Positions 1-64,000 of a DNA stretch of 64,000 nucleotides are shown one piece after another (positions within the stretch are counted from its first letter, which is position 1; the number at the start of each line of letters is the position of its first letter). The notes under the pieces are model-generated. The model did not search any database, was not told where the DNA came from, and saw only the letters and a program-made list of their open reading frames with translations. Made by a program: the position numbers and the translations under genes. This stretch comes from an uncultured Sphaerobacteraceae bacterium (GTDB lineage: Bacteria > Chloroflexota > Chloroflexia > Thermomicrobiales > UBA6265), in NCBI GenBank assembly GCA_964461025.1, contig CAYWSE010000001.1, positions 56,414 to 120,413 on the forward strand, given 5' to 3'.

Positions 1-918
1 CCCATCTGGACCGGCCGTTTCAGTCAATCGGAAAAAGACGAAATCCTGTTCTATTTCCCAGGAGACGACAACTGGTGGCTCGGAGCCTTCGACGGGGCAC
101 AAATGCGTTGGAGCCTTGCAGGCAATACGGCTGGGTTTGGGGACCTGAGCGATGGGAGGCCATTCTGGATCAGTCGGCTCACACAGCAGAACTGTGACGA
201 GATAGTCTTTTACTTTGAGGGGGACGGCAATTGGTGGCTAGGCAAGCATGACGGACAGCGGATCGCCTGGTCGTCTCCGGCGAATACCGGAAGGGCTTGG
301 TCGCGTTGTGTTGTTCAGAGAGGGCAATCAATCGTAGGAATTGTTAAAGGAACCGGTTGTGGCGTATTGGGCGAAGTCGACGACGGAGAAGGAGTGCTCG
401 GCATCGCTCATCACTCCTCCGGCGTTGGCATTGTGGGACGTAACATTCGAGGCGGGAATGCCGGCTTTTTCCAGGGACACGTCACGGTGACTGGCGACTT
501 AATATTGTCCGGAGCGGATGTTGCCGAAGAGTTCGCCGTTAGCTCGGAGGCTGGTGAACTTGAGCCCGGTACTGTGGTCGTGCTCGACGAGCAGGGAAGA
601 GTCTGCAAAACATCAAGAACTTACGATAGCAGAGTCATCGGAATCGTATCGGGCGCGTGCGACCGAAAACCCGCTTTGGTGCTCGATCGGCAGGATGGAA
701 ACCGCCTGCCCCTCGCCGTTACGGGAAAATCATGGTGCTTCGCCGATGCGACACTTGAACCCATTCGAGTCGGAGATCTGCTGACCACGTCAAGTTTTGC
801 GGGTTACTCCATGCGGGCGAGCGATCCCATATCTTCGTTCGGCGCTGTGATTGGCAAAGCTCTCACTCCCTTACCAAGTGGTATAGGCAAGGTACTTGTC
901 CTCGTGGGATTGTGTTAG
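1..918 (+). CDS. hypothetical repeat protein, 5'-truncated by the window edge (FG-GAP-like repeats plus Gly-rich beta-helix-like C-terminal half)
   Basis: Frame 1 is open from nt 1 into ORF 103..918. It has two ~47-aa repeats with motif (D/E)EI(L/V)FYFxGDxNWWLG. These are followed by Gly-rich repeats (GVLGEVDDGEGVLGIAHHSSGVGIVGRN) and a tail GDLLTTSSFAGYSMRA...IGKAL like tail-fibre-type hypothetical proteins. No family could be named by eye. Confidence 0.55.
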   Translation, partial: PIWTGRFSQSEKDEILFYFPGDDNWWLGAFDGAQMRWSLAGNTAGFGDLSDGRPFWISRLTQQNCDEIVFYFEGDGNWWLGKHDGQRIAWSSPANTGRAWSRCVVQRGQSIVGIVKGTGCGVLGEVDDGEGVLGIAHHSSGVGIVGRNIRGGNAGFFQGHVTVTGDLILSGADVAEEFAVSSEAGELEPGTVVVLDEQGRVCKTSRTYDSRVIGIVSGACDRKPALVLDRQDGNRLPLAVTGKSWCFADATLEPIRVGDLLTTSSFAGYSMRASDPISSFGAVIGKALTPLPSGIGKVLVLVGLC

Positions 919-922
919 GTGT

Positions 923-2266
923 ATGTCAACAGTTTCTGTTCGTGAAGAACTCGGCGCAGGAGCCAGTCTGGAGGACATGCGCAAACTCCTCGGCCTCCAC
1001 AGACCACTAAATGTCCGCAATCTCATCAGCGCATACAACGAACCGATTATCTTGGAGGAGCCGCTTGTTACGGCCGCGGCGCTCGGCGGTCACCAGAAGA
1101 TCGTGCTCTTCAAAGACGGCCGATGGGAATGGACTGGCCATTTCAATGCCACAGGATTTCCATCATTCGAGGTTTCTCTCACAACTCAAATAGTGGCTGA
1201 GGGGGGCGCTGTATTCGTCCTCTCTGAACGTGGTTCAGTGCACGGGACTGTCGAATCTGGCTCACGCAGGCACATATGGAGTCAGAGAGGGCATGCGCCC
1301 ATTCAAATCAGACTGTGGCGCAATCTGAGGAGAGCGACGCTTTACCACGATCTGCAATATGACGCGGATTTCTTCGGAACTGTTGGAGACGTGATCTCCT
1401 TCATCGCCAAAGGCGTCGCCGCTGGTTCGCTCGGAGGGAGCACCGGACTTTGGATAGCATTGTCAACGGAAATAGTCGACGCATTGGACTGGGAGTCGAT
1501 CTCCCTTCCAAGTCTTGCTGGTCTGGTCGTTGCCGGGGGAACCATGCTAGTCATGGGACCATACGGTGGAGTTCCAGCAATCGTCGCTGGTCTGGCAGCG
1601 GGCGTCGCCATACAGGATGCACTCGAAACGCGAGAGTTTCGAGACGATGAATACGAATACTTTGATCGCATCTTTGGTGGAAAGCTGCCTGATAAGAGCC
1701 GAATCATCCTGACCAATCTGCTCGGCCTGGGGGGGCGCGCTTTCGTCTGGCCCGGACCTGGCAATGCCATCTACGTCAATGTTGGAGAGGGAGCGCGAGA
1801 TCCAGTTCACTATGAGGGAATTGGGGGAAAGGCAGTGACTCGGGTTATTAACGGCCGAACTGTTCCTTTGAACTCTCCCGGCCAATTGCTTGTCCACGAA
1901 CTGACTCACGCTTGGCAGATAGAGCACAGCGACATTATTCCAATTTGGATGTGCGAAGGACTGTATGAACAACTCGGCACTATCGGAGGCAGCATGAAAG
2001 CATACCACTATGACGATAATACAGATAAGGCGTGGTCCGAATTCAATCTGGAGCAGCAAGCATCCATCGTTGAAGATTGGTATGCAGGGAACCTGTTGCC
2101 TAACTCCATTGTGATTGATGACAGAGGAAATACTCTATCGAAGCAAGGCAAATATCTCGCTCAATCGGAACGAAGTGTTGGGGATCTATGTCTCGAAGCG
2201 CACGTTAACTGTGCAAACCCATTTTATCGATACATCCGTGACAACATCCGAGCAGGCGTCGCATAG
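923..2266 (+). CDS. putative HExxH zinc metallopeptidase-like protein with hydrophobic central segment
   Basis: ORF 896..2266. ATG 923 is chosen because it lies just past the upstream stop (916-918). Motif LLVHELTHAWQIEH is an HExxH signature in a DUF4157-like context. A Gly/Ala-rich hydrophobic stretch is present (SLAGLVVAGGTMLVMGPYGGVPAIVAGLAAGVAI). GC is lower than the window bulk. Confidence 0.55.
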   Translation: MSTVSVREELGAGASLEDMRKLLGLHRPLNVRNLISAYNEPIILEEPLVTAAALGGHQKIVLFKDGRWEWTGHFNATGFPSFEVSLTTQIVAEGGAVFVLSERGSVHGTVESGSRRHIWSQRGHAPIQIRLWRNLRRATLYHDLQYDADFFGTVGDVISFIAKGVAAGSLGGSTGLWIALSTEIVDALDWESISLPSLAGLVVAGGTMLVMGPYGGVPAIVAGLAAGVAIQDALETREFRDDEYEYFDRIFGGKLPDKSRIILTNLLGLGGRAFVWPGPGNAIYVNVGEGARDPVHYEGIGGKAVTRVINGRTVPLNSPGQLLVHELTHAWQIEHSDIIPIWMCEGLYEQLGTIGGSMKAYHYDDNTDKAWSEFNLEQQASIVEDWYAGNLLPNSIVIDDRGNTLSKQGKYLAQSERSVGDLCLEAHVNCANPFYRYIRDNIRAGVA

Positions 2267-2382
2267 CCATCTATCGCGCCGTCAACATGTTCGTCTCCCA
2301 TCATGGGTGCCAACGGGTGTACAGGCATCTAGGTCGCCGGCCGTATTTAGTAGACACTGTTCGACGAGAATGGAAATGATCC

Positions 2383-2667
2383 ATGTCTCGTTCGACCTGC
2401 GATCGGTCGGCCGAGACCGCAGTCGACAGCGACGATCGGGTATATGTATCTAACGTAGTAAACAACCGCATCGTCGTCTTCGATGCCAGCGGGAACTTCC
2501 TGACCACGTTCGGTTCCTTTGGCGCCGTCCCGGGCCAGAGCATCGGGTTTGATGAACTGGCCTGGGACAGTGACGGCAACCTTTACGTCGCGGACTACGG
2601 CAACCAGCGCATCCAGAAGTTCGCCATCTCGCTCCCACCGCTGCCGGAGGCAACTCCCATTGCCTGA
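2383..2667 (+). pseudogene. NHL-repeat gene remnant (two blades only)
   Basis: Two NHL-type repeats are present (RVYVSNVVNNRIVVFD, NLYVADYGNQRIQKF). The ORF opens directly after an in-frame TGA (2377-2379). It has no N-terminal domain or signal, and a REP cluster lies immediately downstream. Confidence 0.45.
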
Positions 2668-2705
2668 AATCCCTCACCCTGCCCTCTCCCCACGGGGCCT
2701 TCTCC

Positions 2706-2832
2706 GTAGCCATCGACCTCAATGTCGATGGCTACCCCGCTTCTCGATCCATTCATCGATTCTTGCACATCACTGTGCGCATCGACCTCCGCTCCATCGC
2801 CGTACGCATCGACCTCCGTGTCGATGCCCTAC
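2706..2832. repeat. REP-like hairpin cluster, family B (GTAGCCATCGAC-N6-GTCGATGGCTAC and GTACGCATCGACCTCCGTGTCGATGCCCTAC)
   Basis: Perfect 12-bp-stem hairpin at 2706-2735. A half-site lies at 2776-2793. A full hairpin lies at 2802-2832. The same units recur at 24205-25051. Confidence 0.85.
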
Positions 2833-2866
2833 CTCACCACTGCTTCTTCCCTGCTATCCTCCACCC

Positions 2867-3739
2867 ATGACCTCACCTCGCCTCACCATCATCGCCCCGG
2901 CCGCCGCTCATCCCGCCACCGGACTCAACGCCGCAGCGGACGCCTTCCAATCCGCCGGATTGACCGACCAGCTCGCGAACCTCGGCATCACCGTCGCCAG
3001 CACCGATCGCCCCGCCGGAACCACTCTTCCCGACCCCATTGCCGCGCTCGCAGCATCCAACGCGGCCATCGCCTCCAGCGTCGCCGCTGCTGGCAACGCA
3101 AATACGCTCCCTGTGCTCACCGGCGGCACCTGCGGTTACCTTCCAGGTATGGTCGCAGGTCTCCAGCAAACCCTCGGCCCCGGCACGACACTCGGACTCC
3201 TTTGGCTCGATGCTCATGGCGATTTCAACACGCCACGCACTACACCCTCCGGCATGCTCGGCGGTATGCCGGTTGCCGTTGTCGCCGGTCTCTGTCACGC
3301 CGAATGGCGCGAAGGCGCCGGTATGACCGCGCCCATCCCCACCAACCGGATCATGATGGTCGATGTCCGCAATCTCGACCCCGAAGAAGAGCAGCTCATC
3401 CGCGCCACTGACGTCCAGATCGTCCGCTTGCATGAATCAGACGCCCACGAGCGCATCGCCGCATTCGCCGAATCGGTCGACGCGCTCTATATCCATATCG
3501 ACGCCGACATTCTCGACGCCTCGCTCCAGCCCAATCACCCCACGGTCGAATCCGACGGACTCGATGTCGCCGAAACCCTCTCGATCGTCGAAACGGCCTG
3601 CCGTCACGGCAAGCTCGTCGCCTTCGCCGTCGTCTCGGTCAACCCCGAAGGTCCCGGCGGATCGAACTCCCTGCAAAGCGGACTCGCGCTCCTCACCGGC
3701 GGTCTCCAAATCTGGGCATCCCAAAACTTCACCGTATAA
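2867..3739 (+). CDS. arginase/agmatinase/formiminoglutamase-family ureohydrolase
   Basis: Start is ATG 2867 (MTSPRLTII). The longer 2519 ORF prefix is merely translated REP DNA. Metal-site motifs are LWLDAHGDFNTP, MMVDVRNLDPEE, YIHIDADILD and AVVSVNPE. Confidence 0.85.
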   Translation: MTSPRLTIIAPAAAHPATGLNAAADAFQSAGLTDQLANLGITVASTDRPAGTTLPDPIAALAASNAAIASSVAAAGNANTLPVLTGGTCGYLPGMVAGLQQTLGPGTTLGLLWLDAHGDFNTPRTTPSGMLGGMPVAVVAGLCHAEWREGAGMTAPIPTNRIMMVDVRNLDPEEEQLIRATDVQIVRLHESDAHERIAAFAESVDALYIHIDADILDASLQPNHPTVESDGLDVAETLSIVETACRHGKLVAFAVVSVNPEGPGGSNSLQSGLALLTGGLQIWASQNFTV

Positions 3740-3780
3740 TCCCGTTCCAGTCCTCACGCCCGATCATCCGGATCCAACCT

Positions 3781-3818
3781 CCGGACCCCGGACTGCGGAC
3801 CTCGGACTACGGACTACG
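3781..3818. repeat. degenerate heptanucleotide tandem array (NCGGACY x5; reverse orientation of the CGTAGTC family)
   Basis: The units read ccggacc ccggact gcggacc tcggact acggact acg in exact 7-nt register. Confidence 0.8.
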
Positions 3819-3832
3819 TAAAGGACACCTCG

Positions 3833-4273
3833 TTGGCCGACGATCTCGACAAGCTCTACGACTACATCGTGCGCCAGTACGTCATGAAGGACGAACTGAT
3901 CGACGTGGACCTGTCCGCCTCCGCCACCGAAGAAGGCGACGCCATCGAAAGCGAAAAGCACCAGATCGTCGTTCGCGAAACCGATCACGCCCGCCAGATG
4001 CGCGAATCATTCCGGGCTGGACTCTCCACCGCCTGGCATCTCGAACAGAATGGTTCACAAGAGCTCCGCCTCAGCGATCAGGACCCGGTCGAGAACTCCA
4101 TCGCCGATGCGCTGATCCGCTATCTCGTCAGTTTCGGTCTCGCCGGCTCCCGCACAGAAAAAGTCAGTGACGCGGCCTATACCTACTATATTTCCGTATC
4201 GTGGGACCGGTTGCAGGACATCAGCCGCAAGATTGGCGTCGATCTGCCTCAAACACTCGCCCGGGTCGCCTGA
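3833..4273 (+). CDS. hypothetical protein
   Basis: 146-aa ORF with a TTG start preceded by aaagga. Third-position GC bias matches neighbouring genes. No recognisable motif. Confidence 0.5.
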   Translation: MADDLDKLYDYIVRQYVMKDELIDVDLSASATEEGDAIESEKHQIVVRETDHARQMRESFRAGLSTAWHLEQNGSQELRLSDQDPVENSIADALIRYLVSFGLAGSRTEKVSDAAYTYYISVSWDRLQDISRKIGVDLPQTLARVA

Positions 4274-4296
4274 TCGACGATCGAAGAAAGCCAAAC

Positions 4297-5094
4297 GTGC
4301 CGCGCAAACGTCAATCCGCGCCATCGTCGAAACGCACTGCCACGCCGGCGCAATCGAACCCGGAGCGTCTTCTCGCCGCCCTGCAGATCGAAGGGCGCAA
4401 CATCGAGCTCTATCGCACCGCGCTGACTCATCGCTCCGCCGCCGGCATTGCCTTCACCGGCGACTATCCCTCCAATGAACCAAACGAGCGTCTCGAGTTT
4501 CTCGGCGATGCCCTGATCGGCGCCTATTCCGCTGACGAGCTCTATCGCCGCTTTCCGGACGAACCCGAAGGCATCCTCACCCGGCGGCGCACCGCCATCG
4601 TCCGCACCGAGCAGCTCGCCGCCTGGGCCCAGGAAATCGATCTCGATGACTACATGTATCTCGCTCCGGGCGAGCGTGCTTCCGTCAGTGGCCGCGACCG
4701 CATCCTCGCCGGCGCTTACGAAGCGTTAATCGGTGCGATCTACCTCGACCGAGGATCCCGCATCGCCAGAGCATTTTTCACCCATCAGCTTCGTCGCGAT
4801 CTCGATACGGTTCTCGCGGGGGTGGAAACATCCAACCCTAAGGGCCGCCTCCAGGAGATCACCCAGAATCTCTTCCGCCGCGCTCCCGCCTATCGCACCA
4901 TCGACGCACAAGGCCCCGCACACGCCCGAAATTTCACCGTGGAAGTCCGCTTCGACGGCGGAGTCCTCGCAACCGGCGAAGGCTCCAGCAAACGATCGGC
5001 GGAAGAAGCTGCCGCCACCGCCGCCCTCACCCTCATCGACGACCAGGGCGTCGGTGTTCTATCCCCCCGCTCCCTTCCCCGCACGCTCGATTAA
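4297..5094 (+). CDS. rnc: ribonuclease III
   Basis: RNase III signature ERLEFLGDALIG and EALIGAIYLD. C-terminal dsRBD (NPKGRLQEITQ...GEGSSKRSAEEAAA). GTG 4297 is chosen as the first in-frame start after the upstream stop. Confidence 0.9.
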   Translation: MPRKRQSAPSSKRTATPAQSNPERLLAALQIEGRNIELYRTALTHRSAAGIAFTGDYPSNEPNERLEFLGDALIGAYSADELYRRFPDEPEGILTRRRTAIVRTEQLAAWAQEIDLDDYMYLAPGERASVSGRDRILAGAYEALIGAIYLDRGSRIARAFFTHQLRRDLDTVLAGVETSNPKGRLQEITQNLFRRAPAYRTIDAQGPAHARNFTVEVRFDGGVLATGEGSSKRSAEEAAATAALTLIDDQGVGVLSPRSLPRTLD

Positions 5095-5166
5095 GAGCAA
5101 CCCGCGAACGCGTCTGCCAGCACCGAAGTCCCTCTTATCCAACGCCAAAACCATCACGAAACCGAT

Positions 5167-5196
5167 GCGTAGCCTCGCCATTTATGGCGCTTTGGC
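5167..5196. repeat. REP-like hairpin, family A variant (GTAGCCTCGCCATTTATGGCG)
   Basis: It shares the GTAGC-head and the CGCCATTTATGGCG palindrome with the copies at 16469 and 55541. Confidence 0.6.
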
Positions 5197-5379
5197 GGTC
5201 ACGTCTGCGCTGCATCTCCACTCGTTCTCGCTTTCTCCCGCGTCAACGGTCACTAAGCCCGTGATTTTCAATCGCGGGCGGATCAATTGGGCAACAGCGG
5301 CCAGCGCCAGCCCGCCGAACATGGCAGAATATGAACCCCGGCGCCGCGCCGGATTGACCAGATCAGGAGGTATGGGGAA

Positions 5380-6435
5380 GTGGCCAGACTGTTCGACCAG
5401 CTGACCATCTTCGGTGGCAATTCCAATCCTGGTCTGACCGCCGAGATTTGCGACTATCTCGGCCTCCCACAGGGCCGCGCCGAGGTCTTCAAATTCAGCA
5501 ACGACAACACCTTCGTCCGCATCGGCGAAAGCGTTCGCGATCACGACGTCTTCGTCGTCCAGTCCTTCGCTAATCCCATCAACGACTCGATCATGGAACT
5601 CCTCATCATGATCGACACCCTCAAACGAGCCTCGGCCGGCCGCATCACCGCCGTCATTCCCTATTTCGGCTACGGACGCACCGATAAGAAGGACCAGCCC
5701 CGCGTTCCGATCACCGCCCGCCTCGTCGCCAAGCTGATCGGCACATCGGGCGCCGACCGCGTCCTTTCGATCGACCTTCACGCCGGGCAGATTCAGGGCT
5801 TTTTCGACATTCCGGTCGATGAAATGACTGCCATGCCCCTCCTCTGCCGCTATTTCCAGCAACTTCGCCTCGAGCGCCCGGTGGTCGTTTCGCCCGATCT
5901 CGGCAACACCAAACGCGCCCGAAACTTCGCTGAGTTTCTCGATGCCCCCCTCGCCATCATCGAAAAACGCCGTGTCGGAAACGCCGATCGTTCCGAAATT
6001 CTCAACCTGATCGGCTCCGTCGAAGACGCGCAGGTCGTGATCATCGACGACGAAATCGACACGGCTGGATCGATCGCCCAGGCGGCGCAGGTCTGCTTCG
6101 AACAAGGCGCCGCCGAGGTCTACGCTGGTTGCACGCACGCCGTTTTCTCTGGTCCGGCCCTCGAACGCCTCGAAACCAGCCGCATTCGCGAGGTCGTCAT
6201 TTCCAACACCATCGCCCATCCACCGACTCGCCGGCTGGACAAGGTCACTGAACTTTCCGTCGCCCCCCTTCTCGCCGAAACGATCGAACGCATCCATGCC
6301 GGCGCCAGTGTCTCGGCCGCATTTCGCTCGCCCGACGCCCTACCCGACAGTTTTCAGTCCCGCTTGCCTCTCTTCTCTCGCCTCAATGGCTTCGAGAGCC
6401 CGGTCCGCGAGCCAGTCGAGCACACCGGGACCTGA
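5380..6435 (+). CDS. prs: ribose-phosphate pyrophosphokinase
   Basis: LTIFGGNSNPGLTAEI...FSNDNTFVRIGESVRDHDVFVVQS, DLHAGQIQGFF and IIDDEIDTAGS. GTG start with AGGAGG 9 nt upstream. It has a ~30-aa C-terminal extension relative to typical Prs. Confidence 0.9.
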   Translation: MARLFDQLTIFGGNSNPGLTAEICDYLGLPQGRAEVFKFSNDNTFVRIGESVRDHDVFVVQSFANPINDSIMELLIMIDTLKRASAGRITAVIPYFGYGRTDKKDQPRVPITARLVAKLIGTSGADRVLSIDLHAGQIQGFFDIPVDEMTAMPLLCRYFQQLRLERPVVVSPDLGNTKRARNFAEFLDAPLAIIEKRRVGNADRSEILNLIGSVEDAQVVIIDDEIDTAGSIAQAAQVCFEQGAAEVYAGCTHAVFSGPALERLETSRIREVVISNTIAHPPTRRLDKVTELSVAPLLAETIERIHAGASVSAAFRSPDALPDSFQSRLPLFSRLNGFESPVREPVEHTGT

Positions 6436-6468
6436 ATTCCTTCCATGTTCGAAACAAGGAGTGATCAC

Positions 6469-7659
6469 ATGCGCCTCACACGACGCCGGCTGATGCATGC
6501 TTCCGGAACGGCCCTCGCGCTCGGCGGCGCTACCTGTTTCGCCATTCCGAATGTGCGTGCCCAGACACCTGAAGCGCAACCTACATCGGCGAACGACGCT
6601 CTTCTCGACATCGCGAAGGCGATTCCTCTCTCCAGCATCTCCACCAATGCCGAAGAGGGGAGGGAGCTTCTTACCTTTGCCGATTTCGCCTGGCGACTGG
6701 AAAGCGTCGGCGCCGATCTCACTTCGCTCTCGGACGATGCCGCAGTCGACATCTGGGTCGACGCCACGCTCCCCCTTCCACCCGGCGACCTCCTCATGGC
6801 ATCGTTCCGAACCGACGATGCGCTCGGACTGTTTGGTTGGCAGACTCTCGACATCGAACGGTGCGGGAGCGTTATGTCGAGTTCGAACACATTGACAGTC
6901 TTGCAAGGTCGCTTCCAGCCAGACACCCTCGACGCCGCATGGCGGGCGCAAGGCTACGAAATGCTCGATATCAATGGCGTGCCGGTCGCATCCCTGTCCG
7001 CCGAAGCGGAAGTCGATCTCGCCTCGGAAATCGGCTTGCTTGCCCTGAGCAAAGCCAACAACGTCGCGCTGATCGACGACACGCTCCTCATCTACGCATC
7101 GACCCTCGCCGGTCTCTCCGCGATGATCGATGCCTACAACGGCGCCACCGAGTCACTCGGCGCCTATCCGCTCTTGCAGACAACGCTCGGCTCACTGCCC
7201 GATCGGCTCTCCGGCGCAATCGTCTTGCCGCCTGGCGCATTTGTCGCCGCCAATCTTCCCTTTGAAATGGGAGAAAACTCGGTCGAAATCACCGAGCCGC
7301 CCGAACCAGGCCCAATTCCACTTCTTGGTGTGGTTGGCTTCGTATCCGGCGACTCTATCCCGGCCACCGACCTGACATCCACAAGCGACGAACCTGTCCC
7401 ATCTGGCGCGCTCGCCGTCTCCTCCCGTCATTTCCTCACCGCCGCAGAAGCCGAGCTCGCCGCCCGTCGCTCCCTCCTGACCCTCGAAACGCAGCACTCC
7501 AGTCTCTCCCAACAGCCATTCACCGAAATCTTCGCCGGTTGGCACATCGACATCGATCGCGCGGAAGACAATGTCGTCACCCAAATCGAGCTCTACGCGA
7601 ACGAGGGCATCTGGGCGCAGATGATCTATGCTCGCGATGCGCTCTTCCTCTATGGATAG
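6469..7659 (+). CDS. secreted hypothetical protein (Tat signal)
   Basis: MRLTRRRLMHASGTALALGGATCFAIPNVRAQ carries a twin-arginine motif, an h-region and an AxA-like cleavage site. Confidence 0.6.
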   Translation: MRLTRRRLMHASGTALALGGATCFAIPNVRAQTPEAQPTSANDALLDIAKAIPLSSISTNAEEGRELLTFADFAWRLESVGADLTSLSDDAAVDIWVDATLPLPPGDLLMASFRTDDALGLFGWQTLDIERCGSVMSSSNTLTVLQGRFQPDTLDAAWRAQGYEMLDINGVPVASLSAEAEVDLASEIGLLALSKANNVALIDDTLLIYASTLAGLSAMIDAYNGATESLGAYPLLQTTLGSLPDRLSGAIVLPPGAFVAANLPFEMGENSVEITEPPEPGPIPLLGVVGFVSGDSIPATDLTSTSDEPVPSGALAVSSRHFLTAAEAELAARRSLLTLETQHSSLSQQPFTEIFAGWHIDIDRAEDNVVTQIELYANEGIWAQMIYARDALFLYG

Positions 7660-7755
7660 ACCAATACCCCCGGTTTGACGCTAAGGGCCGCATACCGTAC
7701 GGTTGCCCCGCCATCTCGGCAAACGCGAACGAATCTGACAAGGGACTGAATCGAC

Positions 7756-8346
7756 ATGGTGCTCTCGGACGGCGACATCATTGCGGCGCTGGAAAGCGGG
7801 CGTATTCGCATCGATCCAGCCCCCGATCTCGCCGTTCAGCTCGGCTCGGTTTCGGTCGACTTTCGTCTCGGCACCACCTTCATGGTCTTCGAACACAGCA
7901 GGTACAGCTACATCGATCCCCGTCATCCACAATCGATCGGCGACGCCATGCGGACGATCGAAGTCGCTGAAGACGAACCCTTCATTATGCAACCTGGCGA
8001 CTTCGCCCTCGCCTCGACCATCGAGACGCTGGAACTCCCGGACGATCTCCTCGGTCGCCTTGAGGGTCGCTCCTCGATCGCCCGTCTTGGCATCACCGTG
8101 CATTCGACTGCCGCGGTTTTCGAGCCCGGCTGGATCGGCACCGCAACCATGGAGCTCAGCAATCTCGGCCGAATGGCCGTGGCGCTCTATCCCGGCATGC
8201 GCATTTGCGCGTTTTCCTTCGAAACCGTCAGTTCGCCGGTGCTCACTCCCTACAGAAAAAAGGTCAACAACAAATACGCCGGTCAGCTGACCCCACGTGC
8301 AAGCCTCCTGTCCGAAGAAAACCGGCTCGCCGGCAAGAACGTATGA
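7756..8346 (+). CDS. dcd: dCTP deaminase
   Basis: MVLSDGDIIAALESGRIRIDP, GRLEGRSSIARLGITVH and FEPGWIGTATMELSN. Confidence 0.9.
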   Translation: MVLSDGDIIAALESGRIRIDPAPDLAVQLGSVSVDFRLGTTFMVFEHSRYSYIDPRHPQSIGDAMRTIEVAEDEPFIMQPGDFALASTIETLELPDDLLGRLEGRSSIARLGITVHSTAAVFEPGWIGTATMELSNLGRMAVALYPGMRICAFSFETVSSPVLTPYRKKVNNKYAGQLTPRASLLSEENRLAGKNV

Positions 8347-8349
8347 GAG

Positions 8350-8365
8350 TGTTTCACGTGAAACA
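8350..8365. promoter_or_regulatory. perfect 16-bp palindrome TGTTTCACGTGAAACA (candidate protein-binding site)
   Basis: It is exactly self-complementary and lies 4 nt after the dcd stop. A near-identical copy lies at 8928-8943. Confidence 0.4.
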
Positions 8366-8476
8366 TGGCGATCGAGTCCGTGATTGGACAGTAGGAATCA
8401 CGAGCCGCATAATCGGCGATAGCAAACCGGACCGAATGCACTCCGGACAACACAACCCGGGAAGGTATGGAAAAAC

Positions 8477-8863
8477 GTGCCAGTCGAGACTCTGACCACT
8501 GTTCGCGACCGTATGCTCCCCATGATGGAGCTCACCGCCCGGGAATACGCCCACCGAATGCCGGCGGGTTATCCGAAACTGATCGACGAGCCAAACCGCG
8601 GTACCTTCGGCCTCCTCCTCGATCCAAGTCACGCCCTCCACATCGTCTCCGACGGTACAAATCTCTATGCCGAGATGACAGCCCGCTCATCCCGCACCGA
8701 CGCCCGAGCGAGCGCCGGTCGCGAAAAGTACTCCGGCATGCCATTCAACGACCGTCGCCTGATCTCCGAGGATGTTTCCGATCAGGAGTTGCGCAATCTC
8801 CTCGGTGAGTTGGTTTCCCGATACAACATGCTTCCGCGCATCATCCACATCACCGACACCTGA
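8477..8863 (+). CDS. hypothetical protein
   Basis: 128-aa ORF with coding-like GC3, followed by a strong terminator. No recognisable motif. Confidence 0.55.
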   Translation: MPVETLTTVRDRMLPMMELTAREYAHRMPAGYPKLIDEPNRGTFGLLLDPSHALHIVSDGTNLYAEMTARSSRTDARASAGREKYSGMPFNDRRLISEDVSDQELRNLLGELVSRYNMLPRIIHITDT

Positions 8864-8886
8864 GTTCTGCGACCCTCAATAGGACG

Positions 8887-8924
8887 GAAAAAGAGGAGTT
8901 CCGAATCGGAACTCCTCTTTTCTT
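8887..8924. terminator. bidirectional rho-independent terminator
   Basis: 11-bp stem GAGGAGTTCCG-AAT-CGGAACTCCTC. It is flanked by an A-run upstream and TTTTCTT downstream. It sits between convergent genes 8477..8863(+) and ndk(-). Confidence 0.75.
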
Positions 8925-8927
8925 GCA

Positions 8928-8943
8928 TGTTTCACGTGAAACG
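8928..8943. promoter_or_regulatory. second copy of the TGTTTCACGTGAAAC palindrome (15/16 match)
   Basis: The 14-bp core GTTTCACGTGAAAC is perfect at 8929-8942. Confidence 0.4.
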
Positions 8944-8969
8944 CGCAGCCAGCGCGCCTGGAGCGGGGA

Positions 8970-9449
8970 TCAGTCGTCGAGAATCCACCGATCGATATCG
9001 CGCGTATAGCTCGCCAGCGGTGTGGCGCCGAAAAAGATCCCAACCTCGCGCTCGGCGCTGGTCGCGCTATCCGACGCGTGAATCAGGTTTCTTCCTACGG
9101 TAAGACCATAATCCGCACGGATCGTCCCCGGCGCAGCCTCAGCTGGTCGCGTCGAACCGACCGTCGAACGCGTCACCGCAATCGCATCCGGACCCTCCAG
9201 CACCAGCGTTACGGAAGGCCCCGAGGTGATATAGCTCACCAGCGACCCATAAAACCCCTTGCCTTCATGCTCGGCATAGTGCTTCTTGGCCACCGCTTCC
9301 TCGATCGTGCCGATATTCAGCCCGACAATCCGCAAGCCGCGCTGCTCGAGCCGCTTGATAATTTCCCCGATCAATCCCCGCTGCACACCATCGGGTTTGA
9401 TGATCACGAGCGTTCGCTGCACATCCGCCACGGAGTATCCCTTCCTCAT
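8970..9449 (-). CDS. ndk: nucleoside diphosphate kinase
   Basis: RTLVIIKPDGVQRGLIGEII, GPSVTLVLEG and GRNLIHASDS (active-site His context). Confidence 0.92.
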   Translation of the reverse strand: MRKGYSVADVQRTLVIIKPDGVQRGLIGEIIKRLEQRGLRIVGLNIGTIEEAVAKKHYAEHEGKGFYGSLVSYITSGPSVTLVLEGPDAIAVTRSTVGSTRPAEAAPGTIRADYGLTVGRNLIHASDSATSAEREVGIFFGATPLASYTRDIDRWILDD

Positions 9450-9493
9450 CTACGGCCTGCTTCCAGTTGCAGACCTGCTATACGAACCCAATT

Positions 9494-9685
9494 CTACGTG
9501 CCCGGCTCTTCAGGCAACACCGCCCCTTTGGCTGCCGCCTTCGCTGCTTTCGCTGCTTCCTGCTCTCGCCGGTACTTCTTGTTGCGCTTCAGGGCCTGTT
9601 CCAGTGTCCACAATGTCACGCCAGTGGCGATGATCAGTGGAATCACGATCACCAGCACCAGCAACAACCATTCCGTACCAGACAT
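9494..9685 (-). CDS. small membrane protein (hypothetical)
   Basis: MSGTEWLLLVLVIVIPLIIATGVTLW forms a single TM helix, followed by a Lys/Ala-rich tail. The start is uncertain (9685 or 9697). Confidence 0.4.
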   Translation of the reverse strand: MSGTEWLLLVLVIVIPLIIATGVTLWTLEQALKRNKKYRREQEAAKAAKAAAKGAVLPEEPGT

Positions 9686-9786
9686 CGATACTCCCACACA
9701 CCGTCACTGCATCCGCTCGCTGCCAGGCAACCAGCGGCGACTCAAGCTACCATTTGCGTTGGCACTTCGTCGACAGGATTCTCGCG

Positions 9787-10089
9787 ATGTCCACACCCCA
9801 GCCGCAACCACGACCGCTCCTCATCGAAGAAGACGAATCGCTGATGCCGTCTCGCGGCTCGGTGATCGTCTTTCTCTCGATGTTCATCGCCACCACTGCG
9901 CTCATCGTCGTGGTGCTTGTCTGGGATCATTCCGCCCGGGCCGGACTCTTCCTCGGCGTCACCTTCTGGACCTGGCTCCTCGCCGCCATCTTCCTCGCTT
10001 TCGGCCCCGTCACCCTCGCCTGGCGCCTCCATCGCACCCGCTCCAAACGCAGCGACCTCGTCCGCTCCGAATGGATGCTTCCAGATTGA
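9787..10089 (+). CDS. membrane protein (hypothetical)
   Basis: ATG 9787. Two predicted TM helices (VIVFLSMFIATTALIVVVLVW, LFLGVTFWTWLLAAIFLAFGPV). Confidence 0.45.
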   Translation: MSTPQPQPRPLLIEEDESLMPSRGSVIVFLSMFIATTALIVVVLVWDHSARAGLFLGVTFWTWLLAAIFLAFGPVTLAWRLHRTRSKRSDLVRSEWMLPD

Positions 10090-10240
10090 CTCAGCGAGTC
10101 ATATTGACATAACTCTTTCTGCGTCGCTGATTCCGGGGGTATATCGCATAGTGGATAGCGCATCGGTTGGGGAAACGCCCACCATCCGCCACCGAATCTC
10201 CACTATCCACCCCGGCTCCCCATTTCCCGACCAACGGAAA

Positions 10241-10369
10241 TGTAGGCTCCGGCGCTCTGCCGGAGCAATCGACCGGAGGTCGATAACTGCGGCCACCTGC
10301 AACCAAGGTTGTGCTGGCGATGGAGTTGGTCGTGGTTTATGGCCCTCCGGCAGAGCGCCGGGGGTTACA
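10241..10369. mobile_element. REPIN/MITE-like element copy 1 (129 bp, ~25-bp terminal inverted repeats)
   Basis: The termini are TGTAGGCTCCGGCGCTCTGCCGGAG ... CTCCGGCAGAGCGCCGGGGGTTACA. The body is near-identical to 51479-51620. Confidence 0.7.
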
Positions 10370-10652
10370 TTCGCGGAGCCCCGGCCATTAGGGACGAACT
10401 AGCGGTGCGCCTAGAATAGTGTGTGACTCGGGAATCATCCGACCATCCACTATTTACCATCTACTATCTACCGCGGCACAAATGCCGAGCCCCCTGTTGC
10501 AGCAGGGGGCTCCGCGGGGGTCTTTCGCAACGATTGGCGAGGGAAGGGGGAAGCCGCTCGCTGCGTTGCTTCCATCCTACAGTTGCCCTCCAGTCAAGAT
10601 GCGTGCTGAATGGATAGAGCATTGGGTCCGTTCGGACCTGCCTTCCTCTATG

Positions 10653-11354
10653 TCAGCGAGTACCTCCGCCTTCATCGCTCGTGGCCGTCTTCCGCCGGTC
10701 GGCTTCATACGACCGCATCATCGCCAGCAACACCTGATCGATGAAGTCATCGATACCAATGAACAACCGCGCCGCCCGTCGCGCCGGCAGATTTTCCTCT
10801 TCGATCACACCCAGCACCGCCCGCACCGTCGGATACCGAAAATAGAGAAACGCTTCGATCGTTTCTCCCGGTCCCAGGCCTGCCTGTCCACCCGACCGGC
10901 CATAGTAGTCACCGATTTCCCGGCCCTCTGTCAGCAACTGGGCGCGCTCCCGCTGATGCCCCGTCGTCGCCGCATACCGAATCGCCAGATCGACCAGTCT
11001 TCTCCCCAGTCGCCGGTGTTCTTCCTGCTTTTCCGCTCCAAACGACTGGTACCACTGACGGCTGCGCGCTTCGTTCAGATAGTCGTCTTCATATGCCGAC
11101 AGCGAACGGTCCGTCAGTCGCTGCCGGCTCACTCTCGATTTCTGCGGTTTCTTGGCATCCCCGGCCACCAGCGAGCGCAAATCTTCTTCCAGGTAACGCC
11201 GGTGACCGCCCGGCGTCAAAAAGGCCGGTACGCGTCCCTCATCGGTCCACCGTCGCAATGTCGACTGATCGACGCCCAGAAACGCGCAGGCATCGCGGAT
11301 CGTCATCCACCGAGGTCCAGAGCCGGTCGATCCTCCCTGATCGCGTTCGCTCAT
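10653..11354 (-). CDS. HTH DNA-binding protein (excisionase/MerR-type N-terminus) with C-terminal sensor-like domain
   Basis: WMTIRDACAFLGVDQSTLRRWTDEGRVPAFLTPGGHRRY is a typical excisionase-family HTH. I could not assign the C-terminal ~170 aa. Confidence 0.65.
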   Translation of the reverse strand: MSERDQGGSTGSGPRWMTIRDACAFLGVDQSTLRRWTDEGRVPAFLTPGGHRRYLEEDLRSLVAGDAKKPQKSRVSRQRLTDRSLSAYEDDYLNEARSRQWYQSFGAEKQEEHRRLGRRLVDLAIRYAATTGHQRERAQLLTEGREIGDYYGRSGGQAGLGPGETIEAFLYFRYPTVRAVLGVIEEENLPARRAARLFIGIDDFIDQVLLAMMRSYEADRRKTATSDEGGGTR

Positions 11355-11416
11355 CCTCTCGCTCCGTCCAGGCCACGGCGATTTTCGCTCTCTCCATAGC
11401 CCATCGATCGGTCTCC

Positions 11417-12859
11417 CTATCGCGATGTCTCCAGAGCCTCGCGAATCGCGATCAGCTGCGAGCGCAACACCGCGTCCTCGAGCAGCTGCGCTTCGATCTT
11501 CTCGATGCCATGCATTACCGTGGTGTGATCTCGCCCCCCGAGCGCCCGGCCGATATCCGCCAGCGACGACGCCGTTCCCTCCCGAATCATGAACATCGCG
11601 ATCTGCCGTGGAATAACGATTTCGCGCGACCTGTTCCGGCCGCTCATCGCCACCACATCGACCTGAAAATACGACGCCACCGCCTTGATGATCTCCTCAG
11701 GCGTCAGATCATCCCGCCGCATCCCTGCCTTGCCGCTCGACAATGCTTCGATAGCCAGGGAAAGAGTGATCGACCGGTTCCCCACCCGGGAGTAGGCGAT
11801 CACCCGGTTCAATGCTCCCTCCAGCTCACGCGTGTTCGTCTTGTCCCGCTGCGCGATGTACTCGATCGCGTCATCCGGCACCCGCGCACCCAGCTCCTCC
11901 GCCTTCGTGCGCAGAATCGCCATGCGCATTTCGAAATCGGGCGGTTGCACATCCGCCGTCAGGCCACCCTCGAACCGCGACCGTAGCCTGTCTTCCAGAC
12001 CCGCAATCGCGTGTGGCGGCCGGTCGCTCGAAATCACCACCTGCCGGCCACTCTGATGCAGCGTGTTGAATGTGTGGAAGAACTCCTCCTGCGTGCTGTC
12101 CTTCCCGCCGATGAACTGAATGTCATCGATCATCAACAGATCGATCGTCCGGTATCTGGCCCGGAAATCGTCCATGCGCTGCGCCCGCAATGACTCGATC
12201 AGATCGTTGGTGAACTTCTCCGACGAGACATAACAAATGCGAAGATCGGGTTTGTGCTCGAGCGCCCGGTGCCCGATCGCATGCAGCAGATGGGTTTTGC
12301 CCAGTCCCACTCCGCCATAGATGTAAAAAGGGTTGTATTGCTCGCCCGGATGCTCGGCCACCGCCAGCGACGCCGCGTGCGCGAACATGTTTGACTTGCC
12401 AACCACGTACGTCTCGTACACATACCGTTGATTCAGACCCTGGAACGGATTCGATGCGAGCTCGAGTTGCTGCGACGCCGCCAGGGGAGTGGGCTGACGC
12501 CGCACCGTCGTATCGATCTTCCGTCGCCCCACCGACACAGCACCGTTCGGGGCTGACTTCACTGGTTTCTCTTCGGTCGAAACAACCGTCTGGTTCGCCA
12601 ATTGATCGGCAGCGCCCACGGTGAACTGCACGGTCACCGGCCGTCCCACAATGTCGGAAAGTACCCGCTGGATTTCCGTGGCGTAACGAGACTCCAGCGT
12701 CGACGCGCCGAACGTGTTGGGCGCCGAAATCGTTGCGACATCATTCGCGAATGCGACCAGCGATGTCGGACGCAGCCAGTTTTCAAAAGCGTTTTTACTC
12801 AACCGCACCTGCATGTCACCAAGCACGGCTTGCCACAACTGTTTGGCCTGAAGTTGCAC
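11417..12859 (-). CDS. dnaA: chromosomal replication initiator protein DnaA
   Basis: NPFYIYGGVGLGKTHLLHAIG (Walker A), DDIQFIGGK, and C-terminal domain IV (ADIGRALGGRDHTTVMHGIEKI). Confidence 0.96.
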   Translation of the reverse strand: MQLQAKQLWQAVLGDMQVRLSKNAFENWLRPTSLVAFANDVATISAPNTFGASTLESRYATEIQRVLSDIVGRPVTVQFTVGAADQLANQTVVSTEEKPVKSAPNGAVSVGRRKIDTTVRRQPTPLAASQQLELASNPFQGLNQRYVYETYVVGKSNMFAHAASLAVAEHPGEQYNPFYIYGGVGLGKTHLLHAIGHRALEHKPDLRICYVSSEKFTNDLIESLRAQRMDDFRARYRTIDLLMIDDIQFIGGKDSTQEEFFHTFNTLHQSGRQVVISSDRPPHAIAGLEDRLRSRFEGGLTADVQPPDFEMRMAILRTKAEELGARVPDDAIEYIAQRDKTNTRELEGALNRVIAYSRVGNRSITLSLAIEALSSGKAGMRRDDLTPEEIIKAVASYFQVDVVAMSGRNRSREIVIPRQIAMFMIREGTASSLADIGRALGGRDHTTVMHGIEKIEAQLLEDAVLRSQLIAIREALETSR

Positions 12860-13094
12860 GGGAGTCAGACCTTTTTTGGGTTACCACTTTGCCAGCCAAA
12901 GTGGATGCGGGGTCCCTGACCTTAGGTCTGTCACTCTACCACGCCAGACCCCGCTTTTGGTGAGACCAAAGGTGCAATTCCTCCAGTCTCAGTCTGGCGC
13001 ATCACCGGTCCCACCCCGATCCGGGAATCTGTCACAAAACCGTTGTTTCCTGTCACTGCACATGATAGAGTACCGGCGCGACAGGTTCACCACA

Positions 13095-13300
13095 TCATCT
13101 TGATGTGATGACGCAAGTGGGAATCCGGTGAAATGCCGGAGCTGCCCCGCAACGGTAACGAGGAACGACGCCGTCATTCGCACCGGGTCAGAACCCGGCA
13201 AGCGACGGTTGGTAGGAATCCCGGCTCTCCCGCCGGTCCGCCTCGCAGCCCGAACACCGGCCTGACGCTCGCGCCGCGAGGGCGCGATGTGAACCCGGGC
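13095..13300 (+). promoter_or_regulatory. cobalamin (B12) riboswitch in the nrdA leader
   Basis: The core GGGAATCCGGTGAAATGCCGGAGCTGCCCCGCAACGGTAA matches the conserved GGGAA..GGTGAAA..CC..GCCCCGCAAC.GTAA segment. A B12-box-like GCACCGGG...CCCGGCAAGCG follows. Boundaries are approximate. Confidence 0.78.
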
Positions 13301-13535
13301 TTCCGCGGGGAGGCCGGCGGGAATTGGTCCGGCGCACCCCCGGATTGCTTCTCTACCTTCCCCGGAAATATCGGCGCACACACGAGGGTGTGAGGGTTCC
13401 GCTCTGACGCTTCCCGCTGCGCGGCAGTCGAAGCGCTTTGACAGAACATGCCTCACCCCTCGACCTCGCAGTCGAACGCATCAGACACCCGCGTCGCGGC
13501 AATGTCATTGAAGTGGGGAGGTGGGAGGCGATTCC

Positions 13536-16385
13536 ATGGAAATCCGCGAACTCGGTACCGGCGACGCCGTGTCCGGAACACTCGACGAATCACCATTCGT
13601 GCTGAAAGCCGGAAATGTCACCAAGCGCGACGGACGCTCCGTCTCGCCCGACATCACCCGCATCGCCAACGCGATCGAAATGGCCTTTCGAGCCGAAGTC
13701 GGTGTGCCCTTTCCTGACCCGCTGCCCTCCGCCATTCACGACCGCACGCTGTCCATCACCAATCAGGTCGTCGAATCGCTGAACTGCCAGTTCGATTCCG
13801 CCCAACCACTTCATGTCGAAACGATTCAGGACGAAGTCGAACAGCAACTGATGGCTGCGGGCGCTTTCGGCGTTGCCAAACGCTACATTCTCTATCGACA
13901 GGCCCGCTCCCAGCTCCGCCAGGAAGCCGCGATCCGCGTCATCGACGATCGTGGCCAGGAATTGCAGCTGCACCGAGCCGTTATCCGCTCCTGGGTCGAT
14001 GAGGTCTGCGCCGGTGTCGACGAAGCCGTCTCGGCCCCCGCCATCGTCGAAGATGTCCTGAACGGCATCTATCCCGGTATCGCCCTCGCCGAGGTGCAGC
14101 AGCTCGTTCTTTACGCTGCCCGCACCCGCATCGAGCAGGACCCCGCCTGGTCGAGCGTCGCCGCTCGCGCTTTGTTGAGCACCCTCTACGCCGAAGTCTT
14201 CGGCCGCCGCGTCGCCATCGCCGACGCTCCCGGTCTCTATGCCGGCGCCTTTTCGTTCTATCTCCGCGACGCCGTCGCCGCCGAGCTCCTCAGCGAAGAG
14301 CTTCTCTCCTACGATCTCGATCTACTCGGCGCCGCGCTGCATCCGGAGCGCGATCTCGATTTCGCCTACCTCGGACTCCAGACCCTTTACGACCGCTACC
14401 TGATCCGCAACGGCGACCGGCGCATCGAGCTCCCCCAGATGCTCTGGATGCGCGTCGCCATGGGATTGGCCATGAATGAAGACGACGCCAACCAGCGCGC
14501 AATCGAGTTCTACGAGCTCCTCTCATCCCTTCGCTTCTGTTCTTCGACGCCGACGCTTTTCAACGCCGGCACCCGTCATCCGCAACTCTCCTCCTGTTAC
14601 CTCACGACCATCGGCGACGACCTCGACCAGATCTTCTCCGGCTTGCGTGACAACGCCCTCCTCTCCAAGTGGAGTGGGGGACTCGGCAACGACTGGACCC
14701 GCGTTCGCGCTCTCGGTAGTGGCATCAAGGGCACCAATGGCCGCAGCCAGGGCGTCGTTCCCTTCCTGAAGGTCGCCAACGACGCCGCGGTCGCGGTCAA
14801 CCAGGGCGGCAAACGCAAGGGCGCGGTCTGCGCCTATCTCGAGACCTGGCATCTCGATATCGAAGAGTTCCTCGAACTGCGCAAGAACACCGGCGACGAC
14901 CGCCGCCGCACCCACGATATGAACACCGCCAACTGGGTGCCCGATCTCTTTATGCAACGAGTCAAGGAGGACGGACCGTGGACCCTCTTCAGCCCCGACG
15001 ACGTCCCCGACCTGCACGATCTCTATGGCAAGGCCTTCGCCGCCCGCTACCAGGCCTGCGAAGCCGCAGCGGCTCGCGGTGAAATCCGTCTCAGCCGAAC
15101 GGTGCGCGCCGTCGATCTCTGGCGCAAGATGCTCACCGCTCTCTTCGAAACCGGACACCCCTGGATCACCTTCAAGGACCCCTCGAACGTCCGCACCCCG
15201 CAGGATCACACCGGCGTCGTCCACAGCTCGAATCTCTGCACCGAGATCCTTCTCAACACCAGCGACGACGAAGTTGCCGTCTGCAATCTCGGTTCGGTCA
15301 ATCTCGCTGCCCACATCGTTGATGGCCGCCTCGATCTCGAATCGCTGCACACCACCATCCGCACCGCCGTGCGCATGCTCGACAACGTCATCGACATCAA
15401 CTTCTACCCGATCCCGGAAGCGCGCAACGCCAACCTTCGCCACCGGCCAGTCGGACTTGGCCTCATGGGCTTCCAGGACACCCTTTACGCGCTTGGGTAT
15501 TCCTATGCCTCGGAGGAAGCAGTTGCCTTTGCCGGCCAAAGCATGGAAGCGATTGCCTGGTCCGCACTCCTCGCCTCATCCGAGCTCGCTGCCGAGCGTG
15601 GCGCCTATGAGTCCTATCGCGAATCGAAATGGGACCGCGGCCTTCTCCCTCAGGACACCATCCAGCTCCTCAGCGACGAGCGCGGCTCGCCAATCGACGT
15701 TCCCATCGAACCAACTCTCGATTGGGAGGTTGTGCGCCGTTCGATCCAGCGACATGGCATGCGCAACAGCAACGTCATGGCCATCGCCCCCACCGCGACG
15801 ATTTCCAACATCACCGGCGTCAGTCAGTCGATCGAACCCGCCTTCTCCAATCTCTACGTCAAGAGCAATCTCTCCGGCGAGTTCACCGTCGTCAACTAAT
15901 TCCTCGTCCGCGATTTGAAGGAGCGCGGTCTCTGGGACGCCGAGATGCTCGACGATCTCAAGCATCACGACGGCTCCCTTCAGGAGATCGACCGCATCCC
16001 GCAAGACCTCCGCGACCGCTACCTCACTGCCTTCGAAATCGACTCATCCTGGCTGCTCGCCGCCGCGGCCCGCCGCCAGGTCTGGATCGACATGGGCCAG
16101 TCGCTCAACCTCTATTCCGCCGGCGCCAGTGGTCGCAAGCTCAACGACATGTACCTCTCCGCCTGGGAACAGGGGCTGAAAACCACCTACTACCTGCGCA
16201 GCAACGGCGCGACCCAGGCCGAGAAGTCGACATTGGACATCAACGCCCGCGGTCTTCAACCCCGCTGGATGAAGTCCCGCAGCGCCTCCGCCGACGTCGT
16301 CATCGACCGCGAACCGACCATCGACGACTACCCCATCGGCGCCTCCTGCTCCCTCGACGGCAGCGACTGCGAGGCCTGCCAATGA
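13536..16385 (+). pseudogene. nrdA: class Ia ribonucleotide reductase alpha subunit interrupted by one in-frame TAA (15897-15899)
   Basis: ATP-cone-like N-terminus (VTKRDGRSVSPDITRIANAIE) and catalytic core (SSCYLTT, SNLCTEI, AIAPTATISNI). The sequence reads ...GEFTVVN-TAA-FLVRDLKERGLWD... and continues in the same frame to TTYYLRS and the C-terminal Cys-rich tail CSLDGSDCEAC. ATG 13536 has GGAGG 7 nt upstream. Confidence 0.88.
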
Positions 16386-16468
16386 ACGCTCTCAGCCGTA
16401 CCGGCAGACCTCCGCGCCCGCCCCATGCCTTCGTACCGGCGGACCTCCGCGTCCGCCTACCATCATCC

Positions 16469-16492
16469 CGTAGCGTCGCCATAAATGGCGAC
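16469..16492. repeat. REP-like hairpin, family A (CGTAGCGTCGCCATAAATGGCGAC)
   Basis: The same sequence occurs three times inside the RAYT gene at 55472-55639. This copy lies in the nrdA-nrdB spacer. Confidence 0.8.
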
Positions 16493-16533
16493 TTCCCACC
16501 GAAACGATGCTCTATCAACGAGGAATCCAATCA

Positions 16534-17562
16534 ATGACCGCGACAATTACACCTAATCCCGCCCAGGAAAAACGGCTCATCAACTGCAGCGCCGTCGACG
16601 TCAACCAGCTCATGCCCCTCAAATACGACTGGGCCTGGGAGCACTACCTCAACGGCTGCGCCAACCACTGGATGCCCACCGAGGTCCCTATGGCCGCCGA
16701 CATCGCCCTCTGGAAGAGCAACAACCTCACCCCGGACGAGCGCCTCGTCATCATGCGCAACCTTGGCTTCTTCGCCACTGCCGAGAGCCTCGTCGCCAAT
16801 AACCTCACCCTGGCCATCTTCCGGCACGTCACCAACGCTGAATGCCGCCAGTACCTCCTTCGGCAAGCGTTCGAAGAGGCGATCCACACCCACACCTTCC
16901 ATTACATCGTGGAAAGTCTCGGCCTCGATGAAAACGAAGTCTTCACCATGTATCACAACATCCCCTCCATCGCGGCCAAGGACGCTCTGGAGATGGAGCT
17001 CACCGCCGCTCTGATCGATCCCAACGCCACCACCGCCACCACGGAAGGAGCCCAGCGCTTTCTCGAGAACCTCATCGGCTACTACGTGATCATGGAAGGC
17101 ATCTTCTTCTATGCCGGTTTCGCCATGATCCTCTCCTTCCACCGTCAAAACCGCATGACCGGCATCGGCGAGCAGTTTCAGTACATCCTCCGCGATGAAA
17201 CAGTCCATCTCAACTTCGGCATCGACCTGATCAACGGCATAAAGCAGGAACAGCCCGAGCTCTGGACGAGTGATTTCCAGAACAACGCCGTCGAGCGCGT
17301 TCGCGAAGCCGTCGAGCTCGAAATTGCTTACGCTGCCGACTGCCTGCCACGCGGCGTCATGGGTCTCACCGCCGATCTCTTCCGCGACTACGTCCAGTAC
17401 ATCGCCAACCGCCGCCTCGAGCGCATCGGCTTGCCCCGTCAGTACAACAGCCGCAACCCCTTTTCCTGGATGAGCGAAACGATCGATCTCCGCAAGGAGA
17501 AGAACTTCTTCGAGAGTCGCGTCACCGACTATCGCTCCGGATCCTCCCTGACATGGGACTGA
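16534..17562 (+). CDS. nrdB: class Ia ribonucleotide reductase beta subunit
   Basis: Ferritin-like di-iron motifs [17 protein letters not shown] and [12 protein letters not shown] 16534. Confidence 0.92.
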
Positions 17563-17951
17563 TCGTGTACGAAAAACTGAACCGTCATCCTGAACGGCAC
17601 GGAGCATCAGCGGAGTGCAGTGAAGGATCTCGTGCCGCGGCAACCGCCGCAGCGGCACGCTCCCCACAGCGCCCCTCGAATCACCGAAGCGATGCTCAAG
17701 GCGAGGCCTTCGGACAGAGTGGTTCGCGGCAACCTCTGCGCATCAACTGCCCCGAATGCGGCACACTCTCCACCGCCATCCGTTCCCGACCAGACGGCGT
17801 CCCTCGCTTCGTCTGCACGGAAGGCCACATTCTGACCCTCCACTCCGCCTCCGGCCTCGCCGAGATCACCGGCTTTCTCGCCGACCTCGCCGATTCCGTC
17901 GGGCGCATCCGAAGCGCCAATACAGAACCTGTCCAACCCACACAAGACTGA
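17553..17951 (+). CDS. hypothetical small protein with zinc-ribbon-like CPEC...C..H motif
   Basis: The ATG overlaps the last 10 nt of nrdB. The C-terminal two thirds have strong GC3 bias. Motif [29 protein letters not shown]. The N-terminal third looks low-complexity, so the true start is uncertain. Confidence 0.4.
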
Positions 17952-17963
17952 GGACCTCTCTCC

Positions 17964-20255
17964 ATGGCACAAGCAACAATCGCCGGATATCCACGCATCG
18001 GCCGAAACCGCGAACTCAAATGGGCCACCGAGAAATACTGGTCAGGCAACATCGACGCCGCCACACTGCTCGAGACTGCCCGCGCTGTCCGCCACGACAA
18101 CTGGGCGATCCAATCCCGGGCCGGCATCGATCTCATTCCCATCAACGATTTCTCCCATTACGACCAGATGCTCGATATGGCCGCCCTCGTCGGCGCCGGT
18201 CTCGAGGACTACGTGGCGCCGGGCGCCATGGTCGACCTCGATGCCTATTTCCAGATGGCGCGCGGCAACGATGCCGGCGGACCTCCTCCCCTCGACATGA
18301 CAAAGTGGTTCGACACCAACTATCACTACCTGACACCGGTGATCGACGCCAACCAGCCCTTCCGGATCGCTTCTGAGAAACCCTTCACCGAGCTTTCCGA
18401 AGCAACTACCGCGGGTCATCGCGCCAAGGTCGTCCTGATTGGGCCAATCACCTTCCTGAAGCTGTCGAAAACCCGGCAGGAATCCGATCCCCTGGATCTC
18501 CTCGACGCCCTCCTGCCGGTCTATGCGGAGGTCATCGCCCGTCTCGCCGCCGGTGGCGCAGAGTGGATCGAGCTGCAGGAGCCGTCGCTCATTGCCGGAC
18601 ATGGCGCCGGACTCGAACCGCAAACCGAACGCGCCTACACCGCCATTGCCGCGGCAAAGGACGCTGCAAAACTGCTGCTTCACCTCCCGTTCGGCGACCC
18701 CGGCGACCTCCTCGACACCCTGATCGGACTACCGGTCGATGGGCTCGGCTTTGACTTCACCCGCAGCGACAATCTTGCCGCGCGAATTGCCGCGACCTCC
18801 TGGCCAGCAGACAAAACTCTTGCCGCCGGCGTCGTCGACGGTCGCAACATCTGGATCAACGATCTCGACAGCTCGTTCGCAACACTGCAACAGCTTACCT
18901 CCGTCACCGGCACTGACCAGCTGATAGTCACCTCGTCCTGTTCACTTCTCCACGTGCCGCATGACGTTCGTCTGGAGACCGGACTCGATCCAGAGCTGCT
19001 CTCCTGGTTGGCGTTTGCCGATCAGAAGCTCAACGAAATCTCCGCCCTCACCGCGGCGCTCAACAGTTCCCTCGAATCGGTTCCCGGATCAGATGCATAC
19101 CGCCGGGCGCGTGCATCCATGGCCAGTTCGCAGCGACGCCGCAACCCTGCCGTCCGCGAACGCATCAGCGCAGTTCACGACCAGCAGCGCCGCCGGTCGT
19201 CGCCATATGCGGCGCGACAGGCGATTCAGGCGACAGAACTCGGTCTGCCCCTGTTGCCAACCACGACCATCGGCTCCTTCCCACAAACAAACGATCTCCG
19301 CAAGGCACGTCGCCAGCTCGACGCCGGGACTCTCGGCCAGTCCGCCTACGACGAAATCATCGCCGCGTCGATCGCCACCACGATCGCCGAGCAGGAGAGC
19401 CTTGGTCTCGATGTCCTCGTTCATGGCGAACCCGAGCGCAACGACATGGTTCAGTACTTCGCCGAGCAGATGGAAGGATTCGCCTTCACCCGGAACGGCT
19501 GGGTACAGAGCTACGGCACGCGATGCGTCCGCCCGCCCATCATCTTCGGCGACGTCTCCCGTCCTGCCGCCATCTCGGTCCATTGGTCGCGATATGCCCA
19601 ATCGCTGACCAGCAAACCGGTCAAGGGCATGCTCACCGGTCCGGTCACCATGCTCAACTGGTCCTTCGTCCGCGACGATCAACCCCGCGCCGAAACCTGC
19701 GCGCAGATCGCTCTCGCCATCCGCGACGAAGTCGACGATCTCGTCGCCGCCGGTCTCAAAATCGTCCAGATCGACGAACCAGCCCTGCGCGAAGGGCTTC
19801 CGATCGACCACGCTCATTGGACGGCCTACCTCGAATGGGCAACCGCCTGCTTCCGGCTCGCCTCATCCAGCGCGCCAGACCTTGTCCAGATTCATACGCA
19901 TATGTGCTACAGCGATTTCGGCGACATCATCGCGGCAATCGACAACCTCGATGCCGATGTCCTCTCGATCGAAAACACCCGCTCCGGCGACGAGATGCTT
20001 GCCGTCTTCAGTGACTTCGGCTACGAACGAGGCGTTGGACCGGGCGTCTACGATGTCCACTCGCCACATGTTCCGTCAGTGGATGAAGTCACAACATCGA
20101 TTCAGTCACTGACCCACCAGCTCGATGCTCGCCAGATCTGGGTCAATCCCGATTGTGGCCTCAAAACCCGCAAACCGGAAGAAGCGCACGCGTCGCTCCG
20201 CAACATGGTCACCGCCGCCAACGCGCTCCGCCCAACCATCACGACTGATTCGTAG
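17964..20255 (+). CDS. metE: cobalamin-independent methionine synthase (5-methyltetrahydropteroyltriglutamate-homocysteine methyltransferase)
   Basis: MAQATIAGYPRIGRNRELKWATEKYW, GSFPQTNDLRKARR, HTHMCYSDF and WVNPDCGLKTR. Confidence 0.96.
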   Translation: MAQATIAGYPRIGRNRELKWATEKYWSGNIDAATLLETARAVRHDNWAIQSRAGIDLIPINDFSHYDQMLDMAALVGAGLEDYVAPGAMVDLDAYFQMARGNDAGGPPPLDMTKWFDTNYHYLTPVIDANQPFRIASEKPFTELSEATTAGHRAKVVLIGPITFLKLSKTRQESDPLDLLDALLPVYAEVIARLAAGGAEWIELQEPSLIAGHGAGLEPQTERAYTAIAAAKDAAKLLLHLPFGDPGDLLDTLIGLPVDGLGFDFTRSDNLAARIAATSWPADKTLAAGVVDGRNIWINDLDSSFATLQQLTSVTGTDQLIVTSSCSLLHVPHDVRLETGLDPELLSWLAFADQKLNEISALTAALNSSLESVPGSDAYRRARASMASSQRRRNPAVRERISAVHDQQRRRSSPYAARQAIQATELGLPLLPTTTIGSFPQTNDLRKARRQLDAGTLGQSAYDEIIAASIATTIAEQESLGLDVLVHGEPERNDMVQYFAEQMEGFAFTRNGWVQSYGTRCVRPPIIFGDVSRPAAISVHWSRYAQSLTSKPVKGMLTGPVTMLNWSFVRDDQPRAETCAQIALAIRDEVDDLVAAGLKIVQIDEPALREGLPIDHAHWTAYLEWATACFRLASSSAPDLVQIHTHMCYSDFGDIIAAIDNLDADVLSIENTRSGDEMLAVFSDFGYERGVGPGVYDVHSPHVPSVDEVTTSIQSLTHQLDARQIWVNPDCGLKTRKPEEAHASLRNMVTAANALRPTITTDS

Positions 20256-20338
20256 ACCGAGAGTCGTAGATCGTGGTTCGCAGTCCGAGGTCCGGAGTTC
20301 GTGGGTCATGAGTCGTGGGCCGGTGTTCGTTGCTCGCG
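20248..20338. repeat. degenerate heptanucleotide tandem array, 13 units (consensus GNYCGNR)
   Basis: The triplet TCG/CCG recurs every 7 nt: atTCGta gaCCGag agTCGta gaTCGtg gtTCGca gtCCGag gtCCGga gtTCGtg ggTCAtg agTCGtg ggCCGgt gtTCGtt gcTCGcg. The array begins 5 nt before the metE stop. Confidence 0.8.
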
Positions 20339-20347
20339 ACGGTCGGA

Positions 20348-20445
20348 TGTAGCTCCCGGCGCTCTGCCGGGGGATGGCCCGCAGGGCCATAGACTTCCAG
20401 GGGCATAGCGACCCATGCGAGGCCACCAAGGTCGTAGGTGGCATC
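20348..20445. repeat. degenerate relative of the REPIN-like element plus ATGGCCC-GCA-GGGCCAT palindrome
   Basis: TGTAGCTCCCGGCGCTCTGCCGGG matches the left terminus of the 10241 and 51479 elements. The remainder has diverged. Confidence 0.5.
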
Positions 20446-20466
20446 TTGTTATCGCCCTGAGGTTGT

Positions 20467-20515
20467 CGTAGTTAGTAATCCGTAGTCAACAGATCACCAT
20501 CCACCATCCACCAAA
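20467..20515. repeat. composite heptamer array (CGTAGTY-type then CACCATC-type units)
   Basis: The units read cgtagtt agtaatc cgtagtc aacagat caccatc caccatc caccaaa. The array at 28685-28747 has the same architecture. Confidence 0.75.
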
Positions 20516-20521
20516 AATACA

Positions 20522-20548
20522 TTGACCCGGCCATGATGGCCGGGTCAA
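20522..20548 (-). terminator. hairpin, probable terminator for the TerC-family gene
   Basis: 11-bp stem TTGACCCGGCC-ATGAT-GGCCGGGTCAA. On the minus strand it is followed by ATGTATTTTT. Confidence 0.45.
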
Positions 20549-20674
20549 TGCGGGAAGGGGAGGGTGGAGCGTGTGCGGCGCTCCACTGGGCTTGGGAGAG
20601 AGATCAGTATGTACTGATGCTCTCGACCCTATATACGCCGCCCCTTTCAGTTTGGTTTTATGACTGGATTTGCG

Positions 20675-21370
20675 TCAGAGTGGCGCGGTTTCACCGGTAT
20701 TAAAACCTGCTTCGTGGAGCGCCTGCCGGTGCAGCCGCCACCCATACAGGCACACCAGAGCCGCCAGCGTCAATGCGACGACCGCCACCACACCCGGCGG
20801 AGCCGCATAGATCTCATGTACGCGTTTGTCGTGGAAGAACATCCTCACCGCCGTCACCACCAGAATACTCGCCCCCACATAGACGAGAATCGGCAACCGG
20901 CCCATCAACCGCGCCACAATCGAGCTGCCGAACAGCAGTATCGGTATCGAGAGCCCCAGCCCAAAGAGCAGCAACCACAAATCCCCATGCGCGGCCCCTC
21001 CCACGGCGAGGATATTGTCCAGACTCATCACCACGTCGGCCAGAATGATCGTTTGAATCGCCTCCCTCAGGTTCGAGGCTTCCGTCACATGCTCATCATG
21101 CGAAATCGGTCGCACCAGCTTGAAGGCAATGTAGAGCAGCAGGAATGCTCCGACCGCCTGCAAAAGCGGAATGTCGAGCAACAGCGCTGCGAGAACTGTA
21201 AAAAGTACCCGCAGCGCCACCGCGCCGACGCCGCCCAGCACGATCGCCCGTCTCCGGGCTTCAGGTGGCAACGACCGCGACGCCATACCGATGACCACCG
21301 CGTTGTCCCCCGACAACACGAGATCGATCACGATAATCGCGCCAAGTTTGGTAAGAAGATCAAGATCCAT
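20675..21370 (-). CDS. TerC-family integral membrane protein
   Basis: Duplicated motifs DLVLSGDNAVVIG and DVVMSLDNILAVG, with multiple TM helices. Confidence 0.85.
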   Translation of the reverse strand: MDLDLLTKLGAIIVIDLVLSGDNAVVIGMASRSLPPEARRRAIVLGGVGAVALRVLFTVLAALLLDIPLLQAVGAFLLLYIAFKLVRPISHDEHVTEASNLREAIQTIILADVVMSLDNILAVGGAAHGDLWLLLFGLGLSIPILLFGSSIVARLMGRLPILVYVGASILVVTAVRMFFHDKRVHEIYAAPPGVVAVVALTLAALVCLYGWRLHRQALHEAGFNTGETAPL

Positions 21371-21377
21371 AGTTACT

Positions 21378-21398
21378 TAGGCAATAGGCAATAGGCAG
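21378..21398. repeat. heptamer array TAGGCAA x3
   Basis: The units read taggcaa taggcaa taggcag. The array lies 7 nt upstream of the TerC start codon and is the inverse complement of the 21485-21554 array. Confidence 0.85.
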
Positions 21399-21484
21399 AA
21401 GTAATCGATATCTGTCAGCTGCCAACTGGATCGACATCTCCCACCTCCGGACCTCAGTCTGGGATGACCAGTACCCGGGTACTT

Positions 21485-21554
21485 TTGCCTATTGCCCATT
21501 GCCTATTGCCTATTGCCTATTGCCTATTGCCTATTGCCTATTGCCCAGTGCCTA
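21485..21554. repeat. heptamer array TTGCCTA x10
   Basis: There are 8 TTGCCTA/TTGCCCA-type units plus GTGCCTA in perfect register. The last unit contains the ctaB stop codon (cta at 21552-21554, minus strand). Confidence 0.9.
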
Positions 21555-22523
21555 GCCCCCCAACACCATCCGGTCAACCACCATCGCCGCGAATATGAGG
21601 GCCAGGTACCAGAGTGAATAGAAGAAGGTCAAACGCGCAAAATGCTTCGAGCCGGTCCGGTAGAGCTGAACGACCAGCAGCAGAAAAATCGCGTTCAGCA
21701 CGATCGCTGACACGAAGTAAATCTCGCCCAGCCCAAACGGTGTCAGGAGAAACGACACCGCTACCATCAGCAACGTGTACAACAGAATCTGTCGCCGTGT
21801 TTCCATCTCGCCGGCGACGACTGGCAACATCGGAACATCCGCCCGCCCGTAGTCACCTCGTTTCAACAGCGCCAGAGCCCACGAATGCGGGGGCGTCCAG
21901 TAATAGATCAGCGCGAACATCAATACCGGAGCAATCCCCACACTCCCCGACACCGCAGCCCACCCGACCACTGGCGGCATTGCCCCTGCGGCGCCGCCGA
22001 TGACGATATTCTGCGTGGTGCGGCGTTTCAGATAATAGGTGTACACAACGACGTAGTAGAAGCACCCCACCAGCGCCAGCGCCGCAGCCAGCCAGTTCGT
22101 GAAGATCCCCAGAATCAGCGTCGACAGAATTGTCAGGACGATGCCAAAAATCAGGACATTCTGGGCTGGAATCTTGCCGGACGCCGATGGCCGGTGCTTG
22201 GTGCGCGCCATCAGCTTATCGATATCCCGGTCGATGTAGCAGTTCAGCACATTCGCGCCGCCCGCTGAAAGGACACCGCCGATCAGCCCCCAGAAGACGA
22301 TCGAGAAGTCCGGGAACCCCTTCGCAGCGCACATCATCCCGGCCAGCATCGTCACCAGCAGCAGGCTGAGAATGCCCGGCTTGGTTAACGTAACATAATC
22401 TGAAATCGTTTCGAGAACGCCACTCCGCTGCACAAGCGCCGTTTCGGCAGGAGGAGCCTGCTCAGGAACCGCTGCCTGTTGCACCGGTCTCTCGAACGCT
22501 GGTGCCGAACTGTTCGATGTCAT
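21552..22523 (-). CDS. ctaB: protoheme IX farnesyltransferase (heme O synthase)
   Basis: [36 protein letters not shown] and [13 protein letters not shown]. The start is taken at MTSNSS (22523). The longer ORF to 22661 is unlikely. Confidence 0.85.
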
Positions 22524-22666
22524 TGAGCGAATCCGGAATCGATCGGGGAGCAGGATCAGCAATCGCTTCTTCATCTCGACAGAGAAACGATCGCCCCTCA
22601 TTCTAACCCGCCCCACGCCATCCGGCGAAATCCACCACCAGCCGTTCCCTCCGACCCGCAATCCTT

Positions 22667-22698
22667 GCCGACTTGCCGCCTCGCCGACTTGCCGCCTC
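22667..22698. repeat. perfect 16-bp tandem duplication GCCGACTTGCCGCCTC x2
   Basis: The two units are identical and adjacent, ending 16 nt upstream of ATG 22715. Confidence 0.9.
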
Positions 22699-22714
22699 GT
22701 ACTATCCTGATCCC

Positions 22715-24190
22715 ATGCCTGAGCTCTACCCCGGTCGCGTCCGCGCTCCAGACTTCCCGCCCGGTCTGCAATGGGTCAACTCGCCGCCCCTGTCCATCAC
22801 CGCCCTGCGCGGCAAACTCGTCGTCCTCGATTTCTGGACCACCTGCTGCATCAACTGCATCCACATCCTGCCCCACATGCACCGTCTCGCCGAAGAACTC
22901 GGCCCCGAGGTCGTGGTCGTCGGCGTCCATTCCCCCAAATTCCCTGCCGAAACCGACCCAGCCTTCCTCGAGCAGTCAGTTCGCCTCAATCACGTCACCC
23001 ATCCTGTCGTCAACGACCACGACATGGACATCTGGCAACAGTTCGGCGTCAATGCCTGGCCGACCCTCATCTTCATCGACCCTGCCGGCTACGTCTTCGC
23101 CCGCCACGCCGGCGAGTTCGAATACGAACCGATGCGCGATGCCGTCGCCGCCCTCGTCGAGCAGTACCGGCAGTCCGGACTCATCTCGGACAAACCGCTC
23201 CCAGCCCTGCCAACCGCGACACAAACGACAGGACCGCTCGCCTTTCCCGGAAAACTCCTGGCGCACCCTGAATCTGACCGTCTCTTCGTTGCCGATTCCG
23301 GGCACAACCAGATCGTCGTCGCCACACTCGACGGCACCATCCTTCACCGCATCGGCTCTGGAGAACCCGGGTTCACCGACGGTTCCGCCAACGATGCCCA
23401 ATTTCAGAATCCGCAGGGAGTCGCGCTCGACCCAACCGGCGACACACTCTACGTCGCCGATCCAGGCAACCACGCCCTCCGCACCATCGACCTCGCTTCC
23501 GGCGATGTCACCACACTCGCCGGAACCGGAAAGAGGGGAGCAGACGACACTGCGGGGCCCGGTCGCGACATCTTTCTCGCTTCACCCTGGGATCTTGTCT
23601 GGCACGACGACCGACTCTGGATCGCCATGGCCGGCATGCACCAGATCTGGACCTGTGATCCCGCCACCGGCATCGTCACCCCGGCCGCCGGCACCGGCGC
23701 CGAGTCGATCCACGATGGACCGCTTGCCGAAGCGACCTTCGCTCAGCCGATGGGCATCACCTCGGATGGCGACGTCCTCTACGTCGCCGACAGCGAATCG
23801 AGCGCCGTCCGCCGCATCGATCCCCGAAACGACCGAGTCCGCCGTCTCGTCGGTCGCGGTCTCTTCCATTTCGGCGATCTCGACGCCCGTGGCGACAGCG
23901 TCCGCCTGCAACACGTCCAGGCCGTCGTCTCTCTCGGCGACGCCGTCTACCTCGCCGACACTTACAACAACAAGATCAAACGCCTCGACCCGCTCACTCG
24001 CGCCGTCACCACCATCGCCGGAACCGGAGAACCAGAATTACTCGATGGTCCCGCCGACGATGCCGCCTTCTCCCTCCCCAGCGGCCTCGCCGCCACCCCA
24101 GCCGCCATCTACATCGCCGACACCAACAACCACGCCATCCGCCGCCTCGACCTCGCCACCCTTCAGGTCGAAGCCCTCATCCCTCACTAG
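22715..24190 (+). CDS. thioredoxin-like domain plus NHL-repeat beta-propeller protein
   Basis: N-terminal redoxin fold (GKLVVLDFWTTCCINCIHILP). At least five NHL blades follow (LFVADSGHNQIVV, LYVADPGNHALRTIDL, LYVADSESSAVRRIDP, VYLADTYNNKIKRLDP, IYIADTNNHAIRRLDL). Confidence 0.82.
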   Translation: MPELYPGRVRAPDFPPGLQWVNSPPLSITALRGKLVVLDFWTTCCINCIHILPHMHRLAEELGPEVVVVGVHSPKFPAETDPAFLEQSVRLNHVTHPVVNDHDMDIWQQFGVNAWPTLIFIDPAGYVFARHAGEFEYEPMRDAVAALVEQYRQSGLISDKPLPALPTATQTTGPLAFPGKLLAHPESDRLFVADSGHNQIVVATLDGTILHRIGSGEPGFTDGSANDAQFQNPQGVALDPTGDTLYVADPGNHALRTIDLASGDVTTLAGTGKRGADDTAGPGRDIFLASPWDLVWHDDRLWIAMAGMHQIWTCDPATGIVTPAAGTGAESIHDGPLAEATFAQPMGITSDGDVLYVADSESSAVRRIDPRNDRVRRLVGRGLFHFGDLDARGDSVRLQHVQAVVSLGDAVYLADTYNNKIKRLDPLTRAVTTIAGTGEPELLDGPADDAAFSLPSGLAATPAAIYIADTNNHAIRRLDLATLQVEALIPH

Positions 24191-24204
24191 TCCATTCGCA
24201 CCGT

Positions 24205-24389
24205 AAACCGTACACATCGACCCTCAACTGCCCAACCGTACGCATCGACCTCATCCGCCAACCGTACGCATCGACCTCCGTGTCGATGCCCTACCACCCG
24301 AGGCCATACGCATTGACCCTCACCAGCCCAACGTGCGCATCGATCTCATCCGCCAACCGTACGCATCGACCTCCGTGTCGATGCCCTAC
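24205..24389. repeat. REP-like array, family B (two full hairpins plus four half-sites)
   Basis: Full GTACGCATCGACCTCCGTGTCGATGCCCTAC hairpins lie at 24264-24294 and 24359-24389. CGTACGCATCGACCTC-type half-sites lie between them. Confidence 0.88.
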
Positions 24390-24412
24390 CACCCAGTCCA
24401 TAATCCCCCTCT

Positions 24413-24891
24413 ATGGACGACCTCCTCAACCACCCCCGCGACAAGCGCCGCCTCCCCGACTGTGCATACGCGGTCCCCGGCTCCGCCTGGCACATCACCA
24501 TCGGCACACACGATCCAGGCTCCCGCCCGCTCTCCGAACCTAATCTCGCGCTTCACCTGGGCAGTTCACTCGCCGAATCCGCACGCTATCACAGCGCCAT
24601 CCTGCACCTGTGGTGCGTCATGCCCACGCACGCCCACGTCATCATCGAAGTCCGCGAGATCGATCTCCGCACCCTCGTCAAATCAATGAAAATGTGGTCA
24701 ACGCGTGTCTGGTGGAAACTCGGTGGGGAGGGGTACTCTGGCACAAGAGCTTCTACGATCACGGCATCCGGGGACAACGCGACTTCGACGCCACGATCCG
24801 CTACATCCTCGAAAATCCCGTCAAAGAGGGACTCGTCGAAACATGGGAAGATTTTCCCGCTCTGGGTGGCGCGATCCTGTCAGGTGAGTAA
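24413..24891 (+). pseudogene. IS200-like/REP-associated tyrosine transposase (RAYT-like), -1 frameshift in a G-run near 24730-24733
   Basis: The N-terminal frame carries the HUH motif (CVMPTHAHVIIEV). The C-terminal part continues in another frame (VLWHKSFYDHGIRGQRDFDATIRYILENPVKEGLV) with the catalytic-Tyr context. The junction lies in GGTGGGGAGGGG. Confidence 0.72.
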
Positions 24892-24909
24892 CCGCAGCAA
24901 GCGGCAGCT

Positions 24910-25051
24910 ATGGCCCTGCGGGGCCATCCATCGACACGGAGGTCGATGGCTACGGAGAAAACGCGCGTACGCATCGACCTCCGCCGTCTCACCGTACGCA
25001 TCGACCTCCGCCGCCTGACCGTACGCATCGACCTCCGTGTCGATGCCCTAC
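24910..25051. repeat. REP-like array, family B, downstream flank of the RAYT pseudogene
   Basis: ATGGCCC-TGCG-GGGCCAT palindrome at 24910-24927. Inverted-orientation hairpin at 24928-24953. Two half-sites. A full hairpin at 25021-25051. Confidence 0.85.
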
Positions 25052-25060
25052 GCCTGGGTT

Positions 25061-25429
25061 CTATGGCGCTCTCAGGATCTTCTCCATCTTCTTCCCCTTT
25101 GCCAGCTCATCGATCAGCTTGTCCAGGTAGCGAATCTCCTGCATCAACGGTTCCTCGATCTCCTCGACCCGCACCCCACAAATCACCCCCTTGATCAGAT
25201 CGCGGTTCGGATTCATCGCCGGCGCCTCAGTGAAAAACGCCTCGAAGCTCGTCCCATCTTCCAGCTTCGTCTCGAGCTCCTTCTGGCTGTACCCCGTCAG
25301 CCACCGGAAAATCTCGTCGACCTCGTCCTTCGTGCGACCCTTCTTCTCCGCCTTGGTGATGTAATGCGGATACACCCCTCCCACACTCATCGCATACACC
25401 CGCTTTAGCGTCTTTTCATCGGTCTTCAC
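25061..25429 (-). CDS. DUF2200-family protein
   Basis: [35 protein letters not shown]...[37 protein letters not shown] matches the DUF2200 pattern as I remember it. Confidence 0.75.
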
Positions 25430-25514
25430 TGCATCCTCCTTCGCTCAATACTGACTGGAACGACGATCCGTAGTGGACAGCACCTCTCACCCCGAAGGGG
25501 TTTTGTGGCCTCAG

Positions 25515-25537
25515 CCCGGTGTTTCAACACCGGATGC
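25515..25537. repeat. REP-like hairpin, family C (CCCGGTGTTTCAACACCGGATGC)
   Basis: 6-bp stem CCGGTG/CACCGG. A second copy with similar flanks lies at 26083-26105. Confidence 0.7.
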
Positions 25538-25557
25538 CACGTCCACGAACACCCGGC

Positions 25558-26004
25558 CTACTCGCTCGCCGCCGACCCGTCCCACAACGTCGTCCGCTCC
25601 GTGATCTCCACCACGTTCCCGTCCGGATCGTCCACATAAATCGCCCGGTTCCCCTTACCGAACTCCCAGCCGGACTCGACCTCGTGACCCATCATCTCCA
25701 GCCGCGCCTGCATCTGGTCGAGCGTCCCCACTGGCACCCTGATCGCAAAATGCACGTGCGCGCCACCCCGGCCCCGGTGAATCGCCTTCTCTCCGCCCGT
25801 TTCCACCGGCCACAGCCCGAGAAATCCCTCGCGACCAAGGGACAAGAACACCGCTTCCCGCTCCTCATCCCAGCGATCCGCCACTCGCAACCCCAGCGCC
25901 TCGGTATAGAACGCCTCCGACGCCGCCAGATCGCTCACCTCCAACACCATCTCGAACAAACCGATAGCCGGTGGCGAAGCAGGTAGATCGAATGGTGTGC
26001 GCAT
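25558..26004 (-). CDS. VOC/glyoxalase-family protein
   Basis: FEMVLEVSDLAASEAFYTEALGL, HVHFAIRVP and IYVDDPDGNVVEI. Confidence 0.75.
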   Translation of the reverse strand: MRTPFDLPASPPAIGLFEMVLEVSDLAASEAFYTEALGLRVADRWDEEREAVFLSLGREGFLGLWPVETGGEKAIHRGRGGAHVHFAIRVPVGTLDQMQARLEMMGHEVESGWEFGKGNRAIYVDDPDGNVVEITERTTLWDGSAASE

Positions 26005-26078
26005 GTTGCTCCTCACGTTGATCAAACGGAATCCTGATGGAATCACCACGACATCGGCCCGGCAAGGGCTTTGTGCCG

Positions 26079-26918
26079 TTAACCCGGTGATTCAACACCG
26101 GATGCGCTGCCCGACTTCAGGTCCAGACGAATCCCGAACCATTCCTCCAGCGCCCCCAACAGCGCCGCCGGGCCCTCCAGCGCCGTCTCCTCCCGCTCGC
26201 CGTCTCGCGTCAGAATCAGCGACTCACTCGTCACCGATACTCTCCCGCCTGGCACCAGCTTCGAACAGATCACCCCTTGTGTGAAATGCGAATCCGCCGA
26301 CGTCTGATGAAACTGGCTCCGCTCTTCATAATCCACCATCGATCTTGCCCGCAAATCGAGGTCGTAGTGCATTACCCAATCCGTATCCAAAGCGCTTCGC
26401 CGTGCAATCGACCACTGCAAATCCGGATCATCCAGCCGTTCGATCCGGTACGCAATCCCCGATCGCCCATCGGCCGCGAGCTCACCCTCTGCCAGCGGCA
26501 ATGGTCCTGCTGGCGTCTCCCGGCCAAACCCCACGTCGGCCAGCCATTCGCTCCCATCCTCCGGCGCGACCACCTTCAACACCAGATGATCGAACGGCAC
26601 GATGCGCTCTCCAGCCTCCGGCATCCAGGTCGCATACCCCATCGTCACCGCGAACCCCAGTGCCTCGAGCACCGTCGCCAACAATCCGTTCTGCTCGAAA
26701 CAGAACCCGCCCCGACTCTGCCGCACCAACTTCTCAAGAATCGCCTCAGGCGTCAGCACGATCGGGCGCTTCAACAACGCGATATCGAGGTTCTCGAACG
26801 GTATCGCCAGCTGATGCAACCAGCTGATCTCCCGCAACACCGCCACACGTGGCACCAGCGGACCTGCATATCCAATACGCTCGGCATACGCCCGCAGCTC
26901 ATCCGCCCGCATCATCAT
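26079..26918 (-). CDS. arylamine N-acetyltransferase
   Basis: LHQLAIPFENLDI and RGGFCFEQNGLL (catalytic Cys context). The last 8 codons and the stop are encoded by a family C REP. Confidence 0.85.
   Translation of the reverse strand: MMMRADELRAYAERIGYAGPLVPRVAVLREISWLHQLAIPFENLDIALLKRPIVLTPEAILEKLVRQSRGGFCFEQNGLLATVLEALGFAVTMGYATWMPEAGERIVPFDHLVLKVVAPEDGSEWLADVGFGRETPAGPLPLAEGELAADGRSGIAYRIERLDDPDLQWSIARRSALDTDWVMHYDLDLRARSMVDYEERSQFHQTSADSHFTQGVICSKLVPGGRVSVTSESLILTRDGEREETALEGPAALLGALEEWFGIRLDLKSGSASGVESPG
26083..26105. repeat. REP-like hairpin, family C, copy 2 (inside the NAT 3' end)
   Basis: CCCGGTGATTCAACACCGGATGC, with one mismatch to copy 1. Confidence 0.7.
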
Positions 26919-27369
26919 TCCCGCGATCGTCGATCCACTCGCCGCGCTCCATGATCACTCGATCCTTCAGCTCCGCGACATTCCGCCATGCTTGTATCCG
27001 CACCGGCGTCAACAACCCGAACACATACGCTTCCGGTTCCGCACATGGATCGAATCCCGCTACCATGCAAAACTGACGATGTGTCGCGGCGTCGATTTCC
27101 AGCGCGCTGACAACGCGCGCCACAGCCTCGATGATCACGACATCATCCGTGGAGGGCAGGGAGATGCGGACCCGGTTCGAACGCCTCAGCGACTTGACCG
27201 TTATCGCATCCGCCCGCGTCGCGATGACAAATCGCTCGCCATCCCAGCAGAACGAAAGCGGTATCAAGTGAGCGTCGCCACTTTCTCGGCCAGTCGCCAC
27301 CCAGCAATCACGCTCCCGGTCAAACGCGGCAAGACTGTCGGCAATCCTTGCTGCACGTGTCCTGATCAT
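26899..27369 (-). CDS. pyridoxamine 5'-phosphate oxidase-family protein
   Basis: CWVATGRESGDAHLIPLSFCWDGERFVIAT...VRISLP is a PPOX-like split-barrel pattern. It overlaps the NAT start by 20 nt. Confidence 0.65.
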   Translation of the reverse strand: MIRTRAARIADSLAAFDRERDCWVATGRESGDAHLIPLSFCWDGERFVIATRADAITVKSLRRSNRVRISLPSTDDVVIIEAVARVVSALEIDAATHRQFCMVAGFDPCAEPEAYVFGLLTPVRIQAWRNVAELKDRVIMERGEWIDDRGNDDAGG

Positions 27370-27461
27370 CAGGCTCTCCTGTCCGAACGTTCGACCGTAG
27401 CCACGATGCCAGCGATTGTCCTCCTCCATACCCGCTATGCACAACCCGCGAACCAGGGACT

Positions 27462-28703
27462 ATGAGCGGCCGTTCTTCCTTCTATGGCTGGAAGATCGTC
27501 GCCGCCCTGGCCATCACAGAACCAGTCACCTGGGGCATCCTCTACTACGCCTTTTCAGTTTTCATCGAACCGACAAGCGCCGAGTTCGGCTGGAGCCGCA
27601 ATCAGCTCACCGCCGCATTCTCGATCGCTCTTGTCGCGTCCGGCATTGCAGCCGTCCCGGTCGGAAGATGGCTCGACGCCCACGGCCCACGATCGCTCAT
27701 GACGGTCGGCTCAGTCGCTGCGTCACTCCTCGTCGTCGCCTGGTCTCGGGTCGAAAGCTACCCAGTCTTCGTCCTCGTCTGGATCGGACTCGGGCTCTGT
27801 ATGGCCGCCACGTTCTACGAACCCGCCTTCGCCGCCATCACTACCTGGTTCCAAAGATATCGTTCCCGAGCTCTCACCGTCGTCACTTTCGGCGGCGGTT
27901 TCGCCAGTGTCATCTTTATCCCGCTCGCCGCCTGGCTTGTCGACCAACAGGGGTGGCGCGACGCTCTCCTCATTCTCGCCGTCATCCTCGCTGTCACCAC
28001 CATCCCCATCCACGCCATCCTGCTCCGGCGCGACCCCGCTCAGTTCGGCCAATGCCCGGATGGCGAATGCACAAGCAACGAACGAACCGCCCGTCGACGC
28101 TCAAGGGAGCCAATCGACTTCCGATCCGCCCTCCGCAGCCGCTCTTTTCGGTGGCTCTCACTCGCCTTCGGGCTCACCATGTTCGTCAATGTCGCCACCA
28201 CAGTCCTCCTGATCCCGCTCCTCATCGATCGTGGTGAATCGGCCCGATTCGCTGCGTCCGCTGCCGCTGCTATCGGACTCCTCGCGCTCCCGGGCCGTCT
28301 CATCTTCACCCCACTGGGCGACTGGCTCCCGCCCTGGACCGTTCCCGCCGCGATCTTCGTCACCCAGGCGATCGCCCTCGCCGTTCTCGCGGTCACGACA
28401 TCGCACGCCGGCGTCTGGATCTTTGTCGTCCTCTTCGGCGCTGGATTTGGAGCGATCACACCGGCACGGGCCACACTCGTTGCCGATCTCTACGGCACCG
28501 TCGCGTTCGCCTCGATCAGCGGCGTTCTCGCCCTCATCGTCGCCTTTTCGCGCGCTGCTGGTCCCATTGGCGGCAGTCTCATCGAATCGGCCACCACCGG
28601 TGACCGCCCATTCCTCCTGATCCTCGCCACGCTTTCCCTCGCCGCCGCTGCCGCTGTCTACCTCGCGACACGCGACCCGGACCTCGTAGTCCGTAGTCCG
28701 TAG
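27462..28703 (+). CDS. MFS transporter
   Basis: About 12 hydrophobic helices and the loop motif PVGRWLDAHGPR. Confidence 0.85.
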   Translation: MSGRSSFYGWKIVAALAITEPVTWGILYYAFSVFIEPTSAEFGWSRNQLTAAFSIALVASGIAAVPVGRWLDAHGPRSLMTVGSVAASLLVVAWSRVESYPVFVLVWIGLGLCMAATFYEPAFAAITTWFQRYRSRALTVVTFGGGFASVIFIPLAAWLVDQQGWRDALLILAVILAVTTIPIHAILLRRDPAQFGQCPDGECTSNERTARRRSREPIDFRSALRSRSFRWLSLAFGLTMFVNVATTVLLIPLLIDRGESARFAASAAAAIGLLALPGRLIFTPLGDWLPPWTVPAAIFVTQAIALAVLAVTTSHAGVWIFVVLFGAGFGAITPARATLVADLYGTVAFASISGVLALIVAFSRAAGPIGGSLIESATTGDRPFLLILATLSLAAAAAVYLATRDPDLVVRSP

Positions 28704-28747
28704 TCCTTCATTAACCATTAACCATCTACCACCCACCATCCACAAAT
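28685..28747. repeat. composite heptamer array, 9 units (CGTAGTC x3 then CACCATC-type)
   Basis: The units read cgtagtc cgtagtc cgtagtc cttcatt aaccatt aaccatc taccacc caccatc cacaaat. The first units encode the last MFS codons and its TAG stop. Confidence 0.85.
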
Positions 28748-28816
28748 AAGTGAATAATGGACACGACCAGCAGCAGCGATGCCGCCGGTCCATCGAAAGC
28801 GGAACTGGAGGTCTCG

Positions 28817-29623
28817 ATGACTTTGCACTATGGACGTTTCGGGTGGCACGATCTGAACACGAACGACATCGACAGCAGCGCTTCCTTCTATTCACAACTC
28901 TTTGGCTGGACTGTCGATCGGGAACCACGACCCAACAACTACCGTGGTCTTGGCAATGACCAGAGCGAATTCGGCGGCATCTTTCCCTGGCCGCCCGACG
29001 TGCAAGGCATGCCAACCCAATGGACCGGCTATGTGTTGGTCGAGAGCGTCGTCCAATCTGCCAGGCGCGCCCGTGAGCTGGGCGGACAAACGCCCTTCGA
29101 CTCGATGCCCATTCCCGGCATTGGCACGCTGGGCGTCGTCTTCGATCCCACCGGTGCCCCGGTCACGATTTTCACTCCACTCGAGATCACCGACGACTGG
29201 AATCTGGGATCAGGCGGAACGGGATCCGCAGTCCTCTGGAACGAGCTGATCACCACCGACCTTGCCGCCTCCGTTGCTTTCCACGCCGAGCTGTTCGGTT
29301 GGGAAGTCGATCAGGCCACGGTCGACGCCGGCGGCTATGTCGTCACCTTCCGCGGAGACCAGCCCGCTGCGGCGATCTTTGCGCCACCCTCGAGCCCTCC
29401 CGTCAGCGCCTGGATCACGTATTTCGACACACTCGACATCCGCGCCACGGTCTCCCTCGCCGAATCACTTGGCGCTACAGTCATTCATCCGGTCACCGAG
29501 ATCAGCGGCGTCGGTCTCACCGCCTGGGTCAACGACCCACTCGGCGCCACATTCGGCCTCATGCAACCCGAGACGGGCTGGTACAGTCGTCTCCTCACGC
29601 ACGATCAGAAAGGGAAATCATGA
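28817..29623 (+). CDS. two-domain VOC/glyoxalase-family protein
   Basis: Repeated FGWHDL...FYSQLFGW and ELITTD...FHAELFGW modules. ATG 28817 has GGAGG 6 nt upstream. ATG 28757 is an alternative start. Confidence 0.7.
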   Translation: MTLHYGRFGWHDLNTNDIDSSASFYSQLFGWTVDREPRPNNYRGLGNDQSEFGGIFPWPPDVQGMPTQWTGYVLVESVVQSARRARELGGQTPFDSMPIPGIGTLGVVFDPTGAPVTIFTPLEITDDWNLGSGGTGSAVLWNELITTDLAASVAFHAELFGWEVDQATVDAGGYVVTFRGDQPAAAIFAPPSSPPVSAWITYFDTLDIRATVSLAESLGATVIHPVTEISGVGLTAWVNDPLGATFGLMQPETGWYSRLLTHDQKGKS

Positions 29624-30051
29624 TCACCATCGACACAACCACAGCATTCGGCGCCCGCGTACAGCAGCACCTCGATGCCGATCAGGTCATCTGGCTCGTC
29701 ACAGTCGATGGCGCCGGCACGCCCCAACCAAGTCCTGTCTGGTTTCTGCCCTACACCAGCGGCATTCTCATCTACAGCCAGCCAAACACGGCCAAACTCC
29801 GCAACATCGAGCGAAATGCCCGAGTCGCACTCCATTTCGACAGCGATGAATACGGCAACGATGTCGTCATCATCACCGGCGTCGCCTCGATCGATCGTTC
29901 GCTGCCCGCTGCAGTGGAAATACCCGCCTACCTCGAAAAGTACGGAGACGGCATCAAGAGCATCGACATGACGAATCAGTCTTTCTCCGACGAATTCAGT
30001 GTAGCGATTCTGGTCGACCTGCAGACGCTGCGCGGCCACTACTCCACGTAG
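29620..30051 (+). CDS. PPOX-class (possibly F420-dependent) oxidoreductase-family protein
   Basis: ATGA overlap with the upstream stop. VIWLVTVDGAGTPQPSPVWFL...ARVALHFD. Confidence 0.72.
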   Translation: MITIDTTTAFGARVQQHLDADQVIWLVTVDGAGTPQPSPVWFLPYTSGILIYSQPNTAKLRNIERNARVALHFDSDEYGNDVVIITGVASIDRSLPAAVEIPAYLEKYGDGIKSIDMTNQSFSDEFSVAILVDLQTLRGHYST

Positions 30052-30214
30052 CAACGAACTCTCGAGAAGGCGGATCGTGCACTTGCGCGAATCGGGAGAA
30101 GCGCGGCATCAGCACGTCCTCGTCCGAATTGCGTTTCCATAATCACCATTCATGGTGCGCCGTGATTCCTCATGTGGGATACTGTCTGGCTGTGTTTTGG
30201 ATTGCATCGTGACA

Positions 30215-31135
30215 ATGCCGTCCACCTGCAGAGGAAACGTGACGAATCAACTCGCCTACACACCGCTTCCCGAAGACATCGAGCTCGCCGACCTGATGAT
30301 CCAGCTTCAGCAATGCCGGCATCAGCTCGCACGGCGCGAACAGGAGCGTTCCGAGCTGGAGCTCGCGCTTGGCCAATTCGCCAATCAGGTCAAATCCCGC
30401 GTCGGCGACATGAAAGACGAAATCCGCGCCCACCGGACTCACCTCGAACAGATTCGCGAACGTCTCCAGCGACTCAAGGATGACCCGGAAGCGGCGCCGG
30501 CAGATGTCGAAAAAAGCCTGGACGAAGAAGCAGAGGAGTTTGCTGAACCCGAACCCGAGACCGGTTTCCGCGGCCGTCCCGATGGCCCTCCGGGCGGTTC
30601 GTTTCAGAATGGCTCGAGCATTTCACGCTCTGCCATGGACGAAATCATTCGGATATACCGGCTGCTCGCCAAGCGTCATCATCCCGATCTCGCCACCACA
30701 CCGGAAGAACGCGAGCGTCGCACCGAACTCATGTTGCGCATCAACATGGCCTACCGCGACCACAATCTCGCTGTCCTGCAATCGCTCCTCCTCGAAGTGC
30801 ACAACGATCTCCCCCTGACCCAAATCGATCTGACCCGCCAGCGCATCTCCTGGACTCGCCATGAGATCACCCGCGTGCAGAAGGAGGTCCGCCTCACCGA
30901 ACGGCGCATCAACGCCCTGCTGATGTCGGAGACCTACACACTCTGGCGAGCGGAAGTCGAAAGCCAGACGGCGCTCGACGATCTCGAACGCCGCACCCGC
31001 GAACGACTGCAGCGAGAACGCGCCCGCCTCGACGAAGCGTCGTCGCAATACGCTCGCGTTGCCGCCCGCCGCCAGGTCATGCTGCGCCGCGCCGCTTCGC
31101 GGACCACGGCAGGCTCAGCCGCCGGAAGCGACTGA
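30215..31135 (+). CDS. J-domain protein with coiled-coil regions
   Basis: IYRLLAKRHHPDLATTPEERERRTELMLRINMAY is a J-domain with an HPD motif. It is flanked by heptad-like charged segments. The start is uncertain (30152, 30215 or later). Confidence 0.62.
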   Translation: MPSTCRGNVTNQLAYTPLPEDIELADLMIQLQQCRHQLARREQERSELELALGQFANQVKSRVGDMKDEIRAHRTHLEQIRERLQRLKDDPEAAPADVEKSLDEEAEEFAEPEPETGFRGRPDGPPGGSFQNGSSISRSAMDEIIRIYRLLAKRHHPDLATTPEERERRTELMLRINMAYRDHNLAVLQSLLLEVHNDLPLTQIDLTRQRISWTRHEITRVQKEVRLTERRINALLMSETYTLWRAEVESQTALDDLERRTRERLQRERARLDEASSQYARVAARRQVMLRRAASRTTAGSAAGSD

Positions 31136-31168
31136 CGACAATCCATTTGGCAAGAGGATGCTGGCACG

Positions 31169-31912
31169 ATGACATCACATGAACTGCTCTTGCTCAGCAG
31201 CTCCGTTGTTCATGGCGGGTCTTACCTCGAATACGCGAAGAACGAAATCTCCGAATTCTTCGTTTCTCATCGAAGCCTGATCTTCGTGCCGTTCGCCAGC
31301 CACGATCATTCCGCGTATACGACGCGTGTCGCCGCTGCCTTTGCGGACATGAATATCGCTGTTGCTGGCCTGCACACGTTCGACGATCCCCTGGCGGCAA
31401 TTGAGCATGCGGGTGCGCTCTTCGTTGGGGGAGGGAATACCTTTCGGCTCCTCGACTCGATGCAGAAACTGCGGCTCAACGCGCCGATTCGGCAACGCGT
31501 CGAATCTGGCCAGTTACGGTATATGGGCGCCAGCGCCGGTTCGAATCTTGCCTGCCCGACGATCCGGACGACAAACGACATGCCGATTGTGCAGCCGCCT
31601 ACCTTCGATGCGCTCGGTCTCGTTCCATTCCAGATAAATCCTCATTACGTTGATCCGGATCCTGACACAACGCACATGGGAGAAACGCGCGAGATGCGAT
31701 TGACCGAGTTCCTGCAGGAAAATGACGTCTCCGTTCTCGGTCTGCGCGAAGGCGCCTGGCTTCGCCGTACAGGGAATCAACTGATGCTGGGCGGCACAAC
31801 CGGCGCCCGGCTCTTGCAGCGAGGCCGGGAACCGGTCGAGTACGACAAAGGAGCCGACCTTTCGCATCTGCTTGCAACCGCACCCAAGTTCGACTCGCCA
31901 ATCAGCGCATAA
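31169..31912 (+). CDS. pepE: dipeptidase E (peptidase S51)
   Basis: LFVGGGNTFRLL, YMGASAGSNLACP and QINPHY. Confidence 0.85.
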   Translation: MTSHELLLLSSSVVHGGSYLEYAKNEISEFFVSHRSLIFVPFASHDHSAYTTRVAAAFADMNIAVAGLHTFDDPLAAIEHAGALFVGGGNTFRLLDSMQKLRLNAPIRQRVESGQLRYMGASAGSNLACPTIRTTNDMPIVQPPTFDALGLVPFQINPHYVDPDPDTTHMGETREMRLTEFLQENDVSVLGLREGAWLRRTGNQLMLGGTTGARLLQRGREPVEYDKGADLSHLLATAPKFDSPISA

Positions 31913-31932
31913 TCGATGACCTTCGCACGTCC

Positions 31933-32262
31933 TCACTTCGGCGGAAGAGCGCTGGCATACGAAACACCCTGGTTCACCCAGCTTGTCAGGTCGCCGTCGT
32001 CGAGCACGGCCTCGTCGACCCATACCCATCCCCACATCTGCCGTCTGCTGTTTTCCATGATCCGCACGCCAGGACGGGCGAGCGCGGCGTCGCAACCGTC
32101 CGGGCCAACGCGGACGAGCAGCCGCCCCGTCGGCGAGCCAATCGCCAGATTCCCGTTGATCAGAAAGGCGTCGCCGCCAAACATGCGGCGCTCGTCGAGA
32201 CCAGGGACGTCGCTGATGATCTCGCGGACGCGTTCGGTGAGATTGCTCGACGTCGCCGCCAT
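31933..32262 (-). CDS. TfoX N-terminal domain protein
   Basis: ERRMFGGDAFLINGNLAIG. Confidence 0.62.
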   Translation of the reverse strand: MAATSSNLTERVREIISDVPGLDERRMFGGDAFLINGNLAIGSPTGRLLVRVGPDGCDAALARPGVRIMENSRRQMWGWVWVDEAVLDDGDLTSWVNQGVSYASALPPK

Positions 32263-32353
32263 GGGCGTAGCCTCTTCTTCACCTATCGGCATGCCACACG
32301 CTTCCATGGCGCCCCTGCTGGCTCCCCGTGGTCGCGCGCGCCGTCGACCGCCG

Positions 32354-33151
32354 TCACTCCCAACGCTTCTGGAATCTCTCGGTGACCGTCATGTTCAGCT
32401 GCCGAGCGGTCAATCCACCATCGACTACCATGGCATGCCCGGTCATGAACGTCGACTCGTCACTGGCCAGAAAGACCGCTGCCGCGGCGATGTCGGCCAC
32501 CCGGCCAAGACGGTTGACGGCGGTGTGAGAGCGAAGCAATGTGAGCGATTCGTTGTCCGGATCGTCGTACTCACCACCACTCAGAATCGTGCCGGGGCAG
32601 AGCGCGTTCACCCGAATCCCATGGACTCCCAGTTCCAGCGCCGCGGATTTCGACAGATTGATGACACCCGCCTTCGCCGCGCCGTAGGGAGAGAGTCCGG
32701 CCTGGCCACGCAGTCCGTTCGTCGATCCGATATTGATGATCGACCCTCCTTCTCCCTGCGCCATCATCAACCTCGCGGCAATCTGAGCACAATAGAAGGT
32801 GCCGGTCAGATTCAGCCTGATCTCCTGATCCCACAGTCCCTCGGAAATATCGAGAAATGCTGCTCCCTGCCCGCCACCTGCATTGTTCACCACAACATCG
32901 ACCCGGCCCCATCGCTCCACCACCTGATCGAACATCGCCTGGCATGCGGCAAAAGAGGTAACGTCCGTGGTGCTGCCACCGGCGCAATCTGGCTGACCGA
33001 ACTGCTCGAGCGTGGCGGCGACGCTCGCCGCCGCGATGTCGCATATCCAGACTCGGGCGCCCTCTGCCAGAAACCGTTCCGCGATTCCTCTTCCGATTCC
33101 CCGCCCGGCGCCGGTAACAACGCACACACGGTCCTGCAGTGCCGCCATCAA
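32354..33151 (-). CDS. SDR-family oxidoreductase
   Basis: VCVVTGAGRGIGRGIA, NNAG and SPYGAAKAG (YxxxK). Confidence 0.87.
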   Translation of the reverse strand: MMAALQDRVCVVTGAGRGIGRGIAERFLAEGARVWICDIAAASVAATLEQFGQPDCAGGSTTDVTSFAACQAMFDQVVERWGRVDVVVNNAGGGQGAAFLDISEGLWDQEIRLNLTGTFYCAQIAARLMMAQGEGGSIINIGSTNGLRGQAGLSPYGAAKAGVINLSKSAALELGVHGIRVNALCPGTILSGGEYDDPDNESLTLLRSHTAVNRLGRVADIAAAAVFLASDESTFMTGHAMVVDGGLTARQLNMTVTERFQKRWE

Positions 33152-33179
33152 TCCCTCCCAAATGCAAAAAAGACAACTG

Positions 33180-34118
33180 CTAGAACATGGCCGTGCGGCC
33201 CGAGTACAGATAGTCTCGGGGCATCATGACACGCATCACGTGCGGACCGGGAGTGTTCGGCAAGACCTGGCACGCGCGGCCATCGGCGACCTGGGTTGCC
33301 ACGAAAAATGCCTCGGTCAGATCGGCGTACCCGAACTCGTCACAGAGCCAATAGCAGAGATCACGCACAGCGAGATTGAGTGCATCCTCCAAGTGTGTTG
33401 ACGACGCGATCACACCGATTGAATCTGGCGCCTCGATTCGCGGCCAGGTCATCCGCTCCGGCTTTCCCTTTCGGAGCGTCAGCGTCAGCGTCGTCTCTGC
33501 CCGGATTTCGATTCCGCCACCGCAGAACTCGCCATCCGCCTGTGCTGCATGAGCATCACCGATGTAAAAGTGCGCCCCCGTCACCCCAACCGGAAAGAGA
33601 AGCGTGTTCCCAGGCTTCGACTCGGGACAATCCATGTTTCCGCCCCACGGACTCGGATCGCCATGGCGTCCCGACTCCAGCGGAGGCGTGCACCCAAGGC
33701 AACCGATCATTGGGCGAACGGGAAACCGAATCCGGTCGTTGTAGTGAACCCACCCATCCCGGATATCGACAAACGTCGTCACCGGCTCGTCGAACCAATC
33801 GGGCTGCAGAAATGGCCACGTTCCAGTGAAGCCGGTCGAATCAGGAACGATCTCGTGAATGGTCACCGCCAGCACATCGCCCGGCTCGGCGCCGACCACT
33901 TCGATCGGGCCAGTCAGAGGCCCCGGAAACTTGCCCGCGTCCCGGTTCCGCCGAAACTCCGTGAGTCCAGCCGGCGTTGCCTGATCGGGATTCCGGACCT
34001 GCCCGGAGCGCGTATCCTCGGTTTCGATTACGATCGTCTCGCCCGATGCGATCGTCAAAATCGGCGCCGAAGGTTTCCGCAGGTCGTAGCCAAACTCTTC
34101 CAGTCTGATCCGTTTCAC
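33180..34118 (-). CDS. acetamidase/formamidase-family protein
   Basis: LTIASGETIVIETED, LTGPIEVVGAEPGDVLAV and GGNMDC. GTG 34118 is preceded by GGGGGA. Confidence 0.75.
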   Translation of the reverse strand: MKRIRLEEFGYDLRKPSAPILTIASGETIVIETEDTRSGQVRNPDQATPAGLTEFRRNRDAGKFPGPLTGPIEVVGAEPGDVLAVTIHEIVPDSTGFTGTWPFLQPDWFDEPVTTFVDIRDGWVHYNDRIRFPVRPMIGCLGCTPPLESGRHGDPSPWGGNMDCPESKPGNTLLFPVGVTGAHFYIGDAHAAQADGEFCGGGIEIRAETTLTLTLRKGKPERMTWPRIEAPDSIGVIASSTHLEDALNLAVRDLCYWLCDEFGYADLTEAFFVATQVADGRACQVLPNTPGPHVMRVMMPRDYLYSGRTAMF

Positions 34119-34162
34119 ATCTTTCCCCCAGGACTTTGTCGACTGATCGCCGAATTCGCCGA

Positions 34163-35074
34163 TCAATGAACCTCCCCGAGCGCGTTCCTCAGGTAGTCCA
34201 CCGAGAGCCGCTCCGGATCGTCTCCCTCCCATCTCGGTTCACCAAAGTGTTCCGGCCCGACCACACCTGCGTATCCGGCGGCGTCCAGGGCAGCCAGCGC
34301 CGCGATCAGATCGACTTCCCCATCGCCCGGCAAGACCTCTTCCGCCCTGGGCCACCGACCCGTCACATCTCGTAGCTGGGCGTGATGGACTCGCCCACGG
34401 AACTCGCTCGCCGCGGCTCGCACATCAGCTCCCATAATGTGCATGCCTGTGCAGAAGCACAGACCGTTGTGCGTGCTCGGGACCGCTTCCAGCAATCGCC
34501 GCGCATCATCGAGAGACGACAGGAGATACGGCCCATCCCACGCATCGCGCCGAAATGCGTGGTACTCCTCCATCCGCAACCCTTCTTTGAGAGCAGGGGT
34601 TCTCACCGCAGGTGGCAGACACCGCCATACAGGGTGACTGGCAATCCGTACATCAGTCGCCTCAGCCTCGTTCGCCATTTCACGCATAAACGCGAATAGC
34701 CCCTCCCAGTACCGGACCACATCGTCAGCATCCTCCGGATGGGGGAAATGCTGGTAATACAGCAACGTCCCAATCCCCGCCGTGCCCAGGGCCTCAAGTG
34801 TCTGGAGCTGCGCGTCAATCGCCTTCCGGTGACCAGCGGGATCGATCAGCAATCCGGGATTTCTCCCCGTCGCCCCATTTGCTGAATCGATCGCAATCCC
34901 TTCCGCCGCCAATGCGGAGCGCATCTCGCGAAGCACCGCCAGAGACGGCACACCCTCCTCCTGATAGCCGGGGATCGAATCGAGAAGGATGCAGACGTTC
35001 TGTAGATTGAGATTCCGGCAGCGCTCGATAATTGCGGGGACATCAGTGTCGTACACATAGAGCACGATCTTCAT
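34163..35074 (-). CDS. sugar phosphate isomerase/epimerase (xylose isomerase-like TIM barrel)
   Basis: The length, the alternating beta/alpha pattern and the C-terminal GPEH/E motif are typical of the family. This assignment comes from overall resemblance only. Confidence 0.65.
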   Translation of the reverse strand: MKIVLYVYDTDVPAIIERCRNLNLQNVCILLDSIPGYQEEGVPSLAVLREMRSALAAEGIAIDSANGATGRNPGLLIDPAGHRKAIDAQLQTLEALGTAGIGTLLYYQHFPHPEDADDVVRYWEGLFAFMREMANEAEATDVRIASHPVWRCLPPAVRTPALKEGLRMEEYHAFRRDAWDGPYLLSSLDDARRLLEAVPSTHNGLCFCTGMHIMGADVRAAASEFRGRVHHAQLRDVTGRWPRAEEVLPGDGEVDLIAALAALDAAGYAGVVGPEHFGEPRWEGDDPERLSVDYLRNALGEVH

Positions 35075-35108
35075 AAACTGCCGTTCCTTCCCAAGCTCTC
35101 CACGAATC

Positions 35109-37493
35109 TCATGCCTGCGGCGCGATCCTCACGAATCCCGATGCGGACCCATCCAGCCGTCCCCGATCACCAACAATCTCGTGATATTCCCCGGCAATCC
35201 ACGAGCGGAACTGATCCTCGTAATGCGGACTTCCTGGCTGTCCCGATTGGCCGAGGTTCTGGCAAACGGATAGAGCAAACTCCTCGCCCATATCCGCGAC
35301 CACCTGAAGCTCGGCGCCACTCGTCGATTCGAAAGTCGCTCCGAGTCCGGTATTCCGGACCGTCGAGACTCCTCCCGAAACACCCTCCGGTCCAACGTCG
35401 AACAATGCAGCGGTCACGCCATTCGACAAGGGATGACGAAAGTGCGCCGCGTGGATATCCCCCCATCGCCAACCCTTCGATTCTGGTCCGTATCGCTCCT
35501 GGACAGCCGCGAACGACTCTTTCACACACCGCTCCAGAATCGCCCTGGCGTCCTCCGCGAACCAGCCAAGCGACGGGTCTTCCAGAACCGCCGTCGCCGC
35601 CGATCCCATTCCCGTCACCACCGGCAGCAGATGCTCTGGAAAACGCTCGGCATAGACACACGTGAACCACCGCTGCCGAAACATCTCGAACACGACCGGT
35701 GGTCTCGAGTCGCGCTCATAATGGAAGTCCCAACCATTGAGAATCTCCAGAAACGCCGCCACGTCCGGGTCAGCAGACCCCGCCAGAGCAGACGCCACCA
35801 GCTTCGTCAGTCGTTCCGCGAATGGCGAAAAGGTATCGAGCTGGAGTCGCCTGCACGCCGCGCGATCAAACGCATCTACCTCCGCGAGCATCTCCCGGAT
35901 ACGCCTGGCCCGGTCTCCAGCGGCAAATGCGCCGTAGATTGGCACCGGAAAATCAACCGGCGCGGTTCGATTGTTCGCGGAGATTACATACCCAGTTGCT
36001 GGATTGTCCACCCGGGGCATCGCATCGAATGCGGCAAACCCGGTCCAGGCATCGTTCGGCTCGTTTGCCTTGCGGTACCCACGTGTCACCCGCCCCCGAA
36101 CCGGAATTGCGGCGGTGCATTGATACCTTGCCGAGCCATTCTCTCCCGCGACAATCCAGTTGAATGTCGGCAGTACCCACGATCTCAGCGCCGACCGGAA
36201 CTCCTCCCAATCGCCCGCCCGGTTCATCGCAATCAGCGCTCCCACACTGTCGATCGGCTGTTGTCCCACCCAACGCATCGAGAGCGGTGGATCACCATTC
36301 GGGTCCACCGGCGACAGCAGGTGATTAACGATCGGCCCCCGGCTGCTCTCCCGTATCACCAGACGCTCCGGCTCGCGACCCGCTACGGAAATATCAACCG
36401 TCCGCGTGGCGAATGGCGTCCACCTGTCCCCATCCAGATACGCATCGCCGCTCGCGTCCACCTCTTCGATGTAGAGGTCGCGCAGCGACGTGTTGTTGTT
36501 CGTGAATCCCCAGGCGAGAGTGCGGTTGCGACCCAGGATGACTCCAGGCGCGCCGGCGAAAATCGCCCCCATCACGTCATCGTCGGGACCAACGAGATGA
36601 CACTCGTACCAAGTCGATGGCAACCCGAAGGGCAAGTGCGGGTCGCTGCCCATCACCCCACCACCTGATGCGGTCAACGCGCCGCTGACTGCCCAGTTGT
36701 TGCTCCCGGTTAGTCCGGAATCGCTACCAGCCTGGAGATTGCTCGCGATCGATGCGCCACCAGGAACGATCGTCTCCTCAGGAAACTCTGGCGTCATCGC
36801 GACATCCAGCAGCCGGCTCTCCTGAAGCGTGCGCAGGCAAGCCTCACCCGCCACAATACTGGCCAGACGCCCATTCAACTGCCACCAGAATCCCCGCACC
36901 GCGGCAAGTACATCGATAGGTCGCCACGGTTCGGGTTCATAGCCAAGCAGGTCGAATTCGATCGGCAGATTGCCAATCTGCAATTCCACCAGGCGATTGA
37001 TGCCCGCGGTGAACGCTTCCAGCACGTCGTGCGCTGTCTCGCTCATTGCGGCAGCATCGGCCTCCGCATGCCGGTCTGAGCCAATCGTCCGATGCTGGAC
37101 ATCGGAGCTCAGTGACCCCGCGCCCGCCACCTCGGACAACCGTCCAAGTCCTCGCCGCCGGAGCATATCCATCTGCCACAGACGGTCCTGGGCCAGGGCA
37201 AATCCCAGCCCGAAAAAGAGATCGGCGCTGCTCTGCGCGGAAATGCGAGGAATGCCAAGAGGGTCGCGGAGAATCTCGACCGGCCCCGTCACCGCCCCCC
37301 GGATCGACAACTCTTGCTTCGGCAATCGTTCAGCCAGGTCCCGGCGGATCGCCTCCCGGACGTCAGCGACTGGTGCGGCGCCCAATTCTCCCGAGCGCAT
37401 GATCTCCAGCAATGCGCTTCTGCCGAACTCCATCGTTGCTCCCCCGCCACCAGGTGTTGCCGGCCCTGAAGAGGCCGCGGCATCAATCGCCAA
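35109..37493 (-). CDS. penicillin acylase-family (peptidase S45, Ntn hydrolase) protein
   Basis: DLFFGLGFALAQDRLWQMDMLRR and TGSNNWAVSG (nucleophile Ser of the beta chain). Confidence 0.87.
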   Translation of the reverse strand: MAIDAAASSGPATPGGGGATMEFGRSALLEIMRSGELGAAPVADVREAIRRDLAERLPKQELSIRGAVTGPVEILRDPLGIPRISAQSSADLFFGLGFALAQDRLWQMDMLRRRGLGRLSEVAGAGSLSSDVQHRTIGSDRHAEADAAAMSETAHDVLEAFTAGINRLVELQIGNLPIEFDLLGYEPEPWRPIDVLAAVRGFWWQLNGRLASIVAGEACLRTLQESRLLDVAMTPEFPEETIVPGGASIASNLQAGSDSGLTGSNNWAVSGALTASGGGVMGSDPHLPFGLPSTWYECHLVGPDDDVMGAIFAGAPGVILGRNRTLAWGFTNNNTSLRDLYIEEVDASGDAYLDGDRWTPFATRTVDISVAGREPERLVIRESSRGPIVNHLLSPVDPNGDPPLSMRWVGQQPIDSVGALIAMNRAGDWEEFRSALRSWVLPTFNWIVAGENGSARYQCTAAIPVRGRVTRGYRKANEPNDAWTGFAAFDAMPRVDNPATGYVISANNRTAPVDFPVPIYGAFAAGDRARRIREMLAEVDAFDRAACRRLQLDTFSPFAERLTKLVASALAGSADPDVAAFLEILNGWDFHYERDSRPPVVFEMFRQRWFTCVYAERFPEHLLPVVTGMGSAATAVLEDPSLGWFAEDARAILERCVKESFAAVQERYGPESKGWRWGDIHAAHFRHPLSNGVTAALFDVGPEGVSGGVSTVRNTGLGATFESTSGAELQVVADMGEEFALSVCQNLGQSGQPGSPHYEDQFRSWIAGEYHEIVGDRGRLDGSASGFVRIAPQA

Positions 37494-38559
37494 ACCGGAA
37501 CAATCGTTTCAGATTTCCGCCCAGAATGGCGTCCATCTCTTCTGGTGCAATGAATCCAGCGTGTCGCCGCAGATACTCCAGCGACTGGGCATAAGTGCAA
37601 TGCCGGAGCACATTCGGAATGTCTGATCCCCACGCAAACGCCCTCGCACCGCACGAGTGGAAAATGATGCGAATCTCTTCCAGGGCCTCGTGATAGGGGT
37701 ACTCCTGATGCCCACCCACGGAAATGGGATAGAGCAGCTCGAAACAGACCTGACCAGTACTCGCCAGCTCCACAATCACCGCGGGAAGCTGTTTCACATC
37801 GTGATCGACAACCGATCCGGCCAGCCCGCCGGGAACGACCATGTTCAGGTTCGGGCAACGTTCCAGCAACCGCTGCCACCGACGGAACTGCCCGAGGTAG
37901 CCTTCATTCCCTGAACCGATCGCCGCGCCCGGCACCCAGTACGTGACCAGTCCCAGCTGCTCGACAGTCCGCCAGAAGGGGAGCTGTTCGTCACTGTCCA
38001 CCTCGTTCGCGTTCGTGCCCGTCCAATACGTCCTGCTATCGAAGAAAATCCCCCGCAGCCCAAGCTGGCCGGCAGCCGCGTGCAGGTCATCGATCATCGA
38101 TTGCTCACCGACTCGCGTTTCGTCGACGTGGGCCGTGCCGATCAAGCGACCAGGATACCGGGCGACCGCCTCAGCGAACATCGCATCGAGCGCTCCGTAG
38201 AAATGATCGTTCTGAAGAATCGCCAGGTCGATGCCCGCATAGTCCATTTCCGCAATGAGGTAATCCGCATCGCAGGCATTGTCGACGAGCGACGGAGGCA
38301 TGAACTGCTTGTAATACTCGACCCCGTCTATGCTCCATTCAAACCGGCCAAAACGCCCGACATGGAAACCAATCTCCTGCATTCCCGCGGGAGAAAAGTC
38401 GTCCGGGTCCCAAATCTGATGAGGTACGATGGCATTATCCGACGTCCGCCGGACAGGTTGCCGGTTTCCGTTCAAACCTCGCTGCAGAAACGCGAGATGG
38501 CGTTCCCCGGGGGCATGCTGCAGGAACGGAAAAACATGCGCGTGCGCGTCGATGATCAT
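37483..38559 (-). CDS. amidohydrolase-2-family metal-dependent hydrolase
   Basis: MIIDAHAHVF N-terminus. It overlaps the acylase start by 11 nt. Confidence 0.78.
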   Translation of the reverse strand: MIIDAHAHVFPFLQHAPGERHLAFLQRGLNGNRQPVRRTSDNAIVPHQIWDPDDFSPAGMQEIGFHVGRFGRFEWSIDGVEYYKQFMPPSLVDNACDADYLIAEMDYAGIDLAILQNDHFYGALDAMFAEAVARYPGRLIGTAHVDETRVGEQSMIDDLHAAAGQLGLRGIFFDSRTYWTGTNANEVDSDEQLPFWRTVEQLGLVTYWVPGAAIGSGNEGYLGQFRRWQRLLERCPNLNMVVPGGLAGSVVDHDVKQLPAVIVELASTGQVCFELLYPISVGGHQEYPYHEALEEIRIIFHSCGARAFAWGSDIPNVLRHCTYAQSLEYLRRHAGFIAPEEMDAILGGNLKRLFRFGD

Positions 38560-38660
38560 CGGTGTCGCCAGTTTTCCTCACGATGAGAACAAATCACTTG
38601 ACGATCACCCGAAAGCGCTTGCGCAGACAAGAGTGAAGATATGATATAGAATAAAATGCA

Positions 38661-38675
38661 GACGATACAATCGTC
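38661..38675. promoter_or_regulatory. candidate operator palindrome GACGAT-ACA-ATCGTC in a divergent promoter region
   Basis: Perfect 6+3+6 palindrome in the AT-rich spacer between the divergent operons. A third TTGACGAT half-site lies at 38598-38605. The link to the GntR regulator is an assumption. Confidence 0.3.
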
Positions 38676-38758
38676 AAGAATGGTTGTGTGGGCACCCCCG
38701 GATCGTGCTGATCCTGACTCGTCCACACGTTCGTTGGGCACGTGGAGGTCATGTACTG

Positions 38759-40384
38759 ATGGCATCGAAAAGCATCATTCCGGCCGGAACGCTTCCGTTG
38801 AATCAGTCACTCAGCAGACGTGAGCTCGGTCGCCGGGCTGCCGCGGCAGGATTGGCCATTCCCGCAGTTTCCTCGTTGACCGGCGTGCACACGCTTCTTC
38901 CACGAGGCGCTGCCGCTCAGACCGCCGGCGGCACGACAGTCTGGGCGGCAGAGTCCGACCCCGTCAGCCTCGATCCCATTGTCGATAGTGGCTTTGCGGC
39001 AACACAGGCATTCGAGCATTCATACGAAAGCCTGACCGGCTATGACGAGAACCTCAACATCGTCCCCGCCCTCGCCGAAAGCTGGGAAACGCCGGACGAT
39101 CTGACCTACATCTTCCACCTTCGTCAGGGTGTGAAGTTCCACGACGGCAGCGACTTCACCGCCGAGGATGTGAAGTACACCTTCGACTTCGTCATCGATC
39201 AGGACGGCCCCGCCGGTTGGCGCGTCAACTTCAGTCAGGTCGAGTCTGTCGAGATCATCGATTCGCACACGGTGCAATTCAACAACAACTCTCCTTTCCC
39301 CGGTCTCCTCGGAGCCATGGCCATTCTGCGAAGCTCGATGGTGGTCAAGCAAGGAGCGTTCGAGTCTCCGGACCTGGCCACGTCGATCAATGGGACCGGT
39401 CCATTCAAGCTCATCGAATACGTTCCCAAGGACTACATCCTTTATCAGCGCAATCCCGACTACTGGGGCGCACCGTTGCCAAACATCGAGGAAGTCACCT
39501 TCAAAATCCTCGAGGATGAAGAAACACGCATAGCCGGCTTGCGCGGCGGATCACTCGACTACGCCGCGCTATCCACGGACGGCATGCTCCGCCTGGAGGG
39601 CGATGACAGTTTCGTGATCACCAGCGCCCCCCGTTGTTATCTCTACATACTTCAGCTCAACCCCCGGCGTCCCCACTGGTACCACCCGAGCGTTCGCAAG
39701 GCGATTGCCCTGGCGGTCAACCGGCAAGAGATCAGTGAAAAGGTCTTTTCCGGTGGTTTGCACTTGTCGGGCCCCATTCCTGAAGGCTTCGGCGACTGGG
39801 CTCTGCCCAGAGCGGAGCTTGAGGCGGTCTATACGGATGATCTCGACCAGGCGAGAGCGTTGCTGGCCGAAGGAGGCATTGAGGAGGGCGCCGAGCTTGA
39901 CTTCGTCGTCACCGCGTTCAATCAGTTCTTCCCGGGATTGGCTGTCGTCGTCGCCGATCAGCTAAGCCGAGTCGGAATCAATGTCAATATTCGGCAGCTC
40001 GAAACCGGCGTTTTCATCACGGAAACCGGGCCGGACGGCGGCTACAACTTTGACATGCAACCCAACGCGTTCTCTCCGCGTCACGATCCTGACGGGTTTG
40101 TTTTCCGCTTCCACTCCGATCAGATGCTGGCCAGCTCGGAAACATCGCTCGAAAGCCCCGAACTCGATGAACTGCTCGTTCAGGGGCGCACCACGATCGA
40201 TCCCGCGCTCCGCAAGGAGTACTACGACAGCGCCCAGCGCCTGCTGCTGGATCTGGCGCCGATGGTCTGGATCGGTAACGACAGCGTGATCGAGGCGGTC
40301 CGCACCAACATTCAGGGGTACACGCAGAGCCCATTCTCACGGAGAGACTGGGGTCTCAAGCACGCCTCGATCGAATCGGACTAG
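38759..40384 (+). CDS. ABC transporter substrate-binding protein, family 5 (peptide/nickel/opine type), Tat signal
   Basis: SRRELGRRAAAAGLAIPAV signal. YIFHLRQGVKFHDGSDFTAEDVKYTFD. Confidence 0.87.
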   Translation: MASKSIIPAGTLPLNQSLSRRELGRRAAAAGLAIPAVSSLTGVHTLLPRGAAAQTAGGTTVWAAESDPVSLDPIVDSGFAATQAFEHSYESLTGYDENLNIVPALAESWETPDDLTYIFHLRQGVKFHDGSDFTAEDVKYTFDFVIDQDGPAGWRVNFSQVESVEIIDSHTVQFNNNSPFPGLLGAMAILRSSMVVKQGAFESPDLATSINGTGPFKLIEYVPKDYILYQRNPDYWGAPLPNIEEVTFKILEDEETRIAGLRGGSLDYAALSTDGMLRLEGDDSFVITSAPRCYLYILQLNPRRPHWYHPSVRKAIALAVNRQEISEKVFSGGLHLSGPIPEGFGDWALPRAELEAVYTDDLDQARALLAEGGIEEGAELDFVVTAFNQFFPGLAVVVADQLSRVGINVNIRQLETGVFITETGPDGGYNFDMQPNAFSPRHDPDGFVFRFHSDQMLASSETSLESPELDELLVQGRTTIDPALRKEYYDSAQRLLLDLAPMVWIGNDSVIEAVRTNIQGYTQSPFSRRDWGLKHASIESD

Positions 40385-40413
40385 CCCGGAGTAGGGAATT
40401 TCTGCCAGAACGG

Positions 40414-40457
40414 GGCAGGCGCGCCGCACGCCATGTTGCGCGCCGTGCCTCCTTTTT
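40414..40457 (+). terminator. hairpin plus T-run between the SBP and permease genes (attenuator/terminator)
   Basis: GGCAGGCGCGC...GCGCGCCGTGCC forms a stem with one bulge, followed by TCCTTTTT. Confidence 0.5.
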
Positions 40458-40477
40458 GAAGGTGGGGCTCCACTGAC

Positions 40478-41428
40478 ATGAGCACATATCTCCTTCGTCG
40501 GCTGGCGCAAATGATTCCGACCATCATCGGGATTTCGATCCTCGTGTTCGGTCTCATGCGCCTCCTTCCTGGCGATATCGTGTCCCTCATGACGAATCCG
40601 GACAACCCCATGCCGGAGGATCAGCGCGAAACGCTCCGCCGGATGTTCGGGCTCAATGACCCCATTTACGTCCAATATGCAAAATGGGCCGGTGGCGTGC
40701 TTCAGGGTGATCTGGGAATCTCACTTCGGATGTCGACACCAGTCACAAGTTTGCTCTTCCAGCGGCTCGGCGTCACCCTGGAGCTCGCAATGCTCTCAGT
40801 CGCCCTTTCCACGATGGTGGCCGTGCCACTCGGTGTGATCGCTGCAATGCGGCCAAACGGCCTCATGGCCACAGTCGTCCAGATTCTCGGTCTCGTCGGA
40901 TTGTCGTTTCCAAGCTTCTGGATAGCGACCATGCTGCTCCTGGTGACGTCGCTGTATCTGGGCTGGCAACCACAGATGGTCTGGGTCAGCCCATTTGAGG
41001 ACCTGCGTGGCAATCTGGAGCAAATGCTCCTTCCTGTCCTCTCGCTCAGCCTTGGGCTGATTGCCGTTGTCATGCGCATGACACGTTCGACCATGCTTGA
41101 CACATTGAGTCAGGACTATGTCCGCACGGCCCGGGCCAAGGGAAACCGCGAACGCATCGTCATTTGGCGGCACGCCTTCAAGAACGCCTTGATTCCAATC
41201 ATTACCGTCGTTGGGCTGCAAATCGGCGGGCTTCTTGGCGGCGCGGTGGTGATCGAGCAGATTTTCGGGCTCCCCGGAATCGGCTGGCTGATCCTCAACG
41301 CGATCTATCAGCGCGACTACCCGGTGGTTCAGGGAGGCGTGCTCTTTGTTGCTCTTGGATTCCTCTTTGTCAATCTGATTGTCGATTTGCTGTACGCGGC
41401 GGTCAATCCCCGCATTCGATACACGTGA
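40478..41428 (+). CDS. ABC transporter permease (DppB/OppB type)
   Basis: MSTYLLRRLAQMIPTIIGISILVF N-terminus, DYVRTARAKG and an EAA-loop region. Confidence 0.9.
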   Translation: MSTYLLRRLAQMIPTIIGISILVFGLMRLLPGDIVSLMTNPDNPMPEDQRETLRRMFGLNDPIYVQYAKWAGGVLQGDLGISLRMSTPVTSLLFQRLGVTLELAMLSVALSTMVAVPLGVIAAMRPNGLMATVVQILGLVGLSFPSFWIATMLLLVTSLYLGWQPQMVWVSPFEDLRGNLEQMLLPVLSLSLGLIAVVMRMTRSTMLDTLSQDYVRTARAKGNRERIVIWRHAFKNALIPIITVVGLQIGGLLGGAVVIEQIFGLPGIGWLILNAIYQRDYPVVQGGVLFVALGFLFVNLIVDLLYAAVNPRIRYT

Positions 41429-41468
41429 GGGTTCCTCAGCGAATGGTTCGGAATCGATGTGAGCAGCC

Positions 41469-42368
41469 ATGGCCGCAACGATGACATCCGTCGAATCCGT
41501 CCGTCTTGGCGGAGCCTCCGATCGTGCTCAGGGCATCGTGCGCACGACACTCCGCGGAATCGTTCGAACGCCAGTCGGCGCGATCGGCATGGGAATCGTT
41601 CTGCTGCTGATTGTCAGCGCACTCTTCGCACCTTGGCTGGCGCCATTCGATCCCATTGCCCAACCTGCCACTCGGCTCCTGCCTCCTGGAAACCCGTACT
41701 GGCTCGGCACTGATCAGTTCGGCCGTGACACTCTGAGCCGCATCATTTACGGAGCGCGTGTGGCGCTGATGGTCGGCGTGATCTCCGTCACCATCGCCCT
41801 GGCCATCGGGGGCACACTCGGACTCATCTCAGGCTTCTACCTTGGCGTCGTCGATAGCCTGATTCAGCGCGTCGTCGACACGATGTTGGCCTTTCCGGGA
41901 CTGATTCTGATCATTGCGATTTCCAGTGTGCTCGGCCCCAGTATGGCCACGGCGATGCTGGCGATCGGCATCGTTCAATCCTCCGGCTTCGCCCGAATCG
42001 TTCGCGGTTCGGTGCTTGTCGTCATGCAGGAGCAATATGTGGAAAGCGCCCGTTCGGTCGGAGTCAGACCCGTCCGGATCATGGCTCGCTACCTGTTGCC
42101 GAATATCTCCGCGCCGCTCATCGTCCAGACAACGCTTGCCTTCTCGACTGCAATTCTGGCTGAAGCAGGACTGTCTTTTCTCGGTCTCGGAACGCAGCCT
42201 CCCGACCCATCCTGGGGAACGATGCTGGGAGACGGGAGAAGGTACATGGAACTGGCGCCGGCTGTGGCGATCTTCCCTGGACTGGCAATCTCGATAGCCG
42301 TACTCGGATTTAACCTGCTCGGCGACGCGCTGCGCGATCAACTCGATCCAACCATGCGAACCCGCTGA
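41469..42368 (+). CDS. ABC transporter permease (DppC/OppC type)
   Basis: WLGTDQFGRDTLSRIIYG and the AEAGLSFLGLG...PSWG motif. Confidence 0.9.
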   Translation: MAATMTSVESVRLGGASDRAQGIVRTTLRGIVRTPVGAIGMGIVLLLIVSALFAPWLAPFDPIAQPATRLLPPGNPYWLGTDQFGRDTLSRIIYGARVALMVGVISVTIALAIGGTLGLISGFYLGVVDSLIQRVVDTMLAFPGLILIIAISSVLGPSMATAMLAIGIVQSSGFARIVRGSVLVVMQEQYVESARSVGVRPVRIMARYLLPNISAPLIVQTTLAFSTAILAEAGLSFLGLGTQPPDPSWGTMLGDGRRYMELAPAVAIFPGLAISIAVLGFNLLGDALRDQLDPTMRTR

Positions 42369-43025
42369 TCAGGTGTTACCCGCAACCCAGTCATTGAGCA
42401 ACCTGTCGCGAGAGTGGTTGAGATGCGAGACGATCGAATTCGACACCTCCTCGGCATCGCCAAGCTTGCACGCCGCGATGATCTCGACGTGATCCTGCCC
42501 GATCGCAGTTTCTGCTCCCGCCATCGCGGTGCTGGCGAACATGTACCTGCTGCACCGGCGCCAGAGCATATCGACGCTGTCCAACCACCGCTGTGACCCG
42601 GCCGCTCGGTAGAGAATGGTGTGAAACTGTTTGTCCTGTTCGAGAAACGCGACCCAGTCTCCCTTGCGCTCGTTCATCTGGCAAACAGCATCTTCCATCT
42701 TTGCCAGGTCGTCATCAGTCAACCGTCGGACCGCTCGCGCCGCCACCATCGCTTCGAGCCCGGATCGCATGGCATACAGTTCGAGGATCTCTTCGAGATC
42801 CATGGCCGTAACCACAGCGCCTTTGTGCGCGATCTGCACAACGAGGCCCTCCGCCTCGAGTGCACGGAGTGCTTCGCGAACCGGCGTCATGCTCAAACCA
42901 AATTGCTTTGAGATATCTTCCAGGATCAGACGTGATCCTGGTGCGATCTCCTGCGTGATGATCGACTCTCGAAGCATATCCAGTGCAACCGCGCGTTTTG
43001 TCCTGAACTCGGCAACGGCCTGCAT
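42369..43025 (-). CDS. GntR-family transcriptional regulator (FCD/FadR type)
   Basis: LILEDISKQFGLSMTPVREALRALEAEGLV is a winged HTH. The C-terminal domain is helical. Confidence 0.82.
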   Translation of the reverse strand: MQAVAEFRTKRAVALDMLRESIITQEIAPGSRLILEDISKQFGLSMTPVREALRALEAEGLVVQIAHKGAVVTAMDLEEILELYAMRSGLEAMVAARAVRRLTDDDLAKMEDAVCQMNERKGDWVAFLEQDKQFHTILYRAAGSQRWLDSVDMLWRRCSRYMFASTAMAGAETAIGQDHVEIIAACKLGDAEEVSNSIVSHLNHSRDRLLNDWVAGNT

Positions 43026-43233
43026 GGCGCTAACCTCTTGCAGCGAGACGCTGCTTCTGTAAAGGATCGGCCGCTCGATGAGCGCTCGGTCCACGAACCA
43101 CACGACAATTCGTCAGGGACAGTCTCTTCGATTCGATGAGTCTGTATCTGATATGGTACCGAATATCAAATATCGAGTTCAACGTCGTTCATCCAGCGTC
43201 ATGTTGAGGGCACCATCCCAGGAGAAACAGACC

Positions 43234-44001
43234 ATGTCGAACAGGGCGCCTGAGAAACGCGGCCAGGTCGTTCTCATCACCGGAGGGGGAAAAGGCATCG
43301 GACGACTCCTGGCGACGGAGTTCGCCCGGAGTGGTTCGCGTGTCGCAATTGCCAGCCGCACGAAGTCTGATCTTGATGCCGTGCTTGAAGAACTTGCCAC
43401 GATCGCCCCGGGGCAAGCACACGGATTCGCCGCCGACGTGCGCTCGGATTCCAGTGTCGACGCACTGTTTGACTCTGTTACTGACGTGTTTGGCAGGGTC
43501 GATGTGCTAGTCAACAATGCCGGCGTCTACATCAACCGACCCGCTCATGAGACGTCCGAAGAAGAATGGGACATCATGATTGACACGAACCTCAAGGGAG
43601 TTTTCCTCTGCTCGCGCCGTGCCGCACAGGAGATGTCTGGTTCCGGCGGTGGACGCATCGTCTCGATTTCATCAGTGCTTTCACACGTCGCTCAGCATGG
43701 CTACGCAGCATACGGAGCCTCGAAAGCCGGGGTCGAACAATTGACACGCGTCCTTGCGCTGGAGTTTGCCCACCTGCAAATTACTGTGAACGCCGTCGCC
43801 CCGACAAGTACCATCACCCGCGAAACGGCCGAGCGACTCTCGACTCCCGAGTCACTGGCCCGCGCTGAGTCTGTTATTCCGCTCGGGAGGTTCTGCGATG
43901 CCAGCGACGTGATTGGCGCAGTCATGTATTTTGCCGGCCCCGACGCCAGTTTCGTAACCGGGCAGACGCTCTACGTCGATGGTGGCTTCAGCCTACCTTG
44001 A
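43234..44001 (+). CDS. SDR-family oxidoreductase
   Basis: VVLITGGGKGIGR, NNAG and YGASKAG. ATG 43234 has GGAGAA upstream. Confidence 0.87.
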   Translation: MSNRAPEKRGQVVLITGGGKGIGRLLATEFARSGSRVAIASRTKSDLDAVLEELATIAPGQAHGFAADVRSDSSVDALFDSVTDVFGRVDVLVNNAGVYINRPAHETSEEEWDIMIDTNLKGVFLCSRRAAQEMSGSGGGRIVSISSVLSHVAQHGYAAYGASKAGVEQLTRVLALEFAHLQITVNAVAPTSTITRETAERLSTPESLARAESVIPLGRFCDASDVIGAVMYFAGPDASFVTGQTLYVDGGFSLP

Positions 44002-44058
44002 TTGCTGTCCATTCGCTCGAGCAGGAACGCCCACGCCGGTCCGCCAAGCGCGACCAAC

Positions 44059-44796
44059 CTACGCCAGCTCCTGAAGCGCCGCAAGAGCGCCAACAGCTCC
44101 CGTGATGATCAGCAGGATCAGCACCACGCGGCGAAAGGTCGCCTGCGAGATGCGCCGGGTCAGGTGCTGCCCGGCCCAGGTGCCGAGCAGGGCAGCCGGA
44201 AGCATTGCCATCGAAATTGTCAGCTCGCGCCGGTTGACGAGTCCTTCGTTCACCAGCGCGATGAAACCCGTGATGCTGATCAGATAGAAAAACGCGGTGA
44301 GGCTCCCCCGAAAAACCTGCGTGGCGTATTCACGTGCCGAGAAGAGCAGCACGGCGGGCGGACCCGCCATCCCGGTGGCGGTATTCAGAAACCCGCTGCA
44401 GAACCCAGCGATCGGTCCCGAAATGGGAGCATGAGCGCCAGGAAAGGCGCGACCGCGCAAAAGCAGAATGGCCGACGTGATCACCACCGCGCTGGCCATC
44501 AGCTTGATATAGGAGGCATCCAGCTCCGAGAGTATCCACGCGCCCGCGAACGAACCGATGAACCCGGTTGGCGCCATCACCGCCACCGCGCTCCAGCGAA
44601 TACTTCCCCAGGCGTCGATCAACACCAACCAGCGCGTCACAAGCGTGAGTACGATCACCACCGTCGTGATCGTCACCGGGTCAAACACGAGCAGCAGCGG
44701 CGGCACGATCACCAGCGAAAATCCGAACGCTGCCATGCCGGAAACAGCTGCCCCGACGGCGATCATGACGAAGGCGAAGACGTACTGCAACTCCAT
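44059..44796 (-). CDS. TauE/SafE (TSUP) family anion exporter
   Basis: GFGFSLVIVPPLLLVF and GFLNTATGMAGPPAVL. The start is taken at MELQYV. Confidence 0.8.
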   Translation of the reverse strand: MELQYVFAFVMIAVGAAVSGMAAFGFSLVIVPPLLLVFDPVTITTVVIVLTLVTRWLVLIDAWGSIRWSAVAVMAPTGFIGSFAGAWILSELDASYIKLMASAVVITSAILLLRGRAFPGAHAPISGPIAGFCSGFLNTATGMAGPPAVLLFSAREYATQVFRGSLTAFFYLISITGFIALVNEGLVNRRELTISMAMLPAALLGTWAGQHLTRRISQATFRRVVLILLIITGAVGALAALQELA

Positions 44797-44801
44797 ACGG
44801 A

Positions 44802-45596
44802 TTACCAGAGATCCCGAATCGCGCTGACCACACCCACCAGCCCGGCGCACATCAGTATCGCAACGACGGCTTGCCAGAATTGCGCGTCCGTGGCTCGTCT
44901 GACAACCCTCCGACCAACAACCGTGCCGGCCATCGCGGCGGGCAGCAGGGTGGCGACGACGCGCATTTCGCTCCAGCCGACATGCCCCTGCTGAATCAGC
45001 ACAGCCATCGCCAGGAGATCGACCACGTAGAAGTAGGCGACGATGCTGGAGCGAAACTGATTGGGCGAGTACTTTCGCGCCGCGAAAAGGAGCGCCACCG
45101 GCGGGCCAGCCATCCCGGTGGCGACGTTCAGCATCCCGCTGAAGAATCCGGCCACAGACGGCGCCGCTGCGGATTGAGCTCCAGGCAGCACCCAGCCGCG
45201 AAAGGTCGCGACGGTGAACGAGAGCACGACAACGCCGGCCAGGAGCTTGATCCACGCTTCTGAGACGGTTTCGATCAACACGGCGCCGGCGCCGAGGCCA
45301 ACGATCGCCCCGGGGAGAAGCATCTTCACCGTCGAGCGCTCGATCATCCGCCAGGTATCGAGCAGCACTACCCAGCCGGTCACAAGCGTAAGGGAAATGG
45401 CGACCGCCGTTACAGTGGGGGCGGAGTAGAGGAGTAGCAGCGGCGGCACGATCACCAGGGCAAAGCCGAACCCGGCGATGCCCGTGACAATTCCCCCACC
45501 AAATACGATCCCCAGCGCAATCAGCAGCTCAGGCGCCACACGTCTATGTCCTCCCCGCCTATTCTCGCAGGGAACGACAGTTGACGATTGAGTCAT
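44802..45596 (-). CDS. TauE/SafE (TSUP) family anion exporter, tandem paralogue
   Basis: GFGFALVIVPPLLLLY and GMLNVATGMAGPPVAL. Confidence 0.8.
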   Translation of the reverse strand: MTQSSTVVPCENRRGGHRRVAPELLIALGIVFGGGIVTGIAGFGFALVIVPPLLLLYSAPTVTAVAISLTLVTGWVVLLDTWRMIERSTVKMLLPGAIVGLGAGAVLIETVSEAWIKLLAGVVVLSFTVATFRGWVLPGAQSAAAPSVAGFFSGMLNVATGMAGPPVALLFAARKYSPNQFRSSIVAYFYVVDLLAMAVLIQQGHVGWSEMRVVATLLPAAMAGTVVGRRVVRRATDAQFWQAVVAILMCAGLVGVVSAIRDLW

Positions 45597-45693
45597 TCTC
45601 GATATATCCCCAATCCACCGGTTGGGTCATACTGTGTTCTCAGCGGTTCCGAATCGGCGGGGCTTGGGTGACCTTAATGCGAGGAGATAGTCG

Positions 45694-46710
45694 GTGTTTC
45701 GACGATTGATCCATATCGCGTTGCTTCTGACATTGATTGCGACGTCCAGTCTCATCACGCTGGCTCCGCTTGCAGCTCAGGAGAATCCCGACTGCCTCGG
45801 CGTCGATGATTACGTGCTCTCCGTCCGCACCGCGCAACTTGCCTATCTGACCGCCATCACAGGAATCGACCCGGCCAACGTCGAAAAATGGACACCGGAG
45901 GAACTTGATGTGTCCATTCGGGCCACCAACACGCTGACCACCACGCTCGCGGCGATCGCGCCCCCGCCGGCCGCTGACGAAGTTCATTCCGCGATCATCG
46001 AAACATTCAACACTTGGACGCTGCTGCTGGTCGCGGTACAGGAAAACGGCATACTCGGTGCGCTGAGCTTTCTCGATGCATTCACTGAGGTGAGCGCAAG
46101 GATGGACGCCAGCGGAATCACCTTCGAAGAGACATGCCAGATCGCCTTTCTCGACAACGACGATGACGGAACACCTGAGATCGGCGCCGGCGTTCAACCG
46201 GCGCAGCCAACATCGGCCGAAATCGACCCCAGCCAGCCGCTCGGCTCCTTCGAGAATCCGGTCCCGGTCGGTCAAACGCAAAACGTCGGTGGCGGCTGGG
46301 AGATCACCGTCGTCGCGGTGCGCCCCGACGACACCCAGGCTGTCCTCGACCGAAATCAGTTCAATGTGCCGCCCATCGAGGGCCGCCAGTTCTTTGTCGC
46401 CGATGTGATGGTCGAAAACACCGGCTCCCAGCCAGCCAGCTACGATGGCAACTACCGGCTGCGAGCCACGGGTTTGAATGGCGACTACACATCCTTTGCG
46501 CCCGACGACCGCTGTGGCGTGGTCGACAACGAATGGGACGAAACCGAAATCCAGCCGGGTGAGCAAGTCACGCGAGCGATCTGCTGGTCGATCCCGCTTG
46601 AAGAGGTCAACGCCATTCGCCTTTATGATCACGAAGCCGTCACCGAGTCGCGTGTCTACTTCGCCCTCGTGTCAGGCGAATCGTCGGCAACGCCAACTGC
46701 AGGCAACTAG
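45694..46710 (+). CDS. secreted protein with DUF4352-like C-terminal domain
   Basis: Signal peptide MFRRLIHIALLLTLIATSSLITLAPLAAQ. C-terminal Ig-like pattern WEITVVAV...FFVADVMVENTG. Confidence 0.62.
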   Translation: MFRRLIHIALLLTLIATSSLITLAPLAAQENPDCLGVDDYVLSVRTAQLAYLTAITGIDPANVEKWTPEELDVSIRATNTLTTTLAAIAPPPAADEVHSAIIETFNTWTLLLVAVQENGILGALSFLDAFTEVSARMDASGITFEETCQIAFLDNDDDGTPEIGAGVQPAQPTSAEIDPSQPLGSFENPVPVGQTQNVGGGWEITVVAVRPDDTQAVLDRNQFNVPPIEGRQFFVADVMVENTGSQPASYDGNYRLRATGLNGDYTSFAPDDRCGVVDNEWDETEIQPGEQVTRAICWSIPLEEVNAIRLYDHEAVTESRVYFALVSGESSATPTAGN

Positions 46711-46725
46711 GCCCCTCGCGACACC

Positions 46726-48342
46726 ATGCCTGCACCTGATCGCGCCATCGTTGGCGCACGCATACGAACCCTGGATGACGAGCAGCCGTTTGCCACAGCG
46801 GTAGCGATGCGCGGCGGCATCATCACGGCAGTCGGAGACGACGCCACGGTTCGCGCCGCATGCGATGGTTCGACCGAGCTGCTCGACGGGTCAGGCTTGC
46901 ATATCGTTCCCGGTCTGACTGACTCGCACGTGCATCCCTTCTGGGGAGCCGAAGCGACGCAGGGCATCGACCTCTCCGATGTCTGGTCCCTTGCCGAGCT
47001 CAACGCGATCCTCGCCGCCGCGTGGGAGCGACAGCGGGGCGAGGGTTGGATCACCGGGTGGGGACTCCATTTCGAACCATTCCTCGCCGGCGGCATTCGC
47101 GGCGACGCGTTCGCTGATGCCGTAGGTTCGGCTCCCGCCTTCCTGCGCTTTTTCGATGGGCACACTGCGGTGGCGAACCACGCCGCCCTGGAGCGGGCCG
47201 GAATCGACGGGGCACGCCAGTTCAGCGAGTTTGCCGCGATCGTCTGCGACAGCGACGGCAGGCCCACAGGTGAGCTGCAGGAATCAGCCACAATGGACCT
47301 GATCGCCGAGGTGATGCCGCAAGCAACAGACGACGATCGTTACCGTTGGTACGTCGAAGCAATGCAGGGATTCAACCGGGTTGGATTGACGGCGATCCAC
47401 GGCATGGATGGCGAACCGGCCCGATTCGATCTCCTGCGTGAGCTCGAGGCAAATGGCGATCTGACGGTGCGGATGACCTCACCCCTCTGGCAAAGACCGG
47501 AAACCACCTTCGAGGAAATGCGTGCACAGCTCCAGTTGGTCAATGAAAAGGGGAGACACTGGAAAGCGGGATCGGCGAAGTTCTTCATCGACGGCGTCAT
47601 CGAATCGGGAACGGCATGGCTGGTCGAGCCAGACCTCAGAGGTGAAGGACTTCACCCCTTCTGGCCCAATCCAGAGAAATACCAGAAAGCCGTAAAGCTC
47701 TTTGCGGAAGCGGGATTCCAGTGCATCACCCATGCCGTGGGCGACATGGCGGTGCGCTATGCGCTCGACGCTTATGCGGCATTTGGCGCGTCCCCCGGCG
47801 TCCGCCACCGCATCGAGCATATCGAACAGCTGACCGATTCCGATCTGCCACGATTTGCCGAACTGGGCGTAGTGGCATCGATGCAGCCGTTGCACATGCA
47901 TGCTTTTGAACCGGACAAGTCCGACGGTTGGTCCTGTCGGTTCGAACCAGAACGTCAACAGCGGGCATTCCGCAGCGGCGATTTGAAACGCGCGGGCGCT
48001 GTCGTTGCGTTGGGATCGGATTGGATGGTGGCGCCATTCGACCCGCGGCTCGGCATGGCCTGGGCGCGATTGCGGCGCCGGCCGGGCCACCCGGAACGAC
48101 CATCGATTCTGCCGGAACAGAGGTTGACGCCGCTGGAAGCCCTGCATGGCTACACGACGCTGGCCGCCTACACGATCTCCGAGGAATCGATTTCCGGTCG
48201 CATCAAACCAGGTTATCGGGCCGACCTCACCGCCTTCGCCGCCGACCCGGTAGACATCGATGCCGACGCCCTTCTCGATCTGCCGGTGCTGATGACGGTG
48301 GTGGATGGCGACATTGTCTATCGAGACGAGAATGCAGCATGA
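46726..48342 (+). CDS. amidohydrolase-3-family metal-dependent hydrolase (YtcJ-like)
   Basis: HIVPGLTDSHVHPFWG, HAVGD and VALGSDW. Confidence 0.8.
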   Translation: MPAPDRAIVGARIRTLDDEQPFATAVAMRGGIITAVGDDATVRAACDGSTELLDGSGLHIVPGLTDSHVHPFWGAEATQGIDLSDVWSLAELNAILAAAWERQRGEGWITGWGLHFEPFLAGGIRGDAFADAVGSAPAFLRFFDGHTAVANHAALERAGIDGARQFSEFAAIVCDSDGRPTGELQESATMDLIAEVMPQATDDDRYRWYVEAMQGFNRVGLTAIHGMDGEPARFDLLRELEANGDLTVRMTSPLWQRPETTFEEMRAQLQLVNEKGRHWKAGSAKFFIDGVIESGTAWLVEPDLRGEGLHPFWPNPEKYQKAVKLFAEAGFQCITHAVGDMAVRYALDAYAAFGASPGVRHRIEHIEQLTDSDLPRFAELGVVASMQPLHMHAFEPDKSDGWSCRFEPERQQRAFRSGDLKRAGAVVALGSDWMVAPFDPRLGMAWARLRRRPGHPERPSILPEQRLTPLEALHGYTTLAAYTISEESISGRIKPGYRADLTAFAADPVDIDADALLDLPVLMTVVDGDIVYRDENAA

Positions 48343-48812
48343 CCTGCATTAGCGTTCCAGCGGCAACCCACCCGGCATTGCCGCCGGACATGCCCGTGGA
48401 GGTTCGTGCCGCATTTGCGCGGTATGCCGAACCCGACCAGGAGCAATTGCTGAATCTCCGCGATCTGATTTTCGCGGTCGCGGCTGAGACCGAAGGCGTC
48501 GGAGCCCTGGAAGAGACGCTGAAGTGGGGGCAGATAAGCTATCTCACGCCCCGGACCAAAAGCGGCACGACGATCCGAATCGATGTGGCTGGCGACGGTT
48601 CGGACCAGCTGGCCTTGTTCGTCAATTGCCAAACGAGTCTGGTCGGGCAGTACAGAGCGCTGTACGGAACGGTCCTCGCCGTCGAAGGCAATCGCTGCGT
48701 GAGATTCAACATGAGTGATCAGGCATCCATTGAGGCGCTGGAGCATTGCATCGAGCTGGCATTGACCTATCACCTCGCCAGGAAGAGAAAGACATCGACC
48801 CGCCGCGCGTAG
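48339..48812 (+). CDS. DUF1801-domain protein
   Basis: ATGA overlap with the upstream stop. EETLKWGQISYL motif. Confidence 0.68.
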   Translation: MTCISVPAATHPALPPDMPVEVRAAFARYAEPDQEQLLNLRDLIFAVAAETEGVGALEETLKWGQISYLTPRTKSGTTIRIDVAGDGSDQLALFVNCQTSLVGQYRALYGTVLAVEGNRCVRFNMSDQASIEALEHCIELALTYHLARKRKTSTRRA

Positions 48813-48881
48813 GAGCGCTGCATGCGTGGGAGTCGCGCCAAAAGAAAAGGGGCGCGCCCCCCACTATTCGCAACCGCTGCG

Positions 48882-50243
48882 TCAGTTGCTGGTGAGGACG
48901 AGGGATTTTGCCCGGTCGAAGTCCTCGTCGGTAAGCAGTCCCTGCGTTTTCAGATCGGCAAGCTGCTGGAGACTCTGACTGACTGATTGGCCGGTCCCCG
49001 GCCGTGGCGATGCCGGTGCCGCTGACGCCGCGGCGAGAAAATCGGCCGGTACCGTCTTGGCCCGGAAAATCAGAATGAGACCGGCTGCTCCCGCCACCAG
49101 CAGCACGATCACCCAGCCGAAGTCGGTCCAGTCCAGAAGGAAGATGACTGCGCAAATGAAGGCGGCCCAGATGCCCGCGGCCGCCATTCGATTGACAGCA
49201 ACGGCATTCTCGATCCTGCCTAGCACCGGATTTCGTTCGTAGAGCGATCGGCGAGCCTCGTCGTCAGATTCAAAGCTGACTCGCCCACGGAGAGCAAGGA
49301 GGTAAGTCGCACCGGCAACAGCGAGACCGATCAAACCAATGATGCGTAGCCCGGCTCGCAGATAGTTGGTGAGTGTGTCGAAAAAGTAGCGCGCAGCATC
49401 CTTATCGACGGTGTCGCTGAGGTTGTTCATATAGAGCCAGCGCATCAGCACCACAAAAAGCAGGACTGCCAGCATCGAAATGGCCAGCCCAAGACCAGCA
49501 GCGACGATCGCGCCCCACCACCGGTTCGGAGCAATCAGCACGTATCCGAAGAGCGACGCCAGGGCAACGATCGTGAGGATGATCGAGAGATTGTCGAGTT
49601 CGCTGGAAATGTTCTGCAGATCGGCAAGCTGCGAAGACTCGAAAACGACAAAGGTAAGATCGCTCGTGGGCGCGGGGATGGATATTCCCCTTGCCGAGAT
49701 ATCGTCGAATACTGCCTGCACCACGGGTGTAAGGTCAACCGAGACCTGACCATTCTGGGTGTCGAAGAGGGGTGAATCGCCCCCTTCGAGAAGAGCGACG
49801 AAGCCGGTGTGGGCGAGACGGGCCGACTCATCCCAAACGGCGGGAAACTCTGGTGAGCTGACGAAGGAATGCGTGATCGAATTGACAGCGGCGTGCGTGA
49901 CGGCCGGCAACAACGTCGCGGCGATGCCATCATTCTCAGAGACAATGTCGGTGGAGGAGACTTCGGCGGTGATGATGCTCGTCACACGGTTGGCGATGGA
50001 ATCCTGAAACCCCGCGTTGTCGCCCAACGGGGAGACTGTGCGCACAAAACGGTCGGTGTCGAGCATCTGGTTTCTGGCCCAAACGGCGGGAACGGCGAGG
50101 CCCGCGCTGACCATGAAGAGCACAAGGAGCAGGGTGGCCAGCGGTCCTCTCCAGCGATCGAATGTCGATACCGGAGATTCGGGAGTTGTGGACGCTGGGG
50201 GTCGATCCAGTATGAAGTCGTCGGGCATGCTCGGATTGGCCAC
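48882..50243 (-). CDS. multi-pass membrane protein with C-terminal SHOCT domain
   Basis: Several TM helices. The tail LQQLADLKTQGLLTDEDFDRAKSLVL is a SHOCT signature. Confidence 0.7.
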   Translation of the reverse strand: MANPSMPDDFILDRPPASTTPESPVSTFDRWRGPLATLLLVLFMVSAGLAVPAVWARNQMLDTDRFVRTVSPLGDNAGFQDSIANRVTSIITAEVSSTDIVSENDGIAATLLPAVTHAAVNSITHSFVSSPEFPAVWDESARLAHTGFVALLEGGDSPLFDTQNGQVSVDLTPVVQAVFDDISARGISIPAPTSDLTFVVFESSQLADLQNISSELDNLSIILTIVALASLFGYVLIAPNRWWGAIVAAGLGLAISMLAVLLFVVLMRWLYMNNLSDTVDKDAARYFFDTLTNYLRAGLRIIGLIGLAVAGATYLLALRGRVSFESDDEARRSLYERNPVLGRIENAVAVNRMAAAGIWAAFICAVIFLLDWTDFGWVIVLLVAGAAGLILIFRAKTVPADFLAAASAAPASPRPGTGQSVSQSLQQLADLKTQGLLTDEDFDRAKSLVLTSN

Positions 50244-50415
50244 TGCGCACTCCCTCCCTCTGGTTTCAGAACGCTATCGAGATTATCGATGGTCAACGAT
50301 GGCATCGACGCCATACCTACTGGATTCGATGTCCAGTGTATCAGCGAACGTTCGCCTGCAGAATGGTCCATTTGGTGCAATCGAGGGCAAATAGCCCGAT
50401 TTGGAGCAAAGTCTG

Positions 50416-51438
50416 ATGTCTCACGGGTCCAAGAATCGGCAGACGCGGGTGCTGGTCACCGACTACGCATGGCCGTCACCTGACATCGAACGGGGAATTC
50501 TCGATGCCGCCGGTATCGACATGCTCCTGGCCGAACGCGGCGACGCCGGCGAGCTTGCCAGGCTGGCGCCGGGTGTCGATGCCATCCTCTCCTGCTGGAA
50601 ACCGATTCCAGCTTCGGTTCTGGATGAAGCTGATGCCTGCGTCCTCATCTCAAAATTCGGCACCGGAGTCGACAATATCGATCTCGCCCGCGCGACCGAG
50701 CTTGGCATCATCGTCTGCAACATTCCCGACTTCTGCCTGGACGAAGTCTCTGACCATGCCATGGCGCTCCTGCTGGCCGCGGCGCGGCGTATCGTGCCAT
50801 TCGATCGGGAAGTCCGGCAGGGTGAATGGCAACCGCGCAAAGGCCAGGCGTTGCAGCGATTGCGGGGCCGCACCCTCGGCATCGTCGGATATGGCGGAAT
50901 CGCGAAAACGCTGATCCCGAAAGCGCGGGCGTTCGGGCTCGACGTCGTGGTCTATTCGCCGAGACTGTCCGCTGGGTCGATCGAACCAGGAGTCGTGGCG
51001 ACGAACACCCTGCACGACATGCTCGCCGACGCCGATTTCGTCTCGATTCATGCTCCCGCCAACGCGGAAACGCGAGGGATGTTCGATGCGTCGGCGTTTG
51101 CCACGATGAAATCCGGCGCCTGGCTGATCAACACCTCGCGCGGCGCGCTGGTCGATGAAGAAGCGCTGATCGCGGCATTGCAGGAGGGCAAGCTGGGAGG
51201 AGCGGCGCTCGACGTCCTCGCTCAGGAACCTCCCGACCCCGCCAGTCCCCTCCTGACAATGCAGAACGTGATCCTCACGCCACACGCCGCCTTCGCCTCG
51301 CAACAGGCGATCGAAGACCTCCAGCGTCGCGCGGCCATGGCCGTCGTCCAGACCCTCGGCGGCGAACTGCCGAACAACATCGTCAACCCCGCGGTCCTGC
51401 ACTCACCATCCTTGCGCTTTCCCAAGATTTTGGTGTGA
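50416..51438 (+). CDS. D-isomer-specific 2-hydroxyacid dehydrogenase-family protein
   Basis: GRTLGIVGYGGIAK (NAD site), LINTSRGALVDE and LTPHAAF. Confidence 0.86.
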   Translation: MSHGSKNRQTRVLVTDYAWPSPDIERGILDAAGIDMLLAERGDAGELARLAPGVDAILSCWKPIPASVLDEADACVLISKFGTGVDNIDLARATELGIIVCNIPDFCLDEVSDHAMALLLAAARRIVPFDREVRQGEWQPRKGQALQRLRGRTLGIVGYGGIAKTLIPKARAFGLDVVVYSPRLSAGSIEPGVVATNTLHDMLADADFVSIHAPANAETRGMFDASAFATMKSGAWLINTSRGALVDEEALIAALQEGKLGGAALDVLAQEPPDPASPLLTMQNVILTPHAAFASQQAIEDLQRRAAMAVVQTLGGELPNNIVNPAVLHSPSLRFPKILV

Positions 51439-51478
51439 ACGCTACCTTCCCGTCGCTCTGCCTGAAAAGTCAATGGGA

Positions 51479-51620
51479 TGTAGGCTCCGGCGCTCTGCCG
51501 GAGCAATCGACCGGAGGTCGATAACTGCGGCCACCTGCAGCCGCGGTTGTACTGTCGATGGAGGTGGTCGTGGATTAAGGCCCTCCTGGCCATTCCTCCG
51601 GCAGAGAGCCGGAGGCTACA
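51479..51620. mobile_element. REPIN/MITE-like element copy 2 (142 bp)
   Basis: The termini are TGTAGGCTCCGGCGCTCTGCCGGAG ... CTCCGGCAGAGAGCCGGAGGCTACA. The body is collinear with copy 1 apart from a few substitutions and a ~13-nt insertion. Confidence 0.7.
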
Positions 51621-51648
51621 TCGATGTGTCGCGCCATGGCTCCGCAAC

Positions 51649-52281
51649 CTACTGAATTGAGGCAAACACCCGACGAGCCCGTTTCGCTTGCGGCGGTGTG
51701 AGATCGGGGAGTCGTCGATTCGCCAGAAGTTGGGCATCCAGAGCGAGAACGTCATCGAGTAGCAGAAGCGGCACCATCGACTCCAGATGTCTCGGAAACT
51801 CGCTGTCTTTGCAACGCTCGAGGATACCGAAGAGAAAGGCCGCTACGTCTTGACGCGTAGCGGGGAGTGCGACCGCAACCGACGTCAGCGTCCGAACACC
51901 CCAGTCACGCGTGATGACCGAGCCGGTGTCCGTGGCGTGCATCACCGCCTCGAGATGCGGAAGCAATGAGCCTGGCGCAACCCCGGCAATCGCCGCGAGC
52001 GCCTCCATGCCTCCCCACACCATCCGATTGTGACGATCCGAAAGCAGCAGGGCGAAGCGATCGGCATGTGCGGCAATCAGCGAAGGTTCGATCTTGCCCG
52101 CTTCGTAGAGCACTTTGAGCGCGTCGCTGCGAATAGCCTGATTGCGGTTATCCAGCAATGAGATCAGCTCGGCAATCGCCTCGGTGTCTTTCCCGGCAGC
52201 GATCGTCTGGGCGAGCGCGATGTTTGGCTCCTCGTCATTGCGACCGAGCGAGACTGCGAGCTGATCGAGTATTGACCTCAT
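51649..52281 (-). CDS. hypothetical protein (HEAT/ARM-like helical repeats)
   Basis: Repeated ~30-aa helical units (AIAELISLLDNRNQAIRSDALKVL...). The start is taken at MRSILDQL. Confidence 0.5.
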   Translation of the reverse strand: MRSILDQLAVSLGRNDEEPNIALAQTIAAGKDTEAIAELISLLDNRNQAIRSDALKVLYEAGKIEPSLIAAHADRFALLLSDRHNRMVWGGMEALAAIAGVAPGSLLPHLEAVMHATDTGSVITRDWGVRTLTSVAVALPATRQDVAAFLFGILERCKDSEFPRHLESMVPLLLLDDVLALDAQLLANRRLPDLTPPQAKRARRVFASIQ

Positions 52282-52366
52282 GACGCCTCTCCTGAGCGCA
52301 TCCCCGGTCCGGGAGATTTCCAAATCAGTTCAACTACAATGTCTCCATACGTTCTACGCAGAGGTT

Positions 52367-52579
52367 ATGACGATGAGACAAGTTTTGCTCTATCAGGACG
52401 AAGAAGGTTGGTGGGTTGCGGAAGTGCCGAGCCTGCCAGGCTGTGCGACGCAAGGGCGGACGCGCGACGAGGCACTTATCAACATCAGCGAGGCGATACA
52501 GGGATACATCGCTACGCTTATCGACCGCGGTGATCCTGTTCCAGAAGATATCCCCAGTGCCTCTCTTGTTGCAGTATGA
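52367..52579 (+). CDS. hicB: HicB-family antitoxin (UPF0150)
   Basis: YQDEEGWWVAEVPSLPGCATQGRTRDEALINISEAIQGYI. Confidence 0.8.
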   Translation: MTMRQVLLYQDEEGWWVAEVPSLPGCATQGRTRDEALINISEAIQGYIATLIDRGDPVPEDIPSASLVAV

Positions 52580-52800
52580 CCAAACTTCCCAGGATATCGG
52601 GAAAGGAGTGAATCGCCGCATTAGGTCGAGCTGGATTTCAGAAGGACCGACAAACAGGCAGTCACGTCATTCTCACCAGACAGGATCCGTATGCGATGAC
52701 CGTGGTGCCTCTCCACAAAGAACTTGGGCCAGGGCTGCTGCGGACCATCGTCCGCCAGTCAGGTATGTCAGTTGAAGAATTCGTCGAACTCCTGAAGTGA
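52576..52800 (+). pseudogene. hicA: HicA-family mRNA interferase toxin with in-frame TGA at codon 12 (52609-52611)
   Basis: ATGA overlap with the hicB stop. The translation is MTKLPRISGKE-TGA-IAALGRAGFQKDRQTGSHVILTRQDPYAMTVVPLHKELGPGLLRTIVRQSGMSVEEFVELLK. This is a full-length HicA pattern (GSH...PxH) apart from the stop. Confidence 0.72.
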
Positions 52801-52882
52801 GCGAAACGCTCTGACTTCTTCTCACCAAATTGAAGAGAACGCAGTCCCCGCGGAATCTCTGGACATCGAGCAGGCTGACCTC

Positions 52883-53875
52883 TTGATCCGCTATCTTCTT
52901 GAACGGAAGCGGATCGATCCCGCGGAATCGCCTGCTATTCACGTGCTCGGCGGCGGCGTCTCCAATCGCACCGTGCTCGTCGAACGGCAGACCGGCGAAG
53001 CATGGGTGCTTAAGCAGGCCCTGGCCAAGCTGCGCGTGCAGGTCGACTGGTTCTCCCCGCCGGAACGCGTCCATCGCGAAGCCGATGGGTTGCGCTGGCT
53101 TGCCCAGCTGGCGCCGCCGGGTACGATCACGCCACTGATCTTCGAAGATTTCGGCCATCACCTGATCGCCATGCAGGCGGTGCCGCGACCGCACCAGAAC
53201 TGGAAGTCGATGTTACTGGCAGGCGATGTTCGCCCGGAGCATGTCGAGCAATTCGCCACGCTCCTGGGAACCATCCACACCCGCAGCAACGAGCGCCTGG
53301 AGGAACTGCGTCCCGTCTTCAGCGATCGCGGATACTTTGAGTCACTGCGACTCGAACCCTATTACGGCTACACCGCCACCCAGGTTCCGGAAGCAGAACG
53401 GTTCCTGCGTGATCTCATGGAAACGAGATCGCATGCCGTAACCATCGTCCACGGCGACTATAGCCCCAAAAATGTCCTCGTCCACGACGGTCGTCTGATC
53501 CTGCTCGACCATGAAGTGATCCACGTCGGCGATCCCTGTTTCGATCTTGGGTTCTCGATGACCCATTTGCTGAGCAAAGCCCATCACCTCAGAGAGTGGA
53601 GAGCGGCATTCACACAAGCGACCTTCGCTTATTGGAATACGTACTGGAATATCGTAAGAACGAGTTCCTGGGCGGAAAATCTCGAATCACGAGCTGTGCG
53701 GCACACCCTTGGCTGCCTGCTGGCCCGGGCGCGGGGACGGTCGCCGCTGGAATACCTGGATGAGGACGAGCGCGCCCGGCAGGCGAGTGTTGTCGTGGCG
53801 CTGATGGCCGACCCTCCGGCGACGATCGAGGACCTGACCGATCGCTTCATCACCGGTGTCGCGGAAAAGGAGTAA
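52883..53875 (+). CDS. phosphotransferase-family kinase (APH/ChoK-like, MtnK-like)
   Basis: GGGVSNRTVLV, IVHGDYSPKNVLV and DHEVIHVGDPCFDLGF. The start is TTG. The frame is open upstream to 52796, so the start is uncertain. Confidence 0.72.
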   Translation: MIRYLLERKRIDPAESPAIHVLGGGVSNRTVLVERQTGEAWVLKQALAKLRVQVDWFSPPERVHREADGLRWLAQLAPPGTITPLIFEDFGHHLIAMQAVPRPHQNWKSMLLAGDVRPEHVEQFATLLGTIHTRSNERLEELRPVFSDRGYFESLRLEPYYGYTATQVPEAERFLRDLMETRSHAVTIVHGDYSPKNVLVHDGRLILLDHEVIHVGDPCFDLGFSMTHLLSKAHHLREWRAAFTQATFAYWNTYWNIVRTSSWAENLESRAVRHTLGCLLARARGRSPLEYLDEDERARQASVVVALMADPPATIEDLTDRFITGVAEKE

Positions 53876-53879
53876 CGAC

Positions 53880-55169
53880 GTGCCTGCGATTTCGCGGCTC
53901 ACCGCACTGGAAATCCTCGATAGCCGCGGCCGGCCGACCGTGCAAACGACCTGCCGGCTGGCGAGCGGCGCGGCAAAAACAGTGTCGGTGCCGTCTGGCG
54001 CGTCGACCGGACTGGCCGAAGCGCACGAGCTCCGCGACGGCGACCCCGGCCGCTATGGCGGGCTGGGATGTCGTCAGGCCGTCAATCATGTCGAAGTCGA
54101 GTTGAACGATGCCTTGCAGGGCCGGCAATTCGACACCCAGCATCAGCTCGATGAGGCGATGATCGCGCTGGATGGAACGGAAAATCTCTCTCGCCTGGGC
54201 GCCAACGCGGTGCTATCGGTGTCTCTGGCATTCGCTCGGGCAACGGCTGCCGAGCGAGAGGTACCGTTATACGAGCATTTTCGCGAATTGACGGGGCAGA
54301 CACAGGGGTCCGCAGCGACACACAGATCAACCCTCCCTCGACCAACGGTCAATCTCTTCAGCGGCGGCAAGCACGCAGGTGGCCAGATGGAGCTGCAGGA
54401 CGTGCTCATCGTCGCCAACGGCGCTGGTTCGGTCGACGACGCCATGGCCATGACCTACGCCGTCTACCAGGCCGCCGCGCGGCTCATCCGCAAGCAATAC
54501 GGCATGCGGTTGCTGGTGGCGGACGAGGGAGGTCTGGCTCCCGATTTTGGGTCGGTCGAAGCAGCGCTCGATCTGGCGGTCGAAGCAATCGGCGCGGCCG
54601 GTTACGAACCGGGCGCCGACGTGTCGCTCTGCATCGACGTTGCGGCAAGCCTCTTCCAGCAGGACGGCATGTACGCAATTGGCGGACGGACGTTTGACGC
54701 GATGGGGATGGTGGCGCTGATCGCGCAGTGGGTCGAGGAGTTCCCGATCGTCAGCGTCGAGGATGGTCTGGGAGAAGATGACTGGCACGCCTGGCCCGAG
54801 CTGCGTTCGGCCCTGGCGGGCAAGGCGCTCACGCTCGGCGATGACCTGCTGACCACAAACCCGGCGCGGATCGAGCGGGCGATCGAATCACGGGCAGCCG
54901 ATGCCTTGTTGTTGAAAGTCAATCAGATCGGCACGCTGACCCAAGCGGCCCAGGCTCTTTCGCTGGCGCGAGAGGCGGGCTGGAAGGTGGTCGTCAGCGC
55001 CCGCTCGGGCGAAACTGAGGACGACTGGCTGAGTGACCTGGCCGTTGGCTGGAGCGGCGACGCCCTCAAAGTCGGCTCGATCACCCGCAGCGAACGCCTC
55101 GCCAAATGGAACCGCCTGCTCGCCATCGAAAAAGAAACCGCCCTGCCACTAACCACCTGGCCAGCGTGA
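53880..55169 (+). CDS. eno: enolase-family protein
   Basis: ILDSRGRPTVQT, SGASTGLAEAHELRD, ADEGGLAP, KVNQIGTLTQ and SARSGETED. GTG 53880 has AAGGAG upstream and lies 5 nt after the kinase stop. Confidence 0.85.
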   Translation: MPAISRLTALEILDSRGRPTVQTTCRLASGAAKTVSVPSGASTGLAEAHELRDGDPGRYGGLGCRQAVNHVEVELNDALQGRQFDTQHQLDEAMIALDGTENLSRLGANAVLSVSLAFARATAAEREVPLYEHFRELTGQTQGSAATHRSTLPRPTVNLFSGGKHAGGQMELQDVLIVANGAGSVDDAMAMTYAVYQAAARLIRKQYGMRLLVADEGGLAPDFGSVEAALDLAVEAIGAAGYEPGADVSLCIDVAASLFQQDGMYAIGGRTFDAMGMVALIAQWVEEFPIVSVEDGLGEDDWHAWPELRSALAGKALTLGDDLLTTNPARIERAIESRAADALLLKVNQIGTLTQAAQALSLAREAGWKVVVSARSGETEDDWLSDLAVGWSGDALKVGSITRSERLAKWNRLLAIEKETALPLTTWPA

Positions 55170-55907
55170 ATGCGCCAGAATCGGGAGTCGCTCCGGTACA
55201 GGGGATACGACTACACACATCCGAGCGCGTATGCGTTCACGGTTGTTGTCCGTGATCGTGCATGTCGTCTTGGACGAATACATGAGATGGTGTTCAAGGC
55301 AACTCTCGCAGGAGCAACCGTGCTCAACGTATGGGAGTCGCTGCCGAAGAGATTTCCACGCATCCTGCTGGATGCGTTCGTAGTCATGCCCAACCATATC
55401 CATGGGATTGTGTTTCTGGGAGGCACACCGATCGATAATCTGGACGATCTCGTCGACACAACGACCCCATCCGTAGCGTCGCCATTTGTGGCCATCGGCG
55501 CATCTGAGCAGAACGAATCCCAGACTCCACGAACACCGTCCGTAGCGTCGCCATTTATGGCGACTGATGCGTTGGCGATGAACGTTCCTCGAACCTTAGC
55601 GCCGTCTGGCGAGACAGTCGCCATAAATGGCGACGCTACAAAATCGGCTGCGGTACGCGGGCGACGACCTCCAGTTCCACCGGTCCGTGATCAGGCCATG
55701 CCAGCGCTCGGTGAGATCGTTCGTTCGTTGAAGGCCGCGTCAACGACAAGGATTCGCAAGGAAATCGATCCTCAGTTTGCATGGCAGGAAGGGTACTGGG
55801 ACCGCATCATCCGCAATGATGCCGAACTGGAGCGGTATCGGGCATACATCGAAAACAATCCTGCGCGTTGGGAAGAAGACAGGGAATACCTAAAGGGGGA
55901 TTGGTAG
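55170..55907 (+). CDS. REP-associated tyrosine transposase (RAYT, IS200-like) with extended linker
   Basis: YAFTVVVRDRACRLG N-terminus. HUH motif VVMPNHIHGIVFL. Tyr motif FAWQEGYWDRIIRNDAELERYRAYIENNP. An ~85-aa linker contains three family A REP sequences. Confidence 0.82.
   Translation: MRQNRESLRYRGYDYTHPSAYAFTVVVRDRACRLGRIHEMVFKATLAGATVLNVWESLPKRFPRILLDAFVVMPNHIHGIVFLGGTPIDNLDDLVDTTTPSVASPFVAIGASEQNESQTPRTPSVASPFMATDALAMNVPRTLAPSGETVAINGDATKSAAVRGRRPPVPPVRDQAMPALGEIVRSLKAASTTRIRKEIDPQFAWQEGYWDRIIRNDAELERYRAYIENNPARWEEDREYLKGDW
55472..55639. repeat. three family A REP units inside the RAYT coding sequence
   Basis: CGTAGCGTCGCCATTTGTGGCC at 55472-55493. CGTAGCGTCGCCATTTATGGCGAC at 55541-55564. 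The inverted copy GTCGCCATAAATGGCGACGCTAC at 55617-55639. Confidence 0.85.
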
Positions 55908-55935
55908 GAGATACCAACGGTCGATTGCGGGGTCA

Positions 55936-55953
55936 AGCGCCATTAATGGCGCT
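55936..55953. repeat. perfect 18-bp palindrome AGCGCCATTAATGGCGCT (family A-related)
   Basis: It is self-complementary, lies 29 nt after the RAYT stop, and shares the CGCCAT..ATGGCG core. Confidence 0.7.
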
Positions 55954-56035
55954 CGCTGCGGCTCACATACATTCCAAATACCCACCGACGGAATCGCACC
56001 ACTCGGCCCGACTACTCTAGTGAGGAGTAGGACGA

Positions 56036-56584
56036 GTGGCGATTGCGATTCGGGACGTGACGAAGAGACAGGATCTTGCCGATCCGCAGGTGTTCAGCGC
56101 CTTTTACGACGAGGCTTTGCCGATCGTCTACGGGTATTTTCTCCGCCGCACCGGCGGAATGCCCGCACTGGCCGAGGACCTGACGCAGGAAACCTTTCTG
56201 GCCGCTATGCGCCAGATCCGCAGGAACGCATCGGTGGACGCGCCGATGCCCTGGCTGATCGGCATCGCCCGCCATCGCCTGATCGACCATTACCGAGCCA
56301 CATCCGGTTCAGCCAACCGGGTTGTGGCCCTCGGCGACTGGCTGGATGATCAGCCTGACGACACTGACGACTTTGCGCCAATTCACGATCGCGAAGATGC
56401 GATCGCGGCACTCGATGCGCTGCCTCCTTCACAGCGATTGGCGATCGTACTCAGGTATCTCGACGGCATGTCCGTGCCCGAAATCGCCAGCCAGACCGGC
56501 AAGTCGGTGCATGCCGTTGAGTCTCTCCTCGCGCGCGGCCGCGCAACGTTCAAACGTCACTACCGGGAGCACGGTCATGAGTGA
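56036..56584 (+). CDS. ECF-type RNA polymerase sigma factor
   Basis: Region 2 (EDLTQETFLAAMRQI) and region 4 (LPPSQRLAIVLRYLDGMSVPEIASQTGKSVHAVESLLARGR). Confidence 0.86.
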   Translation: MAIAIRDVTKRQDLADPQVFSAFYDEALPIVYGYFLRRTGGMPALAEDLTQETFLAAMRQIRRNASVDAPMPWLIGIARHRLIDHYRATSGSANRVVALGDWLDDQPDDTDDFAPIHDREDAIAALDALPPSQRLAIVLRYLDGMSVPEIASQTGKSVHAVESLLARGRATFKRHYREHGHE

Positions 56585-58157
56585 GCGAGACCCCTTCGAC
56601 CACCTCGGAGAGCTGATCGATCAACCGGTCGCGCCGAATCCGCGATTCGCCGCCGACCTGAAAACGCAACTCATGAGCGGCTTGTCCGCAGGCAGTCGCC
56701 TGCAGGAAGAGGAGCACTTTTCCATGGAAGCTGTATTGCGACGACCGGTCGTACTCGAACCGGAGCGTCGTCAAAGATTCAGACCTGCCGTGCTGCTGGG
56801 CGCCGCAGCCCTTCTGGCGCTGGTCATTGGCATCGCCGCGGTGTGGGCGATCGGCGACTTCAGGTCCAGTCCAGATTCCCCGACGATCATTCCGGCGGCC
56901 TCCTTTCAGGAGAATACCGAAGGAACCCCCATCGCCAGCACATCGCCGGAAGACAGTCTCGCGACGCCGGTTGTCACGTTGAACGACCCGACAGATGTGT
57001 ACGCAGGCTGGCAGATGGAGCTGCCGCCAGACGAGAGTCTCGACTACGGCGGTATGGCGGCCGCCGGGGGCGCGGTCTACCGGCTGCTGGCGACGCCTTC
57101 CTTCGTTGGTGTCGAGGCCGTGGATGGCCCAACAGCGACAGTGCTCTGGCGCTCGGAGAAATCGTGGCGCAATTTCGGCATCGTGGCGGACGACGGGGTC
57201 TTCTTCTTCTCAGCACCGAGTGAGCTCACCGCGCTGGAGCCTGAAAACGGCGAGGAGCGATGGGTCGTCGGATGGGAGGAGGAGCGGCAAGCTGTCTCCC
57301 TGGCAATGAGCGAAGGTCTGCTCTATGTGTGGGACGCGACCGGCTCCCTGGCGGCGATCGACGCGGCGACTGGCGCCATCCTTTGGACGACGCCGACCGG
57401 AGACGACAGCTCCGCGCAGGTGAGGGGGTCCGAAACAACGACACCTGTCGTCGGAGGCGACTGGGTCGCGGTGGTGACAGGAGCCGGCAATCTGACAGTC
57501 TTCGAACGAACCACGGGCCAAATCCTTCAGGCAATTCCGGGTTTTGATCCCATCAATAGCCGGCTTACCGCGCAGTTTCCGGTTGTCTTCGTGCTCGGCG
57601 ACCAACAGAATCCTGGTGCCGATGGGGCGAATCTGCACGGCACAGGCGTGAATGTCGAAACAGGCGAAATCATTTGGGAGCTCGAAATCTCCGGACCCCT
57701 CTTCCCGCCAATCGCCACGAATGAAGAGAACTTCTATTTCATCGCCAATGACGTCGAAGCAGGCGAGGGCGCCGCGGTCGGCACGCCGATCGTCATTTCG
57801 GATGACTCGGCGCCCTGGTCTGGCGAGACGCCGGAAGAGTTGACTGGCGGCGAATGGGTCTACGGCATTGATGCCTTCACGGGCGAGGTCGTCTGGCAGC
57901 AAATCACCCGAAGCGACGGCTTCATCGGTCTCGTGACGATCTTCCCGAATTCCGGGGCGCTTTCGGCGTACACGGCAGACGGACATGTTGTCGGTCTGGC
58001 GCGTGACTACGGCGGAATCTCTCACGATCCAAAGGATCTCGACCGGGCGTTGCTCGACGTCGTCTCCGGAGGTTCGCCAGCATTCGGGTATTTCGCAACG
58101 GCCCTCGATGGCACGTTGATCTGGTTCGGCGCTGTTCCCGCCGACCAGCAGGGATGA
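56577..58157 (+). CDS. putative anti-sigma factor with single TM helix and PQQ-like beta-propeller ectodomain
   Basis: It overlaps the sigma gene by 8 nt. TM helix AVLLGAAALLALVIGIAAVWAI. Repeated blades xxGExxW (ENGEERWVV, ATGAILWTT, ETGEIIWEL, FTGEVVWQQ). Confidence 0.68.
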   Translation: MSERDPFDHLGELIDQPVAPNPRFAADLKTQLMSGLSAGSRLQEEEHFSMEAVLRRPVVLEPERRQRFRPAVLLGAAALLALVIGIAAVWAIGDFRSSPDSPTIIPAASFQENTEGTPIASTSPEDSLATPVVTLNDPTDVYAGWQMELPPDESLDYGGMAAAGGAVYRLLATPSFVGVEAVDGPTATVLWRSEKSWRNFGIVADDGVFFFSAPSELTALEPENGEERWVVGWEEERQAVSLAMSEGLLYVWDATGSLAAIDAATGAILWTTPTGDDSSAQVRGSETTTPVVGGDWVAVVTGAGNLTVFERTTGQILQAIPGFDPINSRLTAQFPVVFVLGDQQNPGADGANLHGTGVNVETGEIIWELEISGPLFPPIATNEENFYFIANDVEAGEGAAVGTPIVISDDSAPWSGETPEELTGGEWVYGIDAFTGEVVWQQITRSDGFIGLVTIFPNSGALSAYTADGHVVGLARDYGGISHDPKDLDRALLDVVSGGSPAFGYFATALDGTLIWFGAVPADQQG

Positions 58158-58381
58158 CCGAGCTGCTTCCGTTTGCGCAACCTCTCTAGCGACAACTGAA
58201 CGGGGAGACCAAGCCTGGCTCCTCTCCCTCCCTTCCCCCAAAGCATCCCTTTCTGGTCCCAGCCAACCGGAGAGGGGTGCTTCTTCGTACAGTGGAAGGA
58301 GCCGGAACCTGCCTTGACGTTCCGGGCGATCTGCCGCAGAGTCAGGGCGATCGATTGGAGCTTCGGCAGGACCCTCGAACA

Positions 58382-59266
58382 ATGAACCGAATTCGGATTT
58401 CACGCAGAGTTTTCACCAGCGGTCTGACAGCGACCGCGGTATCGTCGCTGTCTGGTCATCGTGCGACCTCCGCCCAGACACCGGGTGCGACGCCCCCGTC
58501 TGGCGAGCCGGAAACGCTCTTCGATGTCACGTTCCTGCGCGACTGGCAACCGGAAGGCAAAGCGCAGGGAGCGTTCTACCGGATCATCCTGCAACCCGGC
58601 GACGAGCTGACCTATCTTCCCGGGCCCTACTGCGGTTGCAGTGGCGAAACAATCAAGGAAGGAACAGCAGTAGAGGCGGTCTTGTCCGGCGTTTACACGA
58701 TCCGGCTCGACCGGCCGTTTCTCGTTCGTCATCCCGGCGAAGACGATCGAGAGATCACCGCCGAAACTGATTTCGCTCTGACCGCCGGCGACGTGGCCAT
58801 CTACCCGGATGCCCTGGCGTTCGGGTCGCTGCGCAACACCGGCAACGAACCCGTCGTTCTCTTCGGCGCCTCGATCACCAGCATCGAGGTCGAAGCCGGG
58901 ACCTTCACTCCCCCATTGCCCGAAGACATGAGCGCACGCCTCAGCGTGGCGGTCTACGACGCCTGGCAAACGCTCGGCGACGGCGATATCCCTGCGCGGC
59001 TGACCCGTCAGATATTGCCCGCCGGCGGCACACTCGGTCCCTGGCCGATCGTCGGACTGGAAGCAATCCACGCCCAGACCGGGGAATTCCATTCATCGAT
59101 CATCCAGCCGGGCGCCTCGACGCCACAAGGCGAGCCACTCTTCGTTCGCGAAGGTGGCACAGCGGCATTCCGAAAAGTGACTCCCGGCGCACAGCGGCTC
59201 CTTGCCAATCCCTCCGACGTCGACACAACCCTTCTGATGCTGAACTTCCTTCCTGCCGGTGGTTGA
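58382..59266 (+). CDS. secreted hypothetical protein (Tat signal)
   Basis: MNRIRISRRVFTSGLTATAVSSLSGHRATSAQ. Confidence 0.55.
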   Translation: MNRIRISRRVFTSGLTATAVSSLSGHRATSAQTPGATPPSGEPETLFDVTFLRDWQPEGKAQGAFYRIILQPGDELTYLPGPYCGCSGETIKEGTAVEAVLSGVYTIRLDRPFLVRHPGEDDREITAETDFALTAGDVAIYPDALAFGSLRNTGNEPVVLFGASITSIEVEAGTFTPPLPEDMSARLSVAVYDAWQTLGDGDIPARLTRQILPAGGTLGPWPIVGLEAIHAQTGEFHSSIIQPGASTPQGEPLFVREGGTAAFRKVTPGAQRLLANPSDVDTTLLMLNFLPAGG

Positions 59267-59356
59267 TGCAGGGTCCGGCCTCGTGCCTGCGCTGTTTCGC
59301 CGGACTGCGCTTGTCCAGCACTTCTGCACCCCGGCGCCAATCCCCAACTCACATCC

Positions 59357-59398
59357 CCGGACCTCGGACTATAGGCCCCCGACTCCGGACTCCCTCAT
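59357..59398. repeat. degenerate heptamer array (CCGGACY family)
   Basis: The units read ccggacc tcggact ataggcc cccgact ccggact ccctcat. Confidence 0.7.
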
Positions 59399-59511
59399 CC
59401 ATACGGAGTAATTTTCGCCGGGACCTACCCATTCTCACTGGAATCTCGTTAGACTCAGCATTGAACACCACGCTCCACCCATGCCGGGAGCGAACGTTGA
59501 TCAGTGAGAGG

Positions 59512-59955
59512 ATGCACGATATGGCGTATGGTCCTGTCGAGTTTGTTGTCATCAAGTTCCCCGGAAATCAATTCTCCGGTGAAATCGTGCCGGCGCTGGC
59601 CGAGCTCATCGAGAGTGGCACTATCCGGCTCATCGATCTCATCTTTGTCACCAAGGATGCTGATAGCGTCGTCACGGTCGTCGAGCTGGACGGGCTCGGC
59701 GATGCGCTCATCGCCGAGTTCGAGCCAATTGCGCAGACAGACGAAGAGCTGCTGTCGCAGTCGGATGGCGAATACATTGGTGAGCTGCTCGAGCCGAATT
59801 CGTCGGCCGGGTTGCTGCTCTTCGAGAATGCCTGGGCAGCGAAATTCGTCCAGGCCGTGCGCAATGCGAATGGCGAGGTCATCCTGAATGAGCGCATTCC
59901 TCGCATCGTTATAGAGGAAGTGCTGGCGGAGATCGAAAACGAACTGACGTCCTGA
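59512..59955 (+). CDS. DUF6325-like protein
   Basis: YGPVEFVVIKFPGNQFSGEIVPALAELIESGTIRLIDLIFVTKD. The family name comes from memory of similar actinobacterial proteins that pair with SHOCT proteins. Confidence 0.6.
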   Translation: MHDMAYGPVEFVVIKFPGNQFSGEIVPALAELIESGTIRLIDLIFVTKDADSVVTVVELDGLGDALIAEFEPIAQTDEELLSQSDGEYIGELLEPNSSAGLLLFENAWAAKFVQAVRNANGEVILNERIPRIVIEEVLAEIENELTS

Positions 59956-59982
59956 CGAGCGTGGAATAAAGGAGAAACGACC

Positions 59983-60318
59983 ATGATGAGGCGACGAGGT
60001 GGACGCGGAATCGTCGGAACGATGGCGACTACCGCCGTTGTAGCGGGAACAGCGGGTGCGGTTTCCCATCACCAGCAGCAGAAATACGCAAACAAAGCAG
60101 CGCAGCAACAGGCAACCGCCGCCGAGCAGTCTCAGGTTGCCGAGCTGGAAGCGCAAATGCAGGCAATGCAGGCCCAGCAGGCAACAGCCGCATCAGCACC
60201 GGCAGCGGGAGGGGCAGACGTGATGGCCCAACTTCAACAACTCTCCCAGATGCAGCAGCAGGGACTCCTCACCCCCGAGCAGTTCGAAGCCGCCAAGTCC
60301 AAGTTGCTCGGCGTCTAG
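59983..60318 (+). CDS. SHOCT-domain protein
   Basis: Gln/Ala-rich middle region. C-terminal LQQLSQMQQQGLLTPEQFEAAKSKLLG. Confidence 0.75.
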   Translation: MMRRRGGRGIVGTMATTAVVAGTAGAVSHHQQQKYANKAAQQQATAAEQSQVAELEAQMQAMQAQQATAASAPAAGGADVMAQLQQLSQMQQQGLLTPEQFEAAKSKLLGV

Positions 60319-60343
60319 AGCAAACGAGAGTATCTCTCGACCT

Positions 60344-60369
60344 GCCCTCTCCCGCGGTCGGGAGAGGGC
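60344..60369. repeat. REP-like hairpin, family D (GCCCTCTCCC-GCGGTC-GGGAGAGGGC); may act as a terminator
   Basis: 10-bp perfect stem. The second copy lies at 62388-62413. A half copy lies near 2671-2696. Confidence 0.75.
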
Positions 60370-60378
60370 GCTAACTCC

Positions 60379-60420
60379 CTTTGCCTTTTGCCCATTGCCC
60401 ATTGCCCATTGCCCATTGCC
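60379..60420. repeat. heptamer array (YWTTGCC x6, core CATTGCC x4)
   Basis: The units read ctttgcc ttttgcc cattgcc cattgcc cattgcc cattgcc. Confidence 0.85.
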
Positions 60421-60429
60421 TCCCACGCC

Positions 60430-61359
60430 CTACCGCCGCGCATGCGGATCCAGCGCATCACGCAACCCATCCCCGACGAAGTTGATCGCCATCACCGTCA
60501 GGAAGATCATCATCCCCGGGGCAATGCCGTAGATCGGCAGCGTCGACATATGCGCCTTGGCCCCTTCCAGCATATTCCCCCACGTCGACGTCGGTGGCTG
60601 CACGCCAAACCCGAGGTAACTCAACCCTGACTCGACCAGAATCGTCGCCGCGATGAGCAGTGTCGCTTGCACCACGATCGGCCCCACCGCTCCCGGCAGC
60701 ACATGCCGCAACATGATCCGGGTGTTTCCTGCGCCACTCGCCCTGGCCGCATCGACGAACTCCAGTTCCCGCAGCGCCAGAAACGTAGCGCGCACGATTC
60801 TGGCCAGACTCATCCACGACAACACACCAATAATCAGCGCAATCGGCGCAATGCTCCCCTGCAAAGCCCGCAAGTCTGTCGTTCGCATCAAGGTCGCGAA
60901 CACGATCAGCACAAACAACTGCGGAAAACAGAGAAATGCATCGGTGAGTCGCATCATCAGCGCGTCGATTTTGCCGCCGAAGAAACCGGACACCGCCCCG
61001 ATCAGCGTACCGATCAACAACGACACCGCTGTCGCCGCCAGACCAATCGTCAGCGACACTCGGCCCCCGTAGAGCGTCCGCGCAAAGATGTCCCGACCCG
61101 CTTCATCCGTTCCGAACCAGTGCTCCCGCGAGGGACCCTCTTTGCGTTCCGAAACCGAGAGCGCGTTCGGATCCTGCGTGATGTACGGCGCAAGGACGGC
61201 AGAGAGACAGACGACGACCAGCACAACCACACCCGCCACAGCCAGTTTGTGACGCATGAACCGCCGCAACGTCAGTCCGGCCATCGATTCATGCCGTCGC
61301 GCAACGACCTGATCGTCATAGACCGATTGCCCGACCGGCGTACCGAAGGTGGCGCTCAT
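60430..61359 (-). CDS. ABC transporter permease (DppC/OppC type)
   Basis: WFGTDEAGRDIFARTLYG and VESGLSYLGFG...STWG. Confidence 0.9.
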   Translation of the reverse strand: MSATFGTPVGQSVYDDQVVARRHESMAGLTLRRFMRHKLAVAGVVVLVVVCLSAVLAPYITQDPNALSVSERKEGPSREHWFGTDEAGRDIFARTLYGGRVSLTIGLAATAVSLLIGTLIGAVSGFFGGKIDALMMRLTDAFLCFPQLFVLIVFATLMRTTDLRALQGSIAPIALIIGVLSWMSLARIVRATFLALRELEFVDAARASGAGNTRIMLRHVLPGAVGPIVVQATLLIAATILVESGLSYLGFGVQPPTSTWGNMLEGAKAHMSTLPIYGIAPGMMIFLTVMAINFVGDGLRDALDPHARR

Positions 61360-62345
61360 GAGACCCGTATCCTCGGATCGAGCCAGCTGTACACCATGTC
61401 GGCAATGATGTTCGCCACCACGATCAGCACCGACGTGATCATGATGATCGCCATCAGCAATCCGTAGTCACGCCGTTCTGCCGCCTGATAGAAGAGGCGC
61501 CCCATCCCTGGCCAGGAAAACACAACTTCAGCAAAGAGTGCCCCGGTAAACAGAAACGGCAGGTCGAGCGCCATCAGGGTGATCAATGGGATCGCAGCGT
61601 TGCGAAACGCGTGCCGGATCACCACCCACGATTCACGAACGCCCTTGGCTCGCGCCGTCCGCACATAATCAGCATGAATCACCTCCAGCATCGACGCGCG
61701 TAAGAATCGCGAGTACCAGGCGATCCAGCCCATGGCCAGCATTGTCACCGGCAAAACGAGATGCAATAGCCGGTCCTTGATCGCCGCCCAGCCAGAAAGA
61801 TCTTCACCGATCGTCCGCACACCACCAGCGGGAAGGAGCGGAGAGCCGGTAAAGGGATTGTCCAGAGTTGAGTAAAAAATGAGGATCAGAATCAGGCCGA
61901 ACCAGAAGGTTGGAATGCTCTGACCGACGAAGGTGAAGGTCGTCACCGCATGGTCGAATTTGGAGTACTGACGGATCGCCGAGTAGATGCCGATCGGAAT
62001 GGCGATGATCAAAGTCACTGCCCACGCCGAACCCATGAGGTACAGGGTGTTCGGCAACCGCTCCATAATCGCGTCCGTCACCGGTTGCGAGGAGGTCACC
62101 GCCATTCCGAAATCACCGCGCAACACGCGACCCAGCCAGCGGAAATACTGCACCAGAAAGGGATCGTTGACGCCGAGCCGTTCCTCGAGGCGAGCGAGGT
62201 CCTCGCCGCTCATCCCGGCCCCGCGTCGCAGATACATTCCGGTCGGACCGCCCGGCGCAAGATAGAGCAAACCGTAGACCACGATGCTGACGATGAACAG
62301 CAGCGGTATCGATCCGATCAAGCGTCTGACGAAATATGCGCCCAT
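61356..62345 (-). CDS. ABC transporter permease (DppB/OppB type)
   Basis: MGAYFVRRLIGSIPLLFIVSIVVY and DYVRTARAKG. 4-nt overlap with the downstream permease. Confidence 0.9.
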   Translation of the reverse strand: MGAYFVRRLIGSIPLLFIVSIVVYGLLYLAPGGPTGMYLRRGAGMSGEDLARLEERLGVNDPFLVQYFRWLGRVLRGDFGMAVTSSQPVTDAIMERLPNTLYLMGSAWAVTLIIAIPIGIYSAIRQYSKFDHAVTTFTFVGQSIPTFWFGLILILIFYSTLDNPFTGSPLLPAGGVRTIGEDLSGWAAIKDRLLHLVLPVTMLAMGWIAWYSRFLRASMLEVIHADYVRTARAKGVRESWVVIRHAFRNAAIPLITLMALDLPFLFTGALFAEVVFSWPGMGRLFYQAAERRDYGLLMAIIMITSVLIVVANIIADMVYSWLDPRIRVS

Positions 62346-62387
62346 GCTTCAGCAGTCAGTAGTTGGCGGTTTGTCCCTCACCCCCGG

Positions 62388-62413
62388 CCCCTCTCCCACG
62401 GTCGGGAGAGGGG
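62388..62413. repeat. REP-like hairpin, family D, copy 2
   Basis: CCCCTCTCCC-ACGGTC-GGGAGAGGGG, between the SBP and permease genes. Confidence 0.75.
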
Positions 62414-62462
62414 AGCATTGCGTTTCCTATCCGCCTTTCCGCCCCTTCACCTTCCCGCCTCG

Positions 62463-64000
62463 CTACTCCTCCATCCACCAGTTCTCGGAATCCCAGGTCG
62501 CATATTCCCAGGTGCTCACGGTGAATCCGTGCATCTTCAGGGAATACACACTGCCTTCCGCGAATTGCAGGATCGGGAAGACCACGACATCCTCACGAAG
62601 CGCGGTGGCGACGTTGCAGTAGTTCTCCCGGCGCACTTCGATGTCGGGTGACGAGTTGCCGGCTTCCAACCATTCGCCGACGTCTTCACGCACCCACCGA
62701 AGGAAGTTGTCACCACCGGGCAGATCAGCGCTCGGCACGTTGTCCGGGTGATAGGCGTTGGTAATGTCCTTGCCCGGCTCGGCAAACCATCCGCCATCGT
62801 AGATCAGAATGTCGTAATCGCCGTGCAGCCGGGGAGAGTTGTCCGCCCAGGTCCCGAAGATCACCGCAAATTCCTGATTCTCGATGCGCACGTCGATTCC
62901 GACGTTCATCAGGTCTTCCTGGACCGCCAGCTCGATGAGATCGAGTACGTCGAATCCGGTGTAGCCGTTCATCGCCATGCTGAGTTTGGTGCCGTCGTCG
63001 ACGCCTTCCACGCCATGCGCTTCGCGGACGCCGTCGCCATCCTCATCCCGCCACCCGGCTTCGTCGAGCAGTGCCATCGCGGCTTCCGGATCATGAGTGA
63101 ACGGCTCGACCTCGCACGCCATCCAGCCAACGGCAAGTGGTGAGTCGATATCGAACACAGTCGTGCCAGAGAGAAGCTCGTCGTTGATGCGGTCACGATT
63201 CACGGCCAGGGTGATCGCTTCGCGAACACGAATGTCGCCAAGCATCGGGTGTGGCGGCGCGACGCCGGGGTCGCCGTCGTATGGCATCGACAGATTGAAG
63301 CGCATCTGGACAACCCAGATGCCAGGCGCCGTGCGAGAAGCGCCGGTGCCGGCGGCGATGATCTGCTCTTCCGCTTCCTGTCCGGCCCAGAGCATGACCT
63401 CAGCGCCCTCTTCGATCATCAGCTGGGTGCGCACGGTCTCGTCTGGAATAACCAGGAAGGTCAAGCCATCGAGCGCCGGTTTGCCTTCTTCCCGGTAGTT
63501 CTCGTTGCGGGTGAGCGAGAGAAACTCACCGGAAGACCACTCGGCGAGTTTGAAGGGTCCGGTGCCGATGGGATTGCGGTTGAAGTCCCAGTTAAGCATG
63601 TCGGCCGGTTCGCCAGTAGCATGCTGCGGCAGAATCCACGGAAACTGATCGAGATACCCGGCATTGAATTCGGCATAGTGGACCACGACAGTCAGCGGAT
63701 CGGGCGTTTCGATCGATTCGATTCCCAGGTAGTCAGTGGCCAGCGCCGACCCGCTATCCGGGTGAACGGCCGCATCCCACGTGAACTTCACATCCTCGCT
63801 GGTGAACGGTTCTCCATCCGACCAGAGGACACCTTCCTTTAATTTCCAGGTGATCGTCAGGAGGTCTTCGGAAACGCCGCCATTCTCTGTCGACGGCAGT
63901 TCGGCCGCGAGAACCGGCACATAGTTGCCGTCAGGATCGTTCTCGGTCAGTCCTTCCGTGATCGACGTAATCACCTGATACGCGATGGTTGTCGCTCCCG
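62463..64000 (-). CDS. ABC transporter substrate-binding protein, family 5, N-terminus beyond the window edge
   Basis: ITWKLKEGVLWSDGEPFTSEDVKFTWD. No signal peptide lies within the window and the frame is open to nt 64000. Confidence 0.85.
   Translation of the reverse strand, partial: GATTIAYQVITSITEGLTENDPDGNYVPVLAAELPSTENGGVSEDLLTITWKLKEGVLWSDGEPFTSEDVKFTWDAAVHPDSGSALATDYLGIESIETPDPLTVVVHYAEFNAGYLDQFPWILPQHATGEPADMLNWDFNRNPIGTGPFKLAEWSSGEFLSLTRNENYREEGKPALDGLTFLVIPDETVRTQLMIEEGAEVMLWAGQEAEEQIIAAGTGASRTAPGIWVVQMRFNLSMPYDGDPGVAPPHPMLGDIRVREAITLAVNRDRINDELLSGTTVFDIDSPLAVGWMACEVEPFTHDPEAAMALLDEAGWRDEDGDGVREAHGVEGVDDGTKLSMAMNGYTGFDVLDLIELAVQEDLMNVGIDVRIENQEFAVIFGTWADNSPRLHGDYDILIYDGGWFAEPGKDITNAYHPDNVPSADLPGGDNFLRWVREDVGEWLEAGNSSPDIEVRRENYCNVATALREDVVVFPILQFAEGSVYSLKMHGFTVSTWEYATWDSENWWMEE

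Follow-up and report, generated by a model that had tools for sequence, protein, structure and literature searches.

Repeat units and RAYT genes of the window

The 64-kb window, which is the whole stretch of DNA analysed here and forms part of a 137-kb contig, contains five units of a GTAG-tagged repeat family, here named family C, arranged as two inverted doublets (copies 1 and 2) and one singlet, together with two RAYT-like genes. The relevant features are listed below. All five family-C units were training sequences of the unit model, and the model detects no further family-C copies in the window.

10241..10369, no strand assigned: copy 1, a decayed version of the doublet
10241..10286, + strand: left unit of copy 1, subtype C1 (unit model 75.7 bits, training sequence)
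10320..10369, - strand: right unit of copy 1, degenerate C2 (unit model 51.8 bits, training sequence)
20348..20392, + strand: complete C2 singlet (unit model 64.9 bits, training sequence)
24413..24891, + strand: RAYT-B, coding for a REP-associated tyrosine transposase, its frame shifted within a run of G at ~24718-24730
24907..24953, - strand: the family-B unit that directly follows RAYT-B (17.8 bits with the unit model, E 0.006; not used in training)
51479..51620, no strand assigned: copy 2, the better-preserved doublet (~142 bp), with two unit subtypes head-out
51479..51524, + strand: left unit of copy 2, subtype C1 (unit model 77.1 bits, training sequence)
51575..51620, - strand: right unit of copy 2, subtype C2 (unit model 66.4 bits, training sequence)
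55170..55907, + strand: RAYT-A, a second RAYT-like ORF (HUH motif PNHIHGIV, tyrosine motif GYWDRIIRN)

Copies 1 and 2 are present and collinear, as the preliminary description of this DNA had indicated, and the near-identity then attributed to them corresponds to 93% over 109 ungapped nucleotides, spacer included, even though they lie 41 kb apart in unrelated flanks. Their inverted termini of about 25 nt were equally recovered, the 24-nt sequence GTAGGCTCCGGCGCTCTGCCGGAG occurring four times at no more than three mismatches, in the form of two inverted pairs, against an expectation of 0.00 in shuffled sequences. Each terminus is indeed a GTAG-headed hairpin; its stem, however, is not the CTCCGG-N7-CCGGAG originally proposed, but a longer one of 8 bp (GCTCCGGC/GCCGGAGC) enclosing the loop GCTCT.

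Alignment of the five window termini with their relatives reveals that the repeated module is a unit of ~45 nt and not the 130-140-bp element. Each unit reads (A)YGTAG, hairpin 1, one or two bases, and hairpin 2. Hairpin 1 combines a perfect 8-bp stem with a 5-nt loop (GCTCCGGC-GCTCT-GCCGGAGC, with CCGGC-N5-GCCGG as its core), and the stem and loop of hairpin 2 measure 7 bp and 3 nt. The units fall into two subtypes: in C1 hairpin 1 is closed by a G:C pair and hairpin 2 is ATCGACC/GGTCGAT, whereas in C2 hairpin 1 is closed by a C:G pair and hairpin 2 is ATGGCCC/GGGCCAT, the differences between both being compensatory changes. Among 12 aligned units, four base pairs are changed on both sides, and 87.7% of the cells are paired versus 24-45% when the partners are slid. 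For hairpin 1 this value rises to 94.7%, with the perfect 8-bp stem and the 5-nt loop being kept in all intact units. The GTAG head is found in 11 of the 12, the exception being the GTAA of the decayed right arm of copy 1. A doublet consists of one C1 and one C2 unit in inverted orientation, their GTAG heads pointing outward and a spacer of ~50 nt between them, for a total of 129-142 bp.

Copy 2 illustrates this organization best. Its left unit carries GTAG at 51480-51483, hairpin 1 at 51484-51504 (GCTCCGGC gctct GCCGGAGC) and hairpin 2 at 51506-51522 (ATCGACC gga GGTCGAT), and its right unit reads GTAG CCTCCGGC tctct GCCGGAGG followed by ATGGCC-aggag-GGCCTT, with one mismatch in hairpin 2. 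In copy 1 the left unit shows the same layout (GTAG at 10242-10245, hairpin 1 at 10246-10266, hairpin 2 at 10268-10284), one stem pair of the copy is weakened, and the right unit keeps hairpin 1 but has lost hairpin 2, its GTAG having become GTAA and, hence, the outer CTAC a TTAC. The 13-nt difference between both copies had been taken for an insertion in copy 2; it is instead a deletion in copy 1, since copy 2, the doublet of a related genome (ACE_CHL14, see below) and the singlets all carry the right-unit hairpin 2. This deletion, situated between two CCTCC direct repeats, is what took that hairpin out. Likewise, the sequence at 20348-20392, previously regarded as a degenerate third copy retaining the left terminus alone, is a complete ~45-nt unit with both hairpins present (GTAG CTCCCGGC gctct GCCGGGGG, then ATGGCCC gca GGGCCAT). 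Scanning the window for the strict form of hairpin 2 yielded four occurrences, where 0 were expected, each of them adjoining a GTAG unit.

All three family-C sites of the window are intergenic and located between convergent gene ends. Copy 1 is bordered by a small ORF (+) that ends at 10089 and a MerR-like gene (-) that ends at 10653, the singlet is found between metE (+) and terC (-), and copy 2 follows the stop codons of a 2-hydroxyacid dehydrogenase gene (+) and of a HEAT-like gene (-) by 41 and 29 nt, respectively. The hairpins are therefore probably transcribed into 3' untranslated regions, where they could possibly exert an effect, which would be secondary. A replication-origin role was also considered for copy 1, which is ~1 kb away from dnaA, with TATCCAC-like motifs close by; the idea was dropped because DnaA-box matches are not enriched (3 versus 5.2 expected).

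Regarding the RAYT genes, the frameshift-corrected product of RAYT-B scores 83.8 bits on the NCBIfam model NF047646, "REP-associated tyrosine transposase" (cut-off 80), and the gene has clusters of family-B GTAG/GTAC hairpins on both sides (24232-24394 and 24907-25056). The family-B unit at 24907-24953 (GTAG CCATCGAC ctccgt GTCGATGG, then ATGGCCC cgca GGGCCAT) displays the same two-hairpin layout as family C, its hairpin 2 being exactly that of C2. In RAYT-A, three family-A GTAG repeats are found in frame between the HUH and the tyrosine motifs. Thus, the further families of GTAG-headed hairpins announced in the preliminary description do occur in the window. As a separate observation, RAYT-A is not alignable with the clade of RAYT-B because of its repeat-derived insert. 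A tblastn search with RAYT-A and RAYT-B returned just these two known genes, with no third RAYT in the window, and none adjoins the family-C units within its 64 kb.

Relatives of the family and RAYT genes in other genomes

Relatives were sought with the pattern GTAR-N3-CCGGCKCTCTGCCGG in ~186,000 species-representative genomes, and the 50 loci retrieved were all read. True units appeared solely in the Thermomicrobiales MAG ACE_CHL14 (GCA_019637585.1), the 46 of the 50 loci that lie outside this genome being chance or coding matches. A common conserved coding motif was noted in four Chloroflexota loci among these rejected matches. In metagenomes, the strict two-hairpin pattern gave 0 matches, and the looser GTAG-N3-CCGGCGCTCTGCCGG gave 21, all of them chance or coding. 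Among the genomes and metagenomes scanned, true relatives of the family are consequently restricted to Thermomicrobiales, the order to which the closest named relatives of the window's own genome also belong.

By exact-pattern scanning and reading, at least eight family units are found in ACE_CHL14, some of them adjoining a different GTAG family. C1 singlets are present, as well as a 141-bp C2+C1 doublet (L031, 636-776) with 77% identity to copy 2, a 92-bp hybrid doublet pairing a C1 unit with a unit of the type that flanks a RAYT gene in the same genome (L034, ~4230-4321), and a C1 unit with a RAYT-type loop, CCCGT (L034, 7677-7721). The units seen per genome amount to 5 in the window, at least 8 in ACE_CHL14 and 1 in a third genome, whereas classical REP families typically number hundreds.

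A profile search based on the RAYT-B clade retrieved 3,266 proteins, many of them named RayT, several from Thermomicrobiales and two encoded in ACE_CHL14. One of the latter, P0069, reaches 99.3 bits with NF047646 (cut-off 80) and 23.5 bits with the IS200 model NF033573 (cut-off 55). Five GTAG-N3-CCGGC-N5-GCCGG units lie around its gene, among them a head-out doublet on either side; one of these two doublets begins inside the stop codon. With family C these units share the head, the spacing, the core of the stem and the length of the loop; they differ from it in their loop sequences (CCTGT, CCCGT or CCAGT) and in having no hairpin 2, and one of the five reaches 23.6 bits with the unit model (E 1e-4). 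Intermediates between the family-C and the RAYT-type forms are seen in L034, namely its hybrid doublet and its variant-loop C1 unit.

The second RAYT of ACE_CHL14, P0074, is flanked by tandem arrays of a different repeat family (CGTAGTTCGGGCACCTGTGGCCCGAC), and because its flanks carry another family the RAYTs of this genome are family-specific. A further RAYT homologue, P0003, found in an unrelated run (L075), has at its flank the unit GTAG GGTCGGGC gctct GCCCGACC plus GTGGCC cgca GGCCAC, which reproduces the layout and the loop of family C and reaches 30.8 bits with the unit model (E 1e-6). Among the loci examined, no RAYT was found with exact family-C flanks, namely the loop GCTCT together with hairpin 2.

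Site occupancy, folding and alternative readings

Occupancy of the two doublet sites was compared with a closer relative available as a Logan assembly (L076/L077), which is syntenic over window positions 3266-12966 and has 79-86% nucleotide identity. At the site of copy 1, the relative has 120 nt versus 390 nt in the window and lacks the unit, and no GTAG hairpin is detected anywhere in its 14.6 kb. This is to be read as an absence and not as a clean empty site, since the flanking intergenic DNA has also diverged. At the site of copy 2, the same relative carries, downstream of the orthologous dehydrogenase gene, one inverted C2-type unit at the position of the right arm (35.1 bits, E 6e-8). 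The site is occupied in both lineages and must therefore have been so since before their split. In a more distant set of sequences (L079-L081, 74% identical), the gene content downstream of this site differs, and they are for that reason uninformative on an empty copy 2 site. For the search of empty sites in relatives that was suggested at the outset as a check, the outcome is that the unit of copy 1 is absent from a site that has itself diverged, that the site of copy 2 holds a singlet, and that occupancy differs between relatives. Target-site duplications, whose presence was another of the checks suggested, were looked for at six doublets, and none of at least 4 nt was found.

These observations bear on the possibility that the units are immobile host hairpins, either protein-binding or related to transcript ends, which were duplicated by recombination or gene conversion independently of any RAYT and are REP-like by mere resemblance. 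The small number of copies seen would agree with this explanation, as would the occupation of one site in two genomes whose identity at that place is 80%, which suggests long persistence, and the fact that a cognate RAYT is not seen in the window. On the contrary, two copies that are 93% identical and 41 kb apart in unrelated flanks, the lack of copy 1 at the syntenic site of the relative, the same core found on both sides of a RAYT gene in ACE_CHL14, and the conservation of a GTAG head that is the known RAYT recognition motif (PMC3333891) all speak against it. We therefore regard host hairpins of this kind as a very unlikely origin of the family.

Folding was examined with regard to a second alternative, in which the element would be a structured non-coding RNA, whether made from a small RNA gene or acting in cis within 3' untranslated regions; a multi-stem fold would then be under selection, and the termini would form its closing helix. 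The window doublets fold far better than shuffled sequences on both strands (z about -7 to -9), and the folds of copies 1 and 2, of the 141-bp doublet and of the hybrid doublet of ACE_CHL14 (z = -4.5 to -9.3) all correspond to inverted REP pairs. In the three full doublets, the strand on which C1 is at the 5' side folds somewhat better: as RNA, copy 1 gives -83 kcal/mol for this strand versus -69 kcal/mol, and as DNA the values are -53.8 versus -43.7 and -54.9 versus -52.2 kcal/mol. Such very stable predicted folds (z = -7.5 to -9.3), this slight strand preference, the maintenance of both small hairpins by compensatory changes, and the position of all three window sites just 3' of converging genes are features that an RNA would share. 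Nonetheless, both strands fold strongly, as a DNA palindrome should, and compensatory changes in the palindrome are equally expected if a RAYT recognizes it as single-stranded DNA. Moreover, the spacer between units is unalignable between the window and the ACE_CHL14 doublet, and singlets and short doublets exist without most of the putative RNA. Consensus scans around copies 1 and 2 found neither promoter nor terminator.

Comparison with Rfam points in the same direction, with nothing on the element near a gathering score. At gathering thresholds the whole window gives no match on the element, the sole pass being a cobalamin riboswitch elsewhere in the window, and at permissive E-values the best hit of copy 2 is VA RNA (26.3 bits versus a gathering score of 62), with no relevant family. 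The covariation put forward earlier for the spacer (caacc-aa-ggttg versus cagcc-gc-ggttg) is a single substitution between two copies that are 93% identical, and the stem proposed there would have an impossible 2-nt loop, leaving the claim without statistical weight. Taken together, these data make a structured RNA highly improbable as an explanation of the element.

A classical MITE, i.e., a deletion derivative of a DDE-transposase IS moved through its 25-bp terminal inverted repeats and producing target-site duplications, is extremely improbable despite the inverted termini of ~25 bp, the length of 129-142 bp, the intergenic location and the two near-identical copies, given that the termini are autonomous GTAG-headed hairpins also found alone and in hybrid pairs, that six doublets lack any target-site duplication of 4 nt or more, and that the only transposase genes linked to such units are Y1/HUH RAYTs. 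No full-length DDE IS with the termini of the element was seen in the window or in the loci examined.

Assignment of the family and comparison with known systems

Of the three readings originally offered for the element (REPIN or REP, classical MITE, and structured RNA gene), only the first is retained. The element is very probably a REP doublet, that is, a REPIN or HH heterodimer of GTAG-tagged REPs, representing a new family within a known class; the family does not open a new class of elements. This assignment is supported because the termini are autonomous GTAG-tagged units that are also found singly and in hybrid doublets, because units with the same core flank a RAYT gene of ACE_CHL14, itself a carrier of the family, because the window holds two RAYT-like genes with GTAG repeats of their own, and because target-site duplications are lacking and occupancy differs between relatives.

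GTAG-tagged REPs have been described in Chloroflexi, where Thermomicrobium roseum harbors the family GTAG-23 (PMC3733652). In these REPs, as in family C, the GTAG tag marks one end of a short stem-loop, and the units are found singly, in head-out HH dimers separated by 20-100 bp, in heterodimers whose stems differ, and in hybrid dimers, the spacer ending in small stem-loops (PMC3733652). Several families reside in one genome, as they do here, and in the published cases each has its own REPtron (PMC3733652). Their preferred sites are intergenic, either convergent or unidirectional (PMC3733652), those of the window being convergent. The likeness between GTAG-23 of T. roseum and the GCTCCGGC-GCTCT-GCCGGAGC family is one of described organization. 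Differences are also apparent: the REPs of T. roseum are reported to form large blocks at few loci, whereas family-C units are dispersed, and to sit within CCGSSCC(n3,4)GGSSCGG palindromes that are also found free (PMC3733652), whereas the strict form of hairpin 2 is, within the window, always attached to a unit, with none standing free that could be a target for insertion in the manner of T. roseum.

Similarities with REPINs (PMC3116915, PMC3337134) are found in the two inverted REPs that fold, together with their spacer, as one long hairpin, in the singlets that resemble remnants, in the single-copy RAYT gene with flanking repeats, and in a site orthologous between relatives that suggests vertical persistence. 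The long hairpin of family C has internal branches because its two arms are different subtypes. In REPINs, the repeated unit is the doublet with its spacer; here copies 1 and 2 are 93% identical, but they are two copies only. Known REPIN populations comprise tens to hundreds of members per genome, mostly in Proteobacteria, in contrast with the handful of copies seen in the window.

The REP/BIME and TnpAREP system of Escherichia coli (PMC3333891, PMC8266576) provides the mechanistic reference in terms of what is known in vitro: TnpAREP binds the folded single-stranded REP, needs GTAG, cleaves C|T in the inverted REP or in the linker, and generates no target duplications (PMC3333891, PMC8266576). 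A GTAG 5' of the palindrome, presented from the start as the hallmark of E. coli REPs recognized by their RAYT, agrees with those data (PMC3333891) and is shared by family C, as is the pairing of inverted REPs (REP/iREP) through a linker (PMC3333891, PMC8266576). TnpAREP is an HUH/Y1 enzyme, and HUH and Y motifs are also recognizable, at the sequence level, in RAYT-A, RAYT-B and P0069; the absence of target duplication expected for such an enzyme concurs with their absence at the six doublets. E. coli REPs, on the other hand, are imperfect palindromes with an essential bulge, whereas family C has a perfect 8-bp stem like those of the TnpAREP group of S. maltophilia and Marinomonas, a second group that recognizes perfect palindromes (PMC3333891, PMC8266576). 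Hairpin 2 of family C has no counterpart in the E. coli REP.

The subterminal hairpins of IS200/IS605 elements also share traits with the REP model considered here, namely recognition as single-stranded DNA by a Y1 HUH transposase, no target duplications, and a tetranucleotide beside the foot of the hairpin. Unlike IS200/IS605, however, the family-C element contains no transposase gene and has ends that repeat each other in inverted orientation. The proteins linked to such units score as RAYT (99 bits on NF047646) and not as IS200 (23.5 on NF033573, cut-off 55).

By analogy with E. coli TnpAREP, a family-specific RAYT of the HUH/Y1 type would bind the folded single-stranded unit through its GTAG and hairpin, and would cleave C|T in the inverted partner (at CTAC) or in the linker; the doublet might then be excised and reinserted as single-stranded DNA without target duplication. 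On this model copy 2 is a plausible RAYT substrate. Copy 1, one of whose arms has lost its GTAG/CTAC and one of whose hairpins is gone, is for that reason probably immobile and decaying. In the genome of the window, the RAYT acting on family C is expected beyond the limits of the window.

The family is mildly unusual only in its modular second hairpin, which it has in common with a neighboring REP family. The ATGGCCC..GGGCCAT hairpin is joined to two different first hairpins, those of C2 and of the family-B unit beside RAYT-B; hairpin 2 of C1 resembles the first hairpin of family B; and hairpin 2 is wholly missing from the RAYT-flanking units of ACE_CHL14. These observations might be taken to suggest that the unit is a bipartite REP whose hairpin 2 constitutes a separate and exchangeable module, a proposal that we nonetheless consider unlikely. 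Should hairpin 2 be a second recognition module, or one with a host function (e.g., transcript-end or protein-binding), shuffled between REP families with different RAYTs, the unit would represent a novel form of REP architecture and help in studying the diversification and retention of REP families in Thermomicrobiales.

For annotation purposes, the family accounts for short-read assembly breaks at these sites in the organism of the window, and hairpins of this kind should not be called small RNAs or terminators. The two-hairpin unit could in addition inform on how RAYTs recognize REPs that are perfect palindromes. Altogether, the REP/REPIN-RAYT systems, mostly studied in Proteobacteria, are extended to an uncultured Thermomicrobiales lineage, in which several REP families reside together with family-specific RAYTs.

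RAYT genes of the window and their repeats

The window holds a RAYT-like ORF (RAYT-A) and a second RAYT gene (RAYT-B), RAYT standing for REP-associated tyrosine transposase, together with GTAG-headed hairpin repeats of families A and B.

RAYT genes and GTAG-headed hairpins (window coordinates)
2706-2832: family-B hairpins, intergenic
5167-5192 and 16468-16493: family-A hairpins, intergenic
24232-24394 and 24907-25056: family-B hairpin arrays on both sides of RAYT-B, unit GTACGCATCGAC ctccgt GTCGATGC...
24413-24891, plus strand: RAYT-B, frameshifted within a G-run (near 24718-24730)
55170-55907, plus strand: RAYT-A, 245 aa, with HUH motif PNHIHGIV and tyrosine motif GYWDRIIRN
55471-55496, 55540-55565 and 55610-55635 (inverted): family-A repeats inside RAYT-A

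The reading frame of RAYT-A is uninterrupted despite the three family-A repeats it contains, and the NCBIfam RAYT model NF047646 matches it in two separate stretches, for a score of 49 bits against a cut-off of 80. RAYT-A may be a transposase gene into which its own repeats inserted. The three repeats lie in-frame, with the HUH motif on one side and the tyrosine motif on the other. As for RAYT-B, either the gene is a pseudogene or its frameshift is a sequencing error. No GTAG-headed hairpins were found in the syntenic 14.6 kb of a relative (contigs L076/L077).

Repeats in ACE_CHL14 and near a contig end

The Thermomicrobiales MAG ACE_CHL14, which carries relatives of the ~45-nt family-C units, contains a second REPtron, that is, a RAYT gene with flanking repeats, here built around the RAYT P0074. 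Upstream of P0074, CGTAGTTCGGGCACCTGTGGCCCGAC occurs five times in tandem with a period of ~60 nt, while downstream its copies are both inverted and direct; the same unit also adjoins family-C units in loci L015 and L034. Intergenic heptamers in tandem (ATTGCCT/ATTGCCC, CCCTTTG) are common to the genome of the window and ACE_CHL14.

Second REPtron and heptamer repeats
L083 1040-1370 and 1980-2125 (JAHBVL010000006.1): P0074 REPtron of ACE_CHL14
Window 21470-21567 and 60366-60435: heptamer repeats
L031 ~860-900; L034 ~4380, ~7555 and ~7800: heptamer repeats of ACE_CHL14

Among short-read Logan contigs of the window's own organism, L052 (window 10449-12473) ends at 10449, ~80 nt from the family-C doublet copy 1, which would fit assembly breaks close to the repeat; L051 (window 19378-21414) spans the family-C singlet at 20348-20392 unbroken.

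The dnaA region

Features of the dnaA region (window coordinates)
11417-12859, minus strand: dnaA, from the Pfam domains of its L076 orthologue
13066-13279, plus strand: cobalamin riboswitch (RF00174, 77 bits)

The riboswitch lies 5' of a 792-aa ORF at 13521-15899. Across the whole window, plus-strand GC skew is strongly negative (~-0.2) between 2 and 38 kb and close to zero past 40 kb. It does not switch sign at dnaA, nor is there any enrichment of DnaA boxes. Positions 1-80 of L077, 5' of the relative's dnaA, match window 20512-20591, downstream of terC, at 98.75% identity, whereas other syntenic DNA of the relative and the window shares only ~86%. This difference suggests either that the 7.5 kb from riboswitch to metE (window 12966-20512) were inserted or rearranged, or else that the 80-nt piece is itself conserved or mobile.

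Follow-up and report, generated by a model that had tools for sequence, protein, structure and literature searches.

An in-frame TAA codon in the nrdA gene of a class Ic ribonucleotide reductase operon behind a cobalamin riboswitch

In a 64-kb stretch of DNA from a Chloroflexota-like, more narrowly Thermomicrobiales-like, genome (hereafter the window), the genes of a class I ribonucleotide reductase (RNR) lie downstream of a cobalamin (B12) riboswitch (Table 1). The aptamer is located in the leader of nrdA and matches the Rfam model over its full length (positions 1-189), the gathering score of this family being 31.5. The nrdA start codon, ATG 13536, is preceded by GGGAGG, with a pairing energy to the anti-Shine–Dalgarno (SD) sequence of -15.2 kcal/mol. 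nrdB probably starts in fact at ATG 16534, with an SD score of -5.9 as compared with -1.9 before position 16507. Directly 3' of nrdB lies metE, and the interval between the two genes contains neither a terminator-like site on the + strand nor a second riboswitch. metE is possibly part of the same B12-repressed unit as nrdA and nrdB. The closest relative shows the same order of riboswitch, nrdA, nrdB and metE, and each of the five related loci examined also has a cobalamin riboswitch 5' of an nrdA that is intact. Elsewhere in the window, no E. coli-type DnaA boxes were found near dnaA, at 9-14 kb.

Table 1. Features of the nrdA–nrdB–metE locus, in window coordinates.
Feature	Coordinates	Strand	Description
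Cobalamin (B12) riboswitch aptamer, nrdA leader	13066..13279	+	Rfam RF00174, 77 bits
nrdA, upstream piece	13536..15896	+	787 codons; Pfam PF03477, PF00317, PF02867 1-423/523
Premature TAA	15897..15899	+	In place of one sense codon, most likely Glu GAA/GAG
nrdA, downstream remainder	15900..16385	+	161 codons + TGA; PF02867 426-523/523
nrdB, intact	16507..17562	+	Pfam PF00268 2-281/281; class Ic type, Phe131/Glu93
metE (cobalamin-independent methionine synthase), intact	17964..20255	+	Pfam PF08267, PF01717, full length

The nrdA frame extends over 949 codons to a TGA at 16383-16385, and the TAA is its sole internal stop. The encoded polypeptide has 787 of the 949 residues. At the junction the window reads GTC GTC AAC TAA TTC CTC GTC CGC GAT TTG. 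The profile of the catalytic barrel continues in register across the stop, with the upstream piece matching at an E value of 7e-156 and the downstream piece at 6e-24. This collinearity indicates that the stop took the place of a single codon, without any insertion or deletion, and that the two pieces are parts of one gene, excluding a chance juxtaposition of open reading frames (ORFs). In agreement with this, the number of inserted residues at the junction is zero and no inserted element is observed.

Besides the ATP-cone and the all-alpha domain, the upstream piece comprises roughly four fifths of the ten-stranded catalytic barrel. The barrel is cut at profile position 424-425, so that the three domains of a class I NrdA are not contained in one polypeptide. 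The upstream piece includes all three active-site Cys together with the Asn and Glu, within the motifs SSCYL (residue 352), SNLCTEI (565) and VAVCNLG (580). The downstream remainder completes the barrel with its last two strands and holds the Tyr-Tyr pair of radical transfer (TTYYLRS, 883) and the C-terminal Cys pair (CSLDGSDCEAC, 938; C..CEAC). The catalytic, radical-transfer and Cys-pair motifs of a class I NrdA are thus all present within the reading frame, with TTYYLRS and C..CEAC located 3' of the stop. A sequence-only reading of this DNA had described a single in-frame TAA in an otherwise intact nrdA, with the catalytic core upstream and the Tyr-Tyr pair and Cys-rich tail downstream, an in-frame TTG at 15915, a riboswitch ahead of the gene and an intact nrdB behind it. 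Each of these observations is reproduced here.

The same reading had labeled the enzyme class Ia, and this assignment does not hold. The solved structures closest to NrdB are those from Chlamydia trachomatis (PDB 1SYY, 4D8F and 4M1I), and NrdB aligns with 1SYY nearly end to end (E 2.5e-163). Phe131 of NrdB corresponds to F127 of 1SYY, at the position of the radical Tyr, and Glu93 corresponds to E89, the first metal ligand. A Phe/Glu pairing in NrdB marks class Ic, as opposed to the Tyr/Asp pairing of classes Ia and Ib (PMC8463856). By these residues, the RNR encoded here is assigned to class Ic and not to class Ia. In class Ic enzymes, the radical initiator is a Mn(IV)/Fe(III) cofactor. The enzyme of the window resembles the class Ic RNR of C. 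trachomatis, with its Mn/Fe R2c (1SYY, 4M1I), in that Phe occupies the place of the radical Tyr and Glu that of the first metal ligand. It differs from that system in that its NrdA has one recognizable ATP-cone and is encoded behind a B12 riboswitch. PDB entry 2ANI differs from 1SYY at the F127 position, where it has Tyr.

To place the stop in the fold, a structure model was made of the closest intact relative of NrdA (P0003; mean pLDDT 74.9, pTM 0.74). In this model, a beta hairpin (780-785, 788-793) leads straight into a helix (795-803), and the stop column is the residue with which this helix begins. Past the break, the model shows four helices, a strand (863-868), a further helix, a second strand (891-896) with the Tyr-Tyr pair, and a disordered tail. 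Among solved NrdA structures, that of P. aeruginosa (PDB 5IM3) is the closest; its residue at the stop column is Pro807, and the downstream piece aligns to its C-terminal end (residues 761-963).

According to the model, the chain encoded by the window would end at a strand-to-helix junction, before two barrel strands. The 787-residue product is predicted to keep the substrate site and to lack these two strands, the Tyr-Tyr pair of the radical relay and the Cys pair. In class I RNRs, the radical from NrdB is passed on by the Tyr-Tyr pair, and re-reduction of the active site falls to the C-terminal Cys pair. Since all of these elements would be missing, the truncated NrdA should be inactive on its own.

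The stop falls in a variable column. In an alignment of 120 homologues, Glu occupies this position in 77, and Thr, His, Asp, Ala, Arg, Pro, Gln and other residues are found elsewhere, while the column before it is Asn and the second column after it is Leu in 119 of the 120 each. This answers which residue is expected in orthologues between VVN and FLV, a point raised by the sequence-only reading: it is mostly Glu. The closest relative, P0003, is 71% identical and is represented by loci L082 and L083, from two NCBI assemblies. Its sequence at this point is TTC ACC GTC GTC AAC GAG, as against TTC ACC GTC GTC AAC TAA in the window, the five preceding codons being identical. Two other relatives carry CAG and CAC at the stop column, and the commonest codons there among 80 more distant loci are GAA (15) and GAG (14). 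The Glu codons of this nrdA are GAA in 29 cases and GAG in 20. From these comparisons, the codon replaced by TAA was most likely a Glu codon (GAA or GAG), which is by far the best candidate, with Gln as a possible alternative. The simplest history would be GAA to TAA, by one G-to-T change. As this change would destroy a GAATTC site, restriction-site avoidance or a methylation-linked miscall was also considered; GAATTC occurs 15 times in the window, showing that avoidance is absent, and this explanation was discarded.

No relative shares the interruption. The 787-aa product (P0001) and a 146-aa protein called from ATG 15945 (P0121) are singletons, both from one and the same NCBI contig of 137,376 bp. 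The other 119 proteins among the best homologues listed have at least 852 aa, and nearly all have 920-1,285 aa. At 79 of 80 loci from other genomes, a single uninterrupted alignment spans the junction. The exception, L004, has an apparent stop at query residue 16, which probably lies 5' of the start of that gene and is left out of the count of interruptions. With this stop not counted, nrdA is uninterrupted within the gene in five of five close and 80 of 80 distant loci. A scan of a genome collection with the upstream piece retrieved relatives at 56-61% identity.

Metagenomes gave the same picture. A codon-degenerate pattern, GEFTVVN-(TAA/TAG/TGA/TGG)-x-LV, had no matches in the metagenome collection; with the column left open, the same flanks match 33 of the 85 loci compared, including all five close relatives. 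An exact 32-mer over the junction, with the first base of the stop left open, also found no match in metagenomes. A functional split gene would be expected to recur as the same split in relatives. Close relatives with this split had been named by the sequence-only reading as the observation that would speak against decay, and there are none among the five close and 80 distant loci.

A split NrdA can work in principle. In phage Aeh1, the large subunit of a class I RNR is divided into NrdA-a and NrdA-b, which form a heterodimer on their own and are fully active (PMC3045599). There, the homing endonuclease gene mobE is inserted between the equivalents of Cys439 and Cys462, each of the two pieces is translated on its own, and the enzyme depends on acquired tail peptides, with a 2,000-fold loss of activity when they are missing (PMC3045599). 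The nrdA described here resembles this system in that the essential residues of a class I large subunit are distributed over two reading frames. By analogy, translation might stop at the TAA and restart at TTG 15915 or ATG 15945, and the two products might assemble non-covalently into a functional alpha subunit. The location of the break, at a strand-to-helix junction and in a variable column, would suit such an arrangement, as would the presence of an in-frame TTG 15 nt past the stop.

Nevertheless, we regard a functional two-piece alpha as very improbable. In addition to the absence of the split from all relatives compared, TTG 15915 has no SD sequence (+0.3 kcal/mol), and ATG 15945 (-3.9 kcal/mol) is at the background of internal NTG triplets in nrdA (mean -3.1 kcal/mol), as compared with -15.2 at the nrdA start. 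With a restart at these codons, 5 or 15 conserved residues would be lost, among them a Leu, a Leu and a Trp that are invariant in the family. In contrast to Aeh1, the break results from a point mutation about 95 residues before the Tyr-Tyr pair, with no insert, no tails, no start signal and no conservation of its position. Both the mobile element and the extra tail sequence are lacking, whereas Aeh1 NrdA needs its tails, and the Aeh1 authors found no split among 1,200 nrdA sequences (PMC3045599). The re-initiation at TTG 15915 offered by the sequence-only reading thus finds no support in the missing SD, the unshared split and the loss of invariant residues. Its most specific form is a class Ic alpha in which SD-independent re-initiation 15 nt downstream yields a C-terminal fragment docked non-covalently on the 787-residue core. 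This form is more improbable again; if it were true, it would represent fragment complementation arising from a point mutation alone, without a mobile element and tails of the Aeh1 type.

Full-length NrdA could also be made by programmed or tolerated readthrough of the stop codon, or by reassignment of TAA. The only observation in favor of this is the perfect preservation of the downstream frame. Of the 51 large ORFs in the window, about six end in TAA, in three cases as TAAT; TAA is thus a normal terminator in this stretch, also in the context in which it occurs in nrdA. UAA followed by U is reportedly among the most efficient termination signals in bacteria. The window contains no tRNA genes of any kind, and the local RNA fold is unremarkable relative to shuffled sequences (z = -0.84). 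Recoding would be expected to leave a conserved stop together with a stimulatory structure or a leaky context, and the stop is not conserved in relatives. Readthrough, which the sequence-only reading had listed among its options, is for these reasons the least probable of the explanations considered, and even taken together with a working two-piece enzyme it is improbable.

The remaining question is whether the TAA is a real allele or an error. Conservation is maintained on both sides of the stop. Upstream, 189 of 189 invariant and 287 of 290 near-invariant columns are kept; the corresponding numbers downstream are nine of nine and 50 of 51. The identity ratio of the two parts (0.755 and 0.670) matches the ratio found for pairs of intact homologues (0.750 and 0.689), and the GC3 of the downstream piece is 0.87. 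A decaying pseudogene would show several lesions or relaxed constraint past the first one; here, a single lesion is observed. This lone lesion and the retention of conserved columns indicate that the stop, if real, is very recent.

A base-call or consensus error, too, would leave precisely this picture of a lone lesion without relaxed constraint. A sequencing, base-calling or consensus error, with a sense codon (GAA or GAG, Glu) at this position and a functional nrdA, is consequently a serious possibility, although not the one that we favor. It is consistent with the lack of any other defect in nrdA, where no invariant residue is lost on either side of the stop and the ratio of N- to C-terminal identity is that of intact pairs, with the intact state of nrdB and metE, with the occurrence of the allele in one assembly only, and with the fact that one substitution from GAA is enough. 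On the other hand, the rest of the window shows no signs of poor quality. All 34 ORFs with a Pfam match do so inside a single ORF, none being split by a stop, and the matches cover the profiles nearly end to end, except for an FmdA_AmdA ORF that matches fragments only. Four pairs of contiguous ORFs in the same frame were inspected as candidates for further interrupted genes; they turned out to be either neighboring genes, each with a start of its own, or shadow frames. The same-frame junctions other than that in nrdA are ordinary gene boundaries. An otherwise clean window argues against a generally error-prone assembly, and equally against genome-wide decay. Moreover, substitution errors are rare in short-read consensus sequences, and long-read errors are mostly indels.

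On balance, we lean towards a real, very young loss-of-function allele of nrdA, and we infer that the TAA base is real rather than miscalled. Such an allele would have arisen by a single-base nonsense substitution that turned the codon after Asn787 (most likely Glu, GAA) into TAA in an otherwise intact class Ic alpha-subunit gene. Translation would halt at the TAA and give an inactive 787-residue product. The null allele could be tolerated because an operon behind a B12 riboswitch would matter only when B12 is scarce; in the B12-replete state, a B12-dependent reductase encoded elsewhere in the genome would supply dNTPs. Besides the resemblance to a base-call error, two considerations speak against a real allele. 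No second RNR was found within the 64-kb window, which thus offers no back-up reductase, and a null in a strongly conserved gene would have to be nearly neutral to dominate a population.

A precedent for this type of regulation is the nrdABS operon of Streptomyces, a class I RNR operon under a B12 riboswitch (Borovok et al. 2006, as cited in PMC12528414). The Streptomyces operon, like the present one, encodes an oxygen-dependent class I RNR and carries a cobalamin riboswitch in its leader. It differs from it in being class Ia and including nrdS, whereas the operon in the window is class Ic and has metE after nrdB. A B12 riboswitch on a class I RNR operon implies a B12-dependent alternative that is used when B12 is available. 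By analogy with Streptomyces, it is reasonable to expect a B12-dependent NrdJ elsewhere in this genome.

Overall, the interruption, present in one assembly only, looks like an ordinary nonsense lesion of one base and not like a designed split gene. It resembles the 'internal stop' pseudogenes and annotation artefacts of draft and metagenome-assembled genomes, with one nonsense codon in one genome, an intact homologue in every relative and no compensating signals. There is no material difference from such cases; the target is a highly conserved and normally important gene that has no second lesion yet.

If the stop is an error, the consequence is an annotation warning only, as fragments of 787 and 146 aa sit as separate proteins in public collections. 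If it is real, one more conditionally dispensable gene has been knocked out, which would suggest for this lineage a steady supply of B12 and reliance on a B12-dependent reductase. The main useful results are the corrected assignment of the enzyme to class Ic, with a Chlamydia-type Phe/Glu pairing, in a Chloroflexota-like genome, and the context of its operon, in which the genes of two B12-independent enzymes, a class Ic RNR and MetE, are placed together behind one B12 riboswitch.

NrdB carries phenylalanine (Phe131) at the radical-tyrosine site and glutamate (Glu93) as the first metal ligand, and matches the Chlamydia trachomatis NrdB structure PDB 1SYY with an E value of 2.5e-163. Judged by these sequence features, the enzyme is class Ic (Chlamydia type), which overturns the class Ia label of the sequence-only reading. 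The true start of nrdB is probably ATG 16534 rather than 16507, since its Shine–Dalgarno interaction is stronger (-5.9 vs -1.9 kcal/mol), the protein collection lacks the 351-aa product, and residue 20 is the first to align with the PDB structure. Intact dCTP deaminase-like and PRPP synthetase genes are further nucleotide-metabolism genes close by.

Features of the window discussed here
Feature	Position	Strand	Remark
PRPP synthetase gene	5335-6432	+	intact
dCTP deaminase-like gene	7750-8343	+	intact
dnaA	11417-12859	-	divergent
B12 riboswitch, nrdA, nrdB, metE	13066-20255	+	in this order
nrdB	16507-17562	+	class Ic by residues and structure match
Small peptide	17553-17951 (conserved part about 17745-17900)	+	Cys-rich, zinc-ribbon-like
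FmdA_AmdA (acetamidase/formamidase) family ORF	33183-34238	-	fragmented Pfam match

Besides nrdA, the FmdA_AmdA ORF is the only gene in the window that lacks a near end-to-end profile match. Its Pfam match comes in two fragments only (best stretch 208-275 of 373), which may reflect divergence, not damage. G+C is lower than the window-wide 0.606 in two stretches that have no coding-like ORFs: 0.555 at 1-1546 and 0.564 at 55170-56011.

The position of dnaA, divergently upstream of the riboswitch–nrdA leader, means that the window probably lies near the replication origin. Downstream of dnaA, 1.3 kb (10090-11416) is devoid of coding-like ORFs; a search for DnaA boxes of the E. coli type, allowing up to 1 mismatch, gave none between 9 and 14 kb of the window.

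The spacer between nrdB and metE encodes a small peptide containing ...INCPECG..., which is kept at the protein level in the closest relative (locus L082, 4481-4947; ...VDCPICA...LLCPAGHELTL...GLDEVTRFLSDL), where the spacer is partly N-masked. It has no counterpart in the relatives with bio genes after nrdB.

The closest relative (L082, L083) shares the riboswitch–nrdA–nrdB–metE order, while in other relatives (L081, L084, L085) nrdB is followed by biotin-synthesis-like genes in place of metE. Neither a + strand terminator nor a second riboswitch was detected in the nrdB–metE interval of the window; a single B12-repressed unit may thus encode two B12-independent enzymes.

Follow-up and report, generated by a model that had tools for sequence, protein, structure and literature searches.

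Intergenic spacers in the genome of an uncultured member of the Thermomicrobiales carry degenerate tandem arrays of 7-nt units, which, as argued here, represent a known type of bacterial simple-sequence repeat in a new lineage, the soil-type Chloroflexota, and not a new class of element. In our view, these arrays are probably long, extragenic heptanucleotide simple-sequence repeats (SSRs) of the STRR-like kind that are driven by slippage, with the paired arrays behaving in a REP-like manner in the transcript. The stretch of DNA that was analysed in full, 64,000 nt in length, is referred to below as the window.

Period-7 arrays in the window

Period 7 is the sole non-codon period in excess in the 64-kb window: seven runs were detected at lag 7 versus 0–2 at lags 4–6 and 8–13, and windows in which lag-7 identity is 60% or more cover 458 nt of intergenic DNA, compared to 0–36 nt for lags 8–11. 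The density of lag-7 runs is 10.9 per 100 kb in the window versus 2.2 per 100 kb for unrelated bacterial sequence totalling 1.33 Mb. Such lag-7 windows account for 7.2% of the intergenic nucleotides versus 0.7% of the nucleotides in open reading frames (ORFs), and several of the ORF matches sit on gene edges. The ten listed arrays all fall within seven spacers, each located downstream of at least one gene, and occupy between 18 and 75% of these spacers. The spacers were described as "filled" with heptamers in the first-pass annotation, which is too strong because only 7 of the 35 spacers of at least 40 nt (20%) and 447 of the 5908 intergenic nucleotides (~7.6%) bear arrays. None of the approximately nine spacers between divergent genes in the window contains an array, a depletion that is not significant (P = 0.15).

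The features that are relevant for the discussion below are:

3781–3818, plus strand: (CGGACYN)x5.4, reverse complement of the CGTAGTC family (TRF)
10138–10215, plus strand: weak, decayed period-7 stretch, CGCATAG-like then CACCATC-like units (lag-7 identity)
10436–10472, plus strand: CCATCCA CTATTTA CCATCTA CTATCTA, CCATCYA family, period 7/14 (TRF, lag-7 identity)
20250–20338, plus strand: decayed 13-unit array, consensus YCGTRGT, CGTAGTC family (TRF, column profile, lag-7 identity)
20344–20466, no strand assigned: truncated REP-like inverted doublet, REP-C (alignment with the full copies 10238–10373 and 51476–51612)
20467–20487, plus strand: CGTAGTT AGTAATC CGTAGTC, three CGTAGTC-family units, oriented as the 20250–20338 block
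20495–20513, plus strand: CACCATC x2.7, CCATCYA family, abutting a minus-strand terminator (TRF)
20517–20640, minus strand: conserved structured block 3' of terC, not a repeat (alignment of relatives, folding, terminator scan)
21378–21397, minus strand: (TTGCCTA)x2.9, inverted partner of the 21485–21554 array (TRF; 100% complementary)
21485–21554, minus strand: (TAGGCAA)x10 (TRF score 119)
28685–28706, plus strand: (CGTAGTC)x3.1 (TRF)
28709–28743, plus strand: CATTAAC CATTAAC CATCTAC CACCCAC CATCCAC, CCATCYA family (TRF)
59357–59398, plus strand: decayed CGGACYN-type array, complement orientation (lag-7 identity)
60377–60420, minus strand: (GGCAATG/GGCAAAR)x6, GGCAA family, grouping with 21485–21554 (TRF score 67)

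Individual sites were assessed with 2000 shuffles and a binomial test on lag-7 identity, and TRF reported rows of period 7 or 14 at eight sites. Together, TRF and the shuffles bear out the view that degenerate tandem heptamers recur in the window, in either orientation and as families of related units, and not by chance. Among the sites of recurrence that had been proposed, 3781–3818, 21378–21397, 21485–21554, 28685–28743 and 60377–60420 are clear (TRF; P from 1e-6 to 1e-25) and 10425–10472 is moderate, while two are marginal, namely, 59357–59398 (lag-7 identity 0.51, attained by 3 of 2000 shuffles) and 10125–10215 (0.39 for positions 10138–10215, attained by 5 of 2000 shuffles). The 3781–3818 array, which had been read as inverse in orientation, is indeed complementary to 20272–20304 and 28685–28706; it lies 42 nt past the stop codon of an arginase-family gene and 14 nt ahead of a TTG start at 3833 that is preceded by an AAGGA Shine-Dalgarno (SD) motif and opens a region (3833–4273) with a coding GC pattern. 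The 10138–10215 stretch flanks the REP-C doublet 10238–10373 on the left; the 59357–59398 array is located between the plus-strand gene 58277–59266 and a plus-strand DUF6325 gene that starts at 59512; and the 60377–60420 array, between convergent genes, beginning 10 nt past the stop codon of an ABC permease gene. The latter array is adjoined by a GC-rich hairpin (60345–60370). A G-quadruplex motif (G3N1-7 x4) is found at 60390–60420 alone, on the minus strand (GGGCAAT).

The spacer downstream of metE

The most extended array starts at the end of metE. The earlier reading of 13 consecutive units with TCG or CCG at fixed positions holds, with C in 13 of 13 units in column 4, G in 12 of 13 in column 5 and T or C in all 13 in column 3; the start at 20248 does not, the first unit ('tcgtaga') beginning 2 nt later, at 20250, and enclosing the metE stop codon TAG (20253–20255). 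Identity at lag 7 is 46/84 (0.55), as compared to 0.14–0.29 at lags 3–12, and is equalled by none of the 2000 shuffles; for windows of 84 comparisons at lags 5, 6 and 8–11, the maxima across the 64 kb are 37–44, so that none attains 46. TRF represents this block as two copies of period 28 (20249–20304). A dispersed REP/REPIN palindrome of about 20–40 nt with conserved sequence was considered for 20250–20338 and rejected, since this array has no hairpin potential by itself (z = -0.24).

The second block, 20467–20515, reads as originally claimed (lag-7 identity 0.60, 0/2000 shuffles), TRF calling in it only CACCATC x2.7 (20495–20513, 100% matches), an array of the CCATCYA type that is followed by no plus-strand gene. 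The two blocks are divided by a REP-C copy that retains the left arm, GGATGTAGCTCCCGGCGCTCTGCCGG, and has lost the right arm; in the relatives L081 and L082, the same spacer is free of REP-C. The units at 20467–20487 are probably the far end of a single array that was split by the REP-C insertion. Lacking a partner, carrying mutations and interrupted by a REP-like insertion, the metE array of the window is most likely a decaying remnant that has lost its hairpin capacity.

Next to this remnant lies a conserved block of a different nature (20517–20640), which folds with -68.5 kcal/mol (z = -7.6) into three hairpins, the last one being a predicted intrinsic terminator (stem 20519–20551 followed by ATTTTT). 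Positions 20517–20600 are identical (100%) in L081 and L082, although the MetE proteins are only 79% identical to that of the window, and a search of Rfam yielded no match for the block at E <= 1. The scan of 20000–21700 for terminators gave one strong match, 20519–20551 on the minus strand, and two weaker ones inside terC, with no terminator-like site at any array.

Placement of unit families

Three unit families can be distinguished in the window: CGTAGTC, TAGGCAA/TTGCCTA and CCATCYA. Units of the CGTAGTC or TAGGCAA type are found on the sense strand at or after stop codons, and their complement, ahead of the next start codon. In addition to metE, the stop codons of two upstream genes are inside arrays: that of an MFS transporter gene (TAG, 28701–28703) within the third CGTAGTC unit and that of a UbiA-family gene, identified by Pfam match, in the 21485–21554 array (TAG, 21552–21554), while the partner array 21378–21397 ends, on the minus strand, 7 nt ahead of the terC start codon. 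The CCATCYA arrays are directly upstream of the next start at two of three sites: 28709–28743 occupies the spacer up to 13 nt ahead of ATG 28757, and 10436–10472 ends 9 nt ahead of ATG 10482.

This placement bears on the succession of CGTAGTC units, CACCATC units and an A-rich end, which had been taken to suggest a dispersed composite element and would in that case be a mobile unit copied to several spacers. The spacers 20467–20519 and 28685–28756 do share this order and can be aligned through their repeat parts, and 10138–10215 could be counted as a third, loosely similar case. These are, however, the only two clear instances, both in the window: the order occurs in none of four relatives, ~120 metagenome loci and 80 control loci. 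Three further counts tell against such an element. The two sites have neither terminal inverted repeats nor target duplications nor shared unique sequence; the A-rich end of the first one (20513–20519) is the T-tract of the conserved minus-strand terminator hairpin, which is present in L081 and L082 without CACCATC units; and CGTAGTC arrays elsewhere have unrelated flanks and adjoin arrays of varied families (GGTATTC, GGACCAA, GGAAGCT and others). A composite element is, accordingly, extremely improbable, and a MITE or composite mobile element was rejected given just two sites, none outside the window, with unrelated flanks; the order of CGTAGTC and CCATCYA units is better explained by the position of each relative to the stop codon and the next start.

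Same spacers, different arrays in relatives

In relatives, the corresponding spacers harbour arrays of the same family that differ in copy number and in unit variants, and the comparison of array lengths that had been suggested as a check reveals differences both at the metE 3' end and in the ubiA-terC spacer (window, L081, L082 and L203). At the metE end, the 13 decayed units of the window contrast with (CGTAGTC)x4 followed by inverted (CGGACTA)x4 in L081 and L082, where the arrays are one point change apart; the 20250–20338 array aligns positionally with the (CGTAGTC)x4 that encloses the metE stop codon in these two. Between the UbiA stop and the terC start, the window has 10 TAGGCAA units, L082 has GCAAAGG x4, L081 only about one unit and L203 (62% MetE identity) NRGGCAA x7. 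Even L081 and L082, with identical MetE proteins, differ in having approximately one versus four GGCAA units. In L082 and L203, the UbiA stop is immediately followed by an array with the GGCAA core and, in L081, by a single unit; the core is kept while the other positions of the unit drift. In the Thermomicrobiales relatives L204 and L206, no arrays were found in 22 kb each.

Paired arrays and predicted hairpins

In the window, the terC-ubiA spacer has a predicted long-range stem (whole-spacer z = -3.5), whereas in five of the seven array-bearing spacers the arrays are unpaired and have no predicted structure (z = -0.24, +0.61, -1.86). Outside the window, CGTAGTC arrays combined with their complement yield predicted long hairpins in the nearest relative and in ~40 metagenome contigs, most of the placeable ones belonging to Blastocatellia. 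The units CGTAGTC and TAGGCAA recur in Chloroflexota, in Acidobacteriota (Blastocatellia), in a Planctomycetota-labelled MAG and in a virus. The hairpin at the metE end of L081, which is followed by CTCTAAAAAC, has a predicted energy of -51.6 kcal/mol (z = -7.95). The order of the arms is fixed, 5'-(CGTAGTC)n-loop-(GACTACG)n-3', by 24 to 0 under a strict pattern and by ~40 to 1 with consensus units, and arm length, loops and flanks are variable. With the crude gene calls employed for the metagenome and relative loci (longest ORFs), many paired arrays are within ~20 nt of both flanking ORFs, and the 20 pairs with two flanking ORFs comprise 16 co-directional, 4 convergent and no divergent arrangements. 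In two orthologous Blastocatellia-like loci, each of three successive intercistronic spacers consists of one heptamer hairpin between the stop codon and the next SD motif or start, and the differences between the two orthologues preserve pairing via G-U. The viral contig L216 carries eight heptamer hairpins directly upstream of ribosome-binding sites. The families TAGGCAA, GTTTCTG and GTTCCGG form similar hairpins without GTAG; across unit families, the 5' arm has more G than C by 29 to 4. Classical intrinsic terminators were considered for the paired hairpins and rejected because a U-tract is absent.

These regularities invite the proposal that heptamer-array hairpins are a distinct functional class of intercistronic or 3'-end RNA (or DNA) elements across phyla and not slippage debris, which we regard as unlikely. 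Such a class would have a geometry of its own, with a G-rich, often stop-bearing 5' arm and a complementary 3' arm just before the next ribosome-binding site, and would be marked by the recurring units CGTAGTC and TAGGCAA. Its strictly symmetric polarity would reflect either selection exerted by the genes on the two sides or a dedicated mechanism of generation, such as the addition of repeats to each 3' end at a break with subsequent joining, or an HUH/RAYT-type enzyme.

Relation to REP-like elements

An origin from REP elements deserves attention as the window encodes two RAYT-like genes and contains three REP-like families, in each of which a GTA[GC] head precedes a hairpin. The CGTAGTC arrays could then be reiterated 'GTAG heads' that a REP-associated tyrosine transposase has made or spread, and paired arrays would be REPIN-like mobile hairpins. 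The REP-B head CCGTAGC is 1 nt away from the unit CCGTAGT, GTAG is at the outer 5' end in REP doublets and heptamer hairpins alike, REP-C copies are inside heptamer arrays at 10238 and 20344, and divergent spacers are avoided by arrays, as they are by REPs. Against this origin, the RAYT-like genes are flanked by REP-A and REP-B and not by heptamer arrays, the RAYT motif is absent from 640 kb around 120 CGTAGTC arrays in metagenome loci, hairpin loops and flanks are not conserved, hairpins of three other families form without GTAG, and, by a rough estimate, GT[AG]G is expected by chance in ~1/10 of 7-mer units. We consider this scenario very unlikely. What the arrays share with REP, BIME and REPIN elements is the extragenic location at gene 3' ends, between co-directional or convergent genes, the capacity to form hairpins and the outer 5' GTAG; unlike REPs, which are unique imperfect palindromes copied genome-wide, the stems here are made of tandem arrays that vary locally and whose loops and flanks are unrelated, and no link to RAYT was found in the window or in these 640 kb.

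Comparison with known heptanucleotide repeats

The STRRs of heterocystous cyanobacteria, with the units CCCCAGT, TTGGTCA and CAACAGT, were reportedly described by Mazel et al. in 1990. The kinship in kind between those STRRs and the degenerate tandem heptanucleotide arrays of the window, as proposed from the outset, is upheld: both are tandem intergenic heptamers with several families per genome. Tandem dimers of the three cyanobacterial units STRR1–3 are absent from both strands of the window, and the host is different, a member of the Thermomicrobiales, judging by the labels of the nearest MetE relatives (Thermomicrobiales/Chloroflexota) and by synteny with Thermomicrobiales MAG contigs.

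The GC content of Xanthomonas is about 65%, which makes it, too, a high-GC host. The earlier view that no equivalent was known to be described for this kind of high-GC genome was wrong: according to the summaries of Mrazek 2007 in PMC4679880 and PMC4692102, heptanucleotide repeats make up the commonest class of long SSRs in the majority of genomes, those of Burkholderia, Actinobacteria and Xanthomonas among them, with slippage proposed as the origin and 7-nt units favoured, and the GGGAATC arrays of Xanthomonas have been detailed by Rehm et al. 2015 (PMC4692102). As far as these summaries go, the long SSRs of Mrazek 2007 (PNAS 104:8472) resemble the present arrays in the head-to-tail 7-nt units, the period-7 excess, the extragenic location and the lineage-specific units; as a heptanucleotide long SSR would, the arrays exceed the length expected by chance, show an excess at period 7, are mostly non-coding and differ in copy number and unit sequence among related genomes at the same locus. 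The literature searched, which includes Mrazek 2007 through citing papers, mentions neither heptamer repeats in Chloroflexota or Thermomicrobiales nor the unit CGTAGTC. That heptamer arrays overlap stop codons, form inverted pairs and are scarce in divergent spacers has already been published (PMC4692102), and the overlap and inverted pairs seen here, together with 0/20 and 0/~9 divergent contexts, amount to placement of the Xanthomonas/Nostoc type. Like the present arrays, the GGGAATC repeats of Xanthomonas and the GGGGAYT repeats of Nostoc include numerous convergent inverted pairs in which the G-rich arm comes first, seldom lie between divergent ORFs and share intergenic positions among related species while differing in length and sequence (PMC4692102). 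They differ in unit sequence and in the G3/G4 tract of each unit, which leads to G-quadruplexes (PMC4692102); CGTAGTC, TAGGCAA and CCATCYA are free of G3.

Another precedent is provided by the TAACTGA repeats of marine Beggiatoaceae, cyanobacteria and Bacteroidetes, which are located directly upstream of starts without canonical ribosome-binding sites and for which binding of S1, Csp or CsrA has been proposed (MacGregor 2015, PMC4679880). The likeness extends to stop codons in every frame when the heptamer is read in one orientation, which limits the overlap with coding ends, to the position near starts lacking a canonical ribosome-binding site (cf. the CCATCYA arrays 28709–28743 and 10436–10472) and to one unit common to unrelated phyla; unlike our arrays, TAACTGA has a different unit, hardly ever forms inverted pairs (169 direct sets, one indirect) and is predicted to be unstructured (PMC4679880). 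The arrays here could likewise offer multivalent binding to a DNA- or RNA-binding protein that reads a 7-nt register, in which case the C/A-rich CCATCYA units of leaders or 3' UTRs might act as sites of the S1, Csp or Rho type. The CCATCYA arrays that end 9–13 nt before starts devoid of an obvious SD motif, along with the constancy of the GGCAA core against drift of the remaining unit positions, are compatible with such binding. Nevertheless, a single binding protein is hard to reconcile with the many unit families because these vary between adjacent spacers of the same operon, making this a quite doubtful proposition.

Origin and fate of the arrays

In the scenario that we favour, replication slippage would make arrays grow, shrink and decay, and selection would purge them from coding sequence, as 7 is not divisible by 3. 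Gene 3' ends would tolerate arrays if the unit carries a stop codon: since three such units place TAG in each of the three frames, gain or loss of units would alter only a few C-terminal residues. The transcript of a paired array would fold into a 20–60-bp stem located past the stop codon and ahead of the next ribosome-binding site, as predicted for the terC-ubiA spacer here, for the metE 3' end of the nearest relative and for ~40 metagenome loci. By analogy with REPs, this 3'-end or intercistronic stem-loop might block exonucleases or be cleaved by RNase III, uncoupling neighbouring cistrons. A hairpin function is inapplicable to most arrays of the window because five of the seven spacers are unpaired. 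Moreover, stop codons are confined to the 5' arm in 8 and to the 3' arm in 5 of the inverted pairs other than CGTAGTC, which counts against the generality of the stop-codon argument, and the predominance of G over C in the 5' arm is a general trait that the slippage and stop-codon model leaves unaccounted for.

The arrays might, alternatively, be a pure mutational by-product, that is, neutral slippage of a polymerase favouring 7-nt units that survives where harmless, with no function in DNA or RNA. The arrays of the window are mostly short, decayed and unpaired, as would be expected of a by-product; L204 and L206 have none in the 22 kb covered of each; and control genomes, too, have 2.2 period-7 runs per 100 kb versus 0.3–0.5 at periods 4, 5, 8, 10 and 11, an excess that fits the general mutational bias of Mrazek 2007, as conveyed by PMC4679880. 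Neutrality does not, however, predict the fixed order of inverted pairs (~40 to 1), the predominance of G over C in the 5' arms of different families (29 to 4), the retention of the GGCAA core after the UbiA stop at 62–79% MetE identity, or a virus with eight hairpins ahead of ribosome-binding sites. Hence, we consider a pure by-product rather unlikely.

Implications

The phenomenon itself has already been published for Xanthomonas, cyanobacteria and Beggiatoaceae, and its value for annotation is modest: arrays mark gene ends and account for odd C-terminal extensions, as in the MFS gene, which passes through two repeat units before its stop codon. They are also hot spots for strain-level variation and assembly error, and they share the extragenic niche with the three REP-like families in this genome. 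The broader question concerns the preference of bacteria for 7-nt repeats and whether the arrays act, for which the fixed order of the pairs, the G>C bias of the 5' arm across unrelated families, the persistence of families in orthologous spacers and the viral use of these hairpins provide testable handles.

Genomic setting

The window has a GC content of ~60%. An identical copy of its MetE is present in the protein database, and the nearest relatives are labelled Thermomicrobiales or Chloroflexota. The gene order metE, terC (minus strand), ubiA (minus strand), thioredoxin/NHL is common to the window and to two loci of its closest relative (L081 and L082; 79% MetE identity). Apart from TerC and UbiA, Pfam also supports the MFS, glyoxalase and ABC-permease genes that adjoin other arrays.

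Genes and elements of the window
10238-10373 and 51476-51612, full copies of the 135-bp inverted-doublet element
13521-15899, class I-type ribonucleotide reductase large subunit (ATP-cone and RNR domains)
17964-20255, + strand, metE
20344-20466, truncated copy of the 135-bp element, separating the two repeat blocks of the metE-terC spacer
20675-21370, minus strand, TerC (Pfam match)
21552-22661, minus strand, UbiA (Pfam match)
59512-59955, + strand, gene for a DUF6325 protein
59983-60318, + strand, gene for a SHOCT-domain protein

A minus-strand ORF at 59455-60156 was rejected as spurious in favor of the DUF6325 and SHOCT genes. Upstream of the ribonucleotide reductase gene lies a cobalamin riboswitch (13066-13279, + strand, 77 bits), and the minus-strand ORF that overlaps it (12989-13456) is probably spurious; no riboswitch match was found upstream of metE.

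Period-7 arrays in the window

The tandem heptamers reported downstream of metE in the first-pass annotation are confirmed as 13 consecutive units, starting at 20250, that is, 2 nt later than the 20248 originally assigned: tcgtaga ccgagag tcgtaga tcgtggt tcgcagt ccgaggt ccggagt tcgtggg tcatgag tcgtggg ccggtgt tcgttgc tcgcgac. One column is an invariant C, the next position is G in 12 of the 13 units, and the preceding one is T or C in all 13. The lag-7 identity of this block, 46/84, was reached by none of 2000 shuffles and is not matched by any window of the 64 kb at lags 5, 6 or 8-11; Tandem Repeats Finder (TRF) reports the block as a period-28 array.

The proposed recurrence of the period elsewhere in the window holds at the sites called by TRF, with period-7 or -14 rows at 3781-3818, 10442-10472, 20495-20513, 21378-21397, 21485-21554, 28685-28743 and 60377-60420, while 59357-59398 and 10125-10215 are only marginal. 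Period 7 also exceeds its neighbors in the window, lag scans yielding 7 runs at lag 7 vs 0-2 at lags 4-6 and 8-13, and 458 intergenic nt under lag-7 windows vs 0-36 for lags 8-11. Unrelated control DNA (loci with ~50%-identical MetE from unrelated phyla, among the matches listed) likewise shows period 7 well over periods 4, 5, 8, 10 and 11. The description of the spacers as "filled" with repeats was too strong: of the 35 spacers that are 40 nt or longer, 7 contain arrays, and arrays cover 447 of 5908 intergenic nt.

The metE-terC spacer

The metE stop codon (TAG, 20253-20255) sits in the first unit of the array, the consensus of which, YCGTRGT, is a decayed CCGTAGT; repeated in tandem, CCGTAGT and CGTAGTC give one and the same sequence. 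Both L081 and L082 have the stop codon of metE inside a clean (CGTAGTC)x4, which is followed by a 14-nt loop and an inverted (CGGACTA)x4, and the two arms are predicted to fold into one stem (-51.6 kcal/mol, z = -7.95). The block in the window has no inverted partner and no predicted structure (z = -0.24), and has the appearance of a remnant that has decayed and been interrupted. The truncated inverted-doublet element that separates the two blocks is not present in the metE-terC spacer of L081 and L082. Since the three units that follow it (20467-20487) share the orientation of the first block, a single long array was probably split by the insertion.

CACCATC units come next, and then a ~85-nt block with 100% identity to L081/L082, even though MetE is only 79% identical. 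On the minus strand (20517-20640), this conserved block has three predicted hairpins (z = -7.6), the last of which is a clear, strong intrinsic terminator downstream of terC. Rfam gave no match at E <= 1 within 20200-21600; neither the arrays nor the neighboring conserved block belong to a described RNA family, and the latter is a candidate small RNA or structured terC 3' UTR. A TATATA box is found ~110 nt upstream of the minus-strand block. The suggestion that the arrays form one dispersed composite element, with a common unit order and an A-rich end, is not borne out: it was rejected on a comparison of layouts, and the "A-rich end" is the T-tract of the minus-strand terminator.

Unit families and their placement

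Arrays of the CGTAGTC family lie on the sense strand, at or shortly past stop codons, namely, those of metE, of the MFS gene, where the stop is the TAG of the third unit (28701-28703), and of the L081 ribonucleotide reductase gene, 11 nt past which the array is located. The complement, CGGACTA, precedes a start codon: the array at 3781-3818 is followed by AAGGA and by the TTG at 3833, which opens a gene that is real as judged from codon-position GC. In the GGCAA-core family, the UbiA stop codon TAG opens a (TAGGCAA)x10 array and a (TTGCCTA)x3 array ends 7 nt ahead of the terC start (both on the minus strand), so that the whole ubiA-terC spacer is predicted to be able to close into a stem; another array of this family (60377-60420) begins 10 nt past a permease stop codon. 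Part of the latter, (GGGCAAT)x4 at 60390-60420 on the minus strand, matches the canonical motif for G-quadruplexes (G3N1-7 x4); no other array in the window is similar to the heptamers of Xanthomonas and Nostoc for which G4 formation has been described. The CCATCYA family, which also makes up the second half of the repeats downstream of metE, stops 9-13 nt short of the start codons at 28757 and 10482, ahead of which no clear Shine-Dalgarno motif was seen.

Directly past the UbiA stop in the ubiA-terC spacer, GCAAAGG x4 is found in L082, NRGGCAA x7 in the relative L203 (62% MetE identity) and one unit in L081. L081 and L082 have identical MetE, yet their ubiA-terC spacers differ in the array and by a 233-nt segment with a REP-like hairpin inside that is found in the window too. 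Further inverted pairs (AGGCAAT/CCTKTTG, CCGGAGG/CTCCGG, GGGTGAT/ATCACCC) occur in L203 and another relative, L205; in two more, L204 and L206, no arrays were found in 22 kb each. It follows that the arrays at some positions are old, with quick turnover in detail.

Paired arrays in metagenomes and in a viral contig

An exact search of metagenome contigs for (CGTAGTC)x3 returned at least 120 loci. Among the matches listed, the array in high-GC loci is very often followed, 17-63 nt on, by (GACTACG)n, the order CGTAGTC then GACTACG being observed 24 times vs 0 by strict pattern and ~40 to 1 by consensus units (P about 1e-7 to 4e-11). Among these same matches, the flanks and loops of paired arrays are unrelated, hence the paired array is not a copied element; many of the hairpins are within ~20 nt of both neighboring ORFs, and the 20 pairs with two flanking ORFs comprise 16 co-directional, 4 convergent and 0 divergent cases. 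Exact protein look-ups place L090, L093, L098, L101 and L112 in Blastocatellia/Pyrinomonadaceae (Acidobacteriota), and L100 in a Planctomycetota-labelled cluster.

Two orthologous loci of the Blastocatellia type, L190 (1586-3147) and L193 (5012-5829), contain three successive intercistronic spacers that are each taken up by a single hairpin, made of a different heptamer in each case (GTTTCTG, GTTCCGG and CGTAGTC), with a stop codon immediately 5' of the 5' arm and a Shine-Dalgarno sequence/start right after the 3' arm. Differences between the two loci retain pairing via G-U, which, with two sequences only, is a weak indication. In 34 inverted pairs of other families, G exceeds C in the 5' arm in 29 and C exceeds G in 4. 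A stop codon in the 5' arm was rejected as a general rule (8 vs 5 among non-CGTAGTC families).

The viral contig L216 (IMGVR_UViG_3300037400_001146; 58% GC) carries eight inverted heptamer-array pairs in 13 kb (465-11373), TAGGCAA/CTAATGC and GTAGGAG/CTACCTC, each located shortly 5' of a ribosome-binding site (AAGGAG). Of the two units, one is of the TAGGCAA family, as in the window. A phage origin is rejected by rarity: in ~2.9 million viral contigs, (CGTAGTC)x3 occurs in 1 and (TAGGCAA)x3 in 14, so the arrays are chiefly chromosomal.

REP-like elements and RAYT-like genes

The possibility that the arrays originated from REP elements and their associated tyrosine transposases (RAYTs) is an interesting lead of low probability. 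In its favor, the window holds three REP-like families, each with a GTA[GC] head, along with two RAYT-like genes; however, the metagenome loci lend it no support, as no RAYT motif was found near 120 arrays among the matches listed.

The first RAYT-like gene (24206-25053; also 2700-2840) is split by a frameshift, with an HUH motif (MPTHAHVII) in the N-terminal frame (24413 to ~24700) and WHKSFYDHGIRGQRDFDATIRYILENPV in the C-terminal frame (24610-24891); REP-like units of 26-27 nt (CCGTACGCATCGACCTCCGTGTCGATGC), both tandem and inverted, flank it on either side. Its ORF 24413-25018 has no Pfam match, and the RAYT-like assignment is based on motifs known from RAYTs. The ORF 55170-55907, probably a truncated second RAYT, matches Pfam Y1_Tnp (PF01797) at positions 66-121 of the profile, over the last 50 residues only (E 4.9e-5). 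Another REP-like element (CCGTAGCGTCGCCATTTATGGCGAC), the second of the window, is present in copies in the middle of this ORF, among them a perfect 25-nt inverted doublet (55542-55566/55615-55639). The same element is found at 5155-5192 and 16468-16493, as well as inside the 233-nt insertion of L082.

The 135-bp element has 27-nt terminal inverted arms (AATGTAGGCTCCGGCGCTCTGCCGGAG), each with a GTAG head and a short hairpin, and therefore resembles a REPIN; two of its three copies sit within heptamer arrays. Another dispersed extragenic repeat of the window is a 48-nt intergenic element, two copies of which (25490-25537 and 26058-26105; 81% identical) contain the hairpin CCGGTGTTTCAACACCGG.

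Origin and possible role of the arrays

As cited in later work, heptanucleotide repeats are the most abundant class of long simple-sequence repeats in most prokaryotic genomes, and a 7-nt polymerase contact has been proposed to favor slippage (Mrazek et al. 2007, via PMC4679880, PMC4692102). In Xanthomonas, heptamer repeats include 70-75 convergent inverted pairs, are under-represented between divergent ORFs, and in two species differ in length at shared intergenic positions (Rehm et al. 2015, PMC4692102). TAACTGA arrays, the unit of which is shared by unrelated phyla, are placed just upstream of start codons, and how far they can overlap coding ends is restricted by stops in every frame (MacGregor 2015, PMC4679880). 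The window contains no tandem copies of any of the published units, and a literature search for a literal CGTAGTC array gave no relevant match.

The arrays are genuine heptanucleotide simple-sequence repeats, in a lineage for which we found no prior description, and slippage combined with selection on placement is rated the best account of them. In their paired form, the arrays would most likely function in RNA as stem-loops similar to REP elements, either at 3' ends or in intercistronic positions.
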